Source of the DNA: an uncultured Candidatus Peribacteria bacterium
GTDB taxonomy: Bacteria > Patescibacteriota > Gracilibacteria > Absconditabacterales > Absconditicoccaceae
Length of the DNA stretch: 64,000 nucleotides
NCBI GenBank assembly: GCA_964430205.1
Contig: CAYSER010000002.1
Span: forward strand, 17,207 to 81,206
Reading direction: 5' to 3'
This document shows, one piece after another, positions 1 to 64,000 of the stretch. The translations under genes were made by a program, and so were the position numbers. Position 1 is the stretch's first letter. Each line of letters opens with the position of its first letter. The notes under the pieces are model-generated. The model saw nothing but the letters and a program-made list of their open reading frames with translations, did not search any database and was not told where the DNA came from.

Positions 1-83
1 TTGAAAACCATGACATACGTTTGCTCCTTTCTTATTTATTTACATATATTTTTGTGTGTCGCTTTTCTATTGAAAGAAAAAGA

Positions 84-115
84 GAAAAAAACTGACAAAT
101 ATCAGAAAAAAACTC
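84..115 (-). promoter_or_regulatory. conserved 32-nt intergenic element, copy 1 (core CTGATATTTGTCAG on minus strand)
   Basis: Near-identical to 442..473 and 1569..1599. Lies 76 nt upstream of a minus-strand ATG at position 16, which has an AAAGGAG SD 7 nt before it. TTGTCA-N23-TAGAAA arrangement. Confidence 0.45.
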
Positions 116-131
116 ACGGAGATACCGTGAG
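106..131 (-). terminator. rho-independent terminator-like hairpin downstream of ORF 141..374
   Basis: Minus strand reads CTCACGG-tatct-CCGTGAG (7-bp stem, 113..131) followed by T7 (106..112). Confidence 0.55.
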
Positions 132-140
132 GAATTTTTT

Positions 141-374
141 TCATTGATTTATCCTTACTGTCTTGTAGCCCGGAGTGTTGATGTCATACATATAACTACC
201 GTTGACATACAGATGCGCTCTGCCGATGGATGTATGATCAATGATAGCTTCTCCTGAGTAATCTGTCCATTCTGATCCAGTGAATCCCCCTGAAGGGAAT
301 TCCAGACCCACTTTTACGCCTTCGACACGTTTCCCTGTATTCTCGTCGATGACTATGATAGTCGTTGTCGCCAT
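141..374 (-). CDS. small hypothetical protein (77 aa as far as the TGA); beta-rich, fold unknown
   Basis: Track ORF with an ATG start. It ends at TGA 141..143, directly followed by a terminator-like hairpin. Under strict code 25 it would read on to TAA 36..38 (see finding). Confidence 0.5.
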   Translation of the reverse strand: MATTTIIVIDENTGKRVEGVKVGLEFPSGGFTGSEWTDYSGEAIIDHTSIGRAHLYVNGSYMYDINTPGYKTVRINQ

Positions 375-441
375 AATAATTCCCTTTCTTTTTGTTAATG
401 ATTATTTGGTTTGATACCGTCTTTATAATGAGAAAAAAAAA

Positions 442-473
442 GAAAACAACTGACAAATATCAGAAAAAAACTC
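442..473 (-). promoter_or_regulatory. conserved 32-nt intergenic element, copy 2
   Basis: Plus strand gaaaacaaCTGACAAATATCAGaaaaaaactc. On the minus strand TTGTCA-N23-TATAAA, 76 nt upstream of ATG 374. Confidence 0.45.
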
Positions 474-491
474 TATCTAATACAGATAGAG
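464..491 (-). terminator. rho-independent terminator of gene 508..1476
   Basis: Minus strand CTCTATCT-gtatt-AGATAGAG (8-bp stem, 471..491) followed by T7 (464..470). Confidence 0.6.
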
Positions 492-507
492 TTTCATATA
501 CTTGTTT

Positions 508-1476
508 TTAGGAATTCACATATTTTGAATGGTAATCTGCTATGATATCTCCAATATGATCACTCTCATTGAACATTACATCATTTTCCCTGGTATTTAA
601 ATGTTTTGTCTTGCCCAACTCACTCCATGCATCCGTTGCTGCTTTCCAATAGAAATAGACATCATGCTCATAAGGATTGCATACATCTTGACCGCGTCGT
701 GCTACTTCCGCTTTATAAGACTGCAGCTCTTTTTTGCATTCCTGAATGTTCTCATAATATGTTTCCCTTAATCCCTGGATGTAATTGTTCTGTCTTTTCT
801 CTTCTGATTCTGATTCTGCTTCAGCTTCTCTTTGTCTTTCCATCCCCCTTTCCCCTTCTTGATCTGCTCTATTGAGATAATATGCTTCCATGACGGATTT
901 ATGTCTTTCGTGATATTTATCGATTTGTTCGCCAAACTTATCAATCTTGGCTTTATATTTACTATAGAGATCTGAATTAACGAAATCCGTTTCTATCAAC
1001 CTATTCCATTCTTCCAATACTTCTTCATAGAGTTTTTCTACCTCTGCTCGTTTTTCTTGGTAATCATCATCTTGCGAAGAGTCCGCTTTCAATAAAAGTC
1101 CTAACATTTCATTTCCGCATCTATCCAATAGATGATTGAGTTCATGTGTAAGTTCATCCTCATTGGTAACTCGGTCCTGTGTTTCTCTCATCTCATCAAG
1201 ATCTTCGGAACATTTGTTTAATCGTTTTAATGTGTTCGTATACCATTCTTCCAGATCATCATCCTCTGATACATCTGAAGTGAAATCGGTTTCTTCCAGT
1301 AGCCGATTCCATTTATCGATTGCATTATTATAATCTTCTTTAGCATCTTTGTAATATCTTTCAAAATGATAATTATCTGGGTAGCGGTGGATTTCTTTAA
1401 GTACTTCACGAATGGTATATTCGCAGCCTACAAGTAATTCCCCTATCTCATGCCTATGTTCATGATACTTTTCCAT
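508..1476 (-). CDS. acidic coiled-coil repeat protein, hypothetical (322 aa)
   Basis: Uninterrupted track ORF. ATG preceded by AAAAAGGAGGAAAATAAA (strong SD). TAA stop. Internal repeats (YHExH..., WNRLLEETDF / WNRLIETDF). Confidence 0.7.
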   Translation of the reverse strand: MEKYHEHRHEIGELLVGCEYTIREVLKEIHRYPDNYHFERYYKDAKEDYNNAIDKWNRLLEETDFTSDVSEDDDLEEWYTNTLKRLNKCSEDLDEMRETQDRVTNEDELTHELNHLLDRCGNEMLGLLLKADSSQDDDYQEKRAEVEKLYEEVLEEWNRLIETDFVNSDLYSKYKAKIDKFGEQIDKYHERHKSVMEAYYLNRADQEGERGMERQREAEAESESEEKRQNNYIQGLRETYYENIQECKKELQSYKAEVARRGQDVCNPYEHDVYFYWKAATDAWSELGKTKHLNTRENDVMFNESDHIGDIIADYHSKYVNS

Positions 1477-1568
1477 TTTATTTTCCTCCTTTTTGTTTCA
1501 GTTTATGATTTTGTTTATATTTGTTATTTTATTTTTTTTAACGCATGCCTTATATTCATAAACCAAAA

Positions 1569-1599
1569 GAAAAAAACTGACAAATATCATAAAAAACTC
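1569..1599 (-). promoter_or_regulatory. conserved intergenic element, copy 3
   Basis: gaaaaaaaCTGACAAATATCATaaaaaactc. On the minus strand TTGTCA-N23-TATAAG, about 100 nt upstream of ATG 1476. Confidence 0.45.
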
Positions 1600-1788
1600 A
1601 AATTTAATGTCTTTTTTTATATATTTTATACATTAAGTCAATTAATTATTTCTCTTTTATTTTTTGTCAAATTCACTTTATCGATTTTTGGCTGATTTCT
1701 GGTCTTTTCCTTCCCTTTTGGATATACTTAAACGATTCTACGGATATGTTCTGTCGATTCATTCGTATTTATCTTCTACGTTCTCTCT

Positions 1789-3285
1789 ATGACCTCCAAT
1801 CGTATCAGTACGCTCACGATCATCTGACTCATGATCCTCTGTTTCCGGTTGGTTATCCTCTTTATGGATGACGCTTTTTCTGCTGTTCCTCAGCATGTAC
1901 AGCAGAGGCCTACTCCTGAAGCATCTTCTTCCGATGATTCATTGACTGTCCAGCAACCTGCTTTCTCTTCCAGTCCAGATGTCGCTACCATGGTTTCCGG
2001 TGTCGTACATCAGCAATTGGGTAACTCCCAGATCTTCCAGGATCTCCATGTCTTGGAGTATCTCTACACCAAGAACAAGAATCCTGAATTGCTCCAACCA
2101 TTGGTAGAGAAATTCCTCCAATATTATCAATTTGATAAAGCCAATCAATATCTGACGCTTTTGGTCGCAGAAGCAGGGGACTATTCTAAGCTGAAGATGG
2201 ATCCATATCAAGTCATCTATGCACGTTTCCATGATTCTTCTATCGGTCTCGATAGCGCTTATGCGTTGGATAGCGTCTTCTCTTTGATCAATGAATATCA
2301 ATCTCAAAATCTCATCACTGCTGATGATGCTATGTTCTATAAAGGAATCAAGTCCTTACGGGTCTATGATTATCAGACCGCTACTGCGGCGTTCAACAAA
2401 GTCACCGGTCAGCGTTATCAGGATTTCAAGAAAGCATATGAATCTGCATTAGCCAATTATGTTAAGATCAAGAATCCGCCCGTCTATTATAGGGATGGTC
2501 TTGTAGCTCTGACCCTGCTCAAAAATTGATATTTCTCTGTCGCTAAAAGGCTCGCGCTCCGTGCGCTCGCTGTTGACTCTACCTATGTCCTTCCGTATCA
2601 GGTCCTTGCCTATTCGAATTTCCTGACCCATAATCGGGAGTCAGCCAAAGACTATTTCCTAAAACTTGCTGATTTCGATACTACCAATGCATCTCTTTAT
2701 AAATTCCTTATCGGCGTATCCTATTATCGATATTGAGATTATGAACAATCCATCATCTATCTCAACCAGGTTACCGATCCTTCTCTTCAGACTGATGTCT
2801 ATAGGTATATGCTTCTCTGATATATCAATATGCAGGATACTACGGACATGGTTCGCATCCGGCAGGATCTCTTGGGACAATCACAACTCCAGCCTTCCGA
2901 CTTTGCTCTTTTCTTCGATCATTTCTTTTATCTTCCGTTCCGTACTGCCCAACCCTTCTCGCTTTATCTGGATACTCCTCAATTGGCTGATCTCTATGAA
3001 GAGAGATGTTCTACCATTTTCACCGGTAGTCAAGACGATGTGTGTAGGTACGGAGAGGTCTGATTGCAATTGGCCAAGCAAAACCTATCTTGAGTGTGAC
3101 AGACGCTCATCTCGCTAACTCAGACCTATCATCAGTCCCATCTCTATCATCTTCTCGGTGACTATTATGCTTCGATCAAGCAATATCCTTCTGCAAAAGA
3201 CGCATACATCAAAGCATTAAGCATCTCTGACGATACCACTGAACAATCATTGATTCAGAATAAGTTATCTCAACTCTCTAAATAG
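1789..3285 (+). CDS. secreted or membrane-anchored TPR-like repeat protein (498 aa)
   Basis: Track ORFs 1831..2529 and 2830..3063 are in one frame, separated only by TGA. First ATG after TAA 1729..1731 gives MTSNRISTLTIIGLMILCFRLVILF (charged N-terminus plus hydrophobic core). TPR-like helices (GDYEQSIIYLNQV; GDYYASIKQYPSAKDAYIKAL). TAG stop 3283..3285. Confidence 0.7.
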
Positions 3286-3332
3286 CATATTCTTACTCCA
3301 TCATTTATCTCATCAGCGTTTTGGCACTATCC

Positions 3333-4829
3333 ATGAAGAAACTTTTCGCTCTCCCTATCGTGCTATGCCTACTCATCGCATCCATGAGCAATGTTTCTTT
3401 TGCCCAATCTTCAAATACTCCACCTGCAGATGATCTTACGGACGCCACATTTTGCTCTACCCAATCTTCCGTGTGTGGAACCGCGCCCGAACAGTTTACC
3501 CAACTGATGGATTTCGTGAGAGAAATGAGCAATGCTATCAGGACCATATGAACCCAAGGCGAATATATGGGCCAATATATCAATCCTAACCGATTCAAGG
3601 GAGATCAATTCAACCCTCCGCAAAAGACCTTGCTCGGAAGGGTCGCTAGGAATATCTCACAGAAGGCCCAGTTTTCCATAGCCAGCGTAGCGATTCTCTC
3701 TTCGCCGACCAATGTAGCCGGGCTCAAGGACATGATTTGATGACTTACCTTATTGGTCAAGAATCGTGTCTTCCTCAGGGATGCTTCCATCGTTCAAAAA
3801 CTTGAATCCGCTGTCAATGATAAGAAATACGAGCTTGGTCTCTGATGAGGACGGTACGCTTCCGTCAATCAGGAGAACCGTGCTGTCATGCAGGGCATTA
3901 TCCAGAAATACATAGACAAGTGAATATTGCTTCCGTGATCTAGCTTGAATGACGGTGTACTGTACAGCAATATCACTTCGTTGCTGACTCAGGTCCTTTC
4001 TTCGGCCAAGACATTCCTCTACTTAGGTAGTACGAGCCAATTCGATGATATATCTAGAGGTTCTTCCGATCAGAATATTGGTATATACTTCTCTTCGGAT
4101 GCTATCCAGAAGATGGATCGCAGCTATGATTGCGCAAAATGACCTAATTATATCTGCAGCAAGCAGCATACCAAGATCAAGCAGATGCTTACTGTCTTAT
4201 GAAAATCTCTTACCAACAATTTCTCTTCTTCGATAAAGCTCTTCAAGGATGCTAACAAGAGGATGGGGCAGCTCTTCTCTCCCAACACACCAAATGAGTC
4301 TTTTACCCAGAGAGAGAATGATTTGCTCAGGTCCATGTACGGAACCAAGAAGATCAGCTCGGGCGTGTTTTTGGATGTCAATTGACTTCAACAAGCGTGA
4401 TCTGATCTCAAGGATGTCCGGAAAGACACCAAAAATATCTGAACTGCAGTAGGGCAGTTTGTCTCCGGAACCATGATACAACCCGTATCGCAGCTCATTA
4501 CCTATCGATCATTGCCCAAAAACCTCAAAGAGACCGTAGATATGCTTCCTTCCAAAGCCTCGCTATCGGCAGATACCTTATTGACTACCGATGTCACCAA
4601 GAGCATCGATCAGTATCTTGTGGATGTCTTTTCTGATGCTCAGGCTGATCTGGATCTGGTTAGCATGTCTGAGCCTATCTGAGTGACTCAGGCCTTCTCC
4701 GTACTCGGCAATCAGATCTCTGTGATCGAGAACGATATCATAGGAGGAAAAGATATGGACGATAGCCTTATCAAGAACTTGTGAGTCGCATGCGAACTTC
4801 AGTGCGGCGGATGATGATCTTGTCGATAA
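3333..4829 (+). CDS. secreted hypothetical protein (498 aa)
   Basis: Joins track ORFs 3321.., 3945.. and 4473.. (same frame, TGA-only interruptions, checked codon by codon). MKKLFALPIVLCLLIASMSNVSFAQS signal peptide. Ends ...VACELQCGGGGSCR at TAA 4827..4829. Confidence 0.7.
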
Positions 4830-4862
4830 TATCTTTTTTATTTCGATCTTCCCTTACTTGTG

Positions 4863-5978
4863 ATGCATCTATGGAAAATACAGAGATTAGTGCTTTGGGC
4901 TGCAGTCGTTGCCGGTCTGTATTTTTCGTCTGTCTTCGCTGTCAATTTCTCAGCAAGCAATCTCAATCTTTCGACCGCATCAGAGCCAGACAGCGTGAAT
5001 GTTATGGTGCGTGATTTCTGTTCCAGTGTCATGAATTCTAGCGCTTTCAAGGAAAGCGGGTTCGTCTACAATGCTCAGCAATCTGTGTTCTTGCATCTGC
5101 TCTGCAGGAATTTTGGTGCGAGCTCATCATATTTCGCTAAGGAGGATATCTATTTCCAACGTTTGGATTTCAATGCGCTCTGATTCCATGATTACGTCAA
5201 TGAGGATGGCTCCGTCAATGATCTCTGCAATCCCAACTTCTTCAAGGGCGATTGCGATCTTGCAAGGAATATCCCTAAACTCTTCGATGGCATCATCAAT
5301 GATTATATCAACATGAAACAGCCGAATATCTATGGCCTGACCCAAGAATTTATTTCAGATTCCGATATCGAATACCAGATCAATCAATTCTCCTCATGAT
5401 ATTTCGACGGACTACAGCTCTGCGGCACTGATACTCCTCGCTATCCCAAGACCTGCAAGATGATGAAATCCACCTTCAAGGATGTCCGTAAGGCCTTGAA
5501 TGATGTCTCTATCCTCAATGTCAGCGGCGTATTCTCGATATTCAAGGAGAAATCCACAAAAACATCATGCGATACGGTCACCGTAGCCACCGATATCTTC
5601 TATTGCTGATTGTATGGCAATCCATTGTCCCGTCTGGTTTCCTTCACCAATCTCGTCTACAATGAGCTTTTCTATTATCGTCTCTTTATGTGATATTATC
5701 TCTCTATGCTCCAACGGTATCCAGGTATCTTATACCAAAACACCTATATGAAGGACTATACCGATATCCAAAAGACATTCCTCACCCAATATGCCCGATC
5801 CCATGAGGCGCTTTCGTTGAGTTTGAGGATGATGCGCGATACCTATATCGCTTTCCCTTTCCATGTAGGGTTATCCATGTATCATGAGGATCTCTACGGC
5901 TTGTGAAAGTCATTGTCATCTCTTGTTTCCCCTATAGATACTTTATCTGATAAGCTGAGAAATGTGCAGAAGCCTTAA
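4863..5978 (+). CDS. secreted hypothetical protein (371 aa)
   Basis: Joins track ORFs 4860..5183 and 5706..5906. MHLWKIQRLVLWAAVVAGLYFSSVFA signal peptide. TAA 5976..5978. Overlaps the next gene by 17 nt. Confidence 0.7.
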
Positions 5979-8139
5979 TAGGACAGTAGCATCTCTAATC
6001 GCGCTTATCGGCCTCGGTTCTTCCGTTTTTGCCGCTGATTTTTCCGATGCATTGATGCAGACTAATGCACAGACATCATCTATAGAGAACCTCTTCAACG
6101 GCAAGTCGGTAGTCACTAACCTTTATTCCAAGGCATTGAAGGTCGTCAAGGACAAAGAGACTTCTTCCACTTCTCTGGCCTTCGATAAGCTATTGGCATA
6201 TTTTTTCGATTGTCCTGCACTCACCCAAAAGGATATCATCAATATCCTCTATAATTCAAACTTCTCTTTCAGGAACACTTTCTCGCTCCTGCTGCCTTCC
6301 TCTACGAAGATTCCTACTTCCGGAGATATCTCTTCTACATATAATAAAATCTATGCATGCAGACATATCCAGAATCCCACAGTAACCGATATCGACAATA
6401 TCAATACTGAGGTCAATACCAGATATCTCGCTCTCTATGCCAATGCTTTCACCATCGCTTCCCTCAATAACGCTAATTTTTGATCCGATCTGTTCCGGAA
6501 TGGGACATTGGATGATAGCGATTTCGATCTTCTCTACGATATCAATCAGATCGGTAAGATTTTGTTCGATTCTTTCAAGGAGACTCCTCAATTGCTCTAT
6601 TATAGGTTGCCTGCGTCGCAACAATCTTCTTCGCAGAACAACAATACCCCATCATCTGCTCAGCAGAACGCTTATCAATTAGGATGAGGTGGATGATCTT
6701 TTGGCGGCTCTTCATGACTCTCTGGCTGATCTTCTTCTCCGATATCAACATCAACATCATCTACCACTACTGCGATTACCACAGCGACCGCTACTGCTTC
6801 AAGCAATGCTCCAGCCTTGGATGATAAGGAAGTCCAGAATTTCATTGCCAAGACCAATCCTGGTTCGTCTTCTCAAACATCTGTTGCAGGGCTCTATTTC
6901 GGTAATCAATGCTTGGTCTCTGATACTCCCGCTCCCATCGTTTCGGAAGAGACTGGACTGATCATGACTCCAGAAGAGTATCTCTCAGGTATCAGCAACT
7001 TCATCGCCAATGCCAATATAGACGATGTCATAAATACCACGCTCGTCAGCCAGTTCCATACCGACAATCCGAATCCTCCTTCATCGACTTCTTCTGTCTC
7101 GTGATATACTGCTCAGGCAAATGCGTATGTTGAACAGGCATACAACCAAACTCCTATCGGCACCTGCGAAACCACCTGTAACGATAAGCCCTTGATCGAG
7201 CAAGCTGCATGCGAATTGTCGTGCACCAAGCAATGCGTCCAAAAATGTTCCGATACTTCCAAGGATGCTATGACTTCCTGTGTATCTGTGTATGCTACTG
7301 ATGTGGCTGCATGCAACCAAGTATCTGCGCTCAAAAAGCCTCTCTGTCTGGCTTCTGCAGTAGCACGCCAAACTTCATGCAAGACACAAGCGACTACGGA
7401 TAATCTGCTTTGCATCTCCGATTGCACCTGTGTGCTCATCGCTTGACCCAATGGTCCAGGCCGGCAGAAGATGGAGGACATGTTCCGTATCAAGTTCTGT
7501 AAGGTGCCTGTACAATCCGTATCAATGACTCAACAGAAAAAAGTCTACAGCATCCAAGCGATATTCCAAAAGCTATCAGATTTGCTCCAGAGCCTTAAGG
7601 ATAGCTGACAGATGATCAAGTACACTAAAACGAAGGAATTCCTCGATAGCAATATCAAGATCAAGTTCGCTGATAATTTCGCCTTCAAAATCCTGTTCTG
7701 ATTTAAGCCAGTATTTTCTCAGAAATCGACGACCGTCAAAGCTCAGGAGCAGGCACAAGCGAATATCGATGCTAATATAGCCGTTCTCAATATGAATGCG
7801 AGTGCGCCGACCGCTGATGACTATACCAAATATATCGTCATAGCCGATCCCGCTACGAATGCCGCAAACAAGGAACCGGCTACCACCCATGAGGATATCC
7901 AAGCTAATATCGATAAATTCATGATAGCTGCAGAGAAGATGAAAGAAAATGAGCTCAGCGATCAACAGATTGATGGCGTTATCGTTTCCTACGCCCAGAA
8001 AAACAAGATTATCTTTATCAACAACATGATAGAATTCCTCAAAGATAATCAATCCTTTCTCAACAATTTCAGTGCTACCTTGCTCGATATGAATACTATG
8101 GCTCGTGAGCTCAAGACCAAGATAGAGAATTCAAAATAA
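5962..8139 (+). CDS. secreted hypothetical protein with a Cys-rich module (725 aa)
   Basis: Joins 5962..6483, 6817..7104, 7192..7446 and 7792..8139 (frame checked line by line; only TGA interrupts). MCRSLNRTVASLIALIGLGSSVFA signal peptide. 13 Cys in about 95 aa around 7160..7443, including an AACELSC motif. S/T-rich linker around 6740..6800. Confidence 0.7.
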
Positions 8140-8151
8140 TCTAGAGAAACA

Positions 8152-8625
8152 TTATGATAAGAATGCGCTGGTCAGCAGTTTCATGATCGCATATGAGAAC
8201 GCTATCACCAAGACCCCTATGATTGCGTTGGTGATCGCTGATTTCCCTTTTGACATACCCGAAGGATTGAAGATGCTGCTTGCATACAGGTATCCAGCAT
8301 AGATGATCATCACCACACCGATGAAGATTCCGATCTGTGAAAGGAATCTTACGAGATAAACGATGTAATCGAGCAAAGTATCCCATGTCATGATCCCTGA
8401 TGCCATCTGAGCTCATAAGTCTCAGGAGAGTTCAGAAGCCTGTTCGTTGTAGGATTTCCATACATTTCCTCATGTCTTACCGACCGCTTGAACTGCTTGC
8501 GTCACATTCCCTCCGCTAGCTGCTTCAGGTATTATTTCAAAATCATTCGTAGTCTGCTGCGCGAAGGAAGAGAACGGTGCGATGAACATACCGAGTATGA
8601 AGAGGATCAGAAGGAATCTTTTCAT
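8152..8625 (-). CDS. T4SS-type (TrbC/VirB2-like) pilin-like small membrane protein (157 aa)
   Basis: Track ORF 8152..8406 extends upstream through three TGA to ATG 8625. MKRFLLILFILGMFIAPFSSFAQQ signal peptide, then two hydrophobic helices flanking SGMSKGKSAI. This architecture is typical of the small T4SS pilins abundant in CPR genomes. Confidence 0.65.
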
Positions 8626-8661
8626 AAGGAGAGGAGAGGAGGTAAAATATTGAAGATAGTT

Positions 8662-9510
8662 CTATTTGCTACATGTCTTGGATGCTGGTGCCTGCTGGAT
8701 GATGGTCTGGAACATGTCTTTCACTTTAACGATCAAGTTCCATAATGCCATCAGTTTTTCCTGGACGAAATATTTCCTGAGGTATGCCTTGGTCCCTTCA
8801 TCGAAAAGCTGATTGGACTTCTCTATCATCATCATCTTGGTATAGCTTGTCTCTTTATTGACCCTGTTCTTTGCGATATTTTCGCATGCATTCATCAAGT
8901 TTTTCCCGATCAGTGTCTTATTGTCGTTGGGAACCCCATCATAGATGTCTTTCATTAGCGTGCATATCGTATCGTATTTATCTCTCAACGATACGATAGC
9001 GATGCCTTTGTTATAATTGTTCTTGATGATATTGATATCCTCGTATTGATGCAGCGTCCGATATCCGGTATAGAGTTTCTGGATTTCACTCGCTTGCGCT
9101 CCGCTCGCCATTTTCGCGATCTCATTTATCTTCGTTCTCCGTTCGAGTCATGTAGGATCAAGACTGAGATTGTAGGCGAGTCAGGTGATCCCGTCCAATC
9201 TTCTCATCGCTACGTCCAAGAGATGGTCGAAGAGGAATTCACTTGGCGGATAATACATTTGCGGTAGATTTCCGGTATTGTCTTTGGAACAGTCCAGCAT
9301 GTCCGGCTCCTTACAGCAGTGCGCCTTGAGATTGATGAGTGCCTGTTTGAATGCTTCTACGGGAAGAACATCTTGGTATCCTTTTGTTGCATATATTGCG
9401 ACTTGCTGATCTATGTTCGTTCATAGCACCACATTGCAATCGTTGGCTGCGAATGTCCGTCATATGCCTATCAGCCCTATGGCTATCGTTCAACATGTTT
9501 TCTTCATCAT
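8662..9510 (-). CDS. secreted hypothetical protein (282 aa)
   Basis: Track ORF 8662..9111 extends upstream through TGA codons to ATG 9510 (MMKKTCGTIAIGLIGIGRTFA, signal-like). TAG stop. Starts 39 nt after the giant-gene stop. Confidence 0.65.
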
Positions 9511-9549
9511 ACGCTCTATTGATGATAAAATGGTATTTTCTTTCTTTAT

Positions 9550-12500
9550 TTATTTTTGCTTGATATCCAAGGTCAGCGTGGTTATGGACTGCCCTGATGG
9601 CTCTTTGACGATATATCTTGGCTTTTTTGCTGTTGCATCGAAGAGATATTCTCCTACAAGCGAGCTTGCATACATACCAGGGATGTAGATCGCTCATGCG
9701 GTGTTGGTATAGAGCATGCACTCATCGTTCACATTCTTGATACAATATCCTCCGTCGAAGTCGCCGAAGTTCCCTTGCGTCAGATGCATTTGCTGGTATC
9801 CGATCACATTCGGATCCATCTGGATCACCACTCATTGGACCGGCAATACTATTTGGAAAAGCCTAACATTCTTCCTCATATCCACGAGCTCGATCACCGG
9901 TATATGAGTTGCAAAGCTCACCTGGAGCTTGACCGTATTGGCATATGCTTGATTGATCGTGATCTCTCCTGTCTTCGGATCGATCTTAGCGATTTCATCG
10001 CCTTGCGCGTTATAAAGTCCTATGTCGCTACCCATCGTGAATATTCATCCGGTGATGATGGTCTGTTTCGGCGTCAGATCGAATCCTCCAGATTGATTCT
10101 TATTCGTTCATCCGAGATTCTTCCAGATACCGTTCCTCAATCTCTGGAAGATGACCGTTCCTTCATCCAGATCATGGCTGATCTTCGCTATGATGTCAGC
10201 GGTCTTTTCCCCTGTCTTCTTCACATCGATCACTTCGATATCAGGGGAGAGGATATTGAGCGTTATCGTATCCTTGGTTACGTTATCATTCTGGTCTATC
10301 GCGATGAAGTCGTAGTTTTGCTCTGTCGTGCCGGTAAAGAATAATCATCCTATATCGATGGTTCACGTCTGTGAAGTATTGTCTTTTTCTATGATCGTCT
10401 GTCCATCTTTCTGAACTATCATCTTCGTGACAGCGACATTGTCTGTCCGTATCGATTTGAGCGTATAACTGGTGTTGATGTATCCTTCATGCATCAGCCC
10501 TGTGCTTAGTGCTTCTTGTGTACTATTTCTCCGCAATGTTACCTCGCCGATCGGCGCTATCGTATCACCAAGATTTTGCATGCCGGCAACGGTTTGATTG
10601 GATCGTGGCGATGATTTGGTCAACAGTTTCAATGTTTGCTGCTGTCTTGAAGAGAGTTGATCAGAGGTATCAGACAATGTTGCAATGCTTACGTACAATC
10701 GTTTCCTCGGGAGATCATTGAATGTTACGTTGAGAGTGTCTTGTTGAGGATCATAATATTCCACTTCCAGGATGTCATTACCTAGTTGGCTGCTGATACG
10801 ACTTTTGACCATATTCTCATCTACGGTCAGCAATGTTCCGGTACTATTGCTCTCTCTAGGCAATACTACGATATATTTCGGCTCCTCTCATCGTCAGAGG
10901 ATGTCCCGTAGACTCTTAGGCGTATCTTTATCGTCGATCTTATTGCTTACCTTGATGATGTATCCATCTGTCTGTTCGCCCAATGCTGTGCTGTTGGTCC
11001 ATGAGAGCTGGAGCGTGTCGAATGTCTGTCCCTTGGTGGCGAAATTCTTCGGTTCCTTATTTCTGTCTATCACCTTGAGCGTGATGTCGTTGATCTCCAA
11101 GTATCCATATGCATCAGTATTCTCTCTCAGCTGATCCAGTGATCTGATATATCGTTGGTTCGGATTCAATCGTGTCGATGGATGCTCCATCTCGTAGCTG
11201 TAGAATTTGCGGTAATGCGTCACTATGGAATTGCCTCCTTTTGAGAGATGTTCTGCTTCCTGTTTTGCATATTTGACATAGATAGCGTTCGCATCGTGCA
11301 TCAAGATGTCGGTATGGCTATCATTGTTGAGATCGATATCGGTCATATATGTCGCTTTCACGTTCTCGATATGTTGGCTTGAGCTTACCGTATTGACCAT
11401 GCTCTTCGTCATTCAGCTATAGGATTCTACAAATACGCCTTGGATATATGCTGAGATATCGGTCGTATATTGCGTCTCGGTAGATTGAGAACAATTCGTA
11501 CAGGTTCATCATCCTTGTGCAAGCAACGGTTTCGCTGTATCCGTATATGCGAGTAACGCTGTATCAATCTTGTCTTTCGTCTCTTCCAGATATTTCTTGG
11601 ATTGTTTGTACGTGTTAGCCGACATATTCAATTTTTCTGGACCGTCGTTGTTGACTGCGTCCAGGTATCCTTGAACCATCCTTTTGTTGAGATCCAGATA
11701 TGTCTTTGTCGGATCCTCTTGCGATTGCAGGATATTTTTGGTCGGATCGTCCATCGTCAAGAGCGGAGCGCTGAACGTTGCACTCGTCGTCGTATCGTCT
11801 ACGAGAACTATCGGATCATTTTGTATGCTCTTGATGAACGAATCGTACTGCTTCACTCTCTTTTCTAACTCCTTATTTTCCTTGATTTTCTGGTCTATCA
11901 TCGATTTTGCTGCTTTTTCTATCGTTTGCAGCTGTTGTGTCGCTGGCAACACGGTCGAAGTATTCTCTATGGTAGCCAGGATCTTGCTTACCCTGTCAGA
12001 CATCTTCTTGTCTGTCATCGTCTTTTCCTTGAATTGCAGGAGTCCTTGTTTCAACTCTTTGAAAGCATCAGCGTACGCTATCATGCCGCTTTCTGCATCG
12101 GATTGATGGTATCCATCAAACTTCAGGTTGATATTCTGATCCAGATTCTCGATAGCATTGAGTCCGCTCATGATCGCATTGTCGTTCGCTTGCTCTGTCG
12201 CTCGGTTGACCGCTTTGTTTGCAGGGCTTTCTACCTGTTTGGATACGAAGCTGTTCGTAGTTTGTGCAATGCTATTGAAGACATCATAGACGCCGTCAAA
12301 GTTGAATTTGAGTGTTGTATATGCGTCCAATCTATAGTCGAATCATTGGAGCGGAGGATCCTTGAATTTTGTCGTCATATCGAAGTAATCAAAGACAGGG
12401 ACGTTCCGTGTCCTTTGGGTTATCTGCTCTATCTTTCCTTTGACTCATTTCTCTCCCACCAATCCGATCCCTCATTTGACGATACAGAAGATCTTCCCTA

Positions 12501-15500
12501 TGAAATCAGCGACTTTGAGGACGGCGTTAATCTCCGGTATGATCTTCGGTATCTTAGGTGCAGGAGGCAGTACGGGAAGATCCATCTTGATTGTTGGTAT
12601 GAATGATGGCGGTTCCGGCAATGTCGGCGGTTCCGGAATCACTGGGATCGTCGGAAGTGAAAGACTCTTATTGAAGAATCCAAGGTCCATATCCATACTG
12701 ATCTCCGCTTCCGGCGGTTCGGGAAGATCAGGCAGCTGCGGCAACGCGATCTTCATGGTCGTGAAATTGATCTTCGGCAATACGATATCCATGCCGAGCT
12801 CTACATGAGAGATATCCATATAGATGTTCGGTATCTTGAATGCTGGTATCGGGAATATCGGCAGCTTTGGGCAGAGGAATGAGAGGCTACAGGAGAATGA
12901 TCAATAATTGTCGTTACTGCATTTGCTGCACTTCTGAGATCGGTTCACAGAGAAGTCTATGATCGCCTGCCATGTCTTTATCGCTCAGACAATGAGGACT
13001 ATCGCATCCACATATTGAGAGTATCTCGTCGCGTTGACACTGAAGAAATTATTTATGCCACCTACGAAGTTTGAAAGCAATGAGGAAATCTCCGTCAGGT
13101 ATCTGTCGGTAAGGTGTGTCCGTTCGTAGAGCTGGTTAGGGAATTGCTTGTATTTCTCCAGGACGTTGATGTTCTGTTTGACGGAATTGATAACCCCTGC
13201 GGTATTTTCCCTGAATGTCAGGAAATTGTTCAATGATCCTGCTGCGCCTGAACATTTTTGGAGCTTAAGTACAACAGCATTTATCGCATCCAATCTTGCT
13301 TGTTTATCTTGTGAGAAATTCTTTCCTTCTGCCTTTTTTTCATTCTCAAGTCCTGCCTGTATGATCAACCGATAGGGTAACGTTCCGATCTTGGTCGATG
13401 TATTCTTGGCGTTTATTCAGATATTCTTCATGTCAGCTCCCATTTCTTTCCGTGATGTCCCTGTTCCCTCCGGCAATGCTAGTATCCTATCCATGTCTTT
13501 TATCTGATGCTCTATCCGATCCTTCTCTCCATTACCCAAGGCTGCATAGGTCGGCGATGCTTTTTCTGCCACGAGCATATCTTTCATCTCCTTGGCTTCT
13601 TTCTTGTCGGTCGTCCCGCACATTGCTAACATCTCATTGATGATGCTTGTCCGATCTTCCAGGATCTTCGCATTCTTATCTATCCGCATCTTGAGATAAC
13701 TCTGATACTTCATGATATCATCGCTCGTGATCCCCGGAATCTTGATGTTGAGATCTTTGGTGTCGATATTGATGAGCGGCACTTCCTTGAACATTGATTG
13801 GATCGCTTCAAACGGATTGTTGCCGATCTGTTTTGAGATGCTGCTGATGTTTTTCTGGGATACGTATTTTTTCCGATCTCATCCGGTAAGCGTTTGAATA
13901 TATCCGGCTTGCTTATCCTCAGCGTTGATTTGCTTGTATGTCTCAGAGAGATTGCCGATCTTATCGAATCATTGGAATACGGTTGTCAGGTCAGGCAGAT
14001 CCACCTGGATCGTCATCTTAGTTAGATTGTTCTGTATATAGGATATCTGCCTGGTCATCCGATCCTGGACCACGCATTTGACTAGACCTTTAGTCTTGGC
14101 TCCCAATCTCTTGAGCGTTATTGTCTCTCCTTTCTGGATGTCATATCCTTCATAATCCTCTCCTTCTTGTGGCTCTTCAGACACGCTTCTCGGCTCCATA
14201 TCCAAGGAGATTAGTCCTCAGAAATTTCCTTGCGGTATCGCCGCTGCATACGAAGGATTGTTTTCTGAAGATCCTGCTGCTACGATTTGGAATGGTGAGC
14301 TTGCTGTATTCACTGATGTCTGGGTCTGCGTATCTGCTGCAAAAATCATTGTATTACCTATTTTCGGCGGATTGTTGCACGTTCCATTGTCGGCTGCAGA
14401 TGCCAAGCTCGGATCTATTTCTTCTGTCGCCGGTTGATTGCCTTGCGAACTTTCTTTGGTACAGTTCGTGATCGGCGGTACGGCGAAGACGATACAGTTC
14501 CCTGCTATATCTCTGAACGGTTTAGGTAGTGCTTTCCCTACGGTATATGGACCGAAACACATGGCTATACCCATACCTAAGGTCAATGTCGGCGCTATGT
14601 AAAGCCTGAATATCGATGGATAGGTTCCTCATGGAGTGCCCAGGAAAAATCCATCACTCGTTCACTTGAATGGGAATCCGAATATCCCTGGTGCCGGAAT
14701 GTATCCTACCGGTGTCGGTCATCGGTTCCCTGGAATATTCAGGAGCGGCATTCCTTTGCCTATTGTCGTGTTTAAGGTCTTGAAGACTGTATAGAGTGGA
14801 TTCGGAAGCTTCGGTACGCATCAGAAGATATGATAATCGCCTGGAGCCAAGAATGCTTGATTGAATGGCACCGGTAAGCCCGAGCATCCTCCTTTGCCGA
14901 GCGTGAATCATTGACAAAGTCCTTGCAGTGCTGAATCGATCTTCTTGGATACTTTCGCTGTAGCACCATCGATATAACTGCTTACCCCTCATAGGTTTAC
15001 TGATACTCCTCATTCCGAGAAGAGCGAAGAGAGGATGTTTTGTGCGCTTCGTGCTTCCAGGTTGTCCATGCCAGGTACGCTTGATACCTTATCTAAGCTA
15101 TCGACACTACTCAACTGATCGATGGTGGTATTGATAGATTGTTGTGTCGCTGCTTCTGCTCAACTATTGTACGTGTTTATCACCGTTTGGATATCATCAT
15201 AGATCTGTTGGTAAGTCTTTTTGGTTCATGATCTGTCGTTGAAGAGGATCCATCTGTTCTTTTGGCAGGCATCCGTCATATTGATCTGGATGTCAGGATA
15301 TCCATCTTTCTTCTTATTCTCCTTGATGATATCTGTATCTTTTACGTCGATCGTCACTGCTTGTTGTTCCTGATAGGTCGCTAGGAACGAAAAGCTCAGT
15401 GCTTCTCCCGAATTGAGATGAATGTTATCCATAACGAATTGATACCCTTCCGGAGGATTCCGATCGATATTCAATCATCAGGTATTGTCCGTGATGAATG

Positions 15501-18500
15501 ACATTTTGACTATTTTGTTGTCGCTATCTTTTCCGATATTCCGCGGTCATTGCGTTTGATCGATATAGGTCAATCGGTTATTGTTCTTCTTGGAGAGGAT
15601 AGTCGTCTTGATCACCACTTCATCACCCTGTCTCAATACTCATGAATTGATGTCCACATATTCCTTGTAGACGCTCACGGCATCGTTTGCTTCGTTGATC
15701 GGTAAATAGGTCACTTCATCTTTGGAGATCTTTTCGTAGGCAGGAGCACTTGATAATGGATTGTCCGTGAATGCTAATTGTGTCTTGCCTGCTGCTATAT
15801 AGGTATCCGTATTCGCTACCATCGATTTGATGTCATTCATAGTGGATGTCTTGAGTGCTTTGAGTTGATCTTGCGTCATATTCGCCGTCGTATCTTCTCC
15901 CTCTATATCTGTCTCTTCTTCGATACCTTCTTGCGGCATCTCTGCCCCTTTCCGGTGGATCAAGCTATTATCCTGGATGTACCGGCTGCTGTTTATCCTT
16001 GTTCAGAAGCGTTTGATGATCTTGTAGTTTCCCTGCTGCCTCATATACCGTCATGTATCGCAGAGTCCCGTTACCGATGATAGATAGTTAGCTCCTCCTT
16101 TTGAGTTCCCCCCATAGAAGATCTTGATATCATTGAGTGCATCATTGGTCACAATATCCAATATTCCGTCCTTATCCATATCATTCACAAACAGTTGCCT
16201 TACGCTGGAAAGATCATCCGGCGACTTGTTTCTCTCATTCGGTTCGCTGTTGATATTGAGACAGAGATTCTTTCCGTCTACGGGGAATACTCCTTTGTCA
16301 TTGAGATATGCAATGCCTTTGCCGTTGTTGGTGATTACCAGGATATCTTCATATCCATTTCCGTCCAGATCGCCGATCTTGAGCTCTTTGATCGGTTCCG
16401 CTATGATCATCAGCTCTTGCATATCCTTGTAGGCTTGAGTCCCTCCATAATTCTTGAGCAGCTTGACCATACCATCCGTATAGACAACGATCAGATCTTT
16501 CAACCCGTCATTGTTGAAATCTATCGGCATCGTGGTATAGATGGTCTTGTTGGGATCGGCATAGATGGTCTGTCAGATGGATGCATCAAAATCCGTTTTT
16601 GCGATCTCCGGACTTTTCTCTCTCCTTTCGAGCAACGGATCTCAGAAATTCATCAGGAACTGAGAACCGTACGGCAGCGTCGCTTCCCCTACAGTCTTTC
16701 CATCTGCGAAATTCGCGATATTTTTGAAATCGCTCGTGAATCCTACGCCAAGCAAAGCGTCTGCGCTATCCTCTATAGATGTGTATCCTTGTTTGGTGAA
16801 CGCACTATCCATCTTATAAATGCTGATGCCTTGTGCGTTGGTCGATCATTGACTGAATGCCGATGTCTTGCCGTAGGTGACAGGGTCCAGCAGTTCGATG
16901 TTCGCGCTTTCCCCTGCGATGCTCTCATTATTCCAGACTAGCATCGTACCGATGTGCTTGCCGTCAAATGTCATAGTATAGGTACTCATATCATCGATCA
17001 TCTCATTGTCTGCTTGTATGCTGAGTCTCGTATCCATCATACCTCTGTCGATATCTAGGATATCGATGCCATTGATCGTAATTTTCGATGTGGTAGCTTC
17101 ATTTCCTGTGATGACGCTATCCAACGGTTCAGGAACATATAATAGTGTCGTGCGTTGCTTCTTGAAGGTGTCTATAGCTCCCGTATCTTTTAGCGTCTTG
17201 ATTTCGTAATCCGTCATCTTGCCTAGATGCACTTTCGCTACGTCCGGAATAAAAGCCATAAATTCATTATTCTCTCTCGTTATCGTAGCTGCGTTCTCAT
17301 CAAGCGCTTGGATTTGTCATGATGAATCTATGATGTAGGCTATCTGCTTGATCTTGTTTGGATCTACCATCATCGTTGTCGTCGTCAGGAGCTTATCCGA
17401 TTTTTCCGTCAAACCGTTGATCACATTCTCATTTTCGGAAAAATATCCTCGCTGATTTCATCGGTCTGTACCGAAGAGATTGAGGTACATGATATTGAGC
17501 CCTTCTTTAGGGATCAGGCTGTCCTGGACGATGAATCTCTCATATCCTGGCACTTGATCAGTAAGCGTCCTTATATTCTCATCGATATATGCGAATACAT
17601 ATCCTTCTCCTCCTTTCCCTGTCGCAGTGATTGCATAGGTATACGTATTCCCTGTATAGATAAACTGATTAACATTACTCTTAGCAGCTCCGATAACTCA
17701 GAGCTTGATGAGCGTTCCGCTCGTCACTTTGTTGTTCCGGCTATCGACCACATCGATCGTGCCTTTACTTCCTGTCGTCGCCGTGAAATCCAATTTGCTC
17801 TTCTCCAATGTTATCACTATCGATTTCGCTTTTCATGGATTTACGGTCACGGGGATCCCGATAGGGTCTATGCCGGGAATATTGAGGGTGAGCGTATCCT
17901 GCCCCGCCCTGAAGCTTGGATAGAGTGTTATATCCAATCTGCCGCTCGTAACGAGGAAATCGCTTGCTTTACTGAAAGTCAGTTGTCTCTGCACTCCATT
18001 GATTATCTCCTCTTTCACTGTTCATGGGATCATCAATCATTGTTTGCTCGCTACATTGACTACGGTATCCAATGGCACATTATTCAGGTCCTTGACTCTG
18101 ATTGATATGCTCGGCAGATTCTCCGGCCTTATCTGTGCGATACCGCCGCTATCCGTATATTGGATGCTCTCTTCGTTGTTGGGTAAGGTGAAGAGGATCT
18201 TCGGTTGTGTTTTTTGTGCCAGATTGGTCTGATATATGACGGTATTGTTCTGGATTACCGAAATGATGCCTTTCGCTACTCTGACAGTCTTTTGTACCGT
18301 TATCCCTGTGCCTTGGACCCCCAACCTTTTTTCCCCTTCCTGAGGTGTTACGGTGATGGTCACTTTCTTATCCGTTTTGAGTCCTGTCGGTCATTGATAG
18401 ATGAATGAAGATGAGGAGAAATTATCTAAAGCGATGCTGTTGTTCCACACAGCACCGTCATAGAGTTTTCCATCTCAGCTCAGTGTGCTGATCGTGTATG

Positions 18501-21500
18501 GTTGGATGCTCTGTCATATCTGATTACCATAAGCATCTTCTGCATTGAGTATTACCGGTATCTGTGCCCCTTCCATGACGACATCTGGCGATTGTATAGC
18601 TATCTTCGCTATGGGTCATGGTAAAATATTGATGATCTGCTTCTTGATGATACAGACATTTCCTCCCGCTGGGCAGAGCTCTATCTTGAGCGCCAAACTA
18701 CCTGCTTTCTTGTCTTTCCCTATCATCATCTCGAATACCATCTGCTCTGTATTCGGGTTATAATATTCCTGGAGCTTATCGGTACAAATATTCTTAGTTG
18801 TGTTCATTCCCTGCCTAGATATCTGTATGCAGGTGTCTCCTGTTCATGAGATCTTGACGTTCACTCTTCCTACATCTTGCATCATACCGATCTTCAGCTG
18901 TGCGTTTCCTGTGTCGGTCACGTTCAGGATTGTCTTATCAACATTGATTGTGGCATAGGTATTGTATGCTTTCAATGTGTCTTGGACATTCGTCCCTGCT
19001 TGATCGATAGTCTCTTGATTATTTTCTGCACTTCGTTGGTCTCCATATTGTTTCCATTGTCCTGTCGTCATAGCTACCGAATTTTGCAGCTCTTTGGCGA
19101 ATCCCATAAACACAGGTCATTCCGCGTTCTTGAAACTTATCTGGATATCCAATGGTTTCTTCAGTACTTTCTTCGCTCGGCATTTCACGGCTTTTGCCCA
19201 TGGTGAGGAGAGCGGATTCAACTTGAACAATGATGATGTCCCATCAGTATCTACTCCTTCGCAGGTATCCACTTCTTTTTGAAGATCAGCCGAAGGTCAT
19301 TCCTCAAATGTATTCGATGGTTTCTTGACTTGTTTGACCTGTGCCGCCTGTATCTGTTGGATGAACGAAGGCGTGGATTTTGCCGAGATGTAATCTTCGC
19401 CATCGGAGTTGATATATGCTACTTCATATCCTGTCTTATTGTACACCGGCGTGATAAATTTCCCTTGATCGCTCCCTGACCTCAGGTAGGTGTTGGTGAT
19501 CTGACCTATTTTCTGGTTGATATCGAAACTATTCTTCAGCTCTGCCATATCTCCGGCGACAGTGCTTTGCGTCAATCTTTCCGGCCGTCCGATATTCTGG
19601 AAATAGAAGATCTTCGCTATCATATCAAGTTTTTGATCTACCGTATCGGCCGCGCTATCTCCGTATATCGCCTGCTTTCAGTATTCTGGAGCGTTCTTGA
19701 GCCTGTCGAGATATCCAATGAGCTGATCGATGAAATAGTCCGAAGGTAATAAGTCGTAGGTATGCGTGTTCGGATTCGCCAACGGATCAAGCTGCGCGAT
19801 GAAATCGAATTGGCTCTTGTACGTCTGATAGTATTGGAGTTTCTTGTTCTTCTGATTCTCTAGCAGCGCATTGTAGGTAGCAACCTTCTCTCTGAGATAA
19901 GTCTTGATCGCTTCCCTGATTTCCGGGATCTCTTTGATCACCAGCTTATTGCCGATTTTCTTATAGATCTCCACTTCATAGAGATTAGGATAATCAAGTC
20001 TTACCACATCTCCGCCTATGCCCTTGAAGGTGATATTCCTGATATTGTCGATTGGTCTGTCTTGGGTCGTCAGATTCATCCCTTTGTTCGTCTCTTTCTT
20101 GTCAGCATTATCGGAGACGTCGAATGTATTCATCGTCGTCTTGACCTGTGCTATTTCGCTGAACACGCTTGGTGCTGAGAATCGCGCATTGATCTCTTCG
20201 AACGGTTTCACTGTCGTACTATTATCTCATTGATATTGCTGGATCTTCTCTATCCTATCATTGATATCCGCCGCATATGCCGCGATGGAGGATATCACGT
20301 TATGTATGACTGCACATAATGGTTGATAGTTGTTCGTACAACCGCATGCGGTAGCAGGGGTTCCGCACATCTGCGATGCGTTGATCTGCTGCATCTTCGT
20401 CGTCAATGCAGTGTTGATGTTGTGCAATTGACCTACCGTGTTATAGATATTCCGTGCATGGGTGAATGTCGTCTTGAACGCGTTCACATTGGTCATGAGG
20501 TAATTGAGATTCGTGGTTATTTGATCTTTCCGCGTATTCAGGATCTCCGGCTTCTGCTTCTTGAATGCTTCGCTCTCGATGATGTTGGTGAATAGCGCGG
20601 AGGTATTGCTGATATTGAGATTGTTGAGATATTCTTGGAGATTGTTGAGTCCGTCTCTGACCTTCTCGGCTCTTTCCGACATCGCCTGTATCTTGGTCAA
20701 GTTGATGTTTTTCTCGCTCCGTTCGTTGGCTTTGTTCGCTATCTGGAGCGCATTCATGTTCGCAAGAGTGCCTGTCGTGAAATTCGCTATCTCCACCATG
20801 CCAGCATTCCCTGAGGCGATGAGCGATTTGAGATTCATCAGATTAGAGATCGTGCCTGTCATATCCATGATATCCGCACCGCTGAACTCTTGCTCCTTAT
20901 CCAGGATATCCGTCTTGATTCGTGAAAGGTCGGACATTACATTGGTATAGAACGTCAATAACGGCGCTCCGTTTTTGAACTTGTAGAACTCGGTACTCGA
21001 TATCTGATCCCGTGTCGGCGAAATATTCTTTACCCTGGAATCGATCGTCTTGTATGTGTAAGCTTTCCCTTCGCCTCCGCAGATCCCTGGACTGAATGAA
21101 TACATCAATGCTTTGCTTGCATGGATTACGTGCGAATTCGTCTGTCCGTAGATCATGAAGAAGTTGTTCTGATCGAATATCTTGGGCGCATTATATCATC
21201 GGTTAGGATGCTCCAGATCAGAATTGGTCGGTTTCTGATTCGTGAACTTGAGATCGATACCGTTCGTTTCCGGATTATCTATATATGAGAAGATATTCCC
21301 GTATTTGTTCTCTATCTTTTCCTTGACCGCAAACCTCTCTTGTTGGATGCTTGCGTATGCCTGGATTCCCACATAGGTGTTGCCGCTATATTCTGGTGAT
21401 GCTATTGCTTTGGATCATGCGATGTCGAAGAGCGGGAATTTAGCGTTCTTGTAATCGTAGTTCTTCAGTGTCTGTGTCTCTGAATCCATGCTTAATGGCG

Positions 21501-23205
21501 ATCCTCATCATCGATATCTCTGGCTAAAGTCAGTCAATGTTTCGCATCATCATTGTTTCTCTTGATCATTGATATAACATTTGTTCTCATCCTTGGAATC
21601 ATCCGCTTTCCATGTTTTTTTCCATCGGATGCAGTAGCCGAAGAGATGGAGATTGCAATCCCTGTTCCATAAGCTTTGCTTATTGATCTTGAGCTTATCA
21701 TAGAGCGCGACCTCATCCTGTGTCGTGTTGATATCATACCCTCTATTAGCTTCTATCTGTGTCGAGAATATCTTATAGGATCATCCTATGGATTGTCCGG
21801 TCTTGCTGATCGATTGTCAGGAAAATGTTGTAAGGTTCTGGAACGTACCTCTATATATGCTCGTATCTCCTGCCGATGTGATCTGATTCGCATTCTTTCC
21901 GAAATAGTAGTTCTGATAATAATCATATTTGCTCCGGATACATTTCCGCGGTATCGGCCATACAGAAGGCTTTATCTCGCCCTTAAAATCCAGTTCTTCC
22001 AAAGGGATGGGGATATCCATATAATATTTGTCCTGGTCGATCTTCTCGTTGAGCTTGCTTTCCATGTAGTCGTTCATCTGGATCAGCAATGGCTGGACAT
22101 TATTGTCCAGATCTCCCACTAGCCGATTATCCTTCTGCACCATCTTATCAGTGACGGAACTGTAATCGGTGAAGGTTTCTCCATCATTGGTCTTGTATCG
22201 CCTTGCAAGTCAGCCGACATTATCTTTCACTTTAGCTAGGAATTGCGAACTGATGAGCCCGTCATAGGATTTCAGCATCTCTTGCGTCGCTTTATTGAGG
22301 GTGAGCGTAGGCATCTTGGATTCTATCTGTTGCGAGGATTCTTCTGCTTCACTATTCCTGGATGCCATATTGTCCGCGTATGCCTTGAGATCAGGATCCG
22401 ATACGTTCTGTAGATCATTCTTGAGATTGCTCGTCAAATCCAATGATCCTTGATTGTGCTCGTCCTTGAGGGTATTGAGCAGCAGATTGGTGAATCTGTG
22501 ATATCCGATATCTTCGGCGAATGTTAAGCTGTTTATGTAGTATTTGGTATTTTCCGGGATGAAGTATTTCTTGAGTCCGATGAAGTCCTCATACCGTATT
22601 GCTTTGTCGATGAACTTCTTCGGATCGCTGACATAGGATTTCAGCTTCCTGAAATATTGGTTATATTGTGTAGCGGCATCGAACTTGATGATACCGTGCC
22701 ATATTTCTGCTTGGCCGTTCGGATTGTCGTTGTACACGAAGAATTTCTTGTTCGCATCATAGATGAATTGCTGATGCTCGAAATCAACGTATGGGAAAAT
22801 GCTCGGATAGATGAATCAATTGTTCTGCACTACTGGTAATGGAATGTTTCCTATGAGCACGGTACCCACCAGTTTGGAGCTTGCATCCTTGAGCCCTTCG
22901 AAATACATATTCTCTAGCATCTGCGAGATTTCATGAGCTTTGAGCGATTTCGTATCTATGGGCAATACGATAGCTTTGCTGTTGGCTATCTTGCCTTGGA
23001 TATAGTCGGTGGTGTATCGTACGAGATTCGTTTTTATATCCTCATAAATATCCTTATCTACAAATACCGCAACTAAATTTGTCGTGTTCGGATTCTCTGC
23101 TGCATATACGTCTCTTCGATTGATATATGCGCTATTCTGCAGAAGATAGGACATTCCGTAGAGTATAATCAGCATCCAGACTATGATTTTTTTCGAGATA
23201 TTCAT
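9550..23205 (-). CDS. giant secreted/surface protein, about 4,551 aa, with FG-GAP/VCBS-like repeats and a Pro-rich segment
   Basis: All 23 minus-strand track ORFs from 22816..23205 down to 9832..10035 have ends congruent 0 mod 3. I walked every gap codon by codon. Every interruption is TGA (about 60 in total) and there is no in-frame TAA or TAG until TAA 9550..9552. N-terminus MNISKKIIVWMLIILYGMSYLLQNSAY (signal/anchor). DFNNDGLKDLIV, DLDGNGYEDILV and DMDKDGILDIVT at 16051..16530. LPxLPxPP-type tract at 12472..12819. Confidence 0.8.
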
Positions 23206-23464
23206 CAGGCGATCTATTCCAATGCTAAAGCATTTTTTTTACTACAAAAATATCTGACAAATCAGTATAGCCAAACGGCAAGTAAAATAAACGAAAAATA
23301 GCGATTTTCGCTATTTCCAAATTGGGTTTTTGTGATACAATAATGCTCGTCTTCGACTCGTGATGAAAACTCACTGCGTTCGCGATAAAAATTGACTTCC
23401 GCTTCGCGATACAAATCGTGTAAAACAGCTTAAAATAAGCAAAAATAGCGAGTGATGTCGATGA

Positions 23465-24118
23465 TTACCGTTCTCCTTCCCGTTCTTTATAGAATTCTTC
23501 GAGGTACTTTTCCATGTATTCGTGCCTGTGTTCAGCTATTTTTCTGCCTGTTTGGGTGTTCATTCTGTCTTTGAGCAGCAGGAGCTTTTCATAGAAGTGA
23601 TTGATCGTAGGCGTATCGCCCGTTTTATATTCTTCCTTGGTCATATCCAGATTGGGTTTGATCTCAGGGTTATATATTTCCCTATTCTTGTGCCCTCCGT
23701 AATTGAATGTCCTGGCGATGCCTATAGCTCCTATAGCGTCCAATCTATCAGCGTCCTGGATCACATCGAGTTCCGGTGATTTGAATTCTTGCAGGTGTTT
23801 CCCTCCTTTGAAAGAGATATGTCTGATGATTTCTTCTATATGCTTGATGATCTCTTCTTCTACCTGGATAGTTTCGAGGAATTGCCTTGCTTTCCTGGGA
23901 CCGATCTCCTCATCGCCACCATGGAATTTGCTATCGGCGATATCGTGGAGCAGCGCTCACAATTCGACAATCAATATTTCCACATTCTCTGTTTGTGCGA
24001 TATGCTTCGCCGTTTTCCGGACTCTATAGATGTGCCATCGGTCGTGTCATCATTCGGCGTCTTTGAGTTCCGTTTTGACGAAATTGACTGTTTTGTCTAT
24101 GATTTCCTGATTTTCCAT
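23465..24118 (-). CDS. HD-domain phosphohydrolase (YedJ-like, 217 aa)
   Basis: Track ORF 23465..23764 extends to ATG 24118 through TGA codons. DAE-G-G-HDRWHIYRV (both G are TGA) and LLHDIAD HD motifs. TAA stop. Confidence 0.85.
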
Positions 24119-24197
24119 GGAAATGGTGAAATGATAAAACGGTGAAATGTTTGAACAATACTATACTTATAGAGGGAATCAAGGTATGATATATGGC

Positions 24198-24740
24198 TTA
24201 TTCATTGATAATCATGATTCCGTCGTCCGGGTCCAGCTGGAGTATTTCATAATCTATTTGCTTTTTATGGATAAATCCGTATAATGATTCCATCTTGTTA
24301 TGATATTTGATCACATCATCTATTATAATGACCGTGTGCGGCGACCTTATTTTCTCTATGATGTCCATATATTCGCCATACTGGTTCTTCTGTCCGTCTA
24401 TGAATATAACGTCTACCGGCTCCGGCATCAATTTTTTGATAGGAGCATAACGCACGTCATATGGATAGCTGATGCTATTGTAACAACGAGCTTCTTTTGT
24501 GTTCCCTAGTCCTTCAAGATATGCAGGGTACGAGACTTCGAAAGAAGCGATCTTGCCTCATCGAGATTTTATCGTCTCTCCTATTACGATACTACTATAT
24601 CCCACTGCACCTCATATCTCCAGACATATTTTCGGTTTCAGTTTTCTCAATAGTTTATCCAAAAAGACTTCCGTAGCCGGACTTATGATGGGAATTTTCC
24701 TCTCTTCGCATGCCTTTCTCAATGATTTTATATATTCCAT
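24198..24740 (-). CDS. class I SAM-dependent O-methyltransferase (family 3-like, 180 aa)
   Basis: Extends 24198..24455 to ATG 24740. SAM motif I reads LEIG-G(TGA)-AVGYSS. TAA stop. Confidence 0.8.
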
Positions 24741-24921
24741 ATCATGGACGTCATCATGCTAAAATATTTGTTACGCTCAGGTAATAAGCTCGCTTTGCTC
24801 GGGTAATTCGCTCCGCGTAATCAAATAAATCATTACGCTCGAAGGGTTCATTACATTCCGAAGGAATTATTACTCTCTATTACCACACATTACCGTTTTA
24901 TTATATTATTTTCAATCAATT

Positions 24922-27024
24922 ATGAATCAACAACAATCACCATCACAACCACAACCACAACAACCACAGCAGCATCATTCTCAATATCCAAAGCCATCCG
25001 TTCCTAGAGCACCGATGTCATCATCCAAGCCATCATCATGACCTGTTGCTCCTGTAGCTTCACAACCGGTGAAGGCATCATCCTCAGTGCCTATGCAATG
25101 AAATCTATCTATCGATTTCAGCAAAAAAAACAATCTGAAACATGATAGTAAGTCTTCTTCAAGAAAGCCGGTACCGTCTTCTAAATTAAAAATGTCTTCC
25201 GAAGCATTTATTCGCCAGGAAAGAGTGTCGTCGCTTGCGGGAGTCAAGGACCCTAGGAAGCTCATCAAGAAAGACGAGATCCCTGTAAAAGTCGGTAATC
25301 TTATCGGTCTCGAACAGGTCGGACAATGCATGTTCATCGAATACAAAGACGATATCATTATTGTCGATGCCGGTATGGAATTCGCCGCTAATGAAGAGCT
25401 CGGTGCGGATTATATCATTCCAGATATCGCCTATCTCAAGAAGAATAAGAATAAGATCAGGGGTATTTTCATCACCCACGGCCATCTGGATCACGTCTGA
25501 GCCATCAAGAATATCATAGAGGATCTCTGATATCCTATCATCTATACGACGCCGCTAGCCTTGGGTATCATCAAGAAGACGTTCGACGACCCTAAAAAAG
25601 CGAATACGATCAAATACAAGATCATCAATCCGGATATAGATCTCATCAAAGCGTGATGCTTTACGGTAGAATTCGTTAGGGTCAATCACAATATCCCAGA
25701 AAGCATGGCACTTGCCATCTATACGCCTAAGGGTATCATCTTCGATTCATGAGATTTCAAGATCGACCATACCCCTGCTATCGATAGGCAGACTGATCTA
25801 GCAAAGATTGCGAGGATCGGTACCGAGGGTGTGAAATTATATACTGGAGATAGCCTATGATCTCAGAATCCAGGTCGGGCTAAGTCTGAAAAGGTCATTG
25901 GAGAATCTATCGATTCCCAGATCAAGAATACCAAATGAAGGATCCTTATTGCAACATTCGCTACGAATATCGGTAGGATCATCCAGATCGTCACGAGTGC
26001 TATCAGATACAATAGGGTAGTCTTCATCTCAGGAAGATCCATGATCAACAATATCGATATCTGTCAGCAGCTCGGATATATCAATGTCCCTAAGGGCATG
26101 ATCCGCAAACTCGATAATGATGTAAACACTATGCCTGCAGATAGAGTGCTCGTCCTTTGCACTTGAGCACAAGGAGAGGAATTCGCTGCGCTTACTAGGA
26201 TGTCCAGAGGAGAACACGCACAAGTCACGCTCGGAAGGTGAGATACTATCCTGATGTCGGCTTCGACTATTCCTGGCAATGAGATGGCTACCAATACCAT
26301 GTTCAACAACTTGCTTGCAAGAGGTGTAGAACTCATCACCAACAATGAGATGGATGTCCATACGAGCTGACACGGATATGCTGAAGACCATAAGCTTTTG
26401 CTCAGTTTGGTCAAACCTCAATACTTCATGCCAGCATTCGATGATATGACGCATAGGTATGCACACAAGAAGCTTGCTCTCGATATGTGAATCCCTGATG
26501 ATCACATCATCATGCCTCAGGAGAACGGTTCAATCATCGAACTCTATGATGATATCGTCCTCATCGGAAACCAGAAGTTGAAGCTGGATACTATTCTTAT
26601 AGACGGAAAGTGACAGTGACATATGTCTGGCGAATATGTTATCAAGGCTCGTCACATCATGGCGCAGAATGGTATCGTCGCTCTTATTTTCAAGATAGAC
26701 ACCAAGACCAACGATCTAGTTGGTAATATCCAGATTGAATCCAGATGATTCGTCTATTCGAGCGAGGTCAAGACTATCCATACCCAGATCGTTGAATTCG
26801 CTAGAGCTAAGTATAATGAAAACCACAAGAAGCGCTTGGACGTCAAAGAAAATCTCAAGCAGATTAAGGAAGATCTCTGAGGATATATAGAAAAAATCAT
26901 AGGCAGGGTACCTATGTTGATGCCGATGTACGTCTATATTAACAGGGAAGCTCAAGGCACTGATCTTCCTTCGGATGAGGCAGTGGTCGGTATGACTTTG
27001 GAGGAACAAGGATATGAAGACTAA
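24922..27024 (+). CDS. rnj: ribonuclease J with a Q/P/S-rich N-terminal extension (700 aa)
   Basis: Frame checked line by line; 16 TGA and no TAA/TAG. GIFITHGHLDHV-G(TGA)-A metallo-beta-lactamase motif. VHTS-G(TGA)-HG beta-CASP motif. TAA 27022..27024. The start at ATG 24922 is less certain than the body. Confidence 0.85.
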
Positions 27025-27069
27025 GCAACCTTCGTTGGAATTATAAAATAAAGGGTTTTCTTTGTAAAA

Positions 27070-27097
27070 ACACTCGTGGAAACACGGGTGTTTTTTT
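27070..27097 (+). terminator. rho-independent terminator after rnj
   Basis: CACTCGTG-gaaa-CACGGGTG stem (one G-U pair) followed by T7. Confidence 0.6.
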
Positions 27098-27195
27098 GTT
27101 TTGAAATGATTTTTTCTACCCATTGTATGTCTCTCTTATTTTTTTGTTTGTGAGGCCTACAACTAGCTATTCCAAAAACCAATCAAAAATATATA

Positions 27196-27224
27196 TTTAC
27201 TGCTTCTTGTGGTGCATTTATATT
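27196..27224 (+). promoter_or_regulatory. candidate sigma70-type promoter (TTTACT-17-TATATT)
   Basis: Hexamers with a 17-nt spacer. The -10 ends 9 nt before ATG 27234, which implies a very short leader. Confidence 0.35.
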
Positions 27225-27233
27225 TTTTATCAC

Positions 27234-27437
27234 ATGGACCAGCTGCAGCGTCATTTTGAGAAACTATTCTATAAGCAAAACCTTAAGAGGCAGGATCTTG
27301 TTGAATTGAAACATGAAGCTCAAGCTTATAATCCTGAGATCAGTAATGCATTGGCCCATATCTTGGAAGACACTTCCAGTACCGTATCTCCTGCTAAACT
27401 CCAGAAGATCAAGAAGCTTTATAACGAGTATTTCTAA
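27234..27437 (+). CDS. small hypothetical protein (67 aa)
   Basis: ATG within track ORF 27123..27437 (MDQLQRHFEKLFYKQ...). TAA stop. Confidence 0.45.
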   Translation: MDQLQRHFEKLFYKQNLKRQDLVELKHEAQAYNPEISNALAHILEDTSSTVSPAKLQKIKKLYNEYF

Positions 27438-27574
27438 TCGTTTTTTTGGATTTCTCCTTATAGTGGTCAGAAAAAATTGCATTATGTTCCGGTATCTGTA
27501 TATATTTATTACCCTTGGAATATAGAAATCAGAAACAAGTGTTGGAATCGACTTTTATTCTCTAATCATATCCA

Positions 27575-28573
27575 ATGAGGCCTCAAAGACCGCCTAGACA
27601 GCATACGTTGACCTGGTCGATGACAAGGATCACCGTGCTTGAGTATTGCAACAAGAAATACTTCTTCAACTACTATCCTCATGCCTTGAAGCCTCTCAAT
27701 GAAGAACTCTGGCTCAATACCCTTCTTCTTAAGAATCTCAAGAGCATGGATATGCGGGTCGGTGAAAAGACCCATCATCTCCTTTCTGACTATCTCAATG
27801 CACTCAAGAGGAGTGACTTGACTGAAGATAATATCCAATCCTTCAAGGATCGTGTCGTCGATGAGATGAGGCGCGAATTCGAGATTTCCAAGACGAGAGA
27901 TTATACCGCTTATGATAGGGATCATAAGTTCTGACTCTCCGAACATTATTATGGTGAGGATGTCGATGATAAGCTCGAAGAGGTTATCCAGAAAGTGCTC
28001 CACAATCTCGATGTCTTCCTTGCCAGCGATCGACATCAAAAAGTCCAGCACTATTTCAAGACGGCTAAGACCGTCTTTGTCGAAAGGCCCAGACAGAAGG
28101 ATTTCGAGAGTATGAAACTCAATCTCTCTTCTCTCCCAGATCTCAAGAATCTCAATGTGATGGCTGCGCCGGATTTCGGTGTCGTCTTCTCCGACAATAA
28201 GTATCTCATCATCGATCGAAAGACTGGACAGGAAAGATTGGAGACAGACGGAATTTCAGATCAGCTCAAGATCTATGCACTCAAGACGCTTCTCAAGGGC
28301 AGGACCGATCTCGATCATGTAGAAATAGAGGGCTATGAGGTCTATCTCCCTAGTCTCAATAAGATCTGAGGGAAGATCCAGAAGACCGATATTGACTATA
28401 TCGTCCAGAGACTCAAAGACGATATGGAATATCAAAGACAATTCCTCATCGATGGAGATATCGTCAATAACGAGCCATTGCCTCACGAAAATTTCCCGAG
28501 GACGACCAGCGCTAAGAAATGCGCTAGCTGCACATTCAGGAAGGTATGCGAAGACTTAAAGAATTTCGAATAA
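27575..28573 (+). CDS. PD-(D/E)XK nuclease, Cas4/RecB-like with a 4-Cys cluster (332 aa)
   Basis: Joins 27575..27934 and 27995..28369 through TGA. N-terminal LEYCNKKYFFNYY. IIDRKTG (D-x-K core). C-terminal KKCASCTFRKVC (CX2CX5C). TAA 28571..28573. Confidence 0.75.
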
Positions 28574-28630
28574 AATCGAGATTTACCTAATAATTAGCCG
28601 TGAAGGAAATATTTTTATGGACTATTGTTT

Positions 28631-28661
28631 AAAAGACGGTTTAGCGCCGTCTTTTTGTTTT
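28631..28661 (+). terminator. rho-independent terminator
   Basis: AAAGACGG-tttagcg-CCGTCTTT followed by a T-run. Confidence 0.6.
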
Positions 28662-28662
28662 A

Positions 28663-28690
28663 TTGACTTTTTTGCTTAAATGTTTATATA
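28663..28690 (+). promoter_or_regulatory. candidate promoter (TTGACT-16-TATATA)
   Basis: Hexamers about 30 nt upstream of ATG 28721. Confidence 0.35.
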
Positions 28691-28720
28691 GTAAAATAAC
28701 AAATCTAAAAAAAATAATGT

Positions 28721-28966
28721 ATGTTGTGGACTATCGTCTTGTGGGTCATGGTAAGCTGCCAGATGCTTGCTTGGCTCTATCTCATGCATAGAGGAGAAAC
28801 CATAACCGCTAGAGGTTATCTCATATTCACTATGGGTATGATGTTGGGTCAGCTAGGTGCTGGTGTCGATTGTTTCATCCAACATGCATGGCCTACGTTT
28901 ATTGTTCAAGTGTTCTTCTTCTTCGCTACTTTGTATGGAGCACTTCGAAGATTTAAGATCTTGTAA
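28721..28966 (+). CDS. small integral membrane protein (81 aa)
   Basis: Uninterrupted ORF with three hydrophobic segments and a TAA stop. Followed by the hairpin CCGGACCG-tat-CGGTTCGG plus T7 (28973..28998). Confidence 0.55.
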   Translation: MLWTIVLWVMVSCQMLAWLYLMHRGETITARGYLIFTMGMMLGQLGAGVDCFIQHAWPTFIVQVFFFFATLYGALRRFKIL

Positions 28967-28996
28967 TGTTTCCCGGACCGTATCGGTTCGGTTTTT

Positions 28997-30223
28997 TTAT
29001 TCTTGGATGAAATGAAAAAAAATCCTGATACTATCTGTATCTATCTTGTAGGACTTATGAACTATATCCACCATGAATGGCGATGGGACCAAAAAAAGAT
29101 CCATCCTTGCTTTGAGTTGTCTTTGGATCAACTTCAATGAAAGATATTTCCCGATGATGGCGAGGAGCGTGATCGGATTCTTGGTAGGCTGAGTCCTGAT
29201 GAAGTTGTTGAGCGTGAAAGGTGTCTTGACCTGTCTTTCCTGTTGCAATGAACTCGGGAATGGTGAAAAATACCCTAGATCATGGAACATCATCCGCTTC
29301 TTCGCTTTTGCGTTTCTGCTTGCCCGTATCGGCGCTCGACCGAGGTATCTCATGACGCTATGGTATCGGATCAGGTCAGGCTTGAATTTTTCTATCTTCC
29401 TTTGGAGTTTTATAGTTTCCCGGAAATTGCCTAATCAGGTGATTATGCCAAGATATTTCGCAAATTTGCCAAGCGGTCATCCCGGCACTTTACCTCCGCA
29501 GAGCTCAACCTCGTATCCATGCTGTTCCAACAGGGCTTTGACGTCGTTGATGTAGGTCTCTATGCCTCCTATCCTATTGATGAAATCCGAGACTATCAGC
29601 ACTCTTTTTGTCTCTTTTCCCGCTAAGGTATAGAACTTCATGAGCCGGCTTTCTTTGCTGAAACGATCAACCGACGAAACGCTTAAACGCTTAAACGTTC
29701 TCTCTTTACCTATTATCCTGATAAGATTATAGAGTCTGGTGCCGGTCGTGTGGCCGGATTGGTGAGTAAGGTCGAGCTTCGGATCTATGAATTCTTTGAG
29801 CCCTCCCTTGGCGTAGCCGATAGGCGCCAATCCCCACTGAAGTGCATTCAGCGCAGAAAGTCCGAACGATTCGAGACATTCCGATGGCATGAGTGCGTAT
29901 TGGTAATTCCCGATATATCTCTTGATAGTCTTGAGATCCTGTCGTCAGAAATAATGGATGTTCTCGTTCTCCGCTGCTAATTCCTGTATTTTCTTTTCTC
30001 TGCTTCCTGACCCGAAGATGAATACCTCAAAGGCGGGTTTCTTCTTATCTTTCTTGAACAGCTCAATCATCTCGATGATGCCATCGATTCATTTTTCGGG
30101 TTCTAATCTTCAGAAATAGAGTAGTCAGAGCATCGTATACAAATAAGGTAAATTTATTTGATTGATATCCAGTATCTTTCTTTGAAGTGTCCTTCATGTC
30201 GATATTCCGAATCTTGGATTCAT
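28997..30223 (-). CDS. GT-B (GT4-like) glycosyltransferase ORF with apparent C-domain then N-domain order; possibly a fused remnant or pseudogene
   Basis: One open frame (TGA only). The upstream half carries C-domain motifs (YFGRLEPEKGIDGIIE...; PSECLESFGLSALNALQWGLAPIGYAKGGLKEFI). The downstream half carries N-domain motifs (KRVLIVSDFINRIGGIETYINDV...KPDLIRYHSV). There is an internal ATG at 29641. The 5' 120 nt overlap the GNAT gene as encoded. Confidence 0.45.
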
Positions 30224-30669
30224 CCGTTATTTTTCATGGCTTTCGAAGATCAGATATTCTCTTTGTTGCAGGTCAACATCACCTTATCTAGCCCTAATTC
30301 CTTGCATTTCTCGAGTGCGAGCTTGAGTCCTATAGTCGCATATCATTTCCTTCTTTCGCTTGGCCTGATGCCATAGCCGATATTGCCTCCATTATATCTC
30401 AATGCTTCGTTGAGCACAGGGCGTATATGTACAGCACCCACTAGCCTTCCTTTATCGTCTATGAGGAAATAGAGGATAGATATCGCATGCTCATGTTTCG
30501 GGTTCCCGGTCTCTCTATCTCTCTTGATCCTTTGTACTAGGTCTTCGAATGTCTCTCCTTCATTGAGATTTGCGGCCCCTGGTATGATCTTTTCGTTCGC
30601 GTCAGCGAATTCCTTGATCATCTCTAGATAGTCCTTTTCATGCTTGGTTTGTGGGAATTCGAGTATCAT
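30103..30669 (-). CDS. GNAT acetyltransferase (COG3981-like); the 3' end is probably frameshifted
   Basis: GGNIGYGIRPSERRK-G(TGA)-YATIGL, CNKENI-G(TGA)-SS and KNNG-G(TGA) match family glycines. As encoded it runs to TAG 30103..30105. Removing one base from the A4 run (plus-strand tttt, 30178..30181) gives ...HFKERYWISIK then TAA, the canonical family ending. Confidence 0.75.
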
Positions 30670-30670
30670 A

Positions 30671-30883
30671 TTAGTCCTTATGGATTAAAATCCTTTCAGT
30701 CTTTTCTTTTCGTTCTTCGAGACTTAGTTTCTGATTATCCAATACTTCTCCTGCATATAATTTCCATAATACTGATATCGCCGCGCATTGCTCGCATTTG
30801 GTACCTTTCCCGAAATTGCATCCGCCTTGCTCTTCTCGGAGCTTGATGCAAAAATCTAATTCTTTTTTGATCTCTTCTTTCAT
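30671..30883 (-). CDS. small Cys-containing hypothetical protein (70 aa)
   Basis: Uninterrupted ORF with [14 protein letters not shown]. Its TAA stop lies 1 nt before the GNAT ATG, which suggests an operon. Confidence 0.55.
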
Positions 30884-31599
30884 GATGCTGTTTTCTTGGC
30901 TAAATTTTTCGTTTTTTTCGTTCTTCGTTCGTCGATCTTGCCGTGATGGCCGCTGAGGAGGATCTGCGGCACTTTCATGCCAAGTACCTCTTCAGGTTTA
31001 GTATAGTGCGGATATTCGAGATTGTCCATATTCTTGTCGATATTGTAACTCTCGTCCTGTCGACTAGACTCTTCCTTGATGACTCACGGGATGAGTCTGG
31101 ATATCGCTTCGATCATGACCATAGCTGGAGTCTCACCGCCGAGCGTGATGAAGCGTCAGAGGGAAATCTTGTGAAATTGCTGCTTATAATGCTTTTTCAT
31201 ATACTGTTCAAAACGGTAGTCTATACCTTCATATCTGGTGCATACGAAAATCAGATGTTCCACTGTGCTCAAGCTGTGAGCGGTCTTTTGGGTGAAAACG
31301 TCTTTAGAGGGAGACGGGAGGAGTATCTTAAATCACCCTTTATCAGCGGAGCTCTTTGTCTTCTTGATTTTCTTGATGATGGATTCTACGGCTTGGATGG
31401 CAGGAAGCGCTTTCATCAGTAATCCAGCTCCTCACCCATAGATACTATCGTCCACGGTCTGATGCCTGTCAGGGCAGAATGTCCTCGGATTCACGAACGA
31501 GAACTTCAGGAGCTTCTTGTCCTGCGCTTTCTTGATGAGCGAGGTCTCGAGAAAACTTTTGAAGATGTCAGGGAATATAGAGACTATATAGATATGCAT
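30856..31599 (-). CDS. trmD: tRNA (guanine37-N1)-methyltransferase
   Basis: Absent from the track as one ORF (broken by five TGA). [13 protein letters not shown]..., [11 protein letters not shown](TGA 31432..31434)-[26 protein letters not shown](TGA)-V and LLSGHHGKI. Ends at TAG 30856..30858. Confidence 0.9.
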
Positions 31600-31608
31600 A
31601 CTGGATGA

Positions 31609-31640
31609 CTAAACGAATAAACGACTAAACGAACAAACGA
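31609..31640. repeat. 4 x 8-nt tandem repeat (MWAAACGA) immediately upstream of the trmD start
   Basis: ctaaacga ataaacga ctaaacga acaaacga. A second pair, TTGAGCGTTT x2, lies at 31671..31697. Confidence 0.8.
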
Positions 31641-31697
31641 TGTGTCTTTGCTCAAATATACCGTTTTCTCGTTTGAGCGTTTCGGCGCTTGAGCGTT

Positions 31698-32255
31698 TTA
31701 GAATCATTTCGCTATGTATTGTACGAGTCTGATGATGACGTAGGAGGAGACTACGATGAGGAGACCCACCAGTGATCCGATGATACCTTTCTTGGCGTTT
31801 GCCGGATCCTTGCCTGAGCTTGCTGCAAAGATATACATCAATCCTGACACGATAAGCGCTACGGTCACCAAGGTCCCGATAAACATCGTTGCTGAGAGCA
31901 CGATGTCTTGGACGAAAAGTCCGACGGATGTCGATTCGCCTGGGTTCCTTGCGGTATTCCTGATGCCAAGCGTATCGTAGATGTTGAGCTTGCATTGTCC
32001 TTGGACGAGTTGTTCTTGGGAACACGAGATTCCCATCACTGATTCGGATGCAGTCTGTCACGGATTATTCGTGTTTCCTCATGTAGGATTTTGTCCTCAT
32101 CCATTAGGAGGTAATAGGTCTTCGCATTGATTTGTTGTTATGTTGCATGTTTGTGTAACTGGATCACATAATCATTCACATGGTACTATTGCAAATGAAA
32201 AATTTGCCGTAAATAATACTATCGGGAATATCAGACCAATTATTTTTTTTATCAT
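31698..32255 (-). CDS. T4SS-type pilin-like protein, paralog of 8152..8625 (185 aa)
   Basis: Track ORF 31704..32039 extends upstream through TGA codons to ATG 32255 (MIKKIIGLIFPIVLFTANFSFA signal peptide) and downstream by TGA-TTC to TAA 31698..31700. Two hydrophobic helices flank SSGKDPANAKKG. Confidence 0.65.
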
Positions 32256-32378
32256 AAGAATATTTAGATGATAAATCTATAATTTGTATATCCATTCTCC
32301 TTGATTTTGCAAACATAACTAGTAGACACAAGTATCAAGATATACGTAACAAGACCCGTTTAGCTTGTTGGTTAATCT

Positions 32379-32708
32379 ATGAAATCTCTTGCCGATTCAC
32401 TCAGAAAAAGCTTGGCCCATAGGCATCAGGGTCATCAGATGATAGGAGCTCTCGCACTCAATGCGGTCAGAGACTTTTTTGCCAAACAACAATCATTGGT
32501 TAAAATCGGTCAAGATAATGGAAAATCAATAAAAATCGATGAAAATATAGAGGGATATGTGAGGTTCAGTACGCTGTATCTCAAACTCCACGATCAATCC
32601 CTCAAGATCTCTTTTTTTCAACAAAAAAACCAGATATTACATGCCGTAAATCTGGCGCTCAAAAATATCTGATATACGACGAAGATAGAGGAGATACGCT
32701 TTAAATAA
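32379..32708 (+). CDS. DUF721/DciA-like protein (109 aa)
   Basis: Track ORF plus a 12-codon read-through of TGA 32670..32672. This gives the family-typical ending ...GYTTKIEEIRFK then TAA. Confidence 0.55.
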
Positions 32709-32713
32709 ATGCA

Positions 32714-32774
32714 GAATTCAGAATTGAAAATTGAAGATTGAAAATTGAAAATTGAAAATTGAAAATTGAAAATA
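32714..32774. repeat. about 8.7 copies of a 7-nt tandem repeat (RAATTGA)
   Basis: gaattca gaattga aaattga agattga aaattga x4. Lies between convergent genes. Confidence 0.9.
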
Positions 32775-32775
32775 C

Positions 32776-33111
32776 TTATCATTGTTCCTTATCTTTGAAT
32801 TCTTGCTCAAAATCCTTGAATTCCTTGAGATACATCGTCTCGAATTCATCGTATATTTTTTCCAGGAATTCGGGGAAATTAGGTATCTTTTCTTTGAGGT
32901 AGTCTGCAACTTCAGGAGTGACGCCTTTTGTCTCTAGGATATCAAGCATACCTTGACCATCTTTCTCATCTATCTTGTCTATGATATGGGTCATCACTCG
33001 GTCATACAGGACGGGTTTAGTGTCTTCTATCATCATATCGAGTCATTCATCATCAATATCAGGGATGGCCTTGATGATCATCTGTTCGATGAAGGTTTCT
33101 GTATCGATCAT
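32776..33111 (-). CDS. small acidic protein, paralog family A (DUF5663-like?, 111 aa)
   Basis: Track ORF 32779..33036 extended to ATG 33111 through one TGA, with TGA-TAA at the end. C-terminal KIPNFPEFLEKIYDEF resembles 35627..35932 and 43375..43674. Confidence 0.6.
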
Positions 33112-33205
33112 TGGTGTCTGTGTAAGGTAAAATCCTTATCAGGAAGCCTATCTATCTCTTTTCTCATTGCAAGATGAATTCCGTATTTCCCTTTTCAATT
33201 ATCTC

Positions 33206-33233
33206 TTGACATTTGCTATAAAATAACTATAAC
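33206..33233 (+). promoter_or_regulatory. candidate sigma70-type promoter (TTGACA-16-TATAAC)
   Basis: Consensus -35 hexamer. The -10 ends 46 nt upstream of ATG 33280. Confidence 0.45.
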
Positions 33234-33279
33234 AACAATACAAAATCAGTAAACAAAACAGAAAACATCTAAATCTAAC

Positions 33280-33723
33280 ATGATCGTTATGAAAAATTTA
33301 TTTGTAATGCTTATCATGGTTGCTTTTGCAACCGCTACCTTCGCTGCCGTTGATTCCACCAAGACCACCAAAAAGGTCAAGGAACTTTCCACGAAGGAAT
33401 ACACCATTATCGCAGGCACGGACACCATCACCGCCAAACCCGGTGACAGCGTCAATGTACAGTTCACTGAAGCTGACTCCGCCAAATTCACTGGCAAAAA
33501 AGATGTCCAGATGATCGGCGGCAAAGCCACTAAAGTGAAGGAAGTGACTGCCCATGGTAAGAAGTTCTGGGTGAAAGCCGATCAGGATCTTGCAGAGCCG
33601 ATTACAATGCTCTGCGATGAGGATGAACAATCCGATCCCGTGAATCCGATCTTCTATGGCCTTATCGGTCTGGTTGCCCTCGCTGGAGGATGGTCGATCT
33701 GGAGGTTTGGCTTCCGCGGCTAA
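33280..33723 (+). CDS. secreted protein with a C-terminal membrane anchor (147 aa)
   Basis: Uninterrupted ORF. Signal peptide LFVMLIMVAFATATFA. C-terminal IFYGLIGLVALAGGWSIWRFGFRG. TAA stop. Confidence 0.65.
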   Translation: MIVMKNLFVMLIMVAFATATFAAVDSTKTTKKVKELSTKEYTIIAGTDTITAKPGDSVNVQFTEADSAKFTGKKDVQMIGGKATKVKEVTAHGKKFWVKADQDLAEPITMLCDEDEQSDPVNPIFYGLIGLVALAGGWSIWRFGFRG

Positions 33724-33748
33724 TCCGCTAACTAGCATTAAAATATTT

Positions 33749-33778
33749 GACCCCTGGTATCCAGGGGTCGCTTTTTTT
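33749..33778 (+). terminator. rho-independent terminator between convergent genes
   Basis: GACCCCTGG-tat-CCAGGGGTC (9-bp stem), then GC and T7. Confidence 0.7.
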
Positions 33779-33801
33779 ATCGGAAAAACTTTTGTGTCGG
33801 A

Positions 33802-35598
33802 TTATTCTCTACAGATATAGACTTTGCTCCCTACGGAGAGATTGTCATAGGCGATGCCGAAATGCGGGATGTTCGGACATCCGTGGGTGATGTCATTGTC
33901 ATCTATTGATCCTGATACTATCGCGTTTTCGTATTTGTCTGGATTGCTTGGCGGTTGATAGATCGGATGGATTGCCAATCATCGTTGTTTGTATTTGAAT
34001 CTTTCTTCCTCATTCCCTTGATTATCTATCGGTACAATACGTATCCCTCTCTTCGGACCGTCGACCTTATAATTGCTTTGCATCCCTTCTATGATCTCTT
34101 GGATCTTGAATAATCCTGTCGGAGTGTTCCTGTTCACTTCCCCTTTCACATATCTCAATCCACCGTTGCCTGATTTGTAGTATGGATAGGGTTGGAATGG
34201 TCACGTGTTTCCTTTGTCCGCTCCGATGAGGATGGTCTGCTTATCGGTCAATCTATGCTCTTTGGTGAAGAGGTATTGGGTGCAGGTCGATTTGGAGAGG
34301 ATAAGATAAGGGAGGTTTCCGTTTGAGATCTTTCAGGTGAGGAAGTCTTGGTATGCCTCTTTCACATCGCTCGGAATCTTTGGATTGTTCATCACTTCCG
34401 GTCATTTGGCTCCAAAAAGTGGATTTCTGATCTTCTCCAATGTCTGCGTATCCATTTTTCCGGATGCTTTATTGGATGCATATTCGGAATTCCTCTTCAT
34501 ACCATACATCTCCTGGAGTCAGAAGATATCTCACTTCTTGATGTGCTCAATCGCTGCTTTCTGGATCTCTGGATAGGGGATAGCAATCACTGCATCTTCG
34601 ATCTCTTGGTAAGTTATGTCTTGGAGCTGTTCTTGGCTTATCGCCTGTTGCAGCTGTCCAATCGTGATGGGATCTTGTTGTATGATCTTTGTAGCATCGC
34701 CATGTCTCTCTTTGTTCTGATCTGTGCTTTGTTCGGTATCATATATCCTCTTATTTTTCGCATCTTTCTTGGCTCGTGTTCGGATTCCCACTATCAGTCC
34801 ACCAGAAACTACAGCGATACCGACCGCGATGCTGATCTTCTTGATGATTCTCTTCAGTCATGGATCTTTCGTTGTCTTGACGATATGCTCTGTCTCGGCG
34901 CTAGATTTGTCCTGGAAGGTTGTCTTGAGTTTCTCTTTTTCCGATTTGGAAAGGTTCTCATCGATATCTTGCACGACTTGTTCGCTCTCTTGCTGGACAT
35001 TCTCTGTAGGTTGATTTTTTGCTTTCTTTGACTTTCTTTTTTCTAGGATTGATTTCCGCTTCTCTTGGATTTTTTCTCGTTTATTCGATTTCTTTATGTT
35101 CTTCTCCTGTTCATCTGATTCTGTCGTTTTTTCCTGTTGCTCTTTCTTCTCTTTTCTCTCCTTCTTTTCTTCTTTCACTTCCGTGCCCTTCGTTATCTTC
35201 CTGTCCTTTTCTTGTTTTCTTTTTCTTCTATTCTCTTTTTCTTCGTTTTCTCTGTTTTTCTCTTCTGTCTTTCTTGCCCTATTTTCCGTCTTTCTCTCTT
35301 TCTTTTCCTGTTTCTTTTGTTCTTTTTCTTCTGTCTTTCTCTTGTCTAGGATATCCTTTAATTCTTCATTAGTCTTGCATGTGATGCTTGCGATGAAATA
35401 ATTGATATTCGTCAGATTCTTTTTTTGTTTTTCGGAGAATCTTATCCTCCTTTCTGTGAGCTTTTTCATAATCGCTTGTTTTTCCTCTTCGCTTACTACA
35501 GAAAAAATCTCCTTGAGATTTTTCGTAACTCCGGATACTGTCTTGGCTTTTTCGCCCAAATCCTCTATCTGTCCGACGATATCATCTATATGACCCAT
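33802..35598 (-). CDS. K/E-rich, single-pass membrane protein with a C-terminal L,D-transpeptidase (YkuD)-like domain (598 aa)
   Basis: Joins 34858..35598 and 34531..34791 plus unlisted pieces (TGA only; walked to TAA 33802..33804). About 110-aa K/E/R low-complexity tract. TM segment ISIAVGIAVVSGGLIVGI. C-terminus LAIHP...ITHGCPNI...VGSKVYI resembles the YkuD catalytic motif. Confidence 0.7.
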
Positions 35599-35626
35599 GA
35601 TTTTCTTTGGTTATCTATAAATCTCA

Positions 35627-35932
35627 TTATTTTGACATCCCTTCTAGGTATTCCAACCTGAATTCAGCCATCTTCTCCTTCATGAATGACGGAAAATCCT
35701 TGATCTTCATCTCTGCGAACCCATATGCCTGATCTATGTTTTCGTTGTTATGCAACATCTCCACGAAAATATCCCTATCTTCTTCGTTAAGCTTGATCAT
35801 GATTTCGGTATTTAACCTATCTATTAGGATCTCCGTAGCATTCTCTACTTCTTCTTCGAAAATCTCTGTGGGCTTGAATCCTGCCTCTAGCATGATGGTC
35901 TTGATGAATAATTCCAATTCGTCCATAAGCAA
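35627..35932 (-). CDS. small acidic protein, paralog family A (101 aa)
   Basis: Uninterrupted ORF with a TAA stop. C-terminal KIKDFPSFMKEKMAEFRLEYL. Confidence 0.6.
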   Translation of the reverse strand: MLMDELELFIKTIMLEAGFKPTEIFEEEVENATEILIDRLNTEIMIKLNEEDRDIFVEMLHNNENIDQAYGFAEMKIKDFPSFMKEKMAEFRLEYLEGMSK

Positions 35933-35971
35933 TGATAAACATATAAAAGATCAGTAGTGAAAAATTTTACG

Positions 35972-38900
35972 TTATTTTTTCTCTTCGTCGAACTTGTTCA
36001 CTTCGTTCCATACCGTCGGTGCGCCGAACGATAGGAAATTGTCATATCGAGGATGACCTCAGCTGATCGGAGACAATGGCGGTTTCGGACCTATCGGTGG
36101 TACAGGATTGACTAATGATACCTTGTCGAAAATAAGGTCTGTCAATTGATTTCCTTGCGTGTTACAGAAGAGCACATTGCATGCAGTCTCTTTTGTCCGT
36201 CAGGCAGGTAGATGATTGAGGTCTATTGCACCGTTCTTGAAGCTCGCTAAGAGACTATTTATGCTCGATTGATCAGTAACCATGCCATGATATCATCGGC
36301 TAGTCATGAGATCAGATATCTGCTTCGCTGAATGCAGATTGAAATTGGTCCCTAATTTCACTAGTTCTTGCTGGTCTGAAGCCGGCATATTGGTGATGTT
36401 CTGTGCAAACATGTTGAAGAAATCATGTGTTTTCTGGTTCGCCAATTGATCGGTACCGTACATATCCTTGAAGATGGACCGTAATTTCTCTGAATGCGAT
36501 CATCCTGGTATATTCTGTACTTTGGCTACGAATGCATTGAACTTGGTAATATCACCATTGAATATCTGATTCTTCAAGAGATCTCCGTTCGGGCCGAATG
36601 CTGGATCGAGGATGGTCTTCGTTGTCATTATCGGTGTCGCAGTAGGTGCTGCTGCTGCGTGGGATGGTGTTCAGAATACATTGTTCCGTCCATCAACAAT
36701 CTGATTTTTGAGCCATCCTACTACATATGCTGATCCTAGATAAATACCTGCAGATCTCGTACCTGCAAATATTCAGAGTTTGGTGCGCATCTGTCTCATC
36801 TTCCTTGCATCTCTATCTTGGTCATCCATCGTATCGGATACTTTCTTGCCCATGCTTACTTTGCTCAAGATCTTAGCAACGATCTTTTCCGGATCTTTAG
36901 CCATAGGGTCGTATCTCGTGATTCACGCCAAGATCAATCTATAGAGTCAGTTGTAGAGCTCTTCGAGATTTTTCTCTCCTTCGCTACCGTACATAAAATT
37001 CCTTCCTCTTTCCTTATGCGCCTGGACCAAGGAAATAGCATCAACTAGATTCCTCTGGAATGCCTGTTTCTCTATCGGCGTGAATGGTCATGCTTTCTCG
37101 AGATATTTCTGGATGTTCTTGCTTATATGTTCAACGGAGTCTGTGTTGTTGAAGTATTCCATACTCTCTCCGTATTTGGAATATTTCGTCGGGAATGCCC
37201 ATCTCAATCGTTTAGGCCTCTTATCTGACTTTTCTTTCAACTCTTCGAGATATTTCTTTCTCTGATCCGGGGTCATCGCCAATAGAGTCTCTTCGAATTT
37301 CTTGTGCTCCTGTGTGTAGTGCCCTTTCTTCTTGAGGAAATTGAGGTACCAAAGGATACCAGCTCATCATGCTACCCCTAGTACTGGCATCGTCAATGCT
37401 CAGACCACTCCTGTCGTCGCTAGACCTACGCCTGTGATCGCTGTCGTCCGTCGAGGATGTTTGCTCATCCATCTCGTAAATTTTCTCATATGAGTCACAT
37501 CGAATTTATCCTGATTGACGTATTGTGCTGTAGTAAGTCCCTTGAGTTCTTCGGATTTGTTGACGAGCAGTGCCAATCTCATCTTGACCGTTCTCGTCCT
37601 CATCGTTTCGAGCGTTGTCCTGCTTTGTGCGAGCTTTGTCGCAAAATCGATCTTATCCATATTGAGCCCTAGACTCTTGACCATATCTGGTAGTTTATTC
37701 TGTTCCTTGATGAATTTTTCTAGCGAGTTCCTGATCTCCACTTCGAATTCCTGGGGTTTATTGAGGATACCGTTCTTTACGTATTTGTCGATGGTTCCTA
37801 TCACTGACCCATAATATGTCCTTTCCGCTTTTTCTGCTTTGGCTTGTTCTATGATATTGGTCCCTAGATGTGTAAGCTTATTTCTCTTCTTGTAGTCGTT
37901 CAATTCTCCATTGCTATCGATGAGATCCTCCACTTGTGTCTGGAGCTTCGTCTCTGCATCTGCTGAGGTGTCCGTGAGATAATCGATGACCGCTTTGTCG
38001 AGTTCCGCTTGGAAGATTGGATCATCGAAGATTTTTTCGCCTTTGTCTTTTTCTACATCTACGATATTTTCCGCAAAGCTTCCACCCATGGATTTCTCTG
38101 TCATCCGGCGATTGACCGCACTCTTGGTGGCATCATCCATCGCTAATCCTCCGGTGCCTTTCAATTCTTTGTTTATCAGGTTCTTCAGCATCCTTTCCCT
38201 GAAGAAGAATATCTTCGCTCTCTTGTATCCGAATTTCATCCCTGATTTATATTCGTCCTCGATCTTCTTGATGGCATTCCTGTAGGCTACCTCTCTGCTC
38301 ATCTCCTTGGTGTCCGCTACTGCAGCCTTGATCTCCTTAACGCCCGCTAATTCTCCATGTCTGAGCTTTTCTGTAGGCACTTTCAACCCACCTCCGCGGA
38401 CATTGAGCAAATATGCATTGAGCGCTTCGTAGAGACCGTCCTTATGTGCATTATATTTGTCCAATACCTTGTCACCGAGCAGTTTGATTGCATACGTGGG
38501 ATTGAGCTCCGTGAAATCCAGGGTTCCGAGTTTTTCGAAGATCAGTTTCTTGAGATCCTGTTCCGTCTTGCCGGTGAACATATCCAATATCCATTTCCTG
38601 AAATCGTCGTTGTATTCCAGATTGCCGTAGCAATTTGCCTGAGAGACATCGCCGATCATGGAATATATCGATGTTCCCAACCAAGTCGGGTTCGTGTTTT
38701 TTATGATGATCTCCTGGAAGAAATGGTTCTTCTCGTCTGTTGTCATCCTTGCCCATTCACCTTTGGTCCTCTCATTATTCTCCATGAATTCATAGAGCCT
38801 ATCCTTGAGCTGGGCCTCATATGCTTCCTGGAATATTTCGTCGAGCTTCTTCTTGATATTGTACTTCGCATCAAGGCTCGAGTATTCAGGATTGAAATCC

Positions 38901-40126
38901 GGTTTTTTCCGTTCGAGAGTCACCGTTTTGGTAATACCGACCTTGTCGGTAAGCTTCTTTCCTTTGCCTCACACGCCTGTGGCTTCCATTTCCATCTTAG
39001 TAGGGAATTTCGTCTCGGTCGGCAGATCCTTGTACGCTTCTATTTCTATCAGCAATTGCGTTGGTTTCGCTGATGAGATCTCGATTTTTCCGAGCTTGAT
39101 GAACTTCCCTTCACTGTTCTTGATGAAGATCTCTGCAGCAGGATCCCCTGGCTTCAGCGTTTTCTCGAATTTCTTGCCCTTGTCATCTTCGAAGAGTTCG
39201 ATATCCTTAGCATCTGCATTCTTCCATGTGAGCTTCGCTATCTCGTATCCTTCCGGTACCTCTTCAAGCCCCTTTGTCGTGTCCAGAAAATGTGCTTTGA
39301 GATCTATGGATACCGATTTTTTCGCTCCTTTATCCGGTGTCTCCGGCGGCAGCTCTTTTGGATTCTTCGTTTCCAGTCATTCTAATGATTTACTTCTTTT
39401 GGTTACTATATTCAATGCTTCTTTGGTCGTCGTATACGCGTTAAGTTGTTTTGTCACTAGAGAAATGTTTTTCAATATTTTGTTCGCTGCATCCAGCTGA
39501 TTCTTTTTGGTTCCTGTTTCCAAGAAAAGATCGAGTTGAGTAAAGAGGATGATCAATCTCGTGAGCTTTTCTTTCATCTCAGCGCTAATTCCTGTCCTGA
39601 ATAAGACATCATTTTCCAGTGCTGTATTTACGTTCTTGATGGTGATGCTATTGGCTTTCCTAATCGTCTCCATCTCCGTAATCCTGAATTTCGGATTTTT
39701 TCTCAGCTTATCCCTGAATTCTGAGAAGATCGGCAATTTAGGATCAAATCGGTCCATCAAGGTATCCTCGTAGAATAGTTTCGTTTCCATCCTGATGCTA
39801 TCCATGATGCTTGTTTTAGTTGCCGGATCTATATCTACTCAAGTAGGCGTGAACAATTCGCCATACTGGATGTTCATATCTTTCTCTTTGATCGATTCTT
39901 TCGATTCCAATGCATTTTTTCTGTCCCTCAGTATACCTTCTATCTCTTTGATATCATCTTTCATCGAGAAATCAGCGACTTTGTCAGGCGCTGTGAAAAT
40001 ATCAAATAGTTCTTTTGCTGTGTCTTCCACGACAGTGATATGACTTTCAATCATCATCTCCTTATTAGCTTGGAGCTTCGATATGAGCTTCTTGAGCTGT
40101 GATTCATCCATTTTCTTGAGGGCCAT
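35972..40126 (-). CDS. large hypothetical protein (1,384 aa) with a TM segment in its C-terminal third
   Basis: Joins 39839..40126, 39377..39805, 37400..38923 and 37088..37282 plus unlisted pieces. All ends are congruent 1 mod 3. Walked codon by codon; only TGA interrupts, and the stop is TAA 35972..35974. Hydrophobic TAITGVGLATTGVVGALTMPVLGVAGGAGILWYL. Confidence 0.7.
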
Positions 40127-40164
40127 GTTCTTTGCGGGAATAGATAAAGATTTTGGGTTATCTC

Positions 40165-40193
40165 ATTATACCGGCAAACGCTTTTTTTGTCAA
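40165..40193 (-). promoter_or_regulatory. perfect consensus sigma70 promoter (TTGACA-17-TATAAT) for gene 35972..40126
   Basis: Minus strand: TTGACA (40193..40188), 17-nt spacer, TATAAT (40170..40165). The -10 ends 38 nt upstream of ATG 40126. Confidence 0.65.
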
Positions 40194-40211
40194 ATTTCGA
40201 GCCACTTTCTT

Positions 40212-40235
40212 AGATTGAGAAAAAGCCCGAAATCC
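40212..40235 (-). terminator. rho-independent terminator after the lipoprotein gene
   Basis: Minus strand AAAGCCCG-gattt-CGGGCTTT followed by T5. Confidence 0.6.
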
Positions 40236-40265
40236 GGGCTTTTGGATGTATTTCAATATTGATCT

Positions 40266-40595
40266 CTAGAGACTGATGCTTTCTTGCTGGAGCTTCGCTT
40301 TCGCTTCTTCGACTTCCCTGTTCGCATCAATGATCTCTTGTTGTGTCTTGGTGATCTCCTCTTGGATCTCATTCATCTCTTTATTCTCTTTATTGAGTCT
40401 CTTGTTCAATTTCTCTACCTTCTCTATCTTGTCTTGGTACTCATCTGCCGCTTTCTTGACGTCCAGATCCTTGGGACCGCAGGCATTGAGCGTTATCAAG
40501 AGCGATAATGCACTCGCTCCTCCATAATTCTTGAGCTTTTTGGTGAGATTGTTCCGTTTGTTGACTCTGGATCATTCTTTTGCTTTAGTTGTCAT
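40266..40595 (-). CDS. coiled-coil lipoprotein (109 aa)
   Basis: Track ORF extended to ATG 40595 through one TGA. Lipobox LLITLNA-C. E/K-rich heptad-like remainder. TAG stop. Confidence 0.65.
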
Positions 40596-40629
40596 GATAT
40601 GGGTATGATGATATAAAATTCTATTGTTT

Positions 40630-43341
40630 TTATAAGCGTTTCATCCTTTTGTTCATAGCTTTGATCATTCTTCCCATGATCATCGGGTTCATAAATGCTT
40701 CCTTGGTCTCTTCTTCGCTACACATACGTCTTCCTCCTCTTGCGTCAACAGCATCTAGTTCATCTTTGCGAATGATAGCTTCATTATTATTCCCGAGTAT
40801 ATTGCCTGGATCTTCAGGTGTAACGATACCAAGCTGTCCATCTTCATCCATGACATAAATATTTTGCGTCAAAGGATTGCGGACTCCGAAATTGCTACGG
40901 CTTATTTTGGAATTCTCTCTTAATTTCTTCGTCAATCCATCATAAAATGAGAAGATGATATCTCTTTCAACTCCATCGAACACACGGATTTTATCCTTTC
41001 TGTATTCCAGCAATTTGCCTAGATTCTGTCCTTTACGTTCTATGTCTCACATCTTGAGCGTGATCTGGTTCTTCTCGAATGCCATCTCCACATTCTTTTT
41101 CCCATCTTCACTTTTTGCAGATGATGTGAAATCGAATTTACGTGTTGTCCTGAGATTCAAAATCGTTTTGATTGGTGATGTCCAGAAGCTATTCGCTGAA
41201 ACTTTTGTCTTCAATAACCTATTTCTCGTTGCATTTCTGTATCCTTCATGGAATTCGTTCATCGCAAAATTAAAGTGTCCCATGAGTTCATCTATTGCTG
41301 TTTGTAGTGATCTTGGATTTCCTAAATCATGGAAGGTGTTAGTTGTTATGAACTTATCATAATCGAACAATGTCCTTTCCGTTCTCACTCCTCCTGTATC
41401 ATTCCGTTCGTAAAGAGTAATATTCTTATCATTTTTTATGATTTCTCTTTGATTCGTCGTTCAAGGTATGCGATATTTCAATGACAGATTTCTCTTTTTA
41501 GACATCTCTATCATGCTTATCAGGAGATTGTAGACTATATGCGTTCTGACTTTGAAATCACGAATATTCGGACAATTCAGTATCTTTCTGGCTAATGTAG
41601 AAACCTCTCATTGTTTAAGCTGGATGTCTTTTATTGGGTAGCGTTTATCTTTTCAAGGGAATGTAATCTTCACCGTGATGTTGTTCTTTCCCGATATCTC
41701 CGTCTTGAGGTCGTATTGGACTGGTTCCGGATTGTTGAGATCTTCAATCCTTGTGTTTGTCGAAATGTCTACTTTCTGGTCTTTGATCTCATAGCTTGAT
41801 CCATTGAAGAATCTTGTATAACTGACATCATTGCGTCATCGTTCGATGCCTAGAAATCTTTTTCTCCTGTGTTTTGTCATGAGATCGTTCGATCCGATAT
41901 TTGCTTCTGTCGCTTCGGTTATAGTCTGTCCTATTGCATTTCTTTCGTTATCATTTTTCCTATTTTCTATGCTTGTAAGGAAGTTGCTCAATTCTGTCTT
42001 AAGACGTATATTAGTTGCAGTGCTTTGACTCAATATATCATTAAGTTCATCTTTCAAATAGTCTTGCACACTTTGTTTGAGGTTGGTATGAAGATGGTTT
42101 TGATAAGCATTCCCGCTTTCAATGATTTTCTTGTCTGAGTTCCATGTACGATCATCATGAGCAAATCGTGTGCGGAATCAGACGTAATTGTTGAGATTTG
42201 CTAGATTCGTCGCTATCATTCCCGTAGTGAGGAAATTTCTGTATATCTGTTGATAAAGCTCTTCTTTGATCTCTTGCTCTTTCCCATTTTTTCTTCAATA
42301 TTCTTCCAGTTGAGAGAATCTTGTACCATCTAAATGTCTCAAGGCGTCGAAAACCGCCTCTCTCTGAAGGGATGGAAATGAATTAGCATATTGACTGGAG
42401 AGTTCATTCGTCACAATATTGCCTGGCGCTGTAGTATTATAGTTGTCTATTTCCGACTCGCGCAATGTAGCAGTATTTACCTGTGTCGATTTTGGTCCTT
42501 TCCTGAGTTGAAGCTCGAATTTCTTGTTGCATACCACATTGATGTTATTCACTCCTATCGTTGCTGCAGGATAAGTTGCATTGATGGATAATTTTAATGG
42601 TTGTGATAGGTCAGCTGAAGCAGGACTGATCGTGAGATTCGTCATGTCTAATGATCTTCCTGCTAATGCTATTCCTGACAATATCACCGTCTGACCTCAC
42701 AATTGTACGGTATAATTACCTGTTGTCGGCTGAGGCAATGGTACTCCTTGCTCGTCACACAATGATAGATCTGCACCAGGATTTGTGGCCGCTGTCTTGA
42801 AAATAGTGTCCAGATTCTGGTTAATATTCATTATTGTGGATCTTGATGCTCCTGGCGGCGTGGTGATATCGATCTCTATATTGTTGATCCTGTTTCCGGT
42901 GTTGAAATAATTGGCATAGGTATGAATGTTGTTGTATTCTGTCCTTCTCGCTAGTATATTTGCATGTCCTATTGCTCCTGGCGCTACTGCTGTTCATCCG
43001 GTGATTTGCAAGAGATTCCTTCTTTCCCTTCCGATTTCAGCACGTCTTGCCGCGCTTGCTGCTCATACGGGGAGTGCTGCTTCTTCCGTATTTAGATCAA
43101 TTATTTCCGCTCTCGCGTCAGCGACCAATGATCCTGCTTGTAGCCTTGTATAAACATTCTGAATATCACTTCTCACCTCATTGTCTATAAAGAGATTGTT
43201 ACCTGTATGGAGGTTGCTGAAAAGATCCAGAGAACGAGACGCAATGATTCTGTCTATTTCCGGTACGTTGGCTATGCCTAAATTGCTGAGCGTCGTTTCT
43301 GTGCCTTTGAGATGTGATTTCGCTTTAGAGTTTTCAGTCAT
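40630..43341 (-). CDS. large hypothetical protein (903 aa)
   Basis: Joins 43063..43350, 42295..42687, 41836..42069, 41047..41388 and 40630..41013 (all ends congruent 0 mod 3; gaps walked, TGA only). ATG 43341 (TTG 43350 is an alternative start). TAA stop. Confidence 0.7.
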
Positions 43342-43374
43342 ATACCTCAATAACCTGTTAAATATTTGTGCAAC

Positions 43375-43674
43375 TTATTCCTCCAAGAATTCCTCGCTGA
43401 CCATATCCGTCACGATATCGGTGAGCAGTTCGTGATATTCAGGGATTTTCCTTTCGAGGTATTCCTCGATAGCAGTTTGATCATTCGCATTATCCTCCAT
43501 GAATCTGATATCCTCATCCAACATGATGTATTCGGAGGATTCCAATACTTCATCCAAAATGGTGTTGTAGATGTCGTCTTTGCTGGCGTCAGGATTGAGC
43601 TCTTTGAGCTTGTCGTATACGTAATCAGTCGCTTGCTGCAATGTGGTGATCTTGTCCATGGTCTGTTCTTTCAT
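43375..43674 (-). CDS. small acidic protein, paralog family A (99 aa)
   Basis: Uninterrupted ORF with a TAA stop. C-terminal KIPEYHELLTDIVTDMVSEEF. Confidence 0.6.
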   Translation of the reverse strand: MKEQTMDKITTLQQATDYVYDKLKELNPDASKDDIYNTILDEVLESSEYIMLDEDIRFMEDNANDQTAIEEYLERKIPEYHELLTDIVTDMVSEEFLEE

Positions 43675-43687
43675 AAAAGAATAAAAT

Positions 43688-44680
43688 CTATGCTACCATG
43701 CTTGCTAATGGTCTGTTGAATTGGATGATCTTCTCTTCTTGGCTCGCTCATCTCTCGGTATTGATGAATGGATCCGTCCATGCACTGGCTCTTTGCCTAG
43801 CGTAGGCATATCCGTAATAATTTATCCTCTTCTTAATCGCATCGATTACGTCCTGCTCTTCTTTGGTTTTCTCTCATTTGTCGAGAACAGCGAAGATATT
43901 GTCCCTACCTAGATTGAATTGCTTATGGAATTGATTGGGATTCATCTGTAAACCTACTTTCCCTCCTATGATATCCATTCCGTTTTCAAGTTTCATGCTT
44001 GTGTAACGTAAAAATCTCGCTTTCACGAATCCCATGATGAATCTGACGCCTTTGATTGAATCATTTCCGATATCATTGAACTTCTTGGTCAGCGTGTTGA
44101 CGGTCATCCTTCTCTTGAGTGTCGAGAATTGCAATCTTTCGGTCATTGTACGGCTTACAACACCTCCTTTCCTGGTCTTCTTCCCGAATCTGATCCATCT
44201 CGTCGAGATCCTTGAAAGCTCTTCCGGTTTGTAGTCCAATTTTCCCATAAAGAAGTCCTTGGCTGTCTCGTATCTGTCTTTCTCTTGCTGGAGTTCGGTC
44301 TTGATATCTTCCAGATCTTTGGTGATTTTCGCTTTTTCGATGTCGTTGGCTGATCTCAGCGCTTTGAGTTTCTCCGAATACCTGTCTATCGTCTGTCTGA
44401 GCCTTGTCTTGGCTTCTCCGACGAGGGTTTCGGCGTTTTTCTCTGCATTCTCCGGTTTGTCTTGGAGTAGATTCATTAGCTCTTCCATCTTCATGGATTT
44501 CTTCTCTCCTTCTGCTGTTTGAGCTTCCTTCATCTCCGTTTTGTGGACTTTCGCTTTTTCATCCAACTCCTTGATCGCGGCTTCGAGCTCTGCAGCCTTG
44601 GTTCAATCATGGCTCGCTTGCGCCGTTTCGAGTTCGGTCATCAACTCATCTCTTGATTTACCAGTATTGATATCGATCAT
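43688..44680 (-). CDS. hypothetical coiled-coil protein (330 aa)
   Basis: Track ORF 43874..44566 extended both ways through TGA to ATG 44680 and TAG 43688..43690. Confidence 0.6.
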
Positions 44681-44834
44681 AGGTATCCGGTCCGTTAAAT
44701 AAAAATTTTATCGATGTTATTATACCCAGAAAATTTCTCTTGTCAAAAAAACGGGCACTTTTTTGTGTCCGTATGCGTGAAATTGCTCAAAATCGTTGAA
44801 TGATAGCCAAAAGTTGCCAAAAGCTTGTCGAACG

Positions 44835-46556
44835 CTATCTTTTTGTCTTGAATTCCTGGGACATCTGTTTTTTTCTATAGGAATTGGCGAATCTATGTGC
44901 TTCATTCCTGGCTTTGAGGAACATCTTGTCTGCCTGGTCGTAGGCCATCGGGGTTCCGTGAATCTTGAGATGGTTGTCGAGGGTGTAGATGGTCTCTGTA
45001 ACGACCCCCTCTTCGTTTCTCCCCCTATCAGTGGAGCTTTTAGCTTTTCAGATCTTTGATTTGGTCCTGGCTTCGCCTTTGCCTAACGAAATGATATCCA
45101 TCTGATTTATTCTTTCTTTCCGTTCTGGATCCTTGCAGAGCTTCTTGATCACGCCGAGCTGGCCCTTGCCGCCATCCAATATCAAGAGATCCGGTAATTC
45201 AGTTCATGACTTGACTCTACGCTGGATCACCTCTTCGAGCGCTGCATAATCATCTGCCTGTTTGCTGTGGATCTTGTATCTGCGATAGCCTTTGGAATAG
45301 GGGAGTCAACCGACCAAGCAGGAAAGGCCTCCGCTAGACCGGCTTCCACTCATATGCGAGATATCTACGCATTCGATCCTATACGGGATTTTCTTGAGCC
45401 CGTATCTTGCTTTGAGCGTCTTGAACATGTCGTTGATGATAGCGGTCCCTTCTTGGAGCGAATGAGAGATGATGTATGATTCTAGGAAATTCTCGGCGAG
45501 CGCGAGGAGAGGCTTAGTGATTTTACCAACCCCCTTTTCGTTTTTCCCCCTGACAGGGGAATTCTTAGCATTTCAGGTTATTATAGTCTCATTTTTGTTT
45601 CTTTCGAGTATTCATTCGCCGAAGGTCCTTTGGATAGCGAGTTCAAGGCTGTCAGATTCCATGTCCTCGTTTTGCTGTTTGCTCGTGATGACATCCATGA
45701 GCTTGCCCTGGACAAAGACGAGTACGACGTAGATATGTTGGTTCCCGATCGTCTTGATCAATGCGAGATATCCATCTTTCTTGTCCTGCAAGACGACATC
45801 TTGCTTCTCGACGAATCCTTGGAGGGATCTGTAGATATCCCTGAGTTGTGCTGCTCGTTCGTAATTCTCGTGGATGACCGCTTCTTCGATCTGATGATGG
45901 ATCTCTTTTTCGATGGGCTTGGTATTGCCTTTGAAGAAAGAGGTTATGGTGGTTATGATGTTTGCGTAGTCTTTCTTCACATCCTCCGCCTCACGTTCGT
46001 TCGGCACCTTCTTTGTCAATGAGGCTTTTGGTCCTTTAGCCAATTTGCATCGGCCGCGGCAGAGTCAGAAATAGTAATCTGAACAGAGTTTACCCTGCCT
46101 GAATTGCGTATTTCTACATCCTTTGAATTGGAGGATCTGCCTCAGGTATTGGAGAAATCTCTTGAGCTGGATGGTATCGTTCTTTGGCCCTATGTAGAGC
46201 GCTCCGTCGTTGGATCTTTTCCTGGTCAGATAGATCTGTGGGAACGGTTCCTTGGTGATCTTGATATAGACGTAGCTATTGTCGGCTTTGAGCAGGTTAT
46301 TATATTCTGGCTGATGTTGCTTGATGAGATTATCTTCCAGATAGAGGGCCTCGCTCTCGTTCTTGACCATAAGGAAATCGACCTTGTCCGCCTTTTCCAG
46401 CATCTCCTGCTTCCAGAGCGAATTCGGCGAAAAATATTGGCTCAACCTTTTCTGCAAGTTCTTGGCTTTGCCGATATAGAGAATGGTGCCTTTCCTGTCT
46501 TTGAACAGGTAGACTCATGCATTAGACGGTATTTTGGCGATGTCGGTCGTAAACAT
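44835..46556 (-). CDS. uvrC: excinuclease ABC subunit C, short form without an obvious C-terminal HhH domain (573 aa)
   Basis: GIY-YIG motif: PSNA-G(TGA 46515..46517)-VYLFKDRKGTILYIGKAKNLQKRLSQYF. UVR-like ENYERAAQLRD. Endonuclease region IECVDISH...LILDGGKGQL...ARNEAHRFA. Frame scanned for TAA/TAG and none found before TAG 44835..44837. Confidence 0.85.
45000..45050 (-). repeat. 51-nt in-frame palindromic repeat, copy B, inside uvrC
   Basis: Minus strand TGAAAAGCTAAAAGCTCCACTGATAGGGGGAGAAACGAAGAGGGGGTCGTT, encoding GKAKSSTDRGRNEEGVV. Confidence 0.8.
45525..45575 (-). repeat. 51-nt in-frame palindromic repeat, copy A, inside uvrC
   Basis: Minus strand TGAAATGCTAAGAATTCCCCTGTCAGGGGGAAAAACGAAAAGGGGGTTGGT, encoding GNAKNSPVRGKNEKGVG. 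About 40 of 51 nt are identical to copy B. Contains the CCCCTgtcAGGGG inverted repeat. Confidence 0.8.
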
Positions 46557-46567
46557 CTATTCCTAAG

Positions 46568-46607
46568 AATTTATAATTTATAATTTAAAATTTAGAATTT
46601 AGAATTC
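46568..46607. repeat. about 5.7 x 7-nt tandem repeat (AATTTAD) just upstream of the uvrC start
   Basis: aatttat aatttat aatttaa aatttag aatttag aattc. Confidence 0.85.
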
Positions 46608-46717
46608 TTGTAGTCTTTCGGTATAGGGTAGTGGATGGAGCGAAAATTTCAAGCGTTCTTGGTCTTGAAATCATCGCTAAAATACTTATACATAATTTAA
46701 ACAAATTATATTGACTT

Positions 46718-46966
46718 ATGACAAAATCTATTAATTTGAAAAAGGAAAGCTTTTTCATCGTCATGATCGAGGTAACTTTCATGTTTCTCGGCAAGTTCTT
46801 TTCCTGGGCAATGCCCGTTCTTGTTGTTGTGATGGGGTTGGGTCTTGCGTTGAGAACATTCTTCCTTTCTGACTGGTCCGGACGGATTCTGTTCGCACTG
46901 CTTAGTAGCATAGTGCTCACTATCGGAATTCTTCTCTTCAGGCAGAGACGAAACCTTGATTGGTAA
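46718..46966 (+). CDS. small membrane protein (82 aa)
   Basis: Uninterrupted ORF with two or three hydrophobic segments and a TAA stop. Followed by the hairpin AAGCCG...CGGCTT plus a T-run (46988..47015). Confidence 0.5.
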   Translation: MTKSINLKKESFFIVMIEVTFMFLGKFFSWAMPVLVVVMGLGLALRTFFLSDWSGRILFALLSSIVLTIGILLFRQRRNLDW

Positions 46967-47111
46967 TGATCTGGTATCACCATCGATAAGCCGCGGTATC
47001 CCGTCGGCTTTTTTTACATTTTCTCTTATCGCCGATATCTTCAGTGAAGCAAACAAAAAAACCTTGCTGCGAGCAAGATCCTTTTGTATCTCTATAAGAT
47101 GTTTACCTAGT

Positions 47112-48212
47112 TTATTTCTTAGAGGTCTTCACGAGTTCGTAAACGCCTTTCTCCACTCTCTTGAAAAGATTCTTGTATTTCTGGAGATTGAGCATGACGG
47201 TATTTGGACTGACCATTTTCTCTTTGAGCATCTCTTTGCAGAGCTCCTTGACGTTCATCGCTCTATCATTCCTTTCGAAGATCCTTACGAGGATTTCCTT
47301 GACCATGCCGCCTTCATATCCTCGCTCCTTGAGTCCGTAGATTCCGAGTCCGAGATTGACGAAAAGGTCATTGTTCTTGACCAGTTCGTTGTGGACGGTA
47401 TTGATCTTGACTGCTTTGGCAGGGAACCGTTCCATGATCTTTGCTGGAAGCTCTTGGTAGTGGACTGGCTTATTTATCCTTCTCATAGTGTAGAGGATCT
47501 TGAGTTTGATAGTCTTTGGATTCACATCAGCGAAATTCGGCAATCCGATCTTTCCATCGAATACGTTGATCTCCCTGATAGCGTCGAAGAAGTTTACGTA
47601 GAAGAGATCGTTCTTCATATAATGAACATCTTTGTAATCTTTTGCAAAATTCTCTTTCATTCGTCCGATGAATTCGTAGAGATCCTGACTCTTTGCTCTC
47701 TTTTCGAAGTAAGAGCTGATAGTGAGCACCATCTTAGTCAATAAGTCTTCATATAACGGTTCGAGGTAGAATGCTTTGTTGAGATATTTGTTCCTCTTGA
47801 GATAGGTCACGTCGAAGTCGGAGACCAGAATCAATTTGAGTTCTTGTTTGGTGAACTTGAATATGTTCTTGTTTACCAGCTTAGCGATCAATACGTCTTC
47901 GCAGAGCAATCCTCCATGGACATCCAAGACTTTCTTTGCTTCTTGGAGCACTTCCATATAGGTATCGTTGCCCACGATGAGTCTTCTGAATCTCATCAGC
48001 GCTTGCGTTTCTATCTGTCTGATTCTTTCTCTCGTTAAAGAATATTCCTTTCCGATCCTTTGAAGCGGAGTCTCTTTGGACCCATCGAGTCCGAACTTCT
48101 TCATGAGCACGAGCCTTTCTTTCGGCTTGCAGTAGATCAGAATATCCTTGAGATTCGTCTTCTCAATATCGACCTTAAGCTTCTTGTCATCCATCTTTAC
48201 GTTGAAATTCAT
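47112..48212 (-). CDS. sigma-70 region-4-like HTH plus HARE-HTH domain protein (366 aa)
   Basis: Uninterrupted ORF with a TAA stop. LQRIGKEYSLTRERIRQIETQALMRFRR is a region-4-type HTH. The C-terminal half has two HARE-HTH-like units (...FVNLGLGIYGLKERGY; ...FKRVEKGVYEL). Confidence 0.65.
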   Translation of the reverse strand: MNFNVKMDDKKLKVDIEKTNLKDILIYCKPKERLVLMKKFGLDGSKETPLQRIGKEYSLTRERIRQIETQALMRFRRLIVGNDTYMEVLQEAKKVLDVHGGLLCEDVLIAKLVNKNIFKFTKQELKLILVSDFDVTYLKRNKYLNKAFYLEPLYEDLLTKMVLTISSYFEKRAKSQDLYEFIGRMKENFAKDYKDVHYMKNDLFYVNFFDAIREINVFDGKIGLPNFADVNPKTIKLKILYTMRRINKPVHYQELPAKIMERFPAKAVKINTVHNELVKNNDLFVNLGLGIYGLKERGYEGGMVKEILVRIFERNDRAMNVKELCKEMLKEKMVSPNTVMLNLQKYKNLFKRVEKGVYELVKTSKK

Positions 48213-48353
48213 GAGGATTGGATTTTAGATAAATAAAATCTGACTATATTTGCAGATAATGTTTTTTTACTGTCAAAGTATTAAGAATTTGCCTTGTAAT
48301 GTCAAGAGATTGTTCGGCTATTTTATTTGCTCTTTTTCCAATCGAGACCTCGG

Positions 48354-49463
48354 TTATACATTGAATTTGAAGATGATACAGTCCCCATCTTGCACGATAT
48401 ATTCCTTACCCTCAAGTTTCACTAATCATTTCTCTTTTGCCTTGGTCCATGATCCTTGCGTCAAGAGATCGTCATATTTGACGACTTCGGCTTTGATGAA
48501 TCCTTTTTCGAAGTCGGTATGGATGGCTCCTGCTGCCTGTGGCGCTGTAGATCCGATAGGTATCGTCCATGATTTGGTCTCCTTCTCTCCGGTCGTGAAG
48601 TAATACATCAATCCTACTTTTTCGAAGCTCAGTTTGATCAGGTCGTTGAGCGTTGGGATGTGTACGACTTTATCAACATTTATCAATTCCCTGATGAATG
48701 CGTCTTTTTCGTCATCTTCCATGCCCATCATCTCGGATTCTAGCTTTGCGCAAACGATAGCGACAGGACTTTGGAGCTTGTCCATGAATTCCTGCTCGAT
48801 CTCGTGAGCATATGCGATATCGTCTTGGCCGATATTGATTGCATAGACGATTGGTTTCGTAGTCAGTAGGTTATATGTTTTGAGCAATTTCTGATCGTCT
48901 TTGTTCAGCTTTTCATTGATATTGTGTGCGATTTTCCCTTGGATCAATGCATTTTGGATCTCCATCAGTATCTCCACCAATCTGATCTCCTCCTTGGTGC
49001 CGTTACCCATTTTCGCCTTCTTGGCGAGATTCGGGAGATTCCTCTCGATGACCTCCAGGTCGGCGAATATCAATTCCGTATTGATGATCTCTATATCCCT
49101 CATAGGATCGACTGCTCATTCGACATGAACGACTTCGCTGTCCTTGAAATATCTCAATACTTGTACAATCGCATCAACCTCTCTGATGTGCGAGAGAAAC
49201 TTATTCCCCAGTCCTTCACCTTTGCTTGCTCCTTTGACGAGCCCTGCGATATCGACGAACTCGATGTGCGAATAGACTTTTTTCTTGGACTGAGAAAGCT
49301 CTGCCAACTTATCCACTCTCGGATCCTTGACGTCGACGATGCCGATATTGGGATCGATGGTGCAGAATGGGAAATTCTCTGCGGGAGCGGCGTATGATTT
49401 CGTCAATGCATTGAAGAGCGTGGATTTTCCGACGTTCGGGAGGCCTACTATTCCTATCTTCAT
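48354..49463 (-). CDS. ychF: redox-regulated/ribosome-binding ATPase YchF
   Basis: [27 protein letters not shown](TGA 49116..49118)[15 protein letters not shown]. The C-terminus is restored by reading TGA 48426..48428: ...[19 protein letters not shown] then TAA. Confidence 0.9.
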
Positions 49464-49470
49464 TTCATTT

Positions 49471-49505
49471 CAACTAACAACTAAAAACGAACAACTAACA
49501 ATTAT
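49471..49505. repeat. 5 x 7-nt tandem repeat (CAACTAA) immediately upstream of the ychF start
   Basis: caactaa caactaa aaacgaa caactaa caattat. Confidence 0.8.
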
Positions 49506-49535
49506 GGAATTGATGTTTGATTACAAATTATTTCG

Positions 49536-50576
49536 CTAATTAATTTCGATATCTATATGTCTCGCTTGCGGGAATTTTTCTTTGATCTTTTTCTCTATCG
49601 CATCGATCTTAGTCCCGATGATTCTCGGAACTCTCCTGGTATAATCGATGCAGAATTCCAGGAAGTCGCTATAGCTCTCTTTCACTTCCTTGTACTCGTT
49701 CCTGAGGAAGTTATTCCTGTTGATCTCTTTGAGCAATCCTGTTCCGTTGCATTCTATCTCGCATTTGATGTGATAAGTATCCATATCAAGCATTGTGGAT
49801 TTGAAATCCAATACTCTTTCTACGATCTCGTCCTGTTCCAGGAGCTCGATGATGCCTTCTTTGATCTCTTTAGGGATGGATTGGCCTATCAGGAGTTTCC
49901 TATTTTTATCGATAAGGACGACCGCCATGAATCCAAGAAGGATTCCTATGATGATGGAGGTTATCGAATCCCGTATCGGATTGTTTGTTATATACGATAG
50001 TATCAGTCCTGTAGCTGCTATAAACACACCGATAACTGCGATGCTGTCTTCGTAGACGACAGCTAAGGTGATCGTATCTGCGTATTTAAACATCTGTTTC
50101 CGTTTCCTGTGCGCCGATGTTTTCACTATCTCATTGAGAGCTATTCCCAATGTGGTGGATTCCACGACGAACGCTATTGCCAGGATGATGAAGGTCCGTT
50201 GGCTGATATAGATTGGTTCAGGATGGATAAATGTCATGATGCCATGGTAGGTTGTCACTCATGCACCTATGAAGAAGATACCGCATGCTGAGATTAATGC
50301 CCGCAGGAATCTCTCTTTCTTGTATCCATAACTGAATGTATCGGTAGCTTGCTTGGTCGAGCGTTTGACGCCGATCATCAATAATGCCTGATTGGAGGTA
50401 TCAGCGAAACTGTGGATGGACTCCGAGAAGAGGGATCATGATCCAGAAGCCAAAAACCCTAGGAATTTGATGATGGCAATGAGAGTATTTCCTATGACTG
50501 CGGCGAATACCGATAATTGTCCTCTCTGACGTTTGATCTGCTTGTGCATACTACTCTTGCTATCATGTAAAGACAT
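49536..50576 (-). CDS. cation diffusion facilitator family transporter (346 aa)
   Basis: Track ORF 49536..50258 extended through TGA codons to ATG 50576 (50549 is an alternative). SESIHSFADTSNQALLMIGVKRSTKQATDTFSYGYKKERF matches CDF TM2-TM3 signatures. TAG stop. Confidence 0.8.
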
Positions 50577-50615
50577 TAAGGCAGAGAATCTTTTCCGCTT
50601 TATTCTCTTCCTCCC

Positions 50616-51224
50616 TTACTCTGTTTTTATTATATAGGTCTCCTTGCTCTCTTTCCTGCTTGCCTGCGGCTTGAGCATCTTGATATGCTTGGCTCAGAAT
50701 GTCTGCTTCATCTCTTTTACGAATTCCTCGAATCACGGTCCCATGAAGAGCTTAAGAACGAATTTTCCTTCAGGCTTCAGATGATTTTTCAGGATGGGTT
50801 TCACATATTCCAGGAGCTCGAAGAGCCTGATTGCATCGACATCCTTGGCTCACGTCGTATTGGGTGCCATATCCGATTGGATGAGATCCACCTGCTGTAT
50901 TCCGTTCTCTTCAAGGATGTGGTTGATGTGCTCCTTATCAGTGATATCTGCTTTGTATGTAAGCACTCATGGCATATTGAGCTGCATATCCTTGATGTCC
51001 ACTCCTATTATCTTGTAGTCGCGGATATTGTGTTTCTTCGCTTGCGCCGCTGCATATTGTATCCGGCTGCCAGGCGCGCATCCGATATCCAAGATCGTCT
51101 TTGTGTTTTTGTCGAAGAGATGAAATTTCTCCTGGATCTCTTCCAACTTGTAAGCGCTTCTGGCTTTGTATCATTCTTTCTTTGCTTGTTTGAAATAGTG
51201 ATCCTGATATTTGAATTTGAACAT
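50616..51224 (-). CDS. rlmE: 23S rRNA 2'-O-ribose methyltransferase RlmE/FtsJ (202 aa)
   Basis: Not in the track as one ORF (five TGA). KKE-G(TGA)-YKARSAYKLEEIQ. ILDIGCAPGS SAM motif. SDMAPNTT-G(TGA). FVLKLFMGP. TAA 50616..50618. Confidence 0.85.
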
Positions 51225-51526
51225 GACTTATGAATATTAATTTTAAATTCTCATTTATCTTTGTTAGTTTGTCGTGGGTCGGAGATTGCTGGCGAGCACG
51301 GTAAGTATAGATATTCCCAGGGTATCGAATATCTTGATACGTTTCGGAGCAGCATGCATCTCTGGCACTGTCATAGTTGCTGATTTCCTGATTTGTTGAT
51401 AGGGTTCCTATTGCTCATACGATTCATGAGCTGGCAAATGCAAAAAAATATATAGCAATTCACCTGCTGAAAACAATATGCTTTAGCCCCAAAACCAATG
51501 CATAAATCTTGGTGCATGGATCTTGA

Positions 51527-52123
51527 TTATCTGATCACGAATTTTTGGAGCTCTTTCTTCGTTTTCTTGTAGTCCGGGCAAAGCGTTTCCACTAGCGCTC
51601 GGAATCTTTCGCTGTGGTTTTTGATCTTGAGGTGACATGCCTCATGGATGATGACATATCTGATGAATTTGGTCGGTAGATGAATGAGATCCAGGTTGAG
51701 CGATATCTTCTGATCATGGGTGCAGCTTCATCGTTTGGACGTCGTTTTCCTGATCGTAATTTTCTGATACGATTTCCCTATCTTTTTGCTGCATTCATCG
51801 AGGATGGGTTTCGCATATTCTTCCAAAATCGATTTCAATAATTTGGAATTTGAAATTTGGAATTTGGAATTTGAAAAATGTTTTGGATAGAGTTCTTTTA
51901 TATCATCGAGCGGTACCTGTTCGCCAAAGAGTACGATATGATCCTGTTGTATAGCATCGATATGCGTCCTTTTGTTATAGTTCTTGAGTAATTTCTCCCC
52001 CTTCTCGATCATGATCTCTTCGAATTTCGTGCCTTTCTTGAAAAGGGGAATGGTGATCAGCAGGTTGCCTTCCTTATCTATCCTTGCGTATCCGTGTCTG
52101 GTGTTCTTATATATTATGTCCAT
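51527..52123 (-). CDS. YgjP/DUF45-family metallopeptidase-like protein (198 aa)
   Basis: Track ORF 51728..52123 continues through TGA: TSKR-G(TGA)-SC..., VIIHEACHLKIKNHS (HExxH). TAA 51527..51529. Confidence 0.8.
51840..51874. repeat. 5 x 7-nt tandem repeat (AATTTGR) inside the DUF45 CDS
   Basis: aatttgg aatttga aatttgg aatttgg aatttga. Translated on the minus strand as ...FSNSKFQISNSKL... Confidence 0.85.
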
Positions 52124-52131
52124 GATGAAGT

Positions 52132-52163
52132 GTTGAAATGATTAAGCGTTGAAATGATTAAGC
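52132..52163. repeat. 2 x 16-nt tandem repeat (GTTGAAATGATTAAGC) upstream of the DUF45 start
   Basis: Exact duplication beginning 9 nt upstream of ATG 52123. Confidence 0.85.
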
Positions 52164-52411
52164 CACTATATGGTTTAGCGTGTCCAAGGCAATGATTTTT
52201 TCATTGTCTCTATTTGCATATATCTTGCTATTTTTGAGTAAATATGTATATACTCCGCATAAACATAATCATCAAACAAAATCACTATGACAGGATAAGA
52301 CAACGGAACATTTTCCATCGGAAGGGTAGCATTCTCCCGCCATATTCATTCCAGGAATGGATCACTGACGCAATGCAAAAAAATAACATAATAAAAAAAC
52401 GCTAATTTAAT

Positions 52412-52771
52412 ATGAGAAAACATGTAAAATCACCGAAAACTTCATGCTCTTCTGAGCAAGAGCAATCAGCATTGTACTACGCTGATAAAACACAGTACAC
52501 ACCCACCTTTGCAGACCTCTTCCCAAGATTCAAGGAAATGGTCATGACGGCTTCGACCCCGGTCGACTACCATCAAACGCAATCGGGGAACGGCATGTTG
52601 CCCACTCCCGTGGCTACGGCTTCAGGCAATGCTTCGCCTTCGTATCATTATGATGCTACGTATGTACGCACCACCAAGAGACTTACGAGCGCTCCTGTGA
52701 CGAACGAAGAACATTACTTGGCTACCGGCGGGATTATCTATTCCCTACCTCCTCATTTCCATAGGACGTAG
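52412..52771 (+). CDS. hypothetical protein (119 aa)
   Basis: Uninterrupted ATG...TAG ORF with no recognisable motif. The composition looks slightly GC-richer than the surroundings by eye. Confidence 0.4.
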   Translation: MRKHVKSPKTSCSSEQEQSALYYADKTQYTPTFADLFPRFKEMVMTASTPVDYHQTQSGNGMLPTPVATASGNASPSYHYDATYVRTTKRLTSAPVTNEEHYLATGGIIYSLPPHFHRT

Positions 52772-52981
52772 TGGTGAAGGGCAACATCTCCATCGCCTGC
52801 AAAAGGGCGATATACAGCAATACTTGCCATAGCATGCTGTGGTAAAGGACTAGGGTCGGAATTTCTGTACCCTTTTTCTTTTTCTTTTTCTTTTTCTCCG
52901 CTCCCTACCTCTTTTTGATTATGTATTGACTTTTGTATTAAAATATATATAATCAATCTTCACCCATAAAATATATTGCTT

Positions 52982-53188
52982 ATGCTTTTAGGCGAATTGC
53001 GGGAGATCCTATTGATGAAATTACATCCGGATCTTTCCGCTGACGATCTGCTCAAGATTCATCATGATATCAGGCAGATCATGGATATGCTTTCCAAGCA
53101 GTTTGAAATTCCTCGTGCATCACTGTTTTTGCTCAAGGATGATCAACTCTGCTCGGATGAGCTGACGAAGTATGTCAACAATCTATAA
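52982..53188 (+). CDS. small hypothetical protein (68 aa)
   Basis: ATG within track ORF 52976..53188. TAA stop, followed immediately by a terminator. Confidence 0.4.
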   Translation: MLLGELREILLMKLHPDLSADDLLKIHHDIRQIMDMLSKQFEIPRASLFLLKDDQLCSDELTKYVNNL

Positions 53189-53191
53189 TCT

Positions 53192-53216
53192 AACCTCTGT
53201 ATCAGAGGTTTTTTTT
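53192..53216. terminator. bidirectional rho-independent terminator between convergent genes
   Basis: AACCTCTG-tat-CAGAGGTT followed by a T-run on the plus strand. It abuts the kinase stop codon. Confidence 0.65.
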
Positions 53217-54291
53217 AATAATACAATTCATGCGGTTCCCTTTTTGGCGGACTTGCGGTCAGGCTTTTGATGATTGCACAGATGTTGCTGTCGGGCACGT
53301 ACGTTTCGTGTTCGTCGCCATACGGTCATTCTCACCTTTGATATTCCTTATTCCTCTGCCCGGATTCCGATTTGATCGCCTTGCCGAAATCGATGATCAC
53401 CGGTATGATCTTATTGTCTCTGGAGAGGAACATAATATTCCCTGGATTGCCTCCTAAGTCTCTATGAAACAGTCAATCTTCGTGGCATGCGTACAGAAAA
53501 TCTTTCACTTTCTGTTGTATCTCCCATCCTTCGTTCATCCCGAAAATAGGTCCGTGCAATGTGTTGTCGTAATAGATATTCTGTATGATGTTGTCGAATG
53601 ATTGCTTATTGAGCAATGCGATGCCCACTCCCGTATATTTTTTGATCATCGGTTCCATGTGCTCATTGAGCATCTCGATGATCTTGAACATCACATTCCT
53701 GGCTTCTTTGTCTGTGGCAAAATCGAATCTGCTCGCTTTGTTGATGTTACTCTTGTCTCTATGCTTATTTACGCCTTTCAAATGCTCAAAGAATTTTGGG
53801 TATTTTTCGTGGAATCTCTCATAGAACGTTTCGGCTATCTTCTCCATCTTGAGATTGAACAACGTTTTTCCGTTTACGAATTCCATCAAGAAATATTTTC
53901 CGTCATTCGTTTCCACTTTCCCTAGGATATTGGGCACCTCTACTCATATTTCGCTCTTTTTTTTGGCTATGGCTGAGAATTCCTTGTGCATTTTTATCTC
54001 CTCTTCGATCTGTTCATCGAAACGTCTCTTGATCGCTAGCAGTACTTTCTTCTTATGGTCAGGCATCTCTATCTCAACCTTGTAGACTGTTCATTCCATG
54101 CCTTCTCCTATGTATTCCATATCATTCTGCTCTATCTTCTCTCTCGTCTGATCGTAGATATATTTCCCTATATTAAAAATCTCTTCTTCATTTGCCATTA
54201 TCTGACGAAGGTGTTTTTTTACGTTCTTGGTTATCAATCCTGCTTTCGGATTTGTTTCCGGCTCTTTTTCAGGTGTTTTTTTGAGACCCAT
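53215..54291 (-). CDS. eukaryotic-like Ser/Thr protein kinase (358 aa)
   Basis: Joins 54091..54291 and 53473..53937 plus a tail. P-loop IGEGME-G(TGA 54091..54093)-TVYKV, LAIKR, HRDLGGNPGNIMF, IIDFG. TAA 53215..53217. Confidence 0.8.
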
Positions 54292-54363
54292 ACTTTCGTT
54301 TTCGGGTAAATATTTACTGTTTAAGTATATTCCCGAAAGCGATGTTTGTCAAATTTCGGATTA

Positions 54364-54390
54364 TAAAAAAACCTGCCGTCAAGGCAGGTT
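54364..54390 (-). terminator. rho-independent terminator after eno
   Basis: Minus strand AACCTGCC-ttgac-GGCAGGTT followed by T7. Confidence 0.65.
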
Positions 54391-54411
54391 CGTTGTCTTA
54401 GCTTTCTTGGA

Positions 54412-55755
<1,344 letters not shown>

Positions 55756-55925
55756 TTATCATGATTTATTGCAAGAAAAAACTTCGGATTGAGAAACCCA
55801 TGTAAAACCGTATAAGGCTTAACATATAATGCCGTACGGTAGTTATACATTGTTTCTATCATTGTCGTTAATCCCTCCGTGCCGGATTCCATTGCATTGC
55901 ATTTTTAGTCGCTAATTGTAGAGCC

Positions 55926-56417
55926 ATGTCCGCAACACTTACCGATACCGAAAATTTCAAGATATCCAGCGCTTCATGGAAGGTAGAGGATGCTATAGGC
56001 GTTGTCAATGGACATAGGGTTTCCATCAAGGTCAAGATCCATCCTGACGGCGATGTCTGGGAGTATGTCAGCGGCGTTCCTGCAGAATATATCGGTCAGC
56101 AGCTTTTCACTTATCAAGCTGCTCATAGAGAGTGCTCCAAATCCAGCGTATCTTTACCGGAGGATGTATCCGCTTTGGAATCGATCATTTCTAGCATGCC
56201 TGGTGCTACTCAACAACAGCAATATCAGAACTATCTTTCCACCGCAACCATAAAATATTCATGATGTTATTCTTCATGATTGCATGTATTCGATGATATC
56301 GGCATACGGTCCTACTATCGGCTTGCTGATGGTACCCGTCTAGCACTCGGTCCGACGACTTGGAATGTAGCGAGAAGAGATGAAAGTATGTGATATATGA
56401 TCAGTTTGGGGAAATAA
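55926..56417 (+). CDS. hypothetical protein (163 aa)
   Basis: Track ORF 55926..56264 continues through three TGA to TAA 56415..56417. No confident family call. Confidence 0.5.
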
Positions 56418-56432
56418 TCTTTTTTGTGTTTT

Positions 56433-56978
56433 TTAGGTGTCTAGATATTCCTTCAGTTTGTCTAATGCTATCCTTCTCATACTTATCTCGTTTTTCTCTT
56501 CCTTGTCCATGGCTCCATACGGTTTATCATGTCCATCCGGTTGGAAGATGCCATCTCGTCAGAAATCGGTAGGTACCGGTTCGACGATAGTCCCTTCGAC
56601 AGTCCCTTCGAAGAATTTGATGTTGTCCGCATGTTCGGCATAACCGATGAGTACGGTAGCTCTCGCCTTGTGATTTATGTAATGCTTTGCTAATTCGTAG
56701 AGTCCTTCGTCCTTGAGCTCATGAAGGAATCGCTTGATCAGCGGTCAAGGGAGCTTCCCTCCAAGGCAATCGAAATAGAGCGAGGTATCTTCGATAAGAA
56801 TAGGCCCTTTGTGATGTTTCAACGCTTCTTGGATCTTGTGCCTGATGATCTTTTGTGCGTCGATCTCTTGGAGTTCTGGCAAGTCGATATCGAGTTGTTC
56901 GATATTCCCTTTGCCCAATATCTGTTCAAATTCCTTGAACTTGTTCTTGTTGCCTGTGATGAAATACAACATTATCAT
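56433..56978 (-). CDS. non-canonical purine NTP pyrophosphatase (Ham1/RdgB family, 181 aa)
   Basis: MIMLYFITGNKNKFKEF. ILIEDTSLYFDCLGGKLP-G(TGA)-PLIKRF. Continues to TAA 56433..56435. Confidence 0.8.
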
Positions 56979-57030
56979 GAATGTGGAAGGTAAAATACAT
57001 ACTTCAGAAAGATTCCTACAGGATTTAAGA

Positions 57031-57672
57031 TTAATTGATTCTGATCTGACCTTTCGATTTTTCAAAGAGCTCTTTCTTGAATGCATCGATTGCTCCGTCG
57101 TTGATGATTAATTCGATAGAGGCATCTTTATCATAAGTTTCGTGTGTGATTTTTGCATCATATCTGTTCACAAGATTTTTTACGAGTGGCACGAGATCAA
57201 AGGAATAACTGAAAGCGATTTTTCTCATGATTTCCGCGTCGATTATCTTTGCATGCTCGATCGCTTGTTTAGCACATTCGCCATAGGCTTGGATAAGCCC
57301 TCCCACTCCTAGCAATGTCCCTCAGAAATATCTGGTCACGACTACTAGGACGTTATGCAATTCGTGTCATTGGATCTGTGCGAGGATGGGTTTGCCTGCC
57401 GTATTCGTCGGTTCTCCTTCATCGCTCTGCTTGGTGTATTCGGGAGTGATTTCTAGCTTTCCGAAGAGATCGTAATTCACTTGCGTGCCGTATCTGTATG
57501 CATAGCAATTGTGTGTCGCGTCACGATATCTCTCATGGATGATTTTCAGATATTGCTCTGCTTCTTCCTTGTTTGCTATATGAAAAACATTTCCGATGAA
57601 TCTCGATCATTTGATCTTCGGAATCTCATGTTCGCAATGTTGCTGTATGGTTTTGTAGAAGAACTTTGTCAT
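57031..57672 (-). CDS. yigZ: IMPACT/YigZ family protein (213 aa)
   Basis: Track ORF 57031..57315 extended to ATG 57672. SDEGEPTNTAGKPIL. VVVTRYF-G(TGA)-GTLLGVGGLIQAY. TAA stop. Confidence 0.8.
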
Positions 57673-57736
57673 AATTTCTAAATTTCAATGGCTAATTTCT
57701 AAACCTATTATTTGGATTATCGTCTAGAGAAGAAGA

Positions 57737-58267
57737 TTATCTTTCTATGATCTTGTCCGCTACGAAGTCTATCAATACAGATGGCCTGCCTCATCATATT
57801 CCTCCATCGATGATATAGTCCACTTGGGAGGTTATCTCTTCCGGAAGATCCTTGATGTCTATAATCACCGGTTCTCCGCTGATATTGCAAGAAGTCGTGA
57901 TGAACGGCTTTCAGAGTTGTTCTACGAATCATTGGAATGGATGTTTGATGATCCTGACCCCTGGTTGATCGTGTCTGAAGATATAGGTGATTCCGTGATA
58001 CTTCTCCATATATATTTTCAATTCGTCATTGGGAAGCGGTGATTCGTAATTTTTTCCTATCCGTTCAAAGCTAGGGGCGATGATGGAAAATAGTTTTTGG
58101 GTATCTCTCTTCTTGATCGCAAATATCTTCTCTACGTTTTCTTTGTTGTATATCGCTCCTATACCATAGATCGTATCGGTCGGATATACAAAGAGCTTCC
58201 CCGCTTCAGCTTCCTTTACGTAAAAATTTTTATGCTGGAGAAATTCACCTAATGCTATTATTTTCAT
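57737..58267 (-). CDS. tsaC: L-threonylcarbamoyladenylate synthase (TsaC/YrdC-type, 176 aa)
   Basis: ATG 58267 (MKIIALGEF...). VYPTDTIYGIGA. Continues past TGA 57929: ITTSCNISGEP...DYIIDGGI-G-G-GRPSVLIDF. TAA 57737..57739. Confidence 0.75.
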
Positions 58268-58366
58268 ATGATTATACGGTATGAATTGAAAGATGGGAAT
58301 GGGGGATGACGGAAAGCCGAAATCTTCATATCTCAATGCTTGCCAATTTCAATATTTCCGCATTGA

Positions 58367-58948
58367 CTATAAGTCGGTCTTTACGCTGACCTTGAATTCC
58401 GAGGTAATCAGTATGGTTACTATTCCATGGAGAAGTATCCGGACGGGCGTCAATTTGATGAATTGGAACATATACGGATTGTTCGCTACGCTTTGTGCCA
58501 AGCTTGAGATCGAAGCAATATTGATCCCGTTGATTCCGAGTATCGCTATCTGCAAGGTGAGTACCATGCTGACTACGGTCAAGGGGACGAATATTAGTTG
58601 TAGCATCTTTTTTATGGCTTCATCACTCGGTAATCCTATCCTTATCTTGGATGTCCTATAGATCACTACCAATAAGGTGACATAGATGATCAGTACGATC
58701 GTCATATTTCCATCATTCAGGAATGTGGCGATCTTGTCATAGGTAAATCCCAACGCCTTCTGGTCGGGCGTCAGTTTCAGCGCTTCAGCGCCTAACGCTA
58801 TAGATTGTCCTGCGGCTAGGCATATACTGCTCAAAATATAATTTCCCAGGATGATCTTGATCATCTTATCTATGCCTATGGTGAACGAGAATATCACCAA
58901 CACGCCCACGAAGATTACTATGCCGTATGTGATTAGATTCTCTGTCAT
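58367..58948 (-). CDS. polytopic membrane protein, hypothetical (193 aa)
   Basis: Uninterrupted ORF with a TAG stop and five or six hydrophobic segments. Confidence 0.6.
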   Translation of the reverse strand: MTENLITYGIVIFVGVLVIFSFTIGIDKMIKIILGNYILSSICLAAGQSIALGAEALKLTPDQKALGFTYDKIATFLNDGNMTIVLIIYVTLLVVIYRTSKIRIGLPSDEAIKKMLQLIFVPLTVVSMVLTLQIAILGINGINIASISSLAQSVANNPYMFQFIKLTPVRILLHGIVTILITSEFKVSVKTDL

Positions 58949-59084
58949 ACTTACGTTACAAGGTAAAAGGTAACTTTCAAAACCTTCTCAACAGGTTAGT
59001 AGGCAAAACCGAATCAGTTTTACATTGAAAAATGCGTCGCTATGTATACAGTATCATTCTACTGCTTTATTAGTATCCAATTCG

Positions 59085-59783
59085 ATGAGGTTTTCAACCA
59101 AAAGATGATTCACCTTACGGGAGATTCTTCTTGTCGTCATTGTCGTTTCTGTCGGCTTGATGTCTGTTATCGTAGCATTGACCAATGGCATCAAATACGT
59201 CCAGAAGACAAGACAGAGGGTCATTGCCATCAACCTCGCGAGAGAGGGAATGGAAGCGATCTATCAGATAAGGGATACCAACTGGACGAGATGGGCATGA
59301 GTCAAGGATCAATGCCGACTCAAGATCGATCCGTTGACTGATGAATGAGAAGAATGATGCATGAATGATGATGTTCGATTCTCTACCTGAAATTACCTAC
59401 TCCAAAGCATATATAACGATTGACAGACATATTTTGCATTGACATGACGCAGTGATACGATCATCGATCTTAGCGATGGTATCAATGATGATGAACATGC
59501 ATATGCGTTATGTCAACATACGTGATATCGGGAAGCGTGTTTCTCTTGAGAAACCTCTACCACTTCCGAAGGAAGATATTTTAGGCAGATAGAATGAATC
59601 TGACTCTATCGCAAGAATTCGACTGCCACTTGAGGAGAACTTATGGATTGCACTACCTCCCAAGGTGAATGCGGCGATAGCTCATCGAAAGAATTCCGTT
59701 TCTGCAGTAAGGTGTATTATGCAGGAGAGCAATATGGTGAAGAGAAGATATGCGGAGCTATAACTAACTTCAAATGAGAATAG
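59085..59783 (+). CDS. type IV pilin / pseudopilin-like protein (232 aa)
   Basis: MRFSTKR-G(TGA 59106..59108)-FTLREILLVVIVVSVGLMSVIVALTNG is a class-III (prepilin) signal with Glu at +5. 13 in-frame TGA and no TAA/TAG (checked codon by codon) until TAG 59781..59783. The track shows only an out-of-frame ORF here. Confidence 0.75.
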
Positions 59784-59900
59784 ATTATAGCCTTTAGCCC
59801 GTGATTTTTAGAACAAGAAATCAGCAGGTAATGACGATAGTCCATAAGATACTATACCATCATTATTCATTATTACTTATTAATCATTAATTGATGTAGT

Positions 59901-62120
59901 ATGGATGTTAAGGAATTAGAGAAGTTCTTCGATTATAAGCCATTCTTGGATCAGCATCCAGAGGTCATTCTGGATAAGATTATCCATATGGCGAAAGAAT
60001 ATCTTCCTGATGATCAGATTCCATGAATATCCAAGGCGTATGAGTATGCTTTGGAAAAGCATCAATGACAGACCAGGCTCTCCGGAGAGCCATATATCGT
60101 TCATCCGTTGAGAGCGACAGAGTTCCTGATGGAGATCAAGCCGGATATTGAGACTATACAGACCTGTCTCCTCCATGATGTTATAGAGGATTGCAATGTC
60201 TCCGAAGATGATATCGAAAAGGAATTTGGTGCAGAGGTAGCATCGCTGTGCGAATGAATGGTCAAAGTATCCAAGATCAAATATAAATGAGAAGACAGAC
60301 ATCTGGAGACACTCAAGAAAACCTTTCTTGCGATGGCTCGTGATTTGAGAGTCATCTTCGTGAAACTCGCTGACCGTACCCATAATATCCAGACGCTCTA
60401 TTATCATCCGAACCCGGTCAAGAGACAGAAGATCGCTCAGGAGACGATGAAGATCTTTGTGCCTATAGCCAAGAGACTCGGACTCTATCATTATCAGCTC
60501 TATCTTGAGAATGGGTCGTTCAAGGTATTGGAAGAGGCCGCCTTCAACGAGATCTTTACCTATCTCAAGAAATATTTCGGCGACGGAGAGAAATATACGG
60601 AAAGAGGTATCAAGATCCTCGAGCAGATGCTGCAGAAGGAAGGTATTGAAAATTTCGAGATCAAGGGCAGGATCAAGAGCCCTTTCAGGATTTATGAGAA
60701 GCTCCAGAATAGGTATAAGACCACTGAAATCAGTACGGTCATGGATCTGCTTGCATATAGGGTCATCACCCAGACCGTCAGCGATTGTTATATGATCCTC
60801 TGAATCATCCACAAATACTACACCCCGTTGATCAAGAAGATCAAAGATTATATAGCGGTTCCTAAATTCAATGGTTATCAAAGCATCCATACTACTGTTC
60901 TCGGTATGTTCCGTTTCCCTATCGAGATCCAGATTAGGACGCACACCATGGAGGATGTCGCTGAATTCGGCGTTGCAGCACACTTCGCGTATACGGAACA
61001 CAATGCTCCTGTCAAGGTATCGCAGCAGCAAGGCGATCGGATCAAGAAGCTCCAAGAGATCGTCAATACCTATACCTCTATAGAGGATAGGGAGCAATTC
61101 AAGAAAGATCTCAATATAGAAGTCTTCGAAAGACGTATCTTCCTCTATACTCCTCAAGGCGATGTAATCGAGTTGCCCGCAGGAAGCACCGTTTTGGATT
61201 TTGCTTTCGCTGTACATAGCAATATCTGATTGTCATTCAAGAATGCTATCGTTAATTGAGATATCAAACCCATCAGCTATATGCCCGAGACGGGAGATGT
61301 TATCAAGATCAATACGTTCAAGAATAAGTATTCCGCCAACAAGCGTCGGTTGGAATTCCTTCATACGTCCGGAGCCAAGAATAATCTCACCAAATTCCTC
61401 AAGATGCAGCAGAAGGATCAGCTCATCGCTCAGGCTGTCGATGAATTGAATAAACATCTTAAGGCTTTGTGATTGCCGTTACTTCATGCATCCGAAGATC
61501 TGATCAGCAAAAAATATCCAAAGGATGAACTTGAGAAAAAACTGTTCGAGGTATTGGATAAGAAAGAGAGCTATACTCATTTCATCAAATCCGTCTATCC
61601 TACAGAAATCGCCCTCCAGCAGAAACCGATTCCCATTGCCCGCAAGGCTGTTTCCAAAGAACTGCATGATCTCAGACAGAATTTGGCTGTTGTCGTGGAT
61701 GGCGATACCTTGATTAACTATTGTTTCTGTCCGGAATGCAAGCCTAAGCTATGATCCAAGATCATCGCTAAGACGGGGAGGGATGGTATCAAAATCCATT
61801 CCGTGGATTGTAGATGAACAAAGACCATCGCTTTCGATAAATTGCTCGAAGCACATCGGCTCGGAGAATCTGAGAATCATTATATGCTCTCTCTGGAGTT
61901 CACTATGACCACTAAACAGGGGAAAATGCTCAATATGCTCAAAATCTTCGCAGAACTCAATATCCGTGTCCTTCAGGTGACGATGAAGAATCTTGACAAT
62001 AATTTGAGCATGATCGCTTTTGAGACAGAATTTTCCAATCCTGGAAAGATCGCGTTTCTCTTGAACAGCTTGAAAAAATATGATGATTCCCTAAAAGTGA
62101 CCAAAAAGACGATAACGTAA
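59901..62120 (+). CDS. relA: bifunctional (p)ppGpp synthetase/hydrolase, RelA/SpoT homolog (739 aa)
   Basis: Joins five track ORFs in one frame. HD domain KHQ-G(TGA 60066..60068)-QTRLSGEPYIVHPL and LLHDVIED. Synthetase domain DYIAVPKFNGYQSIHTTV...EIQIRTHTMEDVAEFGVAAHFAY. TGS and ACT-like C-terminus. TAA 62118..62120. Confidence 0.9.
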
Positions 62121-62255
62121 CCTAATGGATAATGGATAGTGAATAATGAAAAACGATTGTTTTGCTTGCTATGAACTCTTGTAGGTATATTATAGTCTGT
62201 AAGGATACACTATCAACATTATTCATTCTTGATTTTTAATTCTTAATTGTAGTTA

Positions 62256-62723
62256 ATGGGTACTTGAGTAGGCTTTGTCCTTGATAAATCTTCTCGATCA
62301 TTATCATCGCTCTTTGGCGCGACAGGAGTAGCGCTTCGATTGAATATCCTTTCTATCTTTTTCATCTTCTTGCGAGTGATCGCCATCATACGAGTCACGA
62401 GAGATATCATCCATAGGACCAATAGTTTCAGTCTCCAGATCGTCAGCATATTGTTCGTCACTTTCTTGACGCCGCTCGTAGGATTGCCGCTCTATCTCTT
62501 GATCAGGCCTATGAGCTATAAGCACGATAGGATACCTCGGAGAGAAGCGTGTGCATCCAATCTCATAGCTTGCTACAACTGCAATACGCTCAATCCCAAG
62601 GAATATGACTGCTGTGTCGTATGTGGTGAAAGATTGAAGGTGAAATGCAAGGAATGCCAGAATACGTACGCGCATTCGTATTCTTATTGCAATGTCTGCG
62701 GCGCTCCGAATATCGATATGTAA
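62256..62723 (+). CDS. membrane protein with a C-terminal double zinc-ribbon (155 aa)
   Basis: ATG 62256 upstream of track ORF 62340.. (one TGA). Two hydrophobic helices, then CYNC...CVVC...CKEC...CNVC. TAA stop. Confidence 0.55.
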
Positions 62724-62790
62724 AAACTAATTGAGCATTACTAACAAAATCATGCATCATTAATCAGTCATTATTCATTCACCAATAGTT

Positions 62791-63912
62791 ATGTTTCTCG
62801 CTTTCTCTTTGGTATTGCTTTTCGTCGTCATCGGAATCCTGGCTTCCGTCTATTCCATCTTTTTCCCTTTCATGCAGAATCTCTGATCAGCGAGCGACTA
62901 TCATACAGCATATTATGGCGCGGTGACCGCTCTTGAAAGAGCTGAACTCGTCTTGAAATACAAAGGGCCCTGATTTGAATGATCATGATGATTTCTCTGA
63001 GACTCTGCCTACGGCCCTGCTAGCGATTATACTCCTGCGCTTCTTCCCGGTTTACAGGAATGACTGGGATGGAACATATCGTCTAGGACAACGACGATAC
63101 CGATGTCTGGTATGGGGAATGTCGACCCGATGCTTGTCACCTGAGATAGCCGCGATTATAATCAGCTTGGATACGTGAATATAGAGAGATTCCTCCTCTA
63201 TTATGATCAGACCGATACTCCTTCTGCCTACTATGATTCTTGAGATTCTTCTTTCGCATTCTTTTCCGGTAATTCTATCACTTGAACCATCAGGCTGCCT
63301 CAAAGGGCGTTCACCGCTTTTTGACGAGATTCTAACGCTAAGCTCTGTGATGAATCTTCCCCATGTCCTTCTAGCGAGGAGCAGGAAAATGATACCGTCG
63401 CTGTTGCTTGGTCGCTTGTTGGATTGCACAATGGCAATGACTTCACCATTTTACCGACTTCGGATATTTTCTATGTCGCTCAACAAAAAGAAGTCAATTA
63501 TCCCAAAGATACGATGATCAGGGATTCTCTCATCAATGCTACCGGGAATATAGCGTTCCTTAATTCTTTTACGCCGATTGCAAACGATGGAGATTATTGA
63601 AATGCTCTTACCTGACATACCGTTATCTCCTCCGATGAATGAGAGATCATCGATAAAAATTTTCAAAATATCTTTGCTTCTACTGATTTTTCCGGATTGC
63701 GTCTTTCCTTCAATGCTGCGACCCTTTTCCGCGCATTCAACGGTTCTGTCTATCCGTACCTAGAATATCAATTCACTTTCCCGCAACCGATCTCTGATAG
63801 GTTCTACACCATCCAGTGAAAGGGCCGTGTCGGCGATTATGATGTGAACATTACGGTCAAGAAACCCACTGTGGAAGGAACTATCGGCAGCGATCTTACG
63901 ATAAGTCTGTAA
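62791..63912 (+). CDS. membrane-anchored Gly-rich hypothetical protein, possibly pilus-associated (373 aa)
   Basis: Open for 1,122 nt with 15 TGA and no TAA/TAG (checked line by line). N-terminal anchor MFLAFSLVLLFVVIGILASVYSIFF. The track shows only out-of-frame fragments. Confidence 0.6.
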
Positions 63913-64000
63913 TTCTTATCGTTTTTTTACTTGTTGAAAAAGGGAACAGATATTTTTTCCCTCATTCCTTGTTTTTCGTGTTTTCATCGAAATGCTGTGG

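Follow-up and report, generated by a model that had tools for sequence, protein, structure and literature searches.

A giant, predicted surface protein conserved as a single colinear gene in Absconditabacterales and encoded with reassigned TGA and CGA/CGG codons

We analyzed a 64,000-nucleotide stretch of DNA, here called the window, from an uncultured Candidatus Peribacteria bacterium. Its largest gene lies on the minus strand at 9550..23205 and consists of an ATG followed by 4,550 further codons and a terminal TAA (4,551 codons and the stop in total). Within this frame there were 63 TGA and 49 CGA/CGG codons. No in-frame TAA or TAG was found across the 4,551 codons, while the interval contains 47 to 156 of them in each of its five remaining frames. 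The first in-frame TAA upstream of the ATG is located 12 codons before it. The second longest run free of TAA and TAG in the window was 1,397 codons, and the longest run in shuffled windows was at most 358 (n = 20, mononucleotide shuffles). The codon-position composition was uniform from end to end of the gene, and self-BLAST of the product detected no internal repeats at E<=1. The initial annotation of this locus had described a single giant open reading frame with about 60 in-frame TGA codons and no TAA or TAG before the last one. All of this was confirmed over the whole frame, and 38 full-length colinear orthologs point the same way. The interval 9550..23205 is one intact gene.

To judge from codon counts and alignments, the source organism reads TGA as glycine and CGA/CGG as tryptophan. 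In the RelA/SpoT gene of the window, TGA occupies positions of conserved glycines in PDB homologs, and the HGHxDHxG motif is visible in the RNase J of the window. In the ortholog alignment of the giant protein, glycine was the majority residue in 52 of the 63 TGA columns. The 49 CGA/CGG codons of the giant gene compare with 4 CGT/CGC and 14 TGG codons, so that the canonical CGU/CGC and UGG are depleted relative to CGA/CGG. Of the residues aligned to CGA/CGG, 42% were tryptophan, and the value for TGG codons was 41%; arginine was not among the top five residues aligned to CGA/CGG. Reassignment of CGA/CGG to tryptophan in Absconditabacteria has been described (PMC8629427). Translation with code 25, as recommended in the initial annotation, is therefore correct for TGA but still puts arginine at 49 tryptophan positions; the CGA/CGG reassignment had been missed there. 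Code 11 breaks the gene into more than 60 pieces, and code 4 puts tryptophan at 63 glycine positions. Because standard pipelines break or corrupt the gene in this way, public copies of the family are mostly fragments or mistranslations.

We found relatives of the giant gene in 46 species-representative genomes (46 loci), including ones labelled SR1 or Absconditabacterales. Together with the reassigned TGA and CGA/CGG codons, these labels place the source organism in the Absconditabacterales (SR1). The initial homolog matches numbered 9 for the N-terminal part and 2 for the C-terminal part. The whole gene was present in 38 of the 46 genomes, each time as one colinear open reading frame of 3,770-4,963 codons, and the alignment of these full-length orthologs was colinear over its entire length, with occupancy above 0.75 almost throughout. 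The comparison across Absconditabacteria and Gracilibacteria that had been proposed as a check thus yielded both colinear orthologs and conserved neighbours. By these alignments, 46 species-level relatives share one giant protein, non-repetitive and colinear, and the window gene encodes its local ortholog. The family was also recognisable in more distant Gracilibacteria-type genomes. The homolog P0015 aligned across 3,792 residues of the giant protein at 35% identity, and P0062 and P0156 shared with it conserved islands, namely the N-terminal domain, the FG-GAP region, the Gly/Pro-rich core and the Cys/helical core. Pfam and NCBIfam models were absent over approximately 95% of the length of the protein. 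Matches to named domains fell in three parts, namely the FG-GAP/VCBS region and, through homologs, the Ig-like region and the DUF11-like sandwich described below.

The modules of the protein are described from the N-terminus to the C-terminus, and all of them are encoded on the minus strand. A hydrophobic leader (aa 1-36, 23098..23205) is predicted to be a Sec signal peptide or signal anchor. It matches the signal/anchor sequence previously reported, carries the putative conserved site 'KVYA|AEN' and was kept in 38 of 38 full-length orthologs. It is followed by a conserved N-terminal region, delimited by its conservation profile (aa ~40-750, 20956..23088). The AF2 model of this region was poor overall (pLDDT 40.8), with a beta-alpha-beta-alpha-beta unit predicted at moderate confidence in its first ~80 residues. 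In the distant relative L050 the same region is encoded by a separate upstream gene. The next region (aa ~751-1040, 20086..20955) is variable and helical, and with a mean identity of 23% it is among the two least conserved modules. Further downstream, a profile built from the N-terminal third gave a weak match to XaxB at aa ~1090-1210 (22.7 bits, E 1.7e-4), in a helical, compositionally biased segment outside the conserved core.

The region at aa ~1501-1900 (17506..18705) is beta-rich and probably Ig-like. The Ig-like stretches suggested earlier gained indirect support, as Invasin_D3 and Glyco_hydro2_C5 matched the equivalent region of the distant homologs P0126 and P0156, but in the ortholog consensus Invasin_D3 reached E 0.07 at best. 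The FG-GAP/VCBS (integrin-alpha-like) repeat region lies at aa ~2101-2400 (16006..16905). Pfam FG-GAP_3 (PF13517) matched the protein itself at aa 2229-2290 (E 8.6e-8, 33.1 bits, curated cut-off 26.9), and the consensus matched FG-GAP_3 (E 7e-10, 39.8 bits) as well as FG-GAP (PF01839; E 5e-6, 26.6 bits, cut-off 22.1). The three calcium-loop-like units of the initial annotation are present as DxDxDG loops, and its description of integrin-like repeats on a giant protein holds for both the protein and the consensus. By sequence, 2-3 repeats were detected, and the mean identity of the region among orthologs was 53%. A DUF11-like beta-sandwich is proposed at aa ~2500-2650 (15256..15708) from the equivalent position in the homolog P0126 (DUF11, E 1.4e-5); the window protein itself gave no direct DUF11 match.

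The best-conserved part of the protein is located at aa ~2740-3660, and its conservation suggests that constraint is strongest here. Its segments are rich in Gly/Pro, in Cys and in Pro, and it matched nothing in Pfam, NCBIfam or PDB. The core motifs common to the orthologous group (LPVPFNxAFLxPG, CFGPY, QAIIDxSxxWxxKCxxCxxDxY, LPxLPPAP and CIVKxxIGLVGE) are all found in the window protein. The core begins with a Gly/Pro/aromatic-rich segment (aa ~2740-2960, 14326..14988) with the motifs GLCxGF..GG..LPVPFNxAFLxPG, YPSxxRxYxxPTLT..GxAxCFGPY and GNCI, over which AF2 confidence was low. The earlier impression that this segment is unusually dense in TGA did not hold, as TGA accounted for 6 of its 23 glycine codons compared with 63 of 313 overall. 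A hypervariable, indel-rich insert follows at aa ~3201-3330 (13216..13605; occupancy ~0.5, mean identity 16%). Next to it lies the best-conserved module (aa ~3331-3470, 12796..13215), a predicted long helical hairpin followed by CxxCx9Cx5C. Its mean identity was 61%, rising to 79-91% in close relatives, and it was the piece most widely recovered in an exhaustive homolog search. AF2 predicted helices of 46 and 61 residues here, with block-mean pLDDT mostly 78-96. The Pro-rich LPxLPxPP tract, present as originally described, and a KIxCIVKxxIGLVGE..K..EQxTQR segment occupy aa ~3471-3660 (12226..12795; 60% mean identity). Two amphipathic hydrophobic stretches were noted at aa 3398-3420 and aa 3565-3583. 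The AF2 model of the core had a pLDDT of 58.8, and a fold search with it matched no solved structure (best E 2.2). The C-terminal region (aa ~3901-4551, 9553..11505) is beta-rich and contains a fourth FG-GAP-like loop (DIDLNNDSHTD). Toxin or lytic-enzyme domains were not detected by Pfam, NCBIfam and PDB profile searches of the protein and its consensus.

The giant protein contains 38 cysteines, and approximately 30 of these recur in 80% or more of the orthologs. Such conservation implies disulfides and fits an extracellular location. Together with the leader present in all orthologs, it agrees at the level of sequence with the exported product proposed before. In the window protein we found no clear transmembrane anchor and no LPXTG, and its C-terminus (...SITTLTLDIKQK) has no hydrophobic segment. 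SLH domains (PF00395) were absent from the window protein and from the Absconditabacterales consensus. Self-BLAST also gave no long arrays of near-identical tandem domains, whether of the RTX/LapA/Bap type or tandem Ig-like. Of eight distant relatives scanned, five (P0090, P0126, P0131, P0138 and P0160) had SLH domains near the C-terminus (E 1e-15 to 1e-27). Tethering of these relatives to their own wall, as their sequences suggest, is equally compatible with a surface-layer scaffold and with an adhesin.

A partner gene (8662..9510, minus strand) lies 39 nt downstream of the giant gene in the same orientation. It encodes a 282-aa protein, predicted to be secreted, with 8 cysteines, and its homolog was located directly downstream of the giant gene in approximately 40 of the 46 related loci. 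On the plus strand, a TPR membrane protein (1789..3285) and a trio of Cys-containing, predicted secreted proteins (3321..4829, 4860..5978 and 5962..8139) form a conserved neighbour set. Homologs of this set adjoined the giant and partner pair in approximately 20 loci, in either orientation. Pfam gave no match for the partner, and TPR was the sole match in the neighbour set.

Relatives of the giant protein are already present in public databases as 'hypothetical' or 'VCBS repeat-containing' proteins. MCF7835358.1, MCD5380636.1 and MDD2487531.1 of Candidatus Gracilibacteria (NCBI) are true homologs with such names; the automatic name comes from a match of approximately 60 residues to FG-GAP/VCBS, and no function is assigned. 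For Vampirococcus, a role in host recognition and attachment has been proposed for giant membrane proteins that carry integrin, DUF11 and fibronectin-type domains, in a paper that gives no family definition, conserved core, synteny or experimental test (PMC8080830). One protein of Vampirococcus lugosii, VAMP_16_20, is a 4,163-aa 'hypothetical protein' (Moreira et al. 2021, PMC8080830). It resembles the window protein, by description only, in bacterial group, size class and predicted membrane or surface seat. The statement that the giant protein is essentially undescribed is therefore correct for its domain organisation, but not for the family as a whole, as relatives had been deposited and the Vampirococcus giants had already been put forward as attachment factors (PMC8080830).

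The more distant homologs are 3,300-6,066 aa long and 21-34% identical, and several have terminal SLH domains, which the window protein lacks. In distant members the C-terminus bears between one and three SLH domains, in the manner of the S-layer and wall proteins of monoderms (PF00395), and the logic of a large exported protein held on its own cell wall probably applies to the giant family. The window protein differs from SLH-anchored proteins in having no SLH, and so does the Absconditabacterales consensus. With integrin alpha and bacterial FG-GAP/VCBS propellers (PF13517, PF01839) the window protein shares repeats above cut-off and DxDxDG calcium-loop-like motifs, but its 2-3 repeats make up approximately 5% of the protein and the remaining architecture is unrelated. 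An analogy can be drawn with the gliding proteins Gli349 and Gli521 of Mycoplasma mobile, surface proteins of very large size and without repeats whose genes lie beside those of smaller partners. They form a dedicated surface machine in a bacterium with a reduced genome and a reassigned TGA. Lineage, meaning of TGA (Trp) and function (gliding) differ.

Colinearity across the order, export and clustering with four other secreted proteins single out the giant protein as a candidate backbone of a surface apparatus. We favour, with moderate confidence and on sequence grounds, the reading that it is a conserved envelope-surface scaffold which displays binding modules and serves as the backbone of the host-contact surface apparatus of an epibiont. 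The protein would be exported through Sec by its N-terminal leader, and conserved cysteine pairs would form disulfides outside the cell. It would then form a long scaffold on the envelope of its own cell, with C-terminal SLH domains as the tether in relatives and the leader or partner proteins in that role for the window protein. The scaffold would display an FG-GAP beta-propeller-type module, Ig-like domains and a DUF11-like domain, and the core at aa ~2740-3660 would probably be a site of assembly with partner proteins or of engagement with the envelope or membrane. A part in gripping host cells is plausible. VCBS proteins have been detected in Gracilibacteria proteomes (PMC11452946).

Such a scaffold would act as a conserved machine for host-cell contact rather than as a variable host-specific adhesin. 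A typical host-specific adhesin was considered and is disfavoured, as the protein has no internal repeats, is colinear across the whole order and has as its best-conserved part the unannotated core and not the binding-type domains. As a separate observation, conservation across the order fits a housekeeping envelope role without host involvement equally well.

It is rather unlikely, but deserves consideration, that the protein is a structural component of the cell's own envelope (an S-layer, a wall-associated fibre, or a scaffold for envelope integrity or division) with no specific role in host recognition. The C-terminal SLH domains of distant relatives are a hallmark of S-layer and wall-associated proteins. 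Every sampled relative has the gene in colinear form, as expected for a core envelope component, and the protein shows neither the repeats nor the hypervariability of typical adhesins. Against this, SLH domains are missing from the window protein, modules of the FG-GAP, Ig-like and DUF11 kinds typically serve in ligand binding, and lineage-specific surfaces could be accommodated by the variable inserts at aa 751-1040 and 3201-3330. S-layer proteins are typically far smaller than 4,551 residues, which we also count against this explanation.

We hold it to be improbable that the protein is a membrane-active device for contact-dependent predation, in which the hydrophobic Gly/Pro-rich segment and the long helical hairpins of the core would enter or pierce the envelope of the host and so open its cytoplasm, and the rest would be a stalk for reaching and binding. 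In favour of this, the region of highest conservation is hydrophobic, rich in Gly, Pro and aromatic residues, and contains the two amphipathic hydrophobic stretches and two long predicted helices, the N-terminal third has the match to XaxB, an alpha-pore-forming toxin, and Vampirococcus was reported to feed by degradation of the host membrane, with no visible bridges (PMC8080830). The XaxB match, however, lies outside the core and in a region of biased composition, the fold search with the core gave nothing with E<2, toxin or lytic-enzyme domains were not detected, and the SLH-anchored relatives suggest a resident and not a delivered surface protein.

An artefact, i.e. a mis-assembly, a pseudogene or adjacent genes seemingly fused by ignoring TGA, is extremely improbable. 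In its favour, frameshifts and stops disrupt one related contig (L003), L050, which uses the standard code, encodes the N-terminal domain in a gene of its own, and contig ends truncate many database homologs. Against it, TGA is a sense codon in the source genome and so cannot end a gene here, TAA and TAG are absent from this frame only, the same colinear frame of similar length occurs in 38 independent assemblies, and there are no internal repeats able to mislead an assembler.

In summary, the family is now defined by 46 loci, core motifs and a partner gene, and its module boundaries and variable and constant regions are mapped for structural, proteomic and imaging work. Beyond the favoured role as a surface scaffold, it is conceivable, as a long shot, that the core at aa ~2740-3660 and the four co-conserved secreted partners constitute the apparatus with which Absconditabacteria and Gracilibacteria dock onto bacterial hosts and draw out their cytoplasm. 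The core, with its Gly/Pro segment, helical hairpin, CxxC...C...C cluster and LPxLPxPP tract and with no match to known sequences or folds, may in that case be a novel type of contact-dependent module that engages the envelope or membrane.

We observed that the giant ORF on the minus strand (23205..9550) comprises an ATG, 4,550 further codons and a terminal TAA. It contains 63 in-frame TGA; genuine in-frame TAA or TAG, which the initial annotation had named as grounds for rejecting a single gene, were absent before the terminal TAA. The nearest in-frame TAA upstream lies 12 codons before the ATG. The remaining five frames across the same 13.7 kb have 47-156 TAA or TAG apiece. The second-longest TAA/TAG-free run within the window was 1,397 codons, and shuffled copies of the window gave at most 358. 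GC content at each codon position, and purine use at the first, were uniform along the gene from end to end. The earlier coordinates, estimate of about 60 TGA, leader sequence, three DxDxDG units and proline tract were all correct. Mis-assembly of repeats had also been named as a reason for doubt. Self-comparison of the giant with BLAST detected no internal repeats, so repeat-driven mis-assembly is unlikely, and 38 colinear orthologs likewise argue against it. The giant is one intact gene. Approximately 90 nt upstream of its ATG (window ~23296..23320, minus strand) there is a hairpin followed by a T-run (AAATAGCGAAAATCGCTATTTTT), which looks like a terminator separating the transcription unit of the giant from upstream DNA.

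TGA encodes glycine in this genome. It occurs at glycine positions of the RelA/SpoT gene (59901..62120) that are conserved in the PDB homologs 6yxa and 7oiw, and within the HGHxDHxG motif of RNase J (24922..27024). Glycine was the majority residue in 52 of the 63 TGA columns of the giant's ortholog alignment. The giant also contains 22 CGA, 27 CGG, four CGT/CGC and 14 TGG codons. When orthologs themselves using CGA or CGG at the same position were left out, tryptophan made up 42% of the residues opposite CGA/CGG, compared with 41% opposite TGG, and arginine was outside the five commonest residues opposite CGA/CGG. One CGA/CGG position in RelA was opposite a conserved tryptophan. Reassignment of CGA/CGG to tryptophan has been reported in Absconditabacteria (Shulgina and Eddy, PMC8629427), and the alignments indicate that these codons specify tryptophan in the giant as well, a second reassignment which the initial annotation had not noticed. 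Its proposed translation table 25 gives the right residue for TGA, but writes arginine at the 49 tryptophan positions encoded by CGA/CGG. All protein analyses of the giant were performed with TGA translated as glycine and CGA/CGG as tryptophan. The ratio of CGA/CGG to TGG is approximately 3:1, both in the giant (49 vs 14) and in 14 other window genes (54 vs 18), and the GC content of the window is 42.5%. In comparison with most genomes of Shulgina and Eddy (GC 0.26-0.38; PMC8629427), GC is higher and the reassignment is further advanced.

As a protein query, the N-terminal 1,291 residues retrieved nine homologs of 30-68% identity, one of them labelled Candidatus Absconditabacterales; all nine appear truncated, in keeping with short source contigs. 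The C-terminal parts identified two further homologs. One of these, in locus L002, covers giant aa 1604-4523 in colinear order with 2,726 codons of the C-terminal part, and is followed downstream by homologs of window genes 8662..9510, 3321..4829, 4860..5978 and 5962..8139. A protein search with aa 2650-3650 gave no match, probably because the candidate list, capped at 8,000, was taken up by proline-rich words. No database record was returned by exact look-up of a TGA-free fragment of the giant, and an earlier genome scan with single-sequence patterns returned no locus, the source genome included.

A three-sequence alignment of the core (aa ~2740-3660) was run against GTDB representatives, a single genome for each species, and gave 46 loci, in MAGs labelled SR1, Absconditabacterales, 'Peribacteria' or unclassified. 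The whole gene was present in 38 loci, each time as a single TAA/TAG-free ORF of 3,770-4,963 codons with 35-236 in-frame TGA, and a leader of the same type was found at the start of all 38. Together with the window protein they formed a colinear alignment from end to end, so that the single ORF proposed initially has one colinear counterpart in every full-length ortholog. The comparison of synteny and presence suggested in the initial annotation, performed on the 46 loci, showed the giant adjoined by the partner gene (8662..9510, minus strand) in approximately 40. The giant is orthologous to a giant protein present throughout the order, and we concluded that its ORF is the ancestral, conserved state within the order Absconditabacterales. 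In locus L003 (2740..9300, JGI 3300033146), a low-GC copy was interrupted by two or more frameshifts and by a segment containing ten in-frame stops; the copy is a pseudogene or was poorly assembled. A natural four-gene split at this locus was ruled out, since the junctions were frameshifts and stop-riddled stretches.

The only Pfam match of the window protein was FG-GAP_3 at aa 2229-2290 (E 8.6e-8). The 39-sequence ortholog consensus also gave FG-GAP (E 5e-6) and, below threshold, Invasin_D3, and had no match in NCBIfam. Sequence searches of PDB returned no match for the whole protein or for the core profile. At the equivalent of giant aa ~1500-1800, distant homologs carry Invasin_D3 and Glyco_hydro2_C5, both Ig-like, which supports the Ig-like region described previously. 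The DUF11 match of distant homologs at the equivalent of aa ~2510-2600 would support a beta-sandwich after the FG-GAP region.

Mean identity of all 38 orthologs to the window protein was 44% in the N-terminal region, 23% in the helical region (aa 751-1040), 53% in the FG-GAP region, 50% in the Gly/Pro-rich core segment, 16% in an indel-rich insert (aa 3201-3330), 61% in the Cys/helical module (aa 3331-3470), 60% in the proline-rich module and 41% in the C-terminal beta-rich region. Long invariant motifs were present within the core in the ortholog alignment. Approximately 30 of the 38 cysteines were kept in at least 80% of orthologs, mainly as close pairs, a probable signature of a disulfide-bonded extracellular protein. 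Hydropathy analysis picked out the N-terminal leader, together with two stretches, aa 3398-3420 and aa 3565-3583, of borderline amphipathic character; it showed no clear membrane span in the giant. The Gly/Pro-rich segment had been described as unusually dense in TGA. This did not hold, as TGA accounts for 26% of its glycine codons vs 20% overall; the segment is simply glycine-rich, and TGA enrichment was rejected as its mark.

AF2 models were built on homologs of the giant as stand-ins for the window sequence. For the N-terminal region, modelled on part of database homolog P0003 (13 sequences), mean pLDDT was 40.8, too low for fold comparison, with moderate confidence only in the initial beta-alpha-beta-alpha-beta unit. 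The model of the core (homolog P0015 aa 2660-3760, corresponding to giant aa ~2700-3700; 65 sequences) had a mean pLDDT of 58.8 and pTM of 0.44. Two helices next to one another, 46 and 61 residues long, were modelled with confidence (block-mean pLDDT mostly 78-96), as were beta-hairpins and additional helices. The Gly/Pro-rich segment was for the most part of low confidence. Foldseek comparison of the core model with PDB returned noise only (best E 2.2). A profile of the N-terminal third had a sole, weak PDB match, the pore-forming toxin XaxB (22.7 bits, E 1.7e-4), located in a helical stretch at ~aa 1090-1210; we regard this possible similarity as a lead only. The domain organisation, called essentially undescribed in the initial annotation, is so indeed: Pfam named only FG-GAP, and NCBIfam, PDB and Foldseek of the core gave no usable match. 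The ~900-residue core is without a match in Pfam, NCBIfam or PDB.

When database homolog P0010 was the query of an exhaustive HMMER search, 290 proteins reached E<=1e-3, and 44 of these reached E<=1e-30. The most widespread piece among the matches was the equivalent of giant aa ~3330-3480. Thirty matches were 3,286-6,066 residues long, and the closer of these aligned along nearly the whole giant. The distant long homologs (21-34% identity) had normal Gly and Trp content and shared, in order, islands corresponding to the N-terminal domain, FG-GAP, Gly/Pro core, Cys/helical module and Pro-rich module. Occurrence of the ~150-aa Cys/helical module as small independent proteins was rejected, since the short matches had the sizes of giant fragments. 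Homologs were deposited from Candidatus Gracilibacteria bacterium as 'VCBS repeat-containing protein' or 'hypothetical protein'; 'uncharacterized repeat protein (TIGR01451 family)' is another of the source names. The giant is a newly recognised member of this family, which comprises giant FG-GAP/VCBS surface proteins from Absconditabacteria and Gracilibacteria and is deposited but uncharacterised.

C-terminal SLH domains were found in five of eight distant relatives scanned (E 1e-15 to 1e-27), which indicates that in these five the protein is tethered to their own cell wall. In locus L050 (GCA_964546505.1, 1..26427), a distant relative with the standard code, the N-terminal domain is encoded by a separate gene of 822 residues, closely followed by a 4,808-residue gene which has SLH domains and ends at TGA as a true stop. 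The pair directly follows PilB, PilC and pilin genes.

The partner gene, 39 nt downstream of the giant, encodes a 282-residue secreted protein with eight cysteines. The secreted trio (3321..4829, 4860..5978 and 5962..8139, plus strand) and the TPR protein (1789..3285, plus strand) adjoin the giant in approximately 20 loci, and the three-gene block occurs in either orientation in related genomes. Within 1789..9510, the five genes that accompany the giant in related genomes encode one TPR membrane protein and four Cys-containing secreted proteins of 282-725 aa. For the four partner proteins, Pfam searches of consensus sequences gave nothing meaningful, and the secreted neighbours have no recognisable domain. 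No BLAST similarity linked the giant to its partners or to other large proteins of the window, so paralogy was rejected.

Elsewhere in the window, the glycosyltransferase family 4 gene 28997..30223 (minus strand) has Glycos_transf_1 (aa 34-148) before Glyco_transf_4 (aa 218-402), in reversed order, which may indicate a permuted enzyme or incorrect ORF boundaries. Gene 33802..35598 (minus strand) encodes a C-terminal YkuD-type L,D-transpeptidase domain after ~230 Lys/Glu-rich low-complexity residues and a hydrophobic segment. Three consecutive genes at 35972..44680 (minus strand; 1,384, 906 and 330 aa) had no Pfam match and are partly membrane-associated. ARAGORN found no tRNA or tmRNA genes in the 64-kb window.

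Membrane location is predicted for the ten longest proteins of Vampirococcus (1,392-4,163 aa), most of which carry interaction domains such as DUF11, integrin or fibronectin; the ten were considered 'probably' involved in host recognition and fixation; the longest is the hypothetical protein VAMP_16_20 of 4,163 residues (Moreira et al., PMC8080830). Metaproteomes have yielded VCBS repeat proteins from groundwater Gracilibacteria, which were assigned to the adhesion category (PMC11452946). We found no published definition of the giant's family, core or gene cluster in the literature.

We infer that the giant would be exported with disulfide bonds and reside on the cell surface, where it may act as a scaffold displaying binding modules, its constrained core engaging partner proteins or an envelope. 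The initial reading as a host-attachment candidate is supported in part. Order-wide colinearity, lack of repeats and the strongest constraint on the unannotated core are more in line with a conserved machine than with a variable adhesin. A purely self-envelope role is one rival, and the SLH domains of the relatives speak for it. The protein may otherwise be a membrane-active predation device, as suggested solely by core composition, the modelled helical hairpins and the weak XaxB match. That the ORF is an artefact is now very unlikely. For a surface machine of this kind in an epibiotic lineage, host attachment would be a reasonable candidate role, and the interest of the giant would be high if it is true that its core is a host-engaging device.

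What the first reader, a model, noticed from the sequence alone, without database searches (positions are those of the whole stretch)
45000..45575. Two in-frame copies of a 51-nt palindromic repeat inserted in uvrC, resembling coding-compatible palindromic elements
- Minus-strand segments 45575..45525 and 45050..45000 are each exactly 17 codons and share about 40 of 51 nt.
- Both begin with TGA (Gly) and carry an internal G/C inverted repeat (CCCCTgtcAGGGG in copy A).
- They encode G-N-A-K-N-S-P-V-R-G-K-N-E-K-G-V-G and G-K-A-K-S-S-T-D-R-G-R-N-E-E-G-V-V.
- Both lie in stretches that are short linkers in typical UvrC proteins. One is between the UVR and endonuclease regions. The other is in the loop preceding the conserved RDEAHRFA-type helix.
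- Two unrelated positions in one gene carrying the same nucleotide-level repeat argues for insertion of a short repeat element rather than ordinary divergence.

Established analogy: Rickettsia palindromic elements insert in frame into protein-coding genes. I know of no such element described for code-25 lineages.
Basis: partly seen in the sequence, partly recalled or inferred. Interest (0 to 1): 0.65.

Follow-up and report, generated by a model that had tools for sequence, protein, structure and literature searches.

The report
In-frame hairpin repeats colonising uvrC
The two look-alike 51-base stretches in this SR1 (Absconditabacteria) uvrC gene are real copies of a short hairpin-bearing DNA repeat that sits, still translatable, in the loop-coding parts of a few housekeeping genes and is swapped in and out quickly between closely related strains.

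Summary
The two minus-strand segments share 40/51 nt, against 29.9 ± 2.5 expected from their peptides (P≈1e-4).

The conserved unit is about 42 nt: CTAARAR, then YTCCCCTGATAGGGGGAR (a 7-bp hairpin), then AAACGAARAGGGGGTTG. I call it F1. The leading TGA is host sequence.

- **Copies elsewhere.** F1 occurs in other SR1-type assemblies at three uvrC sites, in an RNase_T exonuclease gene, in a PG-binding protein gene and in intergenic DNA.
- **Two frames.** At one uvrC site it is read in two frames: GNAKNSPVRGKNEKGV in some genomes, KKLKTPLIGGETKRGLK in others. The DNA stays about 90% identical, while synonymous sites are 59% identical.
- **Relatives.** F1b and F2 share the hairpin and can be nested in it. 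The window's uvrC carries a third copy (F2, 45978-46031). Its trmD holds a truncated relic (31330-31359).
- **Turnover.** Orthologs 93-99% identical elsewhere differ in what occupies these sites. Parsimony needs at least 88 state changes at five sites in 58 orthologs.
- **Structure.** All three window uvrC inserts coincide with the only internal pLDDT<50 loops of an AlphaFold model.

Best reading: a low-copy, non-autonomous repeat family translated as neutral loops, closest to Rickettsia palindromic elements and yeast mitochondrial GC clusters. I found no published description. The copying mechanism and the preference for uvrC are unresolved.

The parts
44835..46556 (-). uvrC coding sequence (573 aa, genetic code 25, 7 in-frame TGA=Gly), the host gene of three element copies
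   Evidence: Translation. Pfam GIY-YIG 13-86 and UvrC_RNaseH_dom 384-557. 5768 homologs, the closest named ones being SR1/Absconditabacterales UvrC.
45527..45568 (-). F1 element copy A (site A, aa about 330-343), subtype T..A..A: CTAAGAA-TTCCCCTGTCAGGGGGAA-AAACGAAAAGGGGGTTG. Read in frame 1 as (A)KNSPVRGKNEKGV.
   Evidence: Orthologous copies in L003 and L006. The same site is read in frame 2 in L009, L011, L020, L024, L029 and L030. pLDDT<50 at aa 331-343.
45002..45043 (-). F1 element copy B (site B, aa about 505-518), subtype C..G..G with a degenerate hairpin (CTCCACTGATAGGGGGAG). Read as (A)KSSTDRGRNEEGV.
   Evidence: Orthologs have this site empty or holding F1, F1b, F2a, F2b or other inserts. 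pLDDT<50 at aa 509-515.
45978..46031 (-). F2 element copy (site C, aa about 176-193): CCAAAAG-CCTCATTGACAAAGAAGG-TGCCGAACGAACGTGAGGCGGAGGATGTG. This third insert in the same gene is not in the finding. Its hairpin is degenerate and does not fold better than shuffles.
   Evidence: An nhmmer profile of four F2 copies from other loci plus this copy scores it E=1.3e-14 over 45972-46040. DNA comparison with L020 site B and L011 site C. Folding z=0.27. pLDDT<50 at aa 176-183.
31330..31359 (-). Truncated element relic (ACAAAGAG-CTCCGCTGATAAAGGGTGA-TTT) inside trmD (30856..31599, minus). It sits at the single hot spot where other SR1 TrmD genes are empty or carry F1-like, F1b or F2 inserts.
   Evidence: Weak nhmmer hit at 31335-31358. 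Three-way DNA/protein comparison with L011 (full F1b) and L034 (empty). Alignment of 120 TrmD orthologs.

Best explanation
The two segments are copies of a short, non-autonomous DNA repeat, here called F1. It has a roughly 42-nt core: a CTAARAR leader, a 7-bp G/C hairpin with a TGATA-type loop, and then a purine-rich AAACGAARAGGGGGTTG tail. F1 belongs to a small modular superfamily (F1, F1b, F2) found in one clade of Absconditabacterales (SR1, code 25).

Copies are written into A-rich, Lys-codon-rich stretches that encode surface loops, and into the hairpin of resident copies (nesting). The sense strand is open in two of its three frames and encodes Gly/Lys/Glu/Arg/Asn-rich peptide. Copies that land in frame in the sense orientation in a disordered loop are therefore translated as harmless extra loop and persist. 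Other copies are lost.

The result is a handful of copies per genome, concentrated at hot spots: five variable sites in uvrC, at three of which these families were identified, and one in trmD. Strains that are otherwise almost identical show length polymorphism at these sites.

Shown: the DNA-level identity of the repeat, its presence in unrelated genes and intergenic DNA, its use in two frames, nesting, rapid turnover, and its location in loops.

Inferred: that copies are translated; that they are neutral; and the copying mechanism. I think the mechanism is most likely hairpin-dependent copy/paste or ectopic gene conversion, plus homologous recombination between alleles, with no element-encoded enzyme.
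For: 1. A DNA repeat, not a peptide motif.
- 40/51 nt against 29.9 expected from the peptides.
- At uvrC site A the same core is read as GNAKNSPVRGKNEKGV (window, L003, L006) or as KKLRTPLIGGETKRGLK (L009, L011, L020, L024, L029, L030). The flanks differ by -8/+11 nt.
- Core identity is 0.90, against 0.59 at synonymous third positions of the same genes.

2. Dispersed.
- Exact-core scans found copies at three uvrC sites.
- Copies lie in frame in a PG_binding_1 protein (L007, same MAG as L003) and in an RNase_T exonuclease fusion (L013).
- Copies are intergenic in L008 and L014/L022, and apparently intergenic in L012 and L021.
- An F1b copy sits in trmD in L011, and a relic sits in the window's trmD.

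3. Foreign composition. G5/C5 runs number 11 in the window against about 57 expected, and 4 of the 11 lie in the two copies.

4. Movement between loci. The T..A..A subtype (three linked substitutions) is confined to the window/L003/L006/L009 clade. There it sits at uvrC sites A, B and C and in the PG-binding gene.

5. Turnover.
- Orthologs 93-99% identical outside the sites differ in site content.
- In L029 versus L030, the first ~425 nt are 100% identical (two mismatches in the first 500). An F2-like 39-nt piece is nested in the F1 hairpin at site C. Site B is filled (+30 nt) in one and empty in the other.
- Parsimony needs at least 23, 19, 12, 10 and 24 state changes at the five sites in 58 orthologs.
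- The conserved neighbours eno, ygjP, ftsJ, cdf, ychF and sigma-70 show no internal indels between L032 and L033, while uvrC shows three.

6. Loops. pLDDT<50 only at aa 176-183, 331-343 and 509-515 internally. T. maritima UvrC is 34 aa shorter across site B.

7. Hairpin kept. 98.3% of cells pair, the loop varies, and one pair covaries (CG 19 / UA 6).

8. Same families at the one TrmD hot spot.
Against: - No clean empty/filled junction was found. Filled and 'empty' alleles differ by replacement (for example 46 nt versus 16 nt at site B). There is no target-site duplication and there are no terminal inverted repeats.
- 'Empty' sites resemble element fragments (TCTGACA, CTTCTTGAACGAAAGGAG, GCTCCACT). 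Some may therefore be relics or in-situ products.
- Copy number is very low. Each whole MAG had 1-2 exact cores, and 4 of the 6 cores were in uvrC.
- All roughly 15 detectable copies in 165 kb sampled around uvrC are inside uvrC. Neutral selfish spread does not explain this.
- Cores are more conserved than synonymous sites. That could mean selection on the DNA or RNA rather than youth.
- No mobilising enzyme was looked for in whole genomes.
- Translation is not demonstrated.
Confidence: 0.7

Rival explanations
1. The sequence is a selected nucleic-acid signal. The hairpin plus G-tracts would be a functional DNA or RNA motif, such as a protein-binding or recombination/uptake-type signal, or an mRNA structure that modulates translation at domain borders. 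It would be kept in uvrC and a few other genes by selection. The peptides would be by-products.
For: - Core identity is 0.90 against 0.59 at synonymous sites, and it is maintained across two reading frames.
- The stem is invariant while the loop varies, and there is one covarying pair.
- Copies are strongly concentrated in uvrC.
- All clearly genic copies are in the sense orientation, and most intergenic copies examined are co-oriented with their flanking ORFs.
- From my own knowledge: DNA uptake sequences of Neisseria and Haemophilus are over-represented in genome-maintenance genes (Davidsen et al. 2004).
Against: - Many close orthologs lack any copy at a given site or in the whole gene, and numbers range from 0 to at least 3 per gene.
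- Different families occupy the same site.
- Density is far too low for an uptake signal: none in about 150 kb outside uvrC.
- There is no Rfam match and no terminator-like call.
- Hairpin stability is modest, the window's copy B hairpin is degenerate, and its F2 copy does not fold better than shuffles.
Confidence: 0.15
2. The similarity arose by intragenic duplication or ectopic gene conversion confined to uvrC. One ancestral linker segment would have been copied to other uvrC linkers, with no dispersed family.
For: - Both copies, and the related F2 copy, lie in one gene.
- No other intact copy exists in 62 kb of the window.
- L006 has the same subtype at sites A and B, which suggests conversion between sites.
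Against: - Identical 35-nt cores occur in a PG-binding protein gene of the same MAG as L003, in an exonuclease gene, and in intergenic DNA.
- trmD carries a related F1b copy in L011 and a relic in the window.
- The window's two copies belong to different subtypes that are each shared with other genomes. They are therefore not recent copies of each other.
Confidence: 0.05
3. The segments are functional peptide modules. The inserted loops would be selected at the protein level, for example as DNA-binding or partner-binding patches that compensate for the apparently missing C-terminal HhH domain, or as loops under diversifying selection.
For: - Loops at five sites vary much faster than the rest of the protein.
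- The frame-2 peptide is basic (KKLKTPLIGGETKRGLK).
- Pfam detects no HhH domain in this UvrC.
Against: - The same DNA gives two unrelated peptides at the same site.
- Codon identity exceeds what the peptide requires.
- Copies also occur in intergenic DNA.
- The loops are predicted to be disordered.
- Many orthologs do without them.
Confidence: 0.05
4. The elements are present in the mRNA but skipped by the ribosome. This is translational bypassing, as with the 'byp' GC-cluster inserts of Magnusiomyces mitochondria or the T4 gene 60 gap.
For: - The size (about 30-50 nt), the G/C hairpin and the location inside coding genes recall byps (PMC8811140).
Against: - Every insert examined keeps the frame and has no stop codon. 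Allele differences are +30, +39, +63 and +66 nt.
- Both sense frames in use are open.
- No matching take-off and landing codons are evident at the window copies.
- The two split or truncated uvrC calls examined were not caused by elements: one is a TAA nonsense codon and the other reads through as a full-length ORF in code 25.
Confidence: 0.03

Closest known systems
Rickettsia palindromic elements (RPEs; Ogata et al. 2000, as summarised in PMC10969869)
   Same: - Both are non-autonomous palindrome-bearing repeats.
- Both are found inside unrelated protein-coding genes, in frame.
- Both are translated as extra peptide compatible with the host fold.
- Both occur in a small, reduced genome.
   Different: - RPEs are about 100-150 bp with dozens of copies (44 in R. 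conorii), and each family has one conserved peptide.
- This element has a roughly 42-nt core and only a few copies per genome.
- It is read in two frames and is nested and modular.
- It recurs at the same hot spots (uvrC, trmD).
- It lives in a code-25 CPR lineage.
- No sequence similarity to RPEs was tested or is expected.
G+C-rich palindromic clusters of yeast mitochondrial DNA (optional in-frame clusters in var1; 'byp' elements) (PMC8811140)
   Same: - Both are short (about 30-50 nt) G/C hairpin elements in a G/C-run-poor genome.
- Both are mostly intergenic but also occur as optional in-frame inserts that make a housekeeping protein polymorphic in length.
- Clusters insert into, recombine with and shuffle with one another.
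- Both spread by gene conversion or recombination without an element-encoded enzyme.
   Different: - GC clusters are organellar and eukaryotic, with high copy number.
- They have AG/TAG terminal repeats read as target duplications, which are not seen here.
- byps are skipped during translation, whereas these elements keep the frame.
REP elements with RAYT, and IS200/IS605-type hairpin-dependent single-strand transposition
   Same: - The size is similar (20-40 nt) and both carry a G/C stem-loop.
- Both show strand or orientation bias.
- Both tend to cluster or nest at hairpins.
- From my own knowledge: ISDra2 inserts 3' of TTGAT, a pentamer that sits in the F1b/F2 loop (TTGATAAA).
   Different: - REPs are extragenic and number in the hundreds.
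- REPs carry a GTAG/CGTC head (PMC3733652 abstract), which is absent here.
- No RAYT or TnpA gene was looked for or found.
Intragenic bacterial MITEs (ERIC, BOX, Correia and others; PMC10969869, PMC2759123)
   Same: Both are small non-autonomous repeats that can create in-frame fusions with host ORFs.
   Different: - MITEs have terminal inverted repeats and target-site duplications, and are usually longer than 100 bp.
- Neither feature is present here.

Membership tests
Rickettsia palindromic elements (RPE) | Inserted in frame in unrelated protein-coding genes, adding peptide in tolerated positions | tested here: met
   Copies lie in uvrC (3 sites), a PG_binding protein, an RNase_T exonuclease fusion and TrmD. 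The window's uvrC inserts fall in low-pLDDT loops.
Rickettsia palindromic elements (RPE) | Length about 100-150 bp, with one conserved encoded peptide per family | tested here: not met
   The core is about 42 nt (F1), or up to about 70 nt (F2). Two sense frames are used, giving unrelated peptides.
Rickettsia palindromic elements (RPE) | Sequence homology to the ten RPE families; Rickettsiales host | not tested
   No RPE sequences were compared. The host is Absconditabacterales (SR1) according to the names of the closest orthologs. The claim is analogy only, not membership.
MITE | Terminal inverted repeats | tested here: not met
   The alignment of 25-26 copies shows a subterminal hairpin in the 5' half only. 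The ends (CTAARAR ... GGGGGTTG) are not complementary.
MITE | Target-site duplication flanking the insert | tested here: not met
   The filled/empty allele pairs L029/L030, L036/L037 and L034/L035 show replacement without flanking direct repeats. These pairs are 84-90% identical in DNA, so old duplications could have been erased.
MITE | Cognate autonomous IS with matching ends in the genome | not testable with these tools
   Whole genomes of the clade could not be fetched. Only windows of up to about 20 kb were available.
REP / RAYT | Extragenic location and high copy number | tested here: not met
   Most intact copies are intragenic. Each species-representative MAG had 1-2 exact cores. None was found in about 150 kb outside uvrC.
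REP / RAYT | GTAG or CGTC tetranucleotide head next to the palindrome | tested here: not met
   The consensus ACTAARAACTCCCCTGATAGGGGGAGAAACGAAGAGGGGGTTG has neither tetranucleotide on either strand.
REP / RAYT | Associated Y1 transposase (RAYT) gene | not tested
   The window's ORFs were listed but not scanned for PF01797. Whole genomes were not available.
Mitochondrial GC clusters | Short G/C-rich palindromic cluster, optional, in frame in a protein gene, giving protein length polymorphism | tested here: met
   Length polymorphism occurs between orthologs 93-99% identical outside the sites. G5/C5 runs are otherwise depleted five-fold in the window.
Mitochondrial GC clusters | Fungal mitochondrial genome; AG/TAG terminal repeats; many copies | tested here: not met
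   This is a bacterial chromosome, there are no terminal repeats, and copy number is low. The claim is functional analogy only.
Translational bypass elements (byps, T4 gene 60) | Insert breaks the reading frame or carries stops and is skipped; matching take-off and landing codons | tested here: not met
   All inserts are multiples of 3 and open in the frame used. No matching flanking codons are seen in the window.
CRISPR array / orphan repeat | Regularly spaced tandem copies | tested here: not met
   Every locus found by the core pattern had 1-2 solitary copies and no arrays.

The most novel reading that the evidence does not exclude
An active mobile hairpin system of a previously undescribed type. 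It would consist of a modular family of 40-70-nt elements that target A-rich loop-coding tracts and each other's hairpin loops in a few housekeeping genes (uvrC above all) of a code-25 CPR bacterium. The elements would move by a hairpin/single-strand or conversion mechanism, without terminal repeats or target duplications. They would have been selected to be open in two sense frames, so that they continuously generate protein-length polymorphism between otherwise near-identical strains. A further possibility is a nucleotide-level function tied to the uvrC gene itself.
Probability: 0.3. Interest if true: 0.8.

Novelty: new variant of a known kind. Interest (0 to 1): 0.62.

Why it matters
- **Scope of the phenomenon.** In-frame 'selfish' repeats are textbook only for Rickettsia and yeast mitochondria. 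A third, independent case in the Candidate Phyla Radiation would show that this is a general outcome in small, deletion-biased genomes. This case is much shorter, usable in two frames, nested, and turning over between near-identical strains.
- **Markers.** It gives natural strain markers for uncultured SR1 bacteria.
- **Annotation and alignment.** It explains length heterogeneity in UvrC and TrmD annotations. It also warns that loop 'insertions' in CPR proteins can be repeat DNA rather than adaptations.
- **A defined open question.** Why these elements pile up in uvrC, and why their DNA is more conserved than synonymous sites, can be tested with existing metagenomes.

Tried and rejected
- **Concatenated-peptide search.** I searched the protein database with a concatenate of the five possible element peptides. 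Only 1 candidate came back and nothing scored.
- **Frame-2 peptide search.** A full HMMER search of 1.84 billion representatives with the frame-2 translation of copy B returned only two unrelated repetitive proteins, P0121 and P0122. A 14-aa match cannot reach significance in a library that size.
- **Viral contigs.** The only hits were chance matches in one phage gene.
- **Other-phylum hits.** Core hits in Leptospirales, Anaerolineales and Clostridia contigs and in high-GC metagenome contigs have no element flanks. I treated them as chance.
- **Element-broken genes.** I looked for uvrC genes broken by out-of-frame elements. P0074 is split by a TAA nonsense codon. P0118 was truncated by the gene caller and reads through as a full-length ORF in code 25.
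- **P0046.** No DNA was available for it.
- **Known signals.** There is no Rfam family and no terminator-like site at the elements.
- **Other readings considered and dropped.**
  - A diversity-generating retroelement target: the variation is presence/absence, not A-specific substitution.
  - A CRISPR repeat: there are no arrays.
  - An assembly artefact: the same elements appear in many independent assemblies.
- **Target duplications.** Three allele pairs gave no sign of target-site duplication.
Full report
**1. What is at the coordinates**

The minus strand of 44835..46556 encodes a 573-aa UvrC. Pfam finds GIY-YIG at 13-86 and UvrC_RNaseH_dom at 384-557, and no HhH domain.
- The gene has seven in-frame TGA codons. 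One aligns with a Gly of a solved UvrC GIY-YIG domain.
- The closest named homologs are UvrC of candidate division SR1 / Absconditabacterales. Genetic code 25 is therefore the right reading.
- The two segments of the finding are aa 328-344 (GNAKNSPVRGKNEKGVG) and aa 503-519 (GKAKSSTDRGRNEEGVV). They share 40/51 nt and lie 525 nt apart.

**2. Is it more than chance or shared peptide?**

- No third 51-mer in the window exceeds 27/51, which is the level shuffles reach. nhmmer scores the two copies at E≈1e-13.
- I drew synonymous codons from the window's own usage for these two peptides. The result is 29.9 ± 2.5 identical nt, with P(≥40)≈1e-4.
- Eight of the 10 shared residues use the same codon, against 3.1 expected.
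- The similarity is therefore at the DNA level.

**3. The element is found elsewhere, in other frames and other genes**

I scanned species-representative genomes and JGI metagenomes with the core GGGGGARAAACGAARAGGGGG.

In SR1-type assemblies, some labelled 'Candidatus Peribacteria', this recovered the following:
- orthologous copies at uvrC site A (L003, L006, L011, L020, L024);
- a third uvrC site, C, after GLCRGRCKLAK (L009, L020);
- a copy in frame in a PG_binding_1 protein (L007, from the same MAG as L003);
- a copy in frame in an RNase_T exonuclease fusion (L013);
- copies between genes (L008 upstream of pyruvate kinase, L014/L022) and in apparently non-coding DNA (L012, L021).

Hits in other phyla and in phage contigs lack the flanking element sequence, and I treated them as chance.

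Aligning 25-26 copies defines a unit of about 42 nt: CTAARAR-YTCCCCTGNNAGGGGGAR-AAACGAAR-AGGGGGTTG.
- The hairpin stem pairs in 98.3% of cells. The loop varies, and the closing pair covaries (CG 19, UA 6).
- Stability is modest.

**4. Two frames at one site**

- At uvrC site A the element is read as GN(A/T)K(N/S)SP(V/D)RGKNEKGVG in the window, L003 and L006.
- In L009, L011, L020, L024, L029 and L030 it is read one base over, as KK(L/Q)(K/R)(T/A)PL(I/L/T/S)GGETK(R/K)GL(K/Q).
- The flanks differ by compensating -8/+11 nt.
- Across these genes the core is 90% identical on average, while synonymous third positions are 59% identical.
- The peptide cannot be what is conserved.

**5. A modular superfamily, and more copies in the window**

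The same uvrC sites carry related elements in other genomes.
- F1b is CTAARG-CCCCNTTGATAAAGGGGGG-AAACAAAAGGGGRGATTTGG.
- F2 has the hairpin CCYCCTTGATAAAGGRGG, a second variable hairpin or spacer, and GGRGGATTTG. Its peptides are ...SLIKEEVSADADGGF or ...SLIKEVANEGEPEDLK.
- In L030 an F2-like 39-nt piece sits inside the loop of the F1 hairpin that L029 has intact. L003 shows the same nesting relative to L006.
- The window's uvrC site C (45978-46031) is an F2 copy (E=1.3e-14).
- The window's trmD (30856..31599) contains a truncated relic at 31330-31359. At the same position L011 has a full F1b and L034 has nothing.

**6. Insertions, not ancestral residues**

- Minimal SR1 orthologs have 19, 27 (14 in distant ones) and 23-24 residues across the windows that hold 35, 35 and 31 residues in this UvrC.
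- T. maritima UvrC has 37 residues where the window has 71 around site B.
- An AlphaFold2 model (74-sequence alignment, mean pLDDT 77) has internal stretches below pLDDT 50 at aa 91-93, 176-183, 331-343 and 509-515. The last three are exactly the three element sites. All lie between well-predicted secondary-structure elements.

**7. Rapid turnover and hot spots**

- Among 58 UvrC orthologs at ≥60% identity, five sites (C, A, D, E, B) show mosaics of empty, F1 frame 1, F1 frame 2, F1b, F2a, F2b and other states.
- Parsimony on a tree built from the masked alignment needs at least 23, 19, 12, 10 and 24 changes at the five sites.
- Proteins 93-99% identical outside the sites differ in content.
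- The L029/L030 genes have an identical first ~425 nt (two mismatches in the first 500) and are then mosaic, which indicates recombination. They differ by +39 nt at site C and by 30 nt at site B.
- L036/L037 differ by 63 nt (F2a) at site B. L034/L035 differ by 66 nt (another palindromic family) at site D.
- The syntenic loci L032 and L033 show no internal indel in the conserved neighbours eno, ygjP, ftsJ, cdf, ychF and sigma-70, but three in uvrC.
- TrmD orthologs have one such hot spot, between [10 protein letters not shown] and FKIILPSPS. It shows the same families: empty, SLDKGRNEEGF, PLDKGGKQKGGF, SLIKEEVSADADGGF and others.
- The T..A..A subtype (three linked substitutions) is limited to the window's clade but occupies four different locations. 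Sequence has therefore moved between loci, or been converted between them.

**8. What remains unexplained**

- *No clean junction.* Filled and 'empty' alleles differ by replacement, without target duplication or terminal inverted repeats. The 'empty' sequences themselves resemble element fragments.
- *Low copy number and uvrC bias.* Each MAG had one or two exact cores, and four of the six were in uvrC. In 165 kb of loci chosen through the UvrC protein, all roughly 15 detectable copies lie inside uvrC. This sample is partly redundant because the flanks are syntenic. F1b-type copies such as those in trmD do not match the scanned core.
- *Orientation.* All clearly genic copies are in the sense orientation, and most intergenic copies I examined are co-oriented with their flanking ORFs. 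This could reflect selection on the peptide, since the antisense frames give hydrophobic peptides, or a strand-specific mechanism.
- *Composition.* G5/C5 runs are five-fold depleted in the window (11 against about 57 expected), and four of the eleven are in the two copies.

**9. Interpretation**

The best-supported reading is a low-copy, non-autonomous hairpin repeat family. Its sense strand is open in two frames. It survives where it lands in frame in disordered loops, and it turns over by re-insertion, nesting, ectopic conversion and allelic recombination (confidence about 0.7).

The main rival is a selected nucleic-acid signal (about 0.15). The conservation above synonymous sites and the uvrC bias favour it. 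The optional, variable and multi-family occupancy of the sites argues against it.

Confinement to uvrC, a selected peptide module, and translational bypass are each contradicted by specific results (sections 3, 4, 5 and 7).

**10. Comparison with what is known**

Functionally this works like two known systems.
- Rickettsia palindromic elements are in-frame inserts in unrelated genes, about 150 bp long, with 44 copies in R. conorii (PMC10969869).
- Yeast mitochondrial GC clusters are short G/C palindromes that are optional and in frame in var1, recombine and shuffle, and are bypassed in Magnusiomyces (PMC8811140).

It is not a member of either family, nor of the MITEs (no TIR or TSD) or REPs (intragenic, no GTAG/CGTC head, few copies).

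Full-text searches found no description of such elements in SR1, Absconditabacteria or the CPR. I rate it a new variant of a known kind.

Noticed in passing
window 44-111, 402-469, 1529-1596: Three copies of a 68-nt intergenic direct repeat (75-76% identical). Each ends in AACTGACAAATATCAGAAAAAA, which contains the palindrome TGACAAATATCA. It may be a shared promoter or operator region.
   Followed up: no
window 32707-32773 and 46567-46598: A/T-rich short tandem repeats. One set is AAATTGAAAAT-type units. The other is AAATTCTAAATTCTAAATTTTAAATTATAAATTATAAATTC, immediately upstream of the uvrC start codon.
   Followed up: no
window 9550-23205 (minus): A single giant ORF of 4551 aa in code 25. 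It was not annotated.
   Followed up: no
window, whole: Runs of five G or five C are strongly avoided: 11 observed against about 57 expected from base composition.
   Followed up: partly
window 44835-46556 (UvrC C-terminus): This UvrC ends right after the RNase H-like domain (RNEAHRFANSYRKKQ...). Pfam finds no (HhH)2 domain, and minimal SR1 orthologs are only 521-534 aa.
   Followed up: no
L029 531-2237 vs L030 1899-3605: Two uvrC genes from different samples are identical over the first ~425 nt (two mismatches in the first 500). After that, blocks of about 85% identity alternate with blocks of about 100%. This is a recombination mosaic.
   Followed up: partly
L038 3001-4710: The uvrC of an Absconditabacterales MAG (GCA_041675025.1) is split by an in-frame TAA (IISQ*LQEES). 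It is a possible pseudogene or a sequencing error, and is unrelated to the elements.
   Followed up: partly
P0029/P0032/P0034 vs P0036-P0038 (UvrC site A): Orthologs 99-100% identical elsewhere differ by a 7-aa tandem duplication (IISESSR) in another insert type at site A.
   Followed up: no
L035 about 11316-11400 (UvrC site D); TrmD orthologs P0139, P0162, P0140: Further insert families occupy the same hot spots. Examples are a 66-nt palindromic insert (QGRGKRTQGQGKNIISKSQVPSSGSLS) and the TrmD inserts KNRLSSWAKSKDI, KSQKSKKKTWWLYGPSTFD and SSFAKGGARRAEDLKKKKK.
   Followed up: no
L008 4342-4395: In the intergenic copy, the 3' G-run of the element is followed by its complement (GGGGGTTGGGTCCCCC). 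This could form a second hairpin, absent from the coding copies, although the folding run paired this stretch differently.
   Followed up: no
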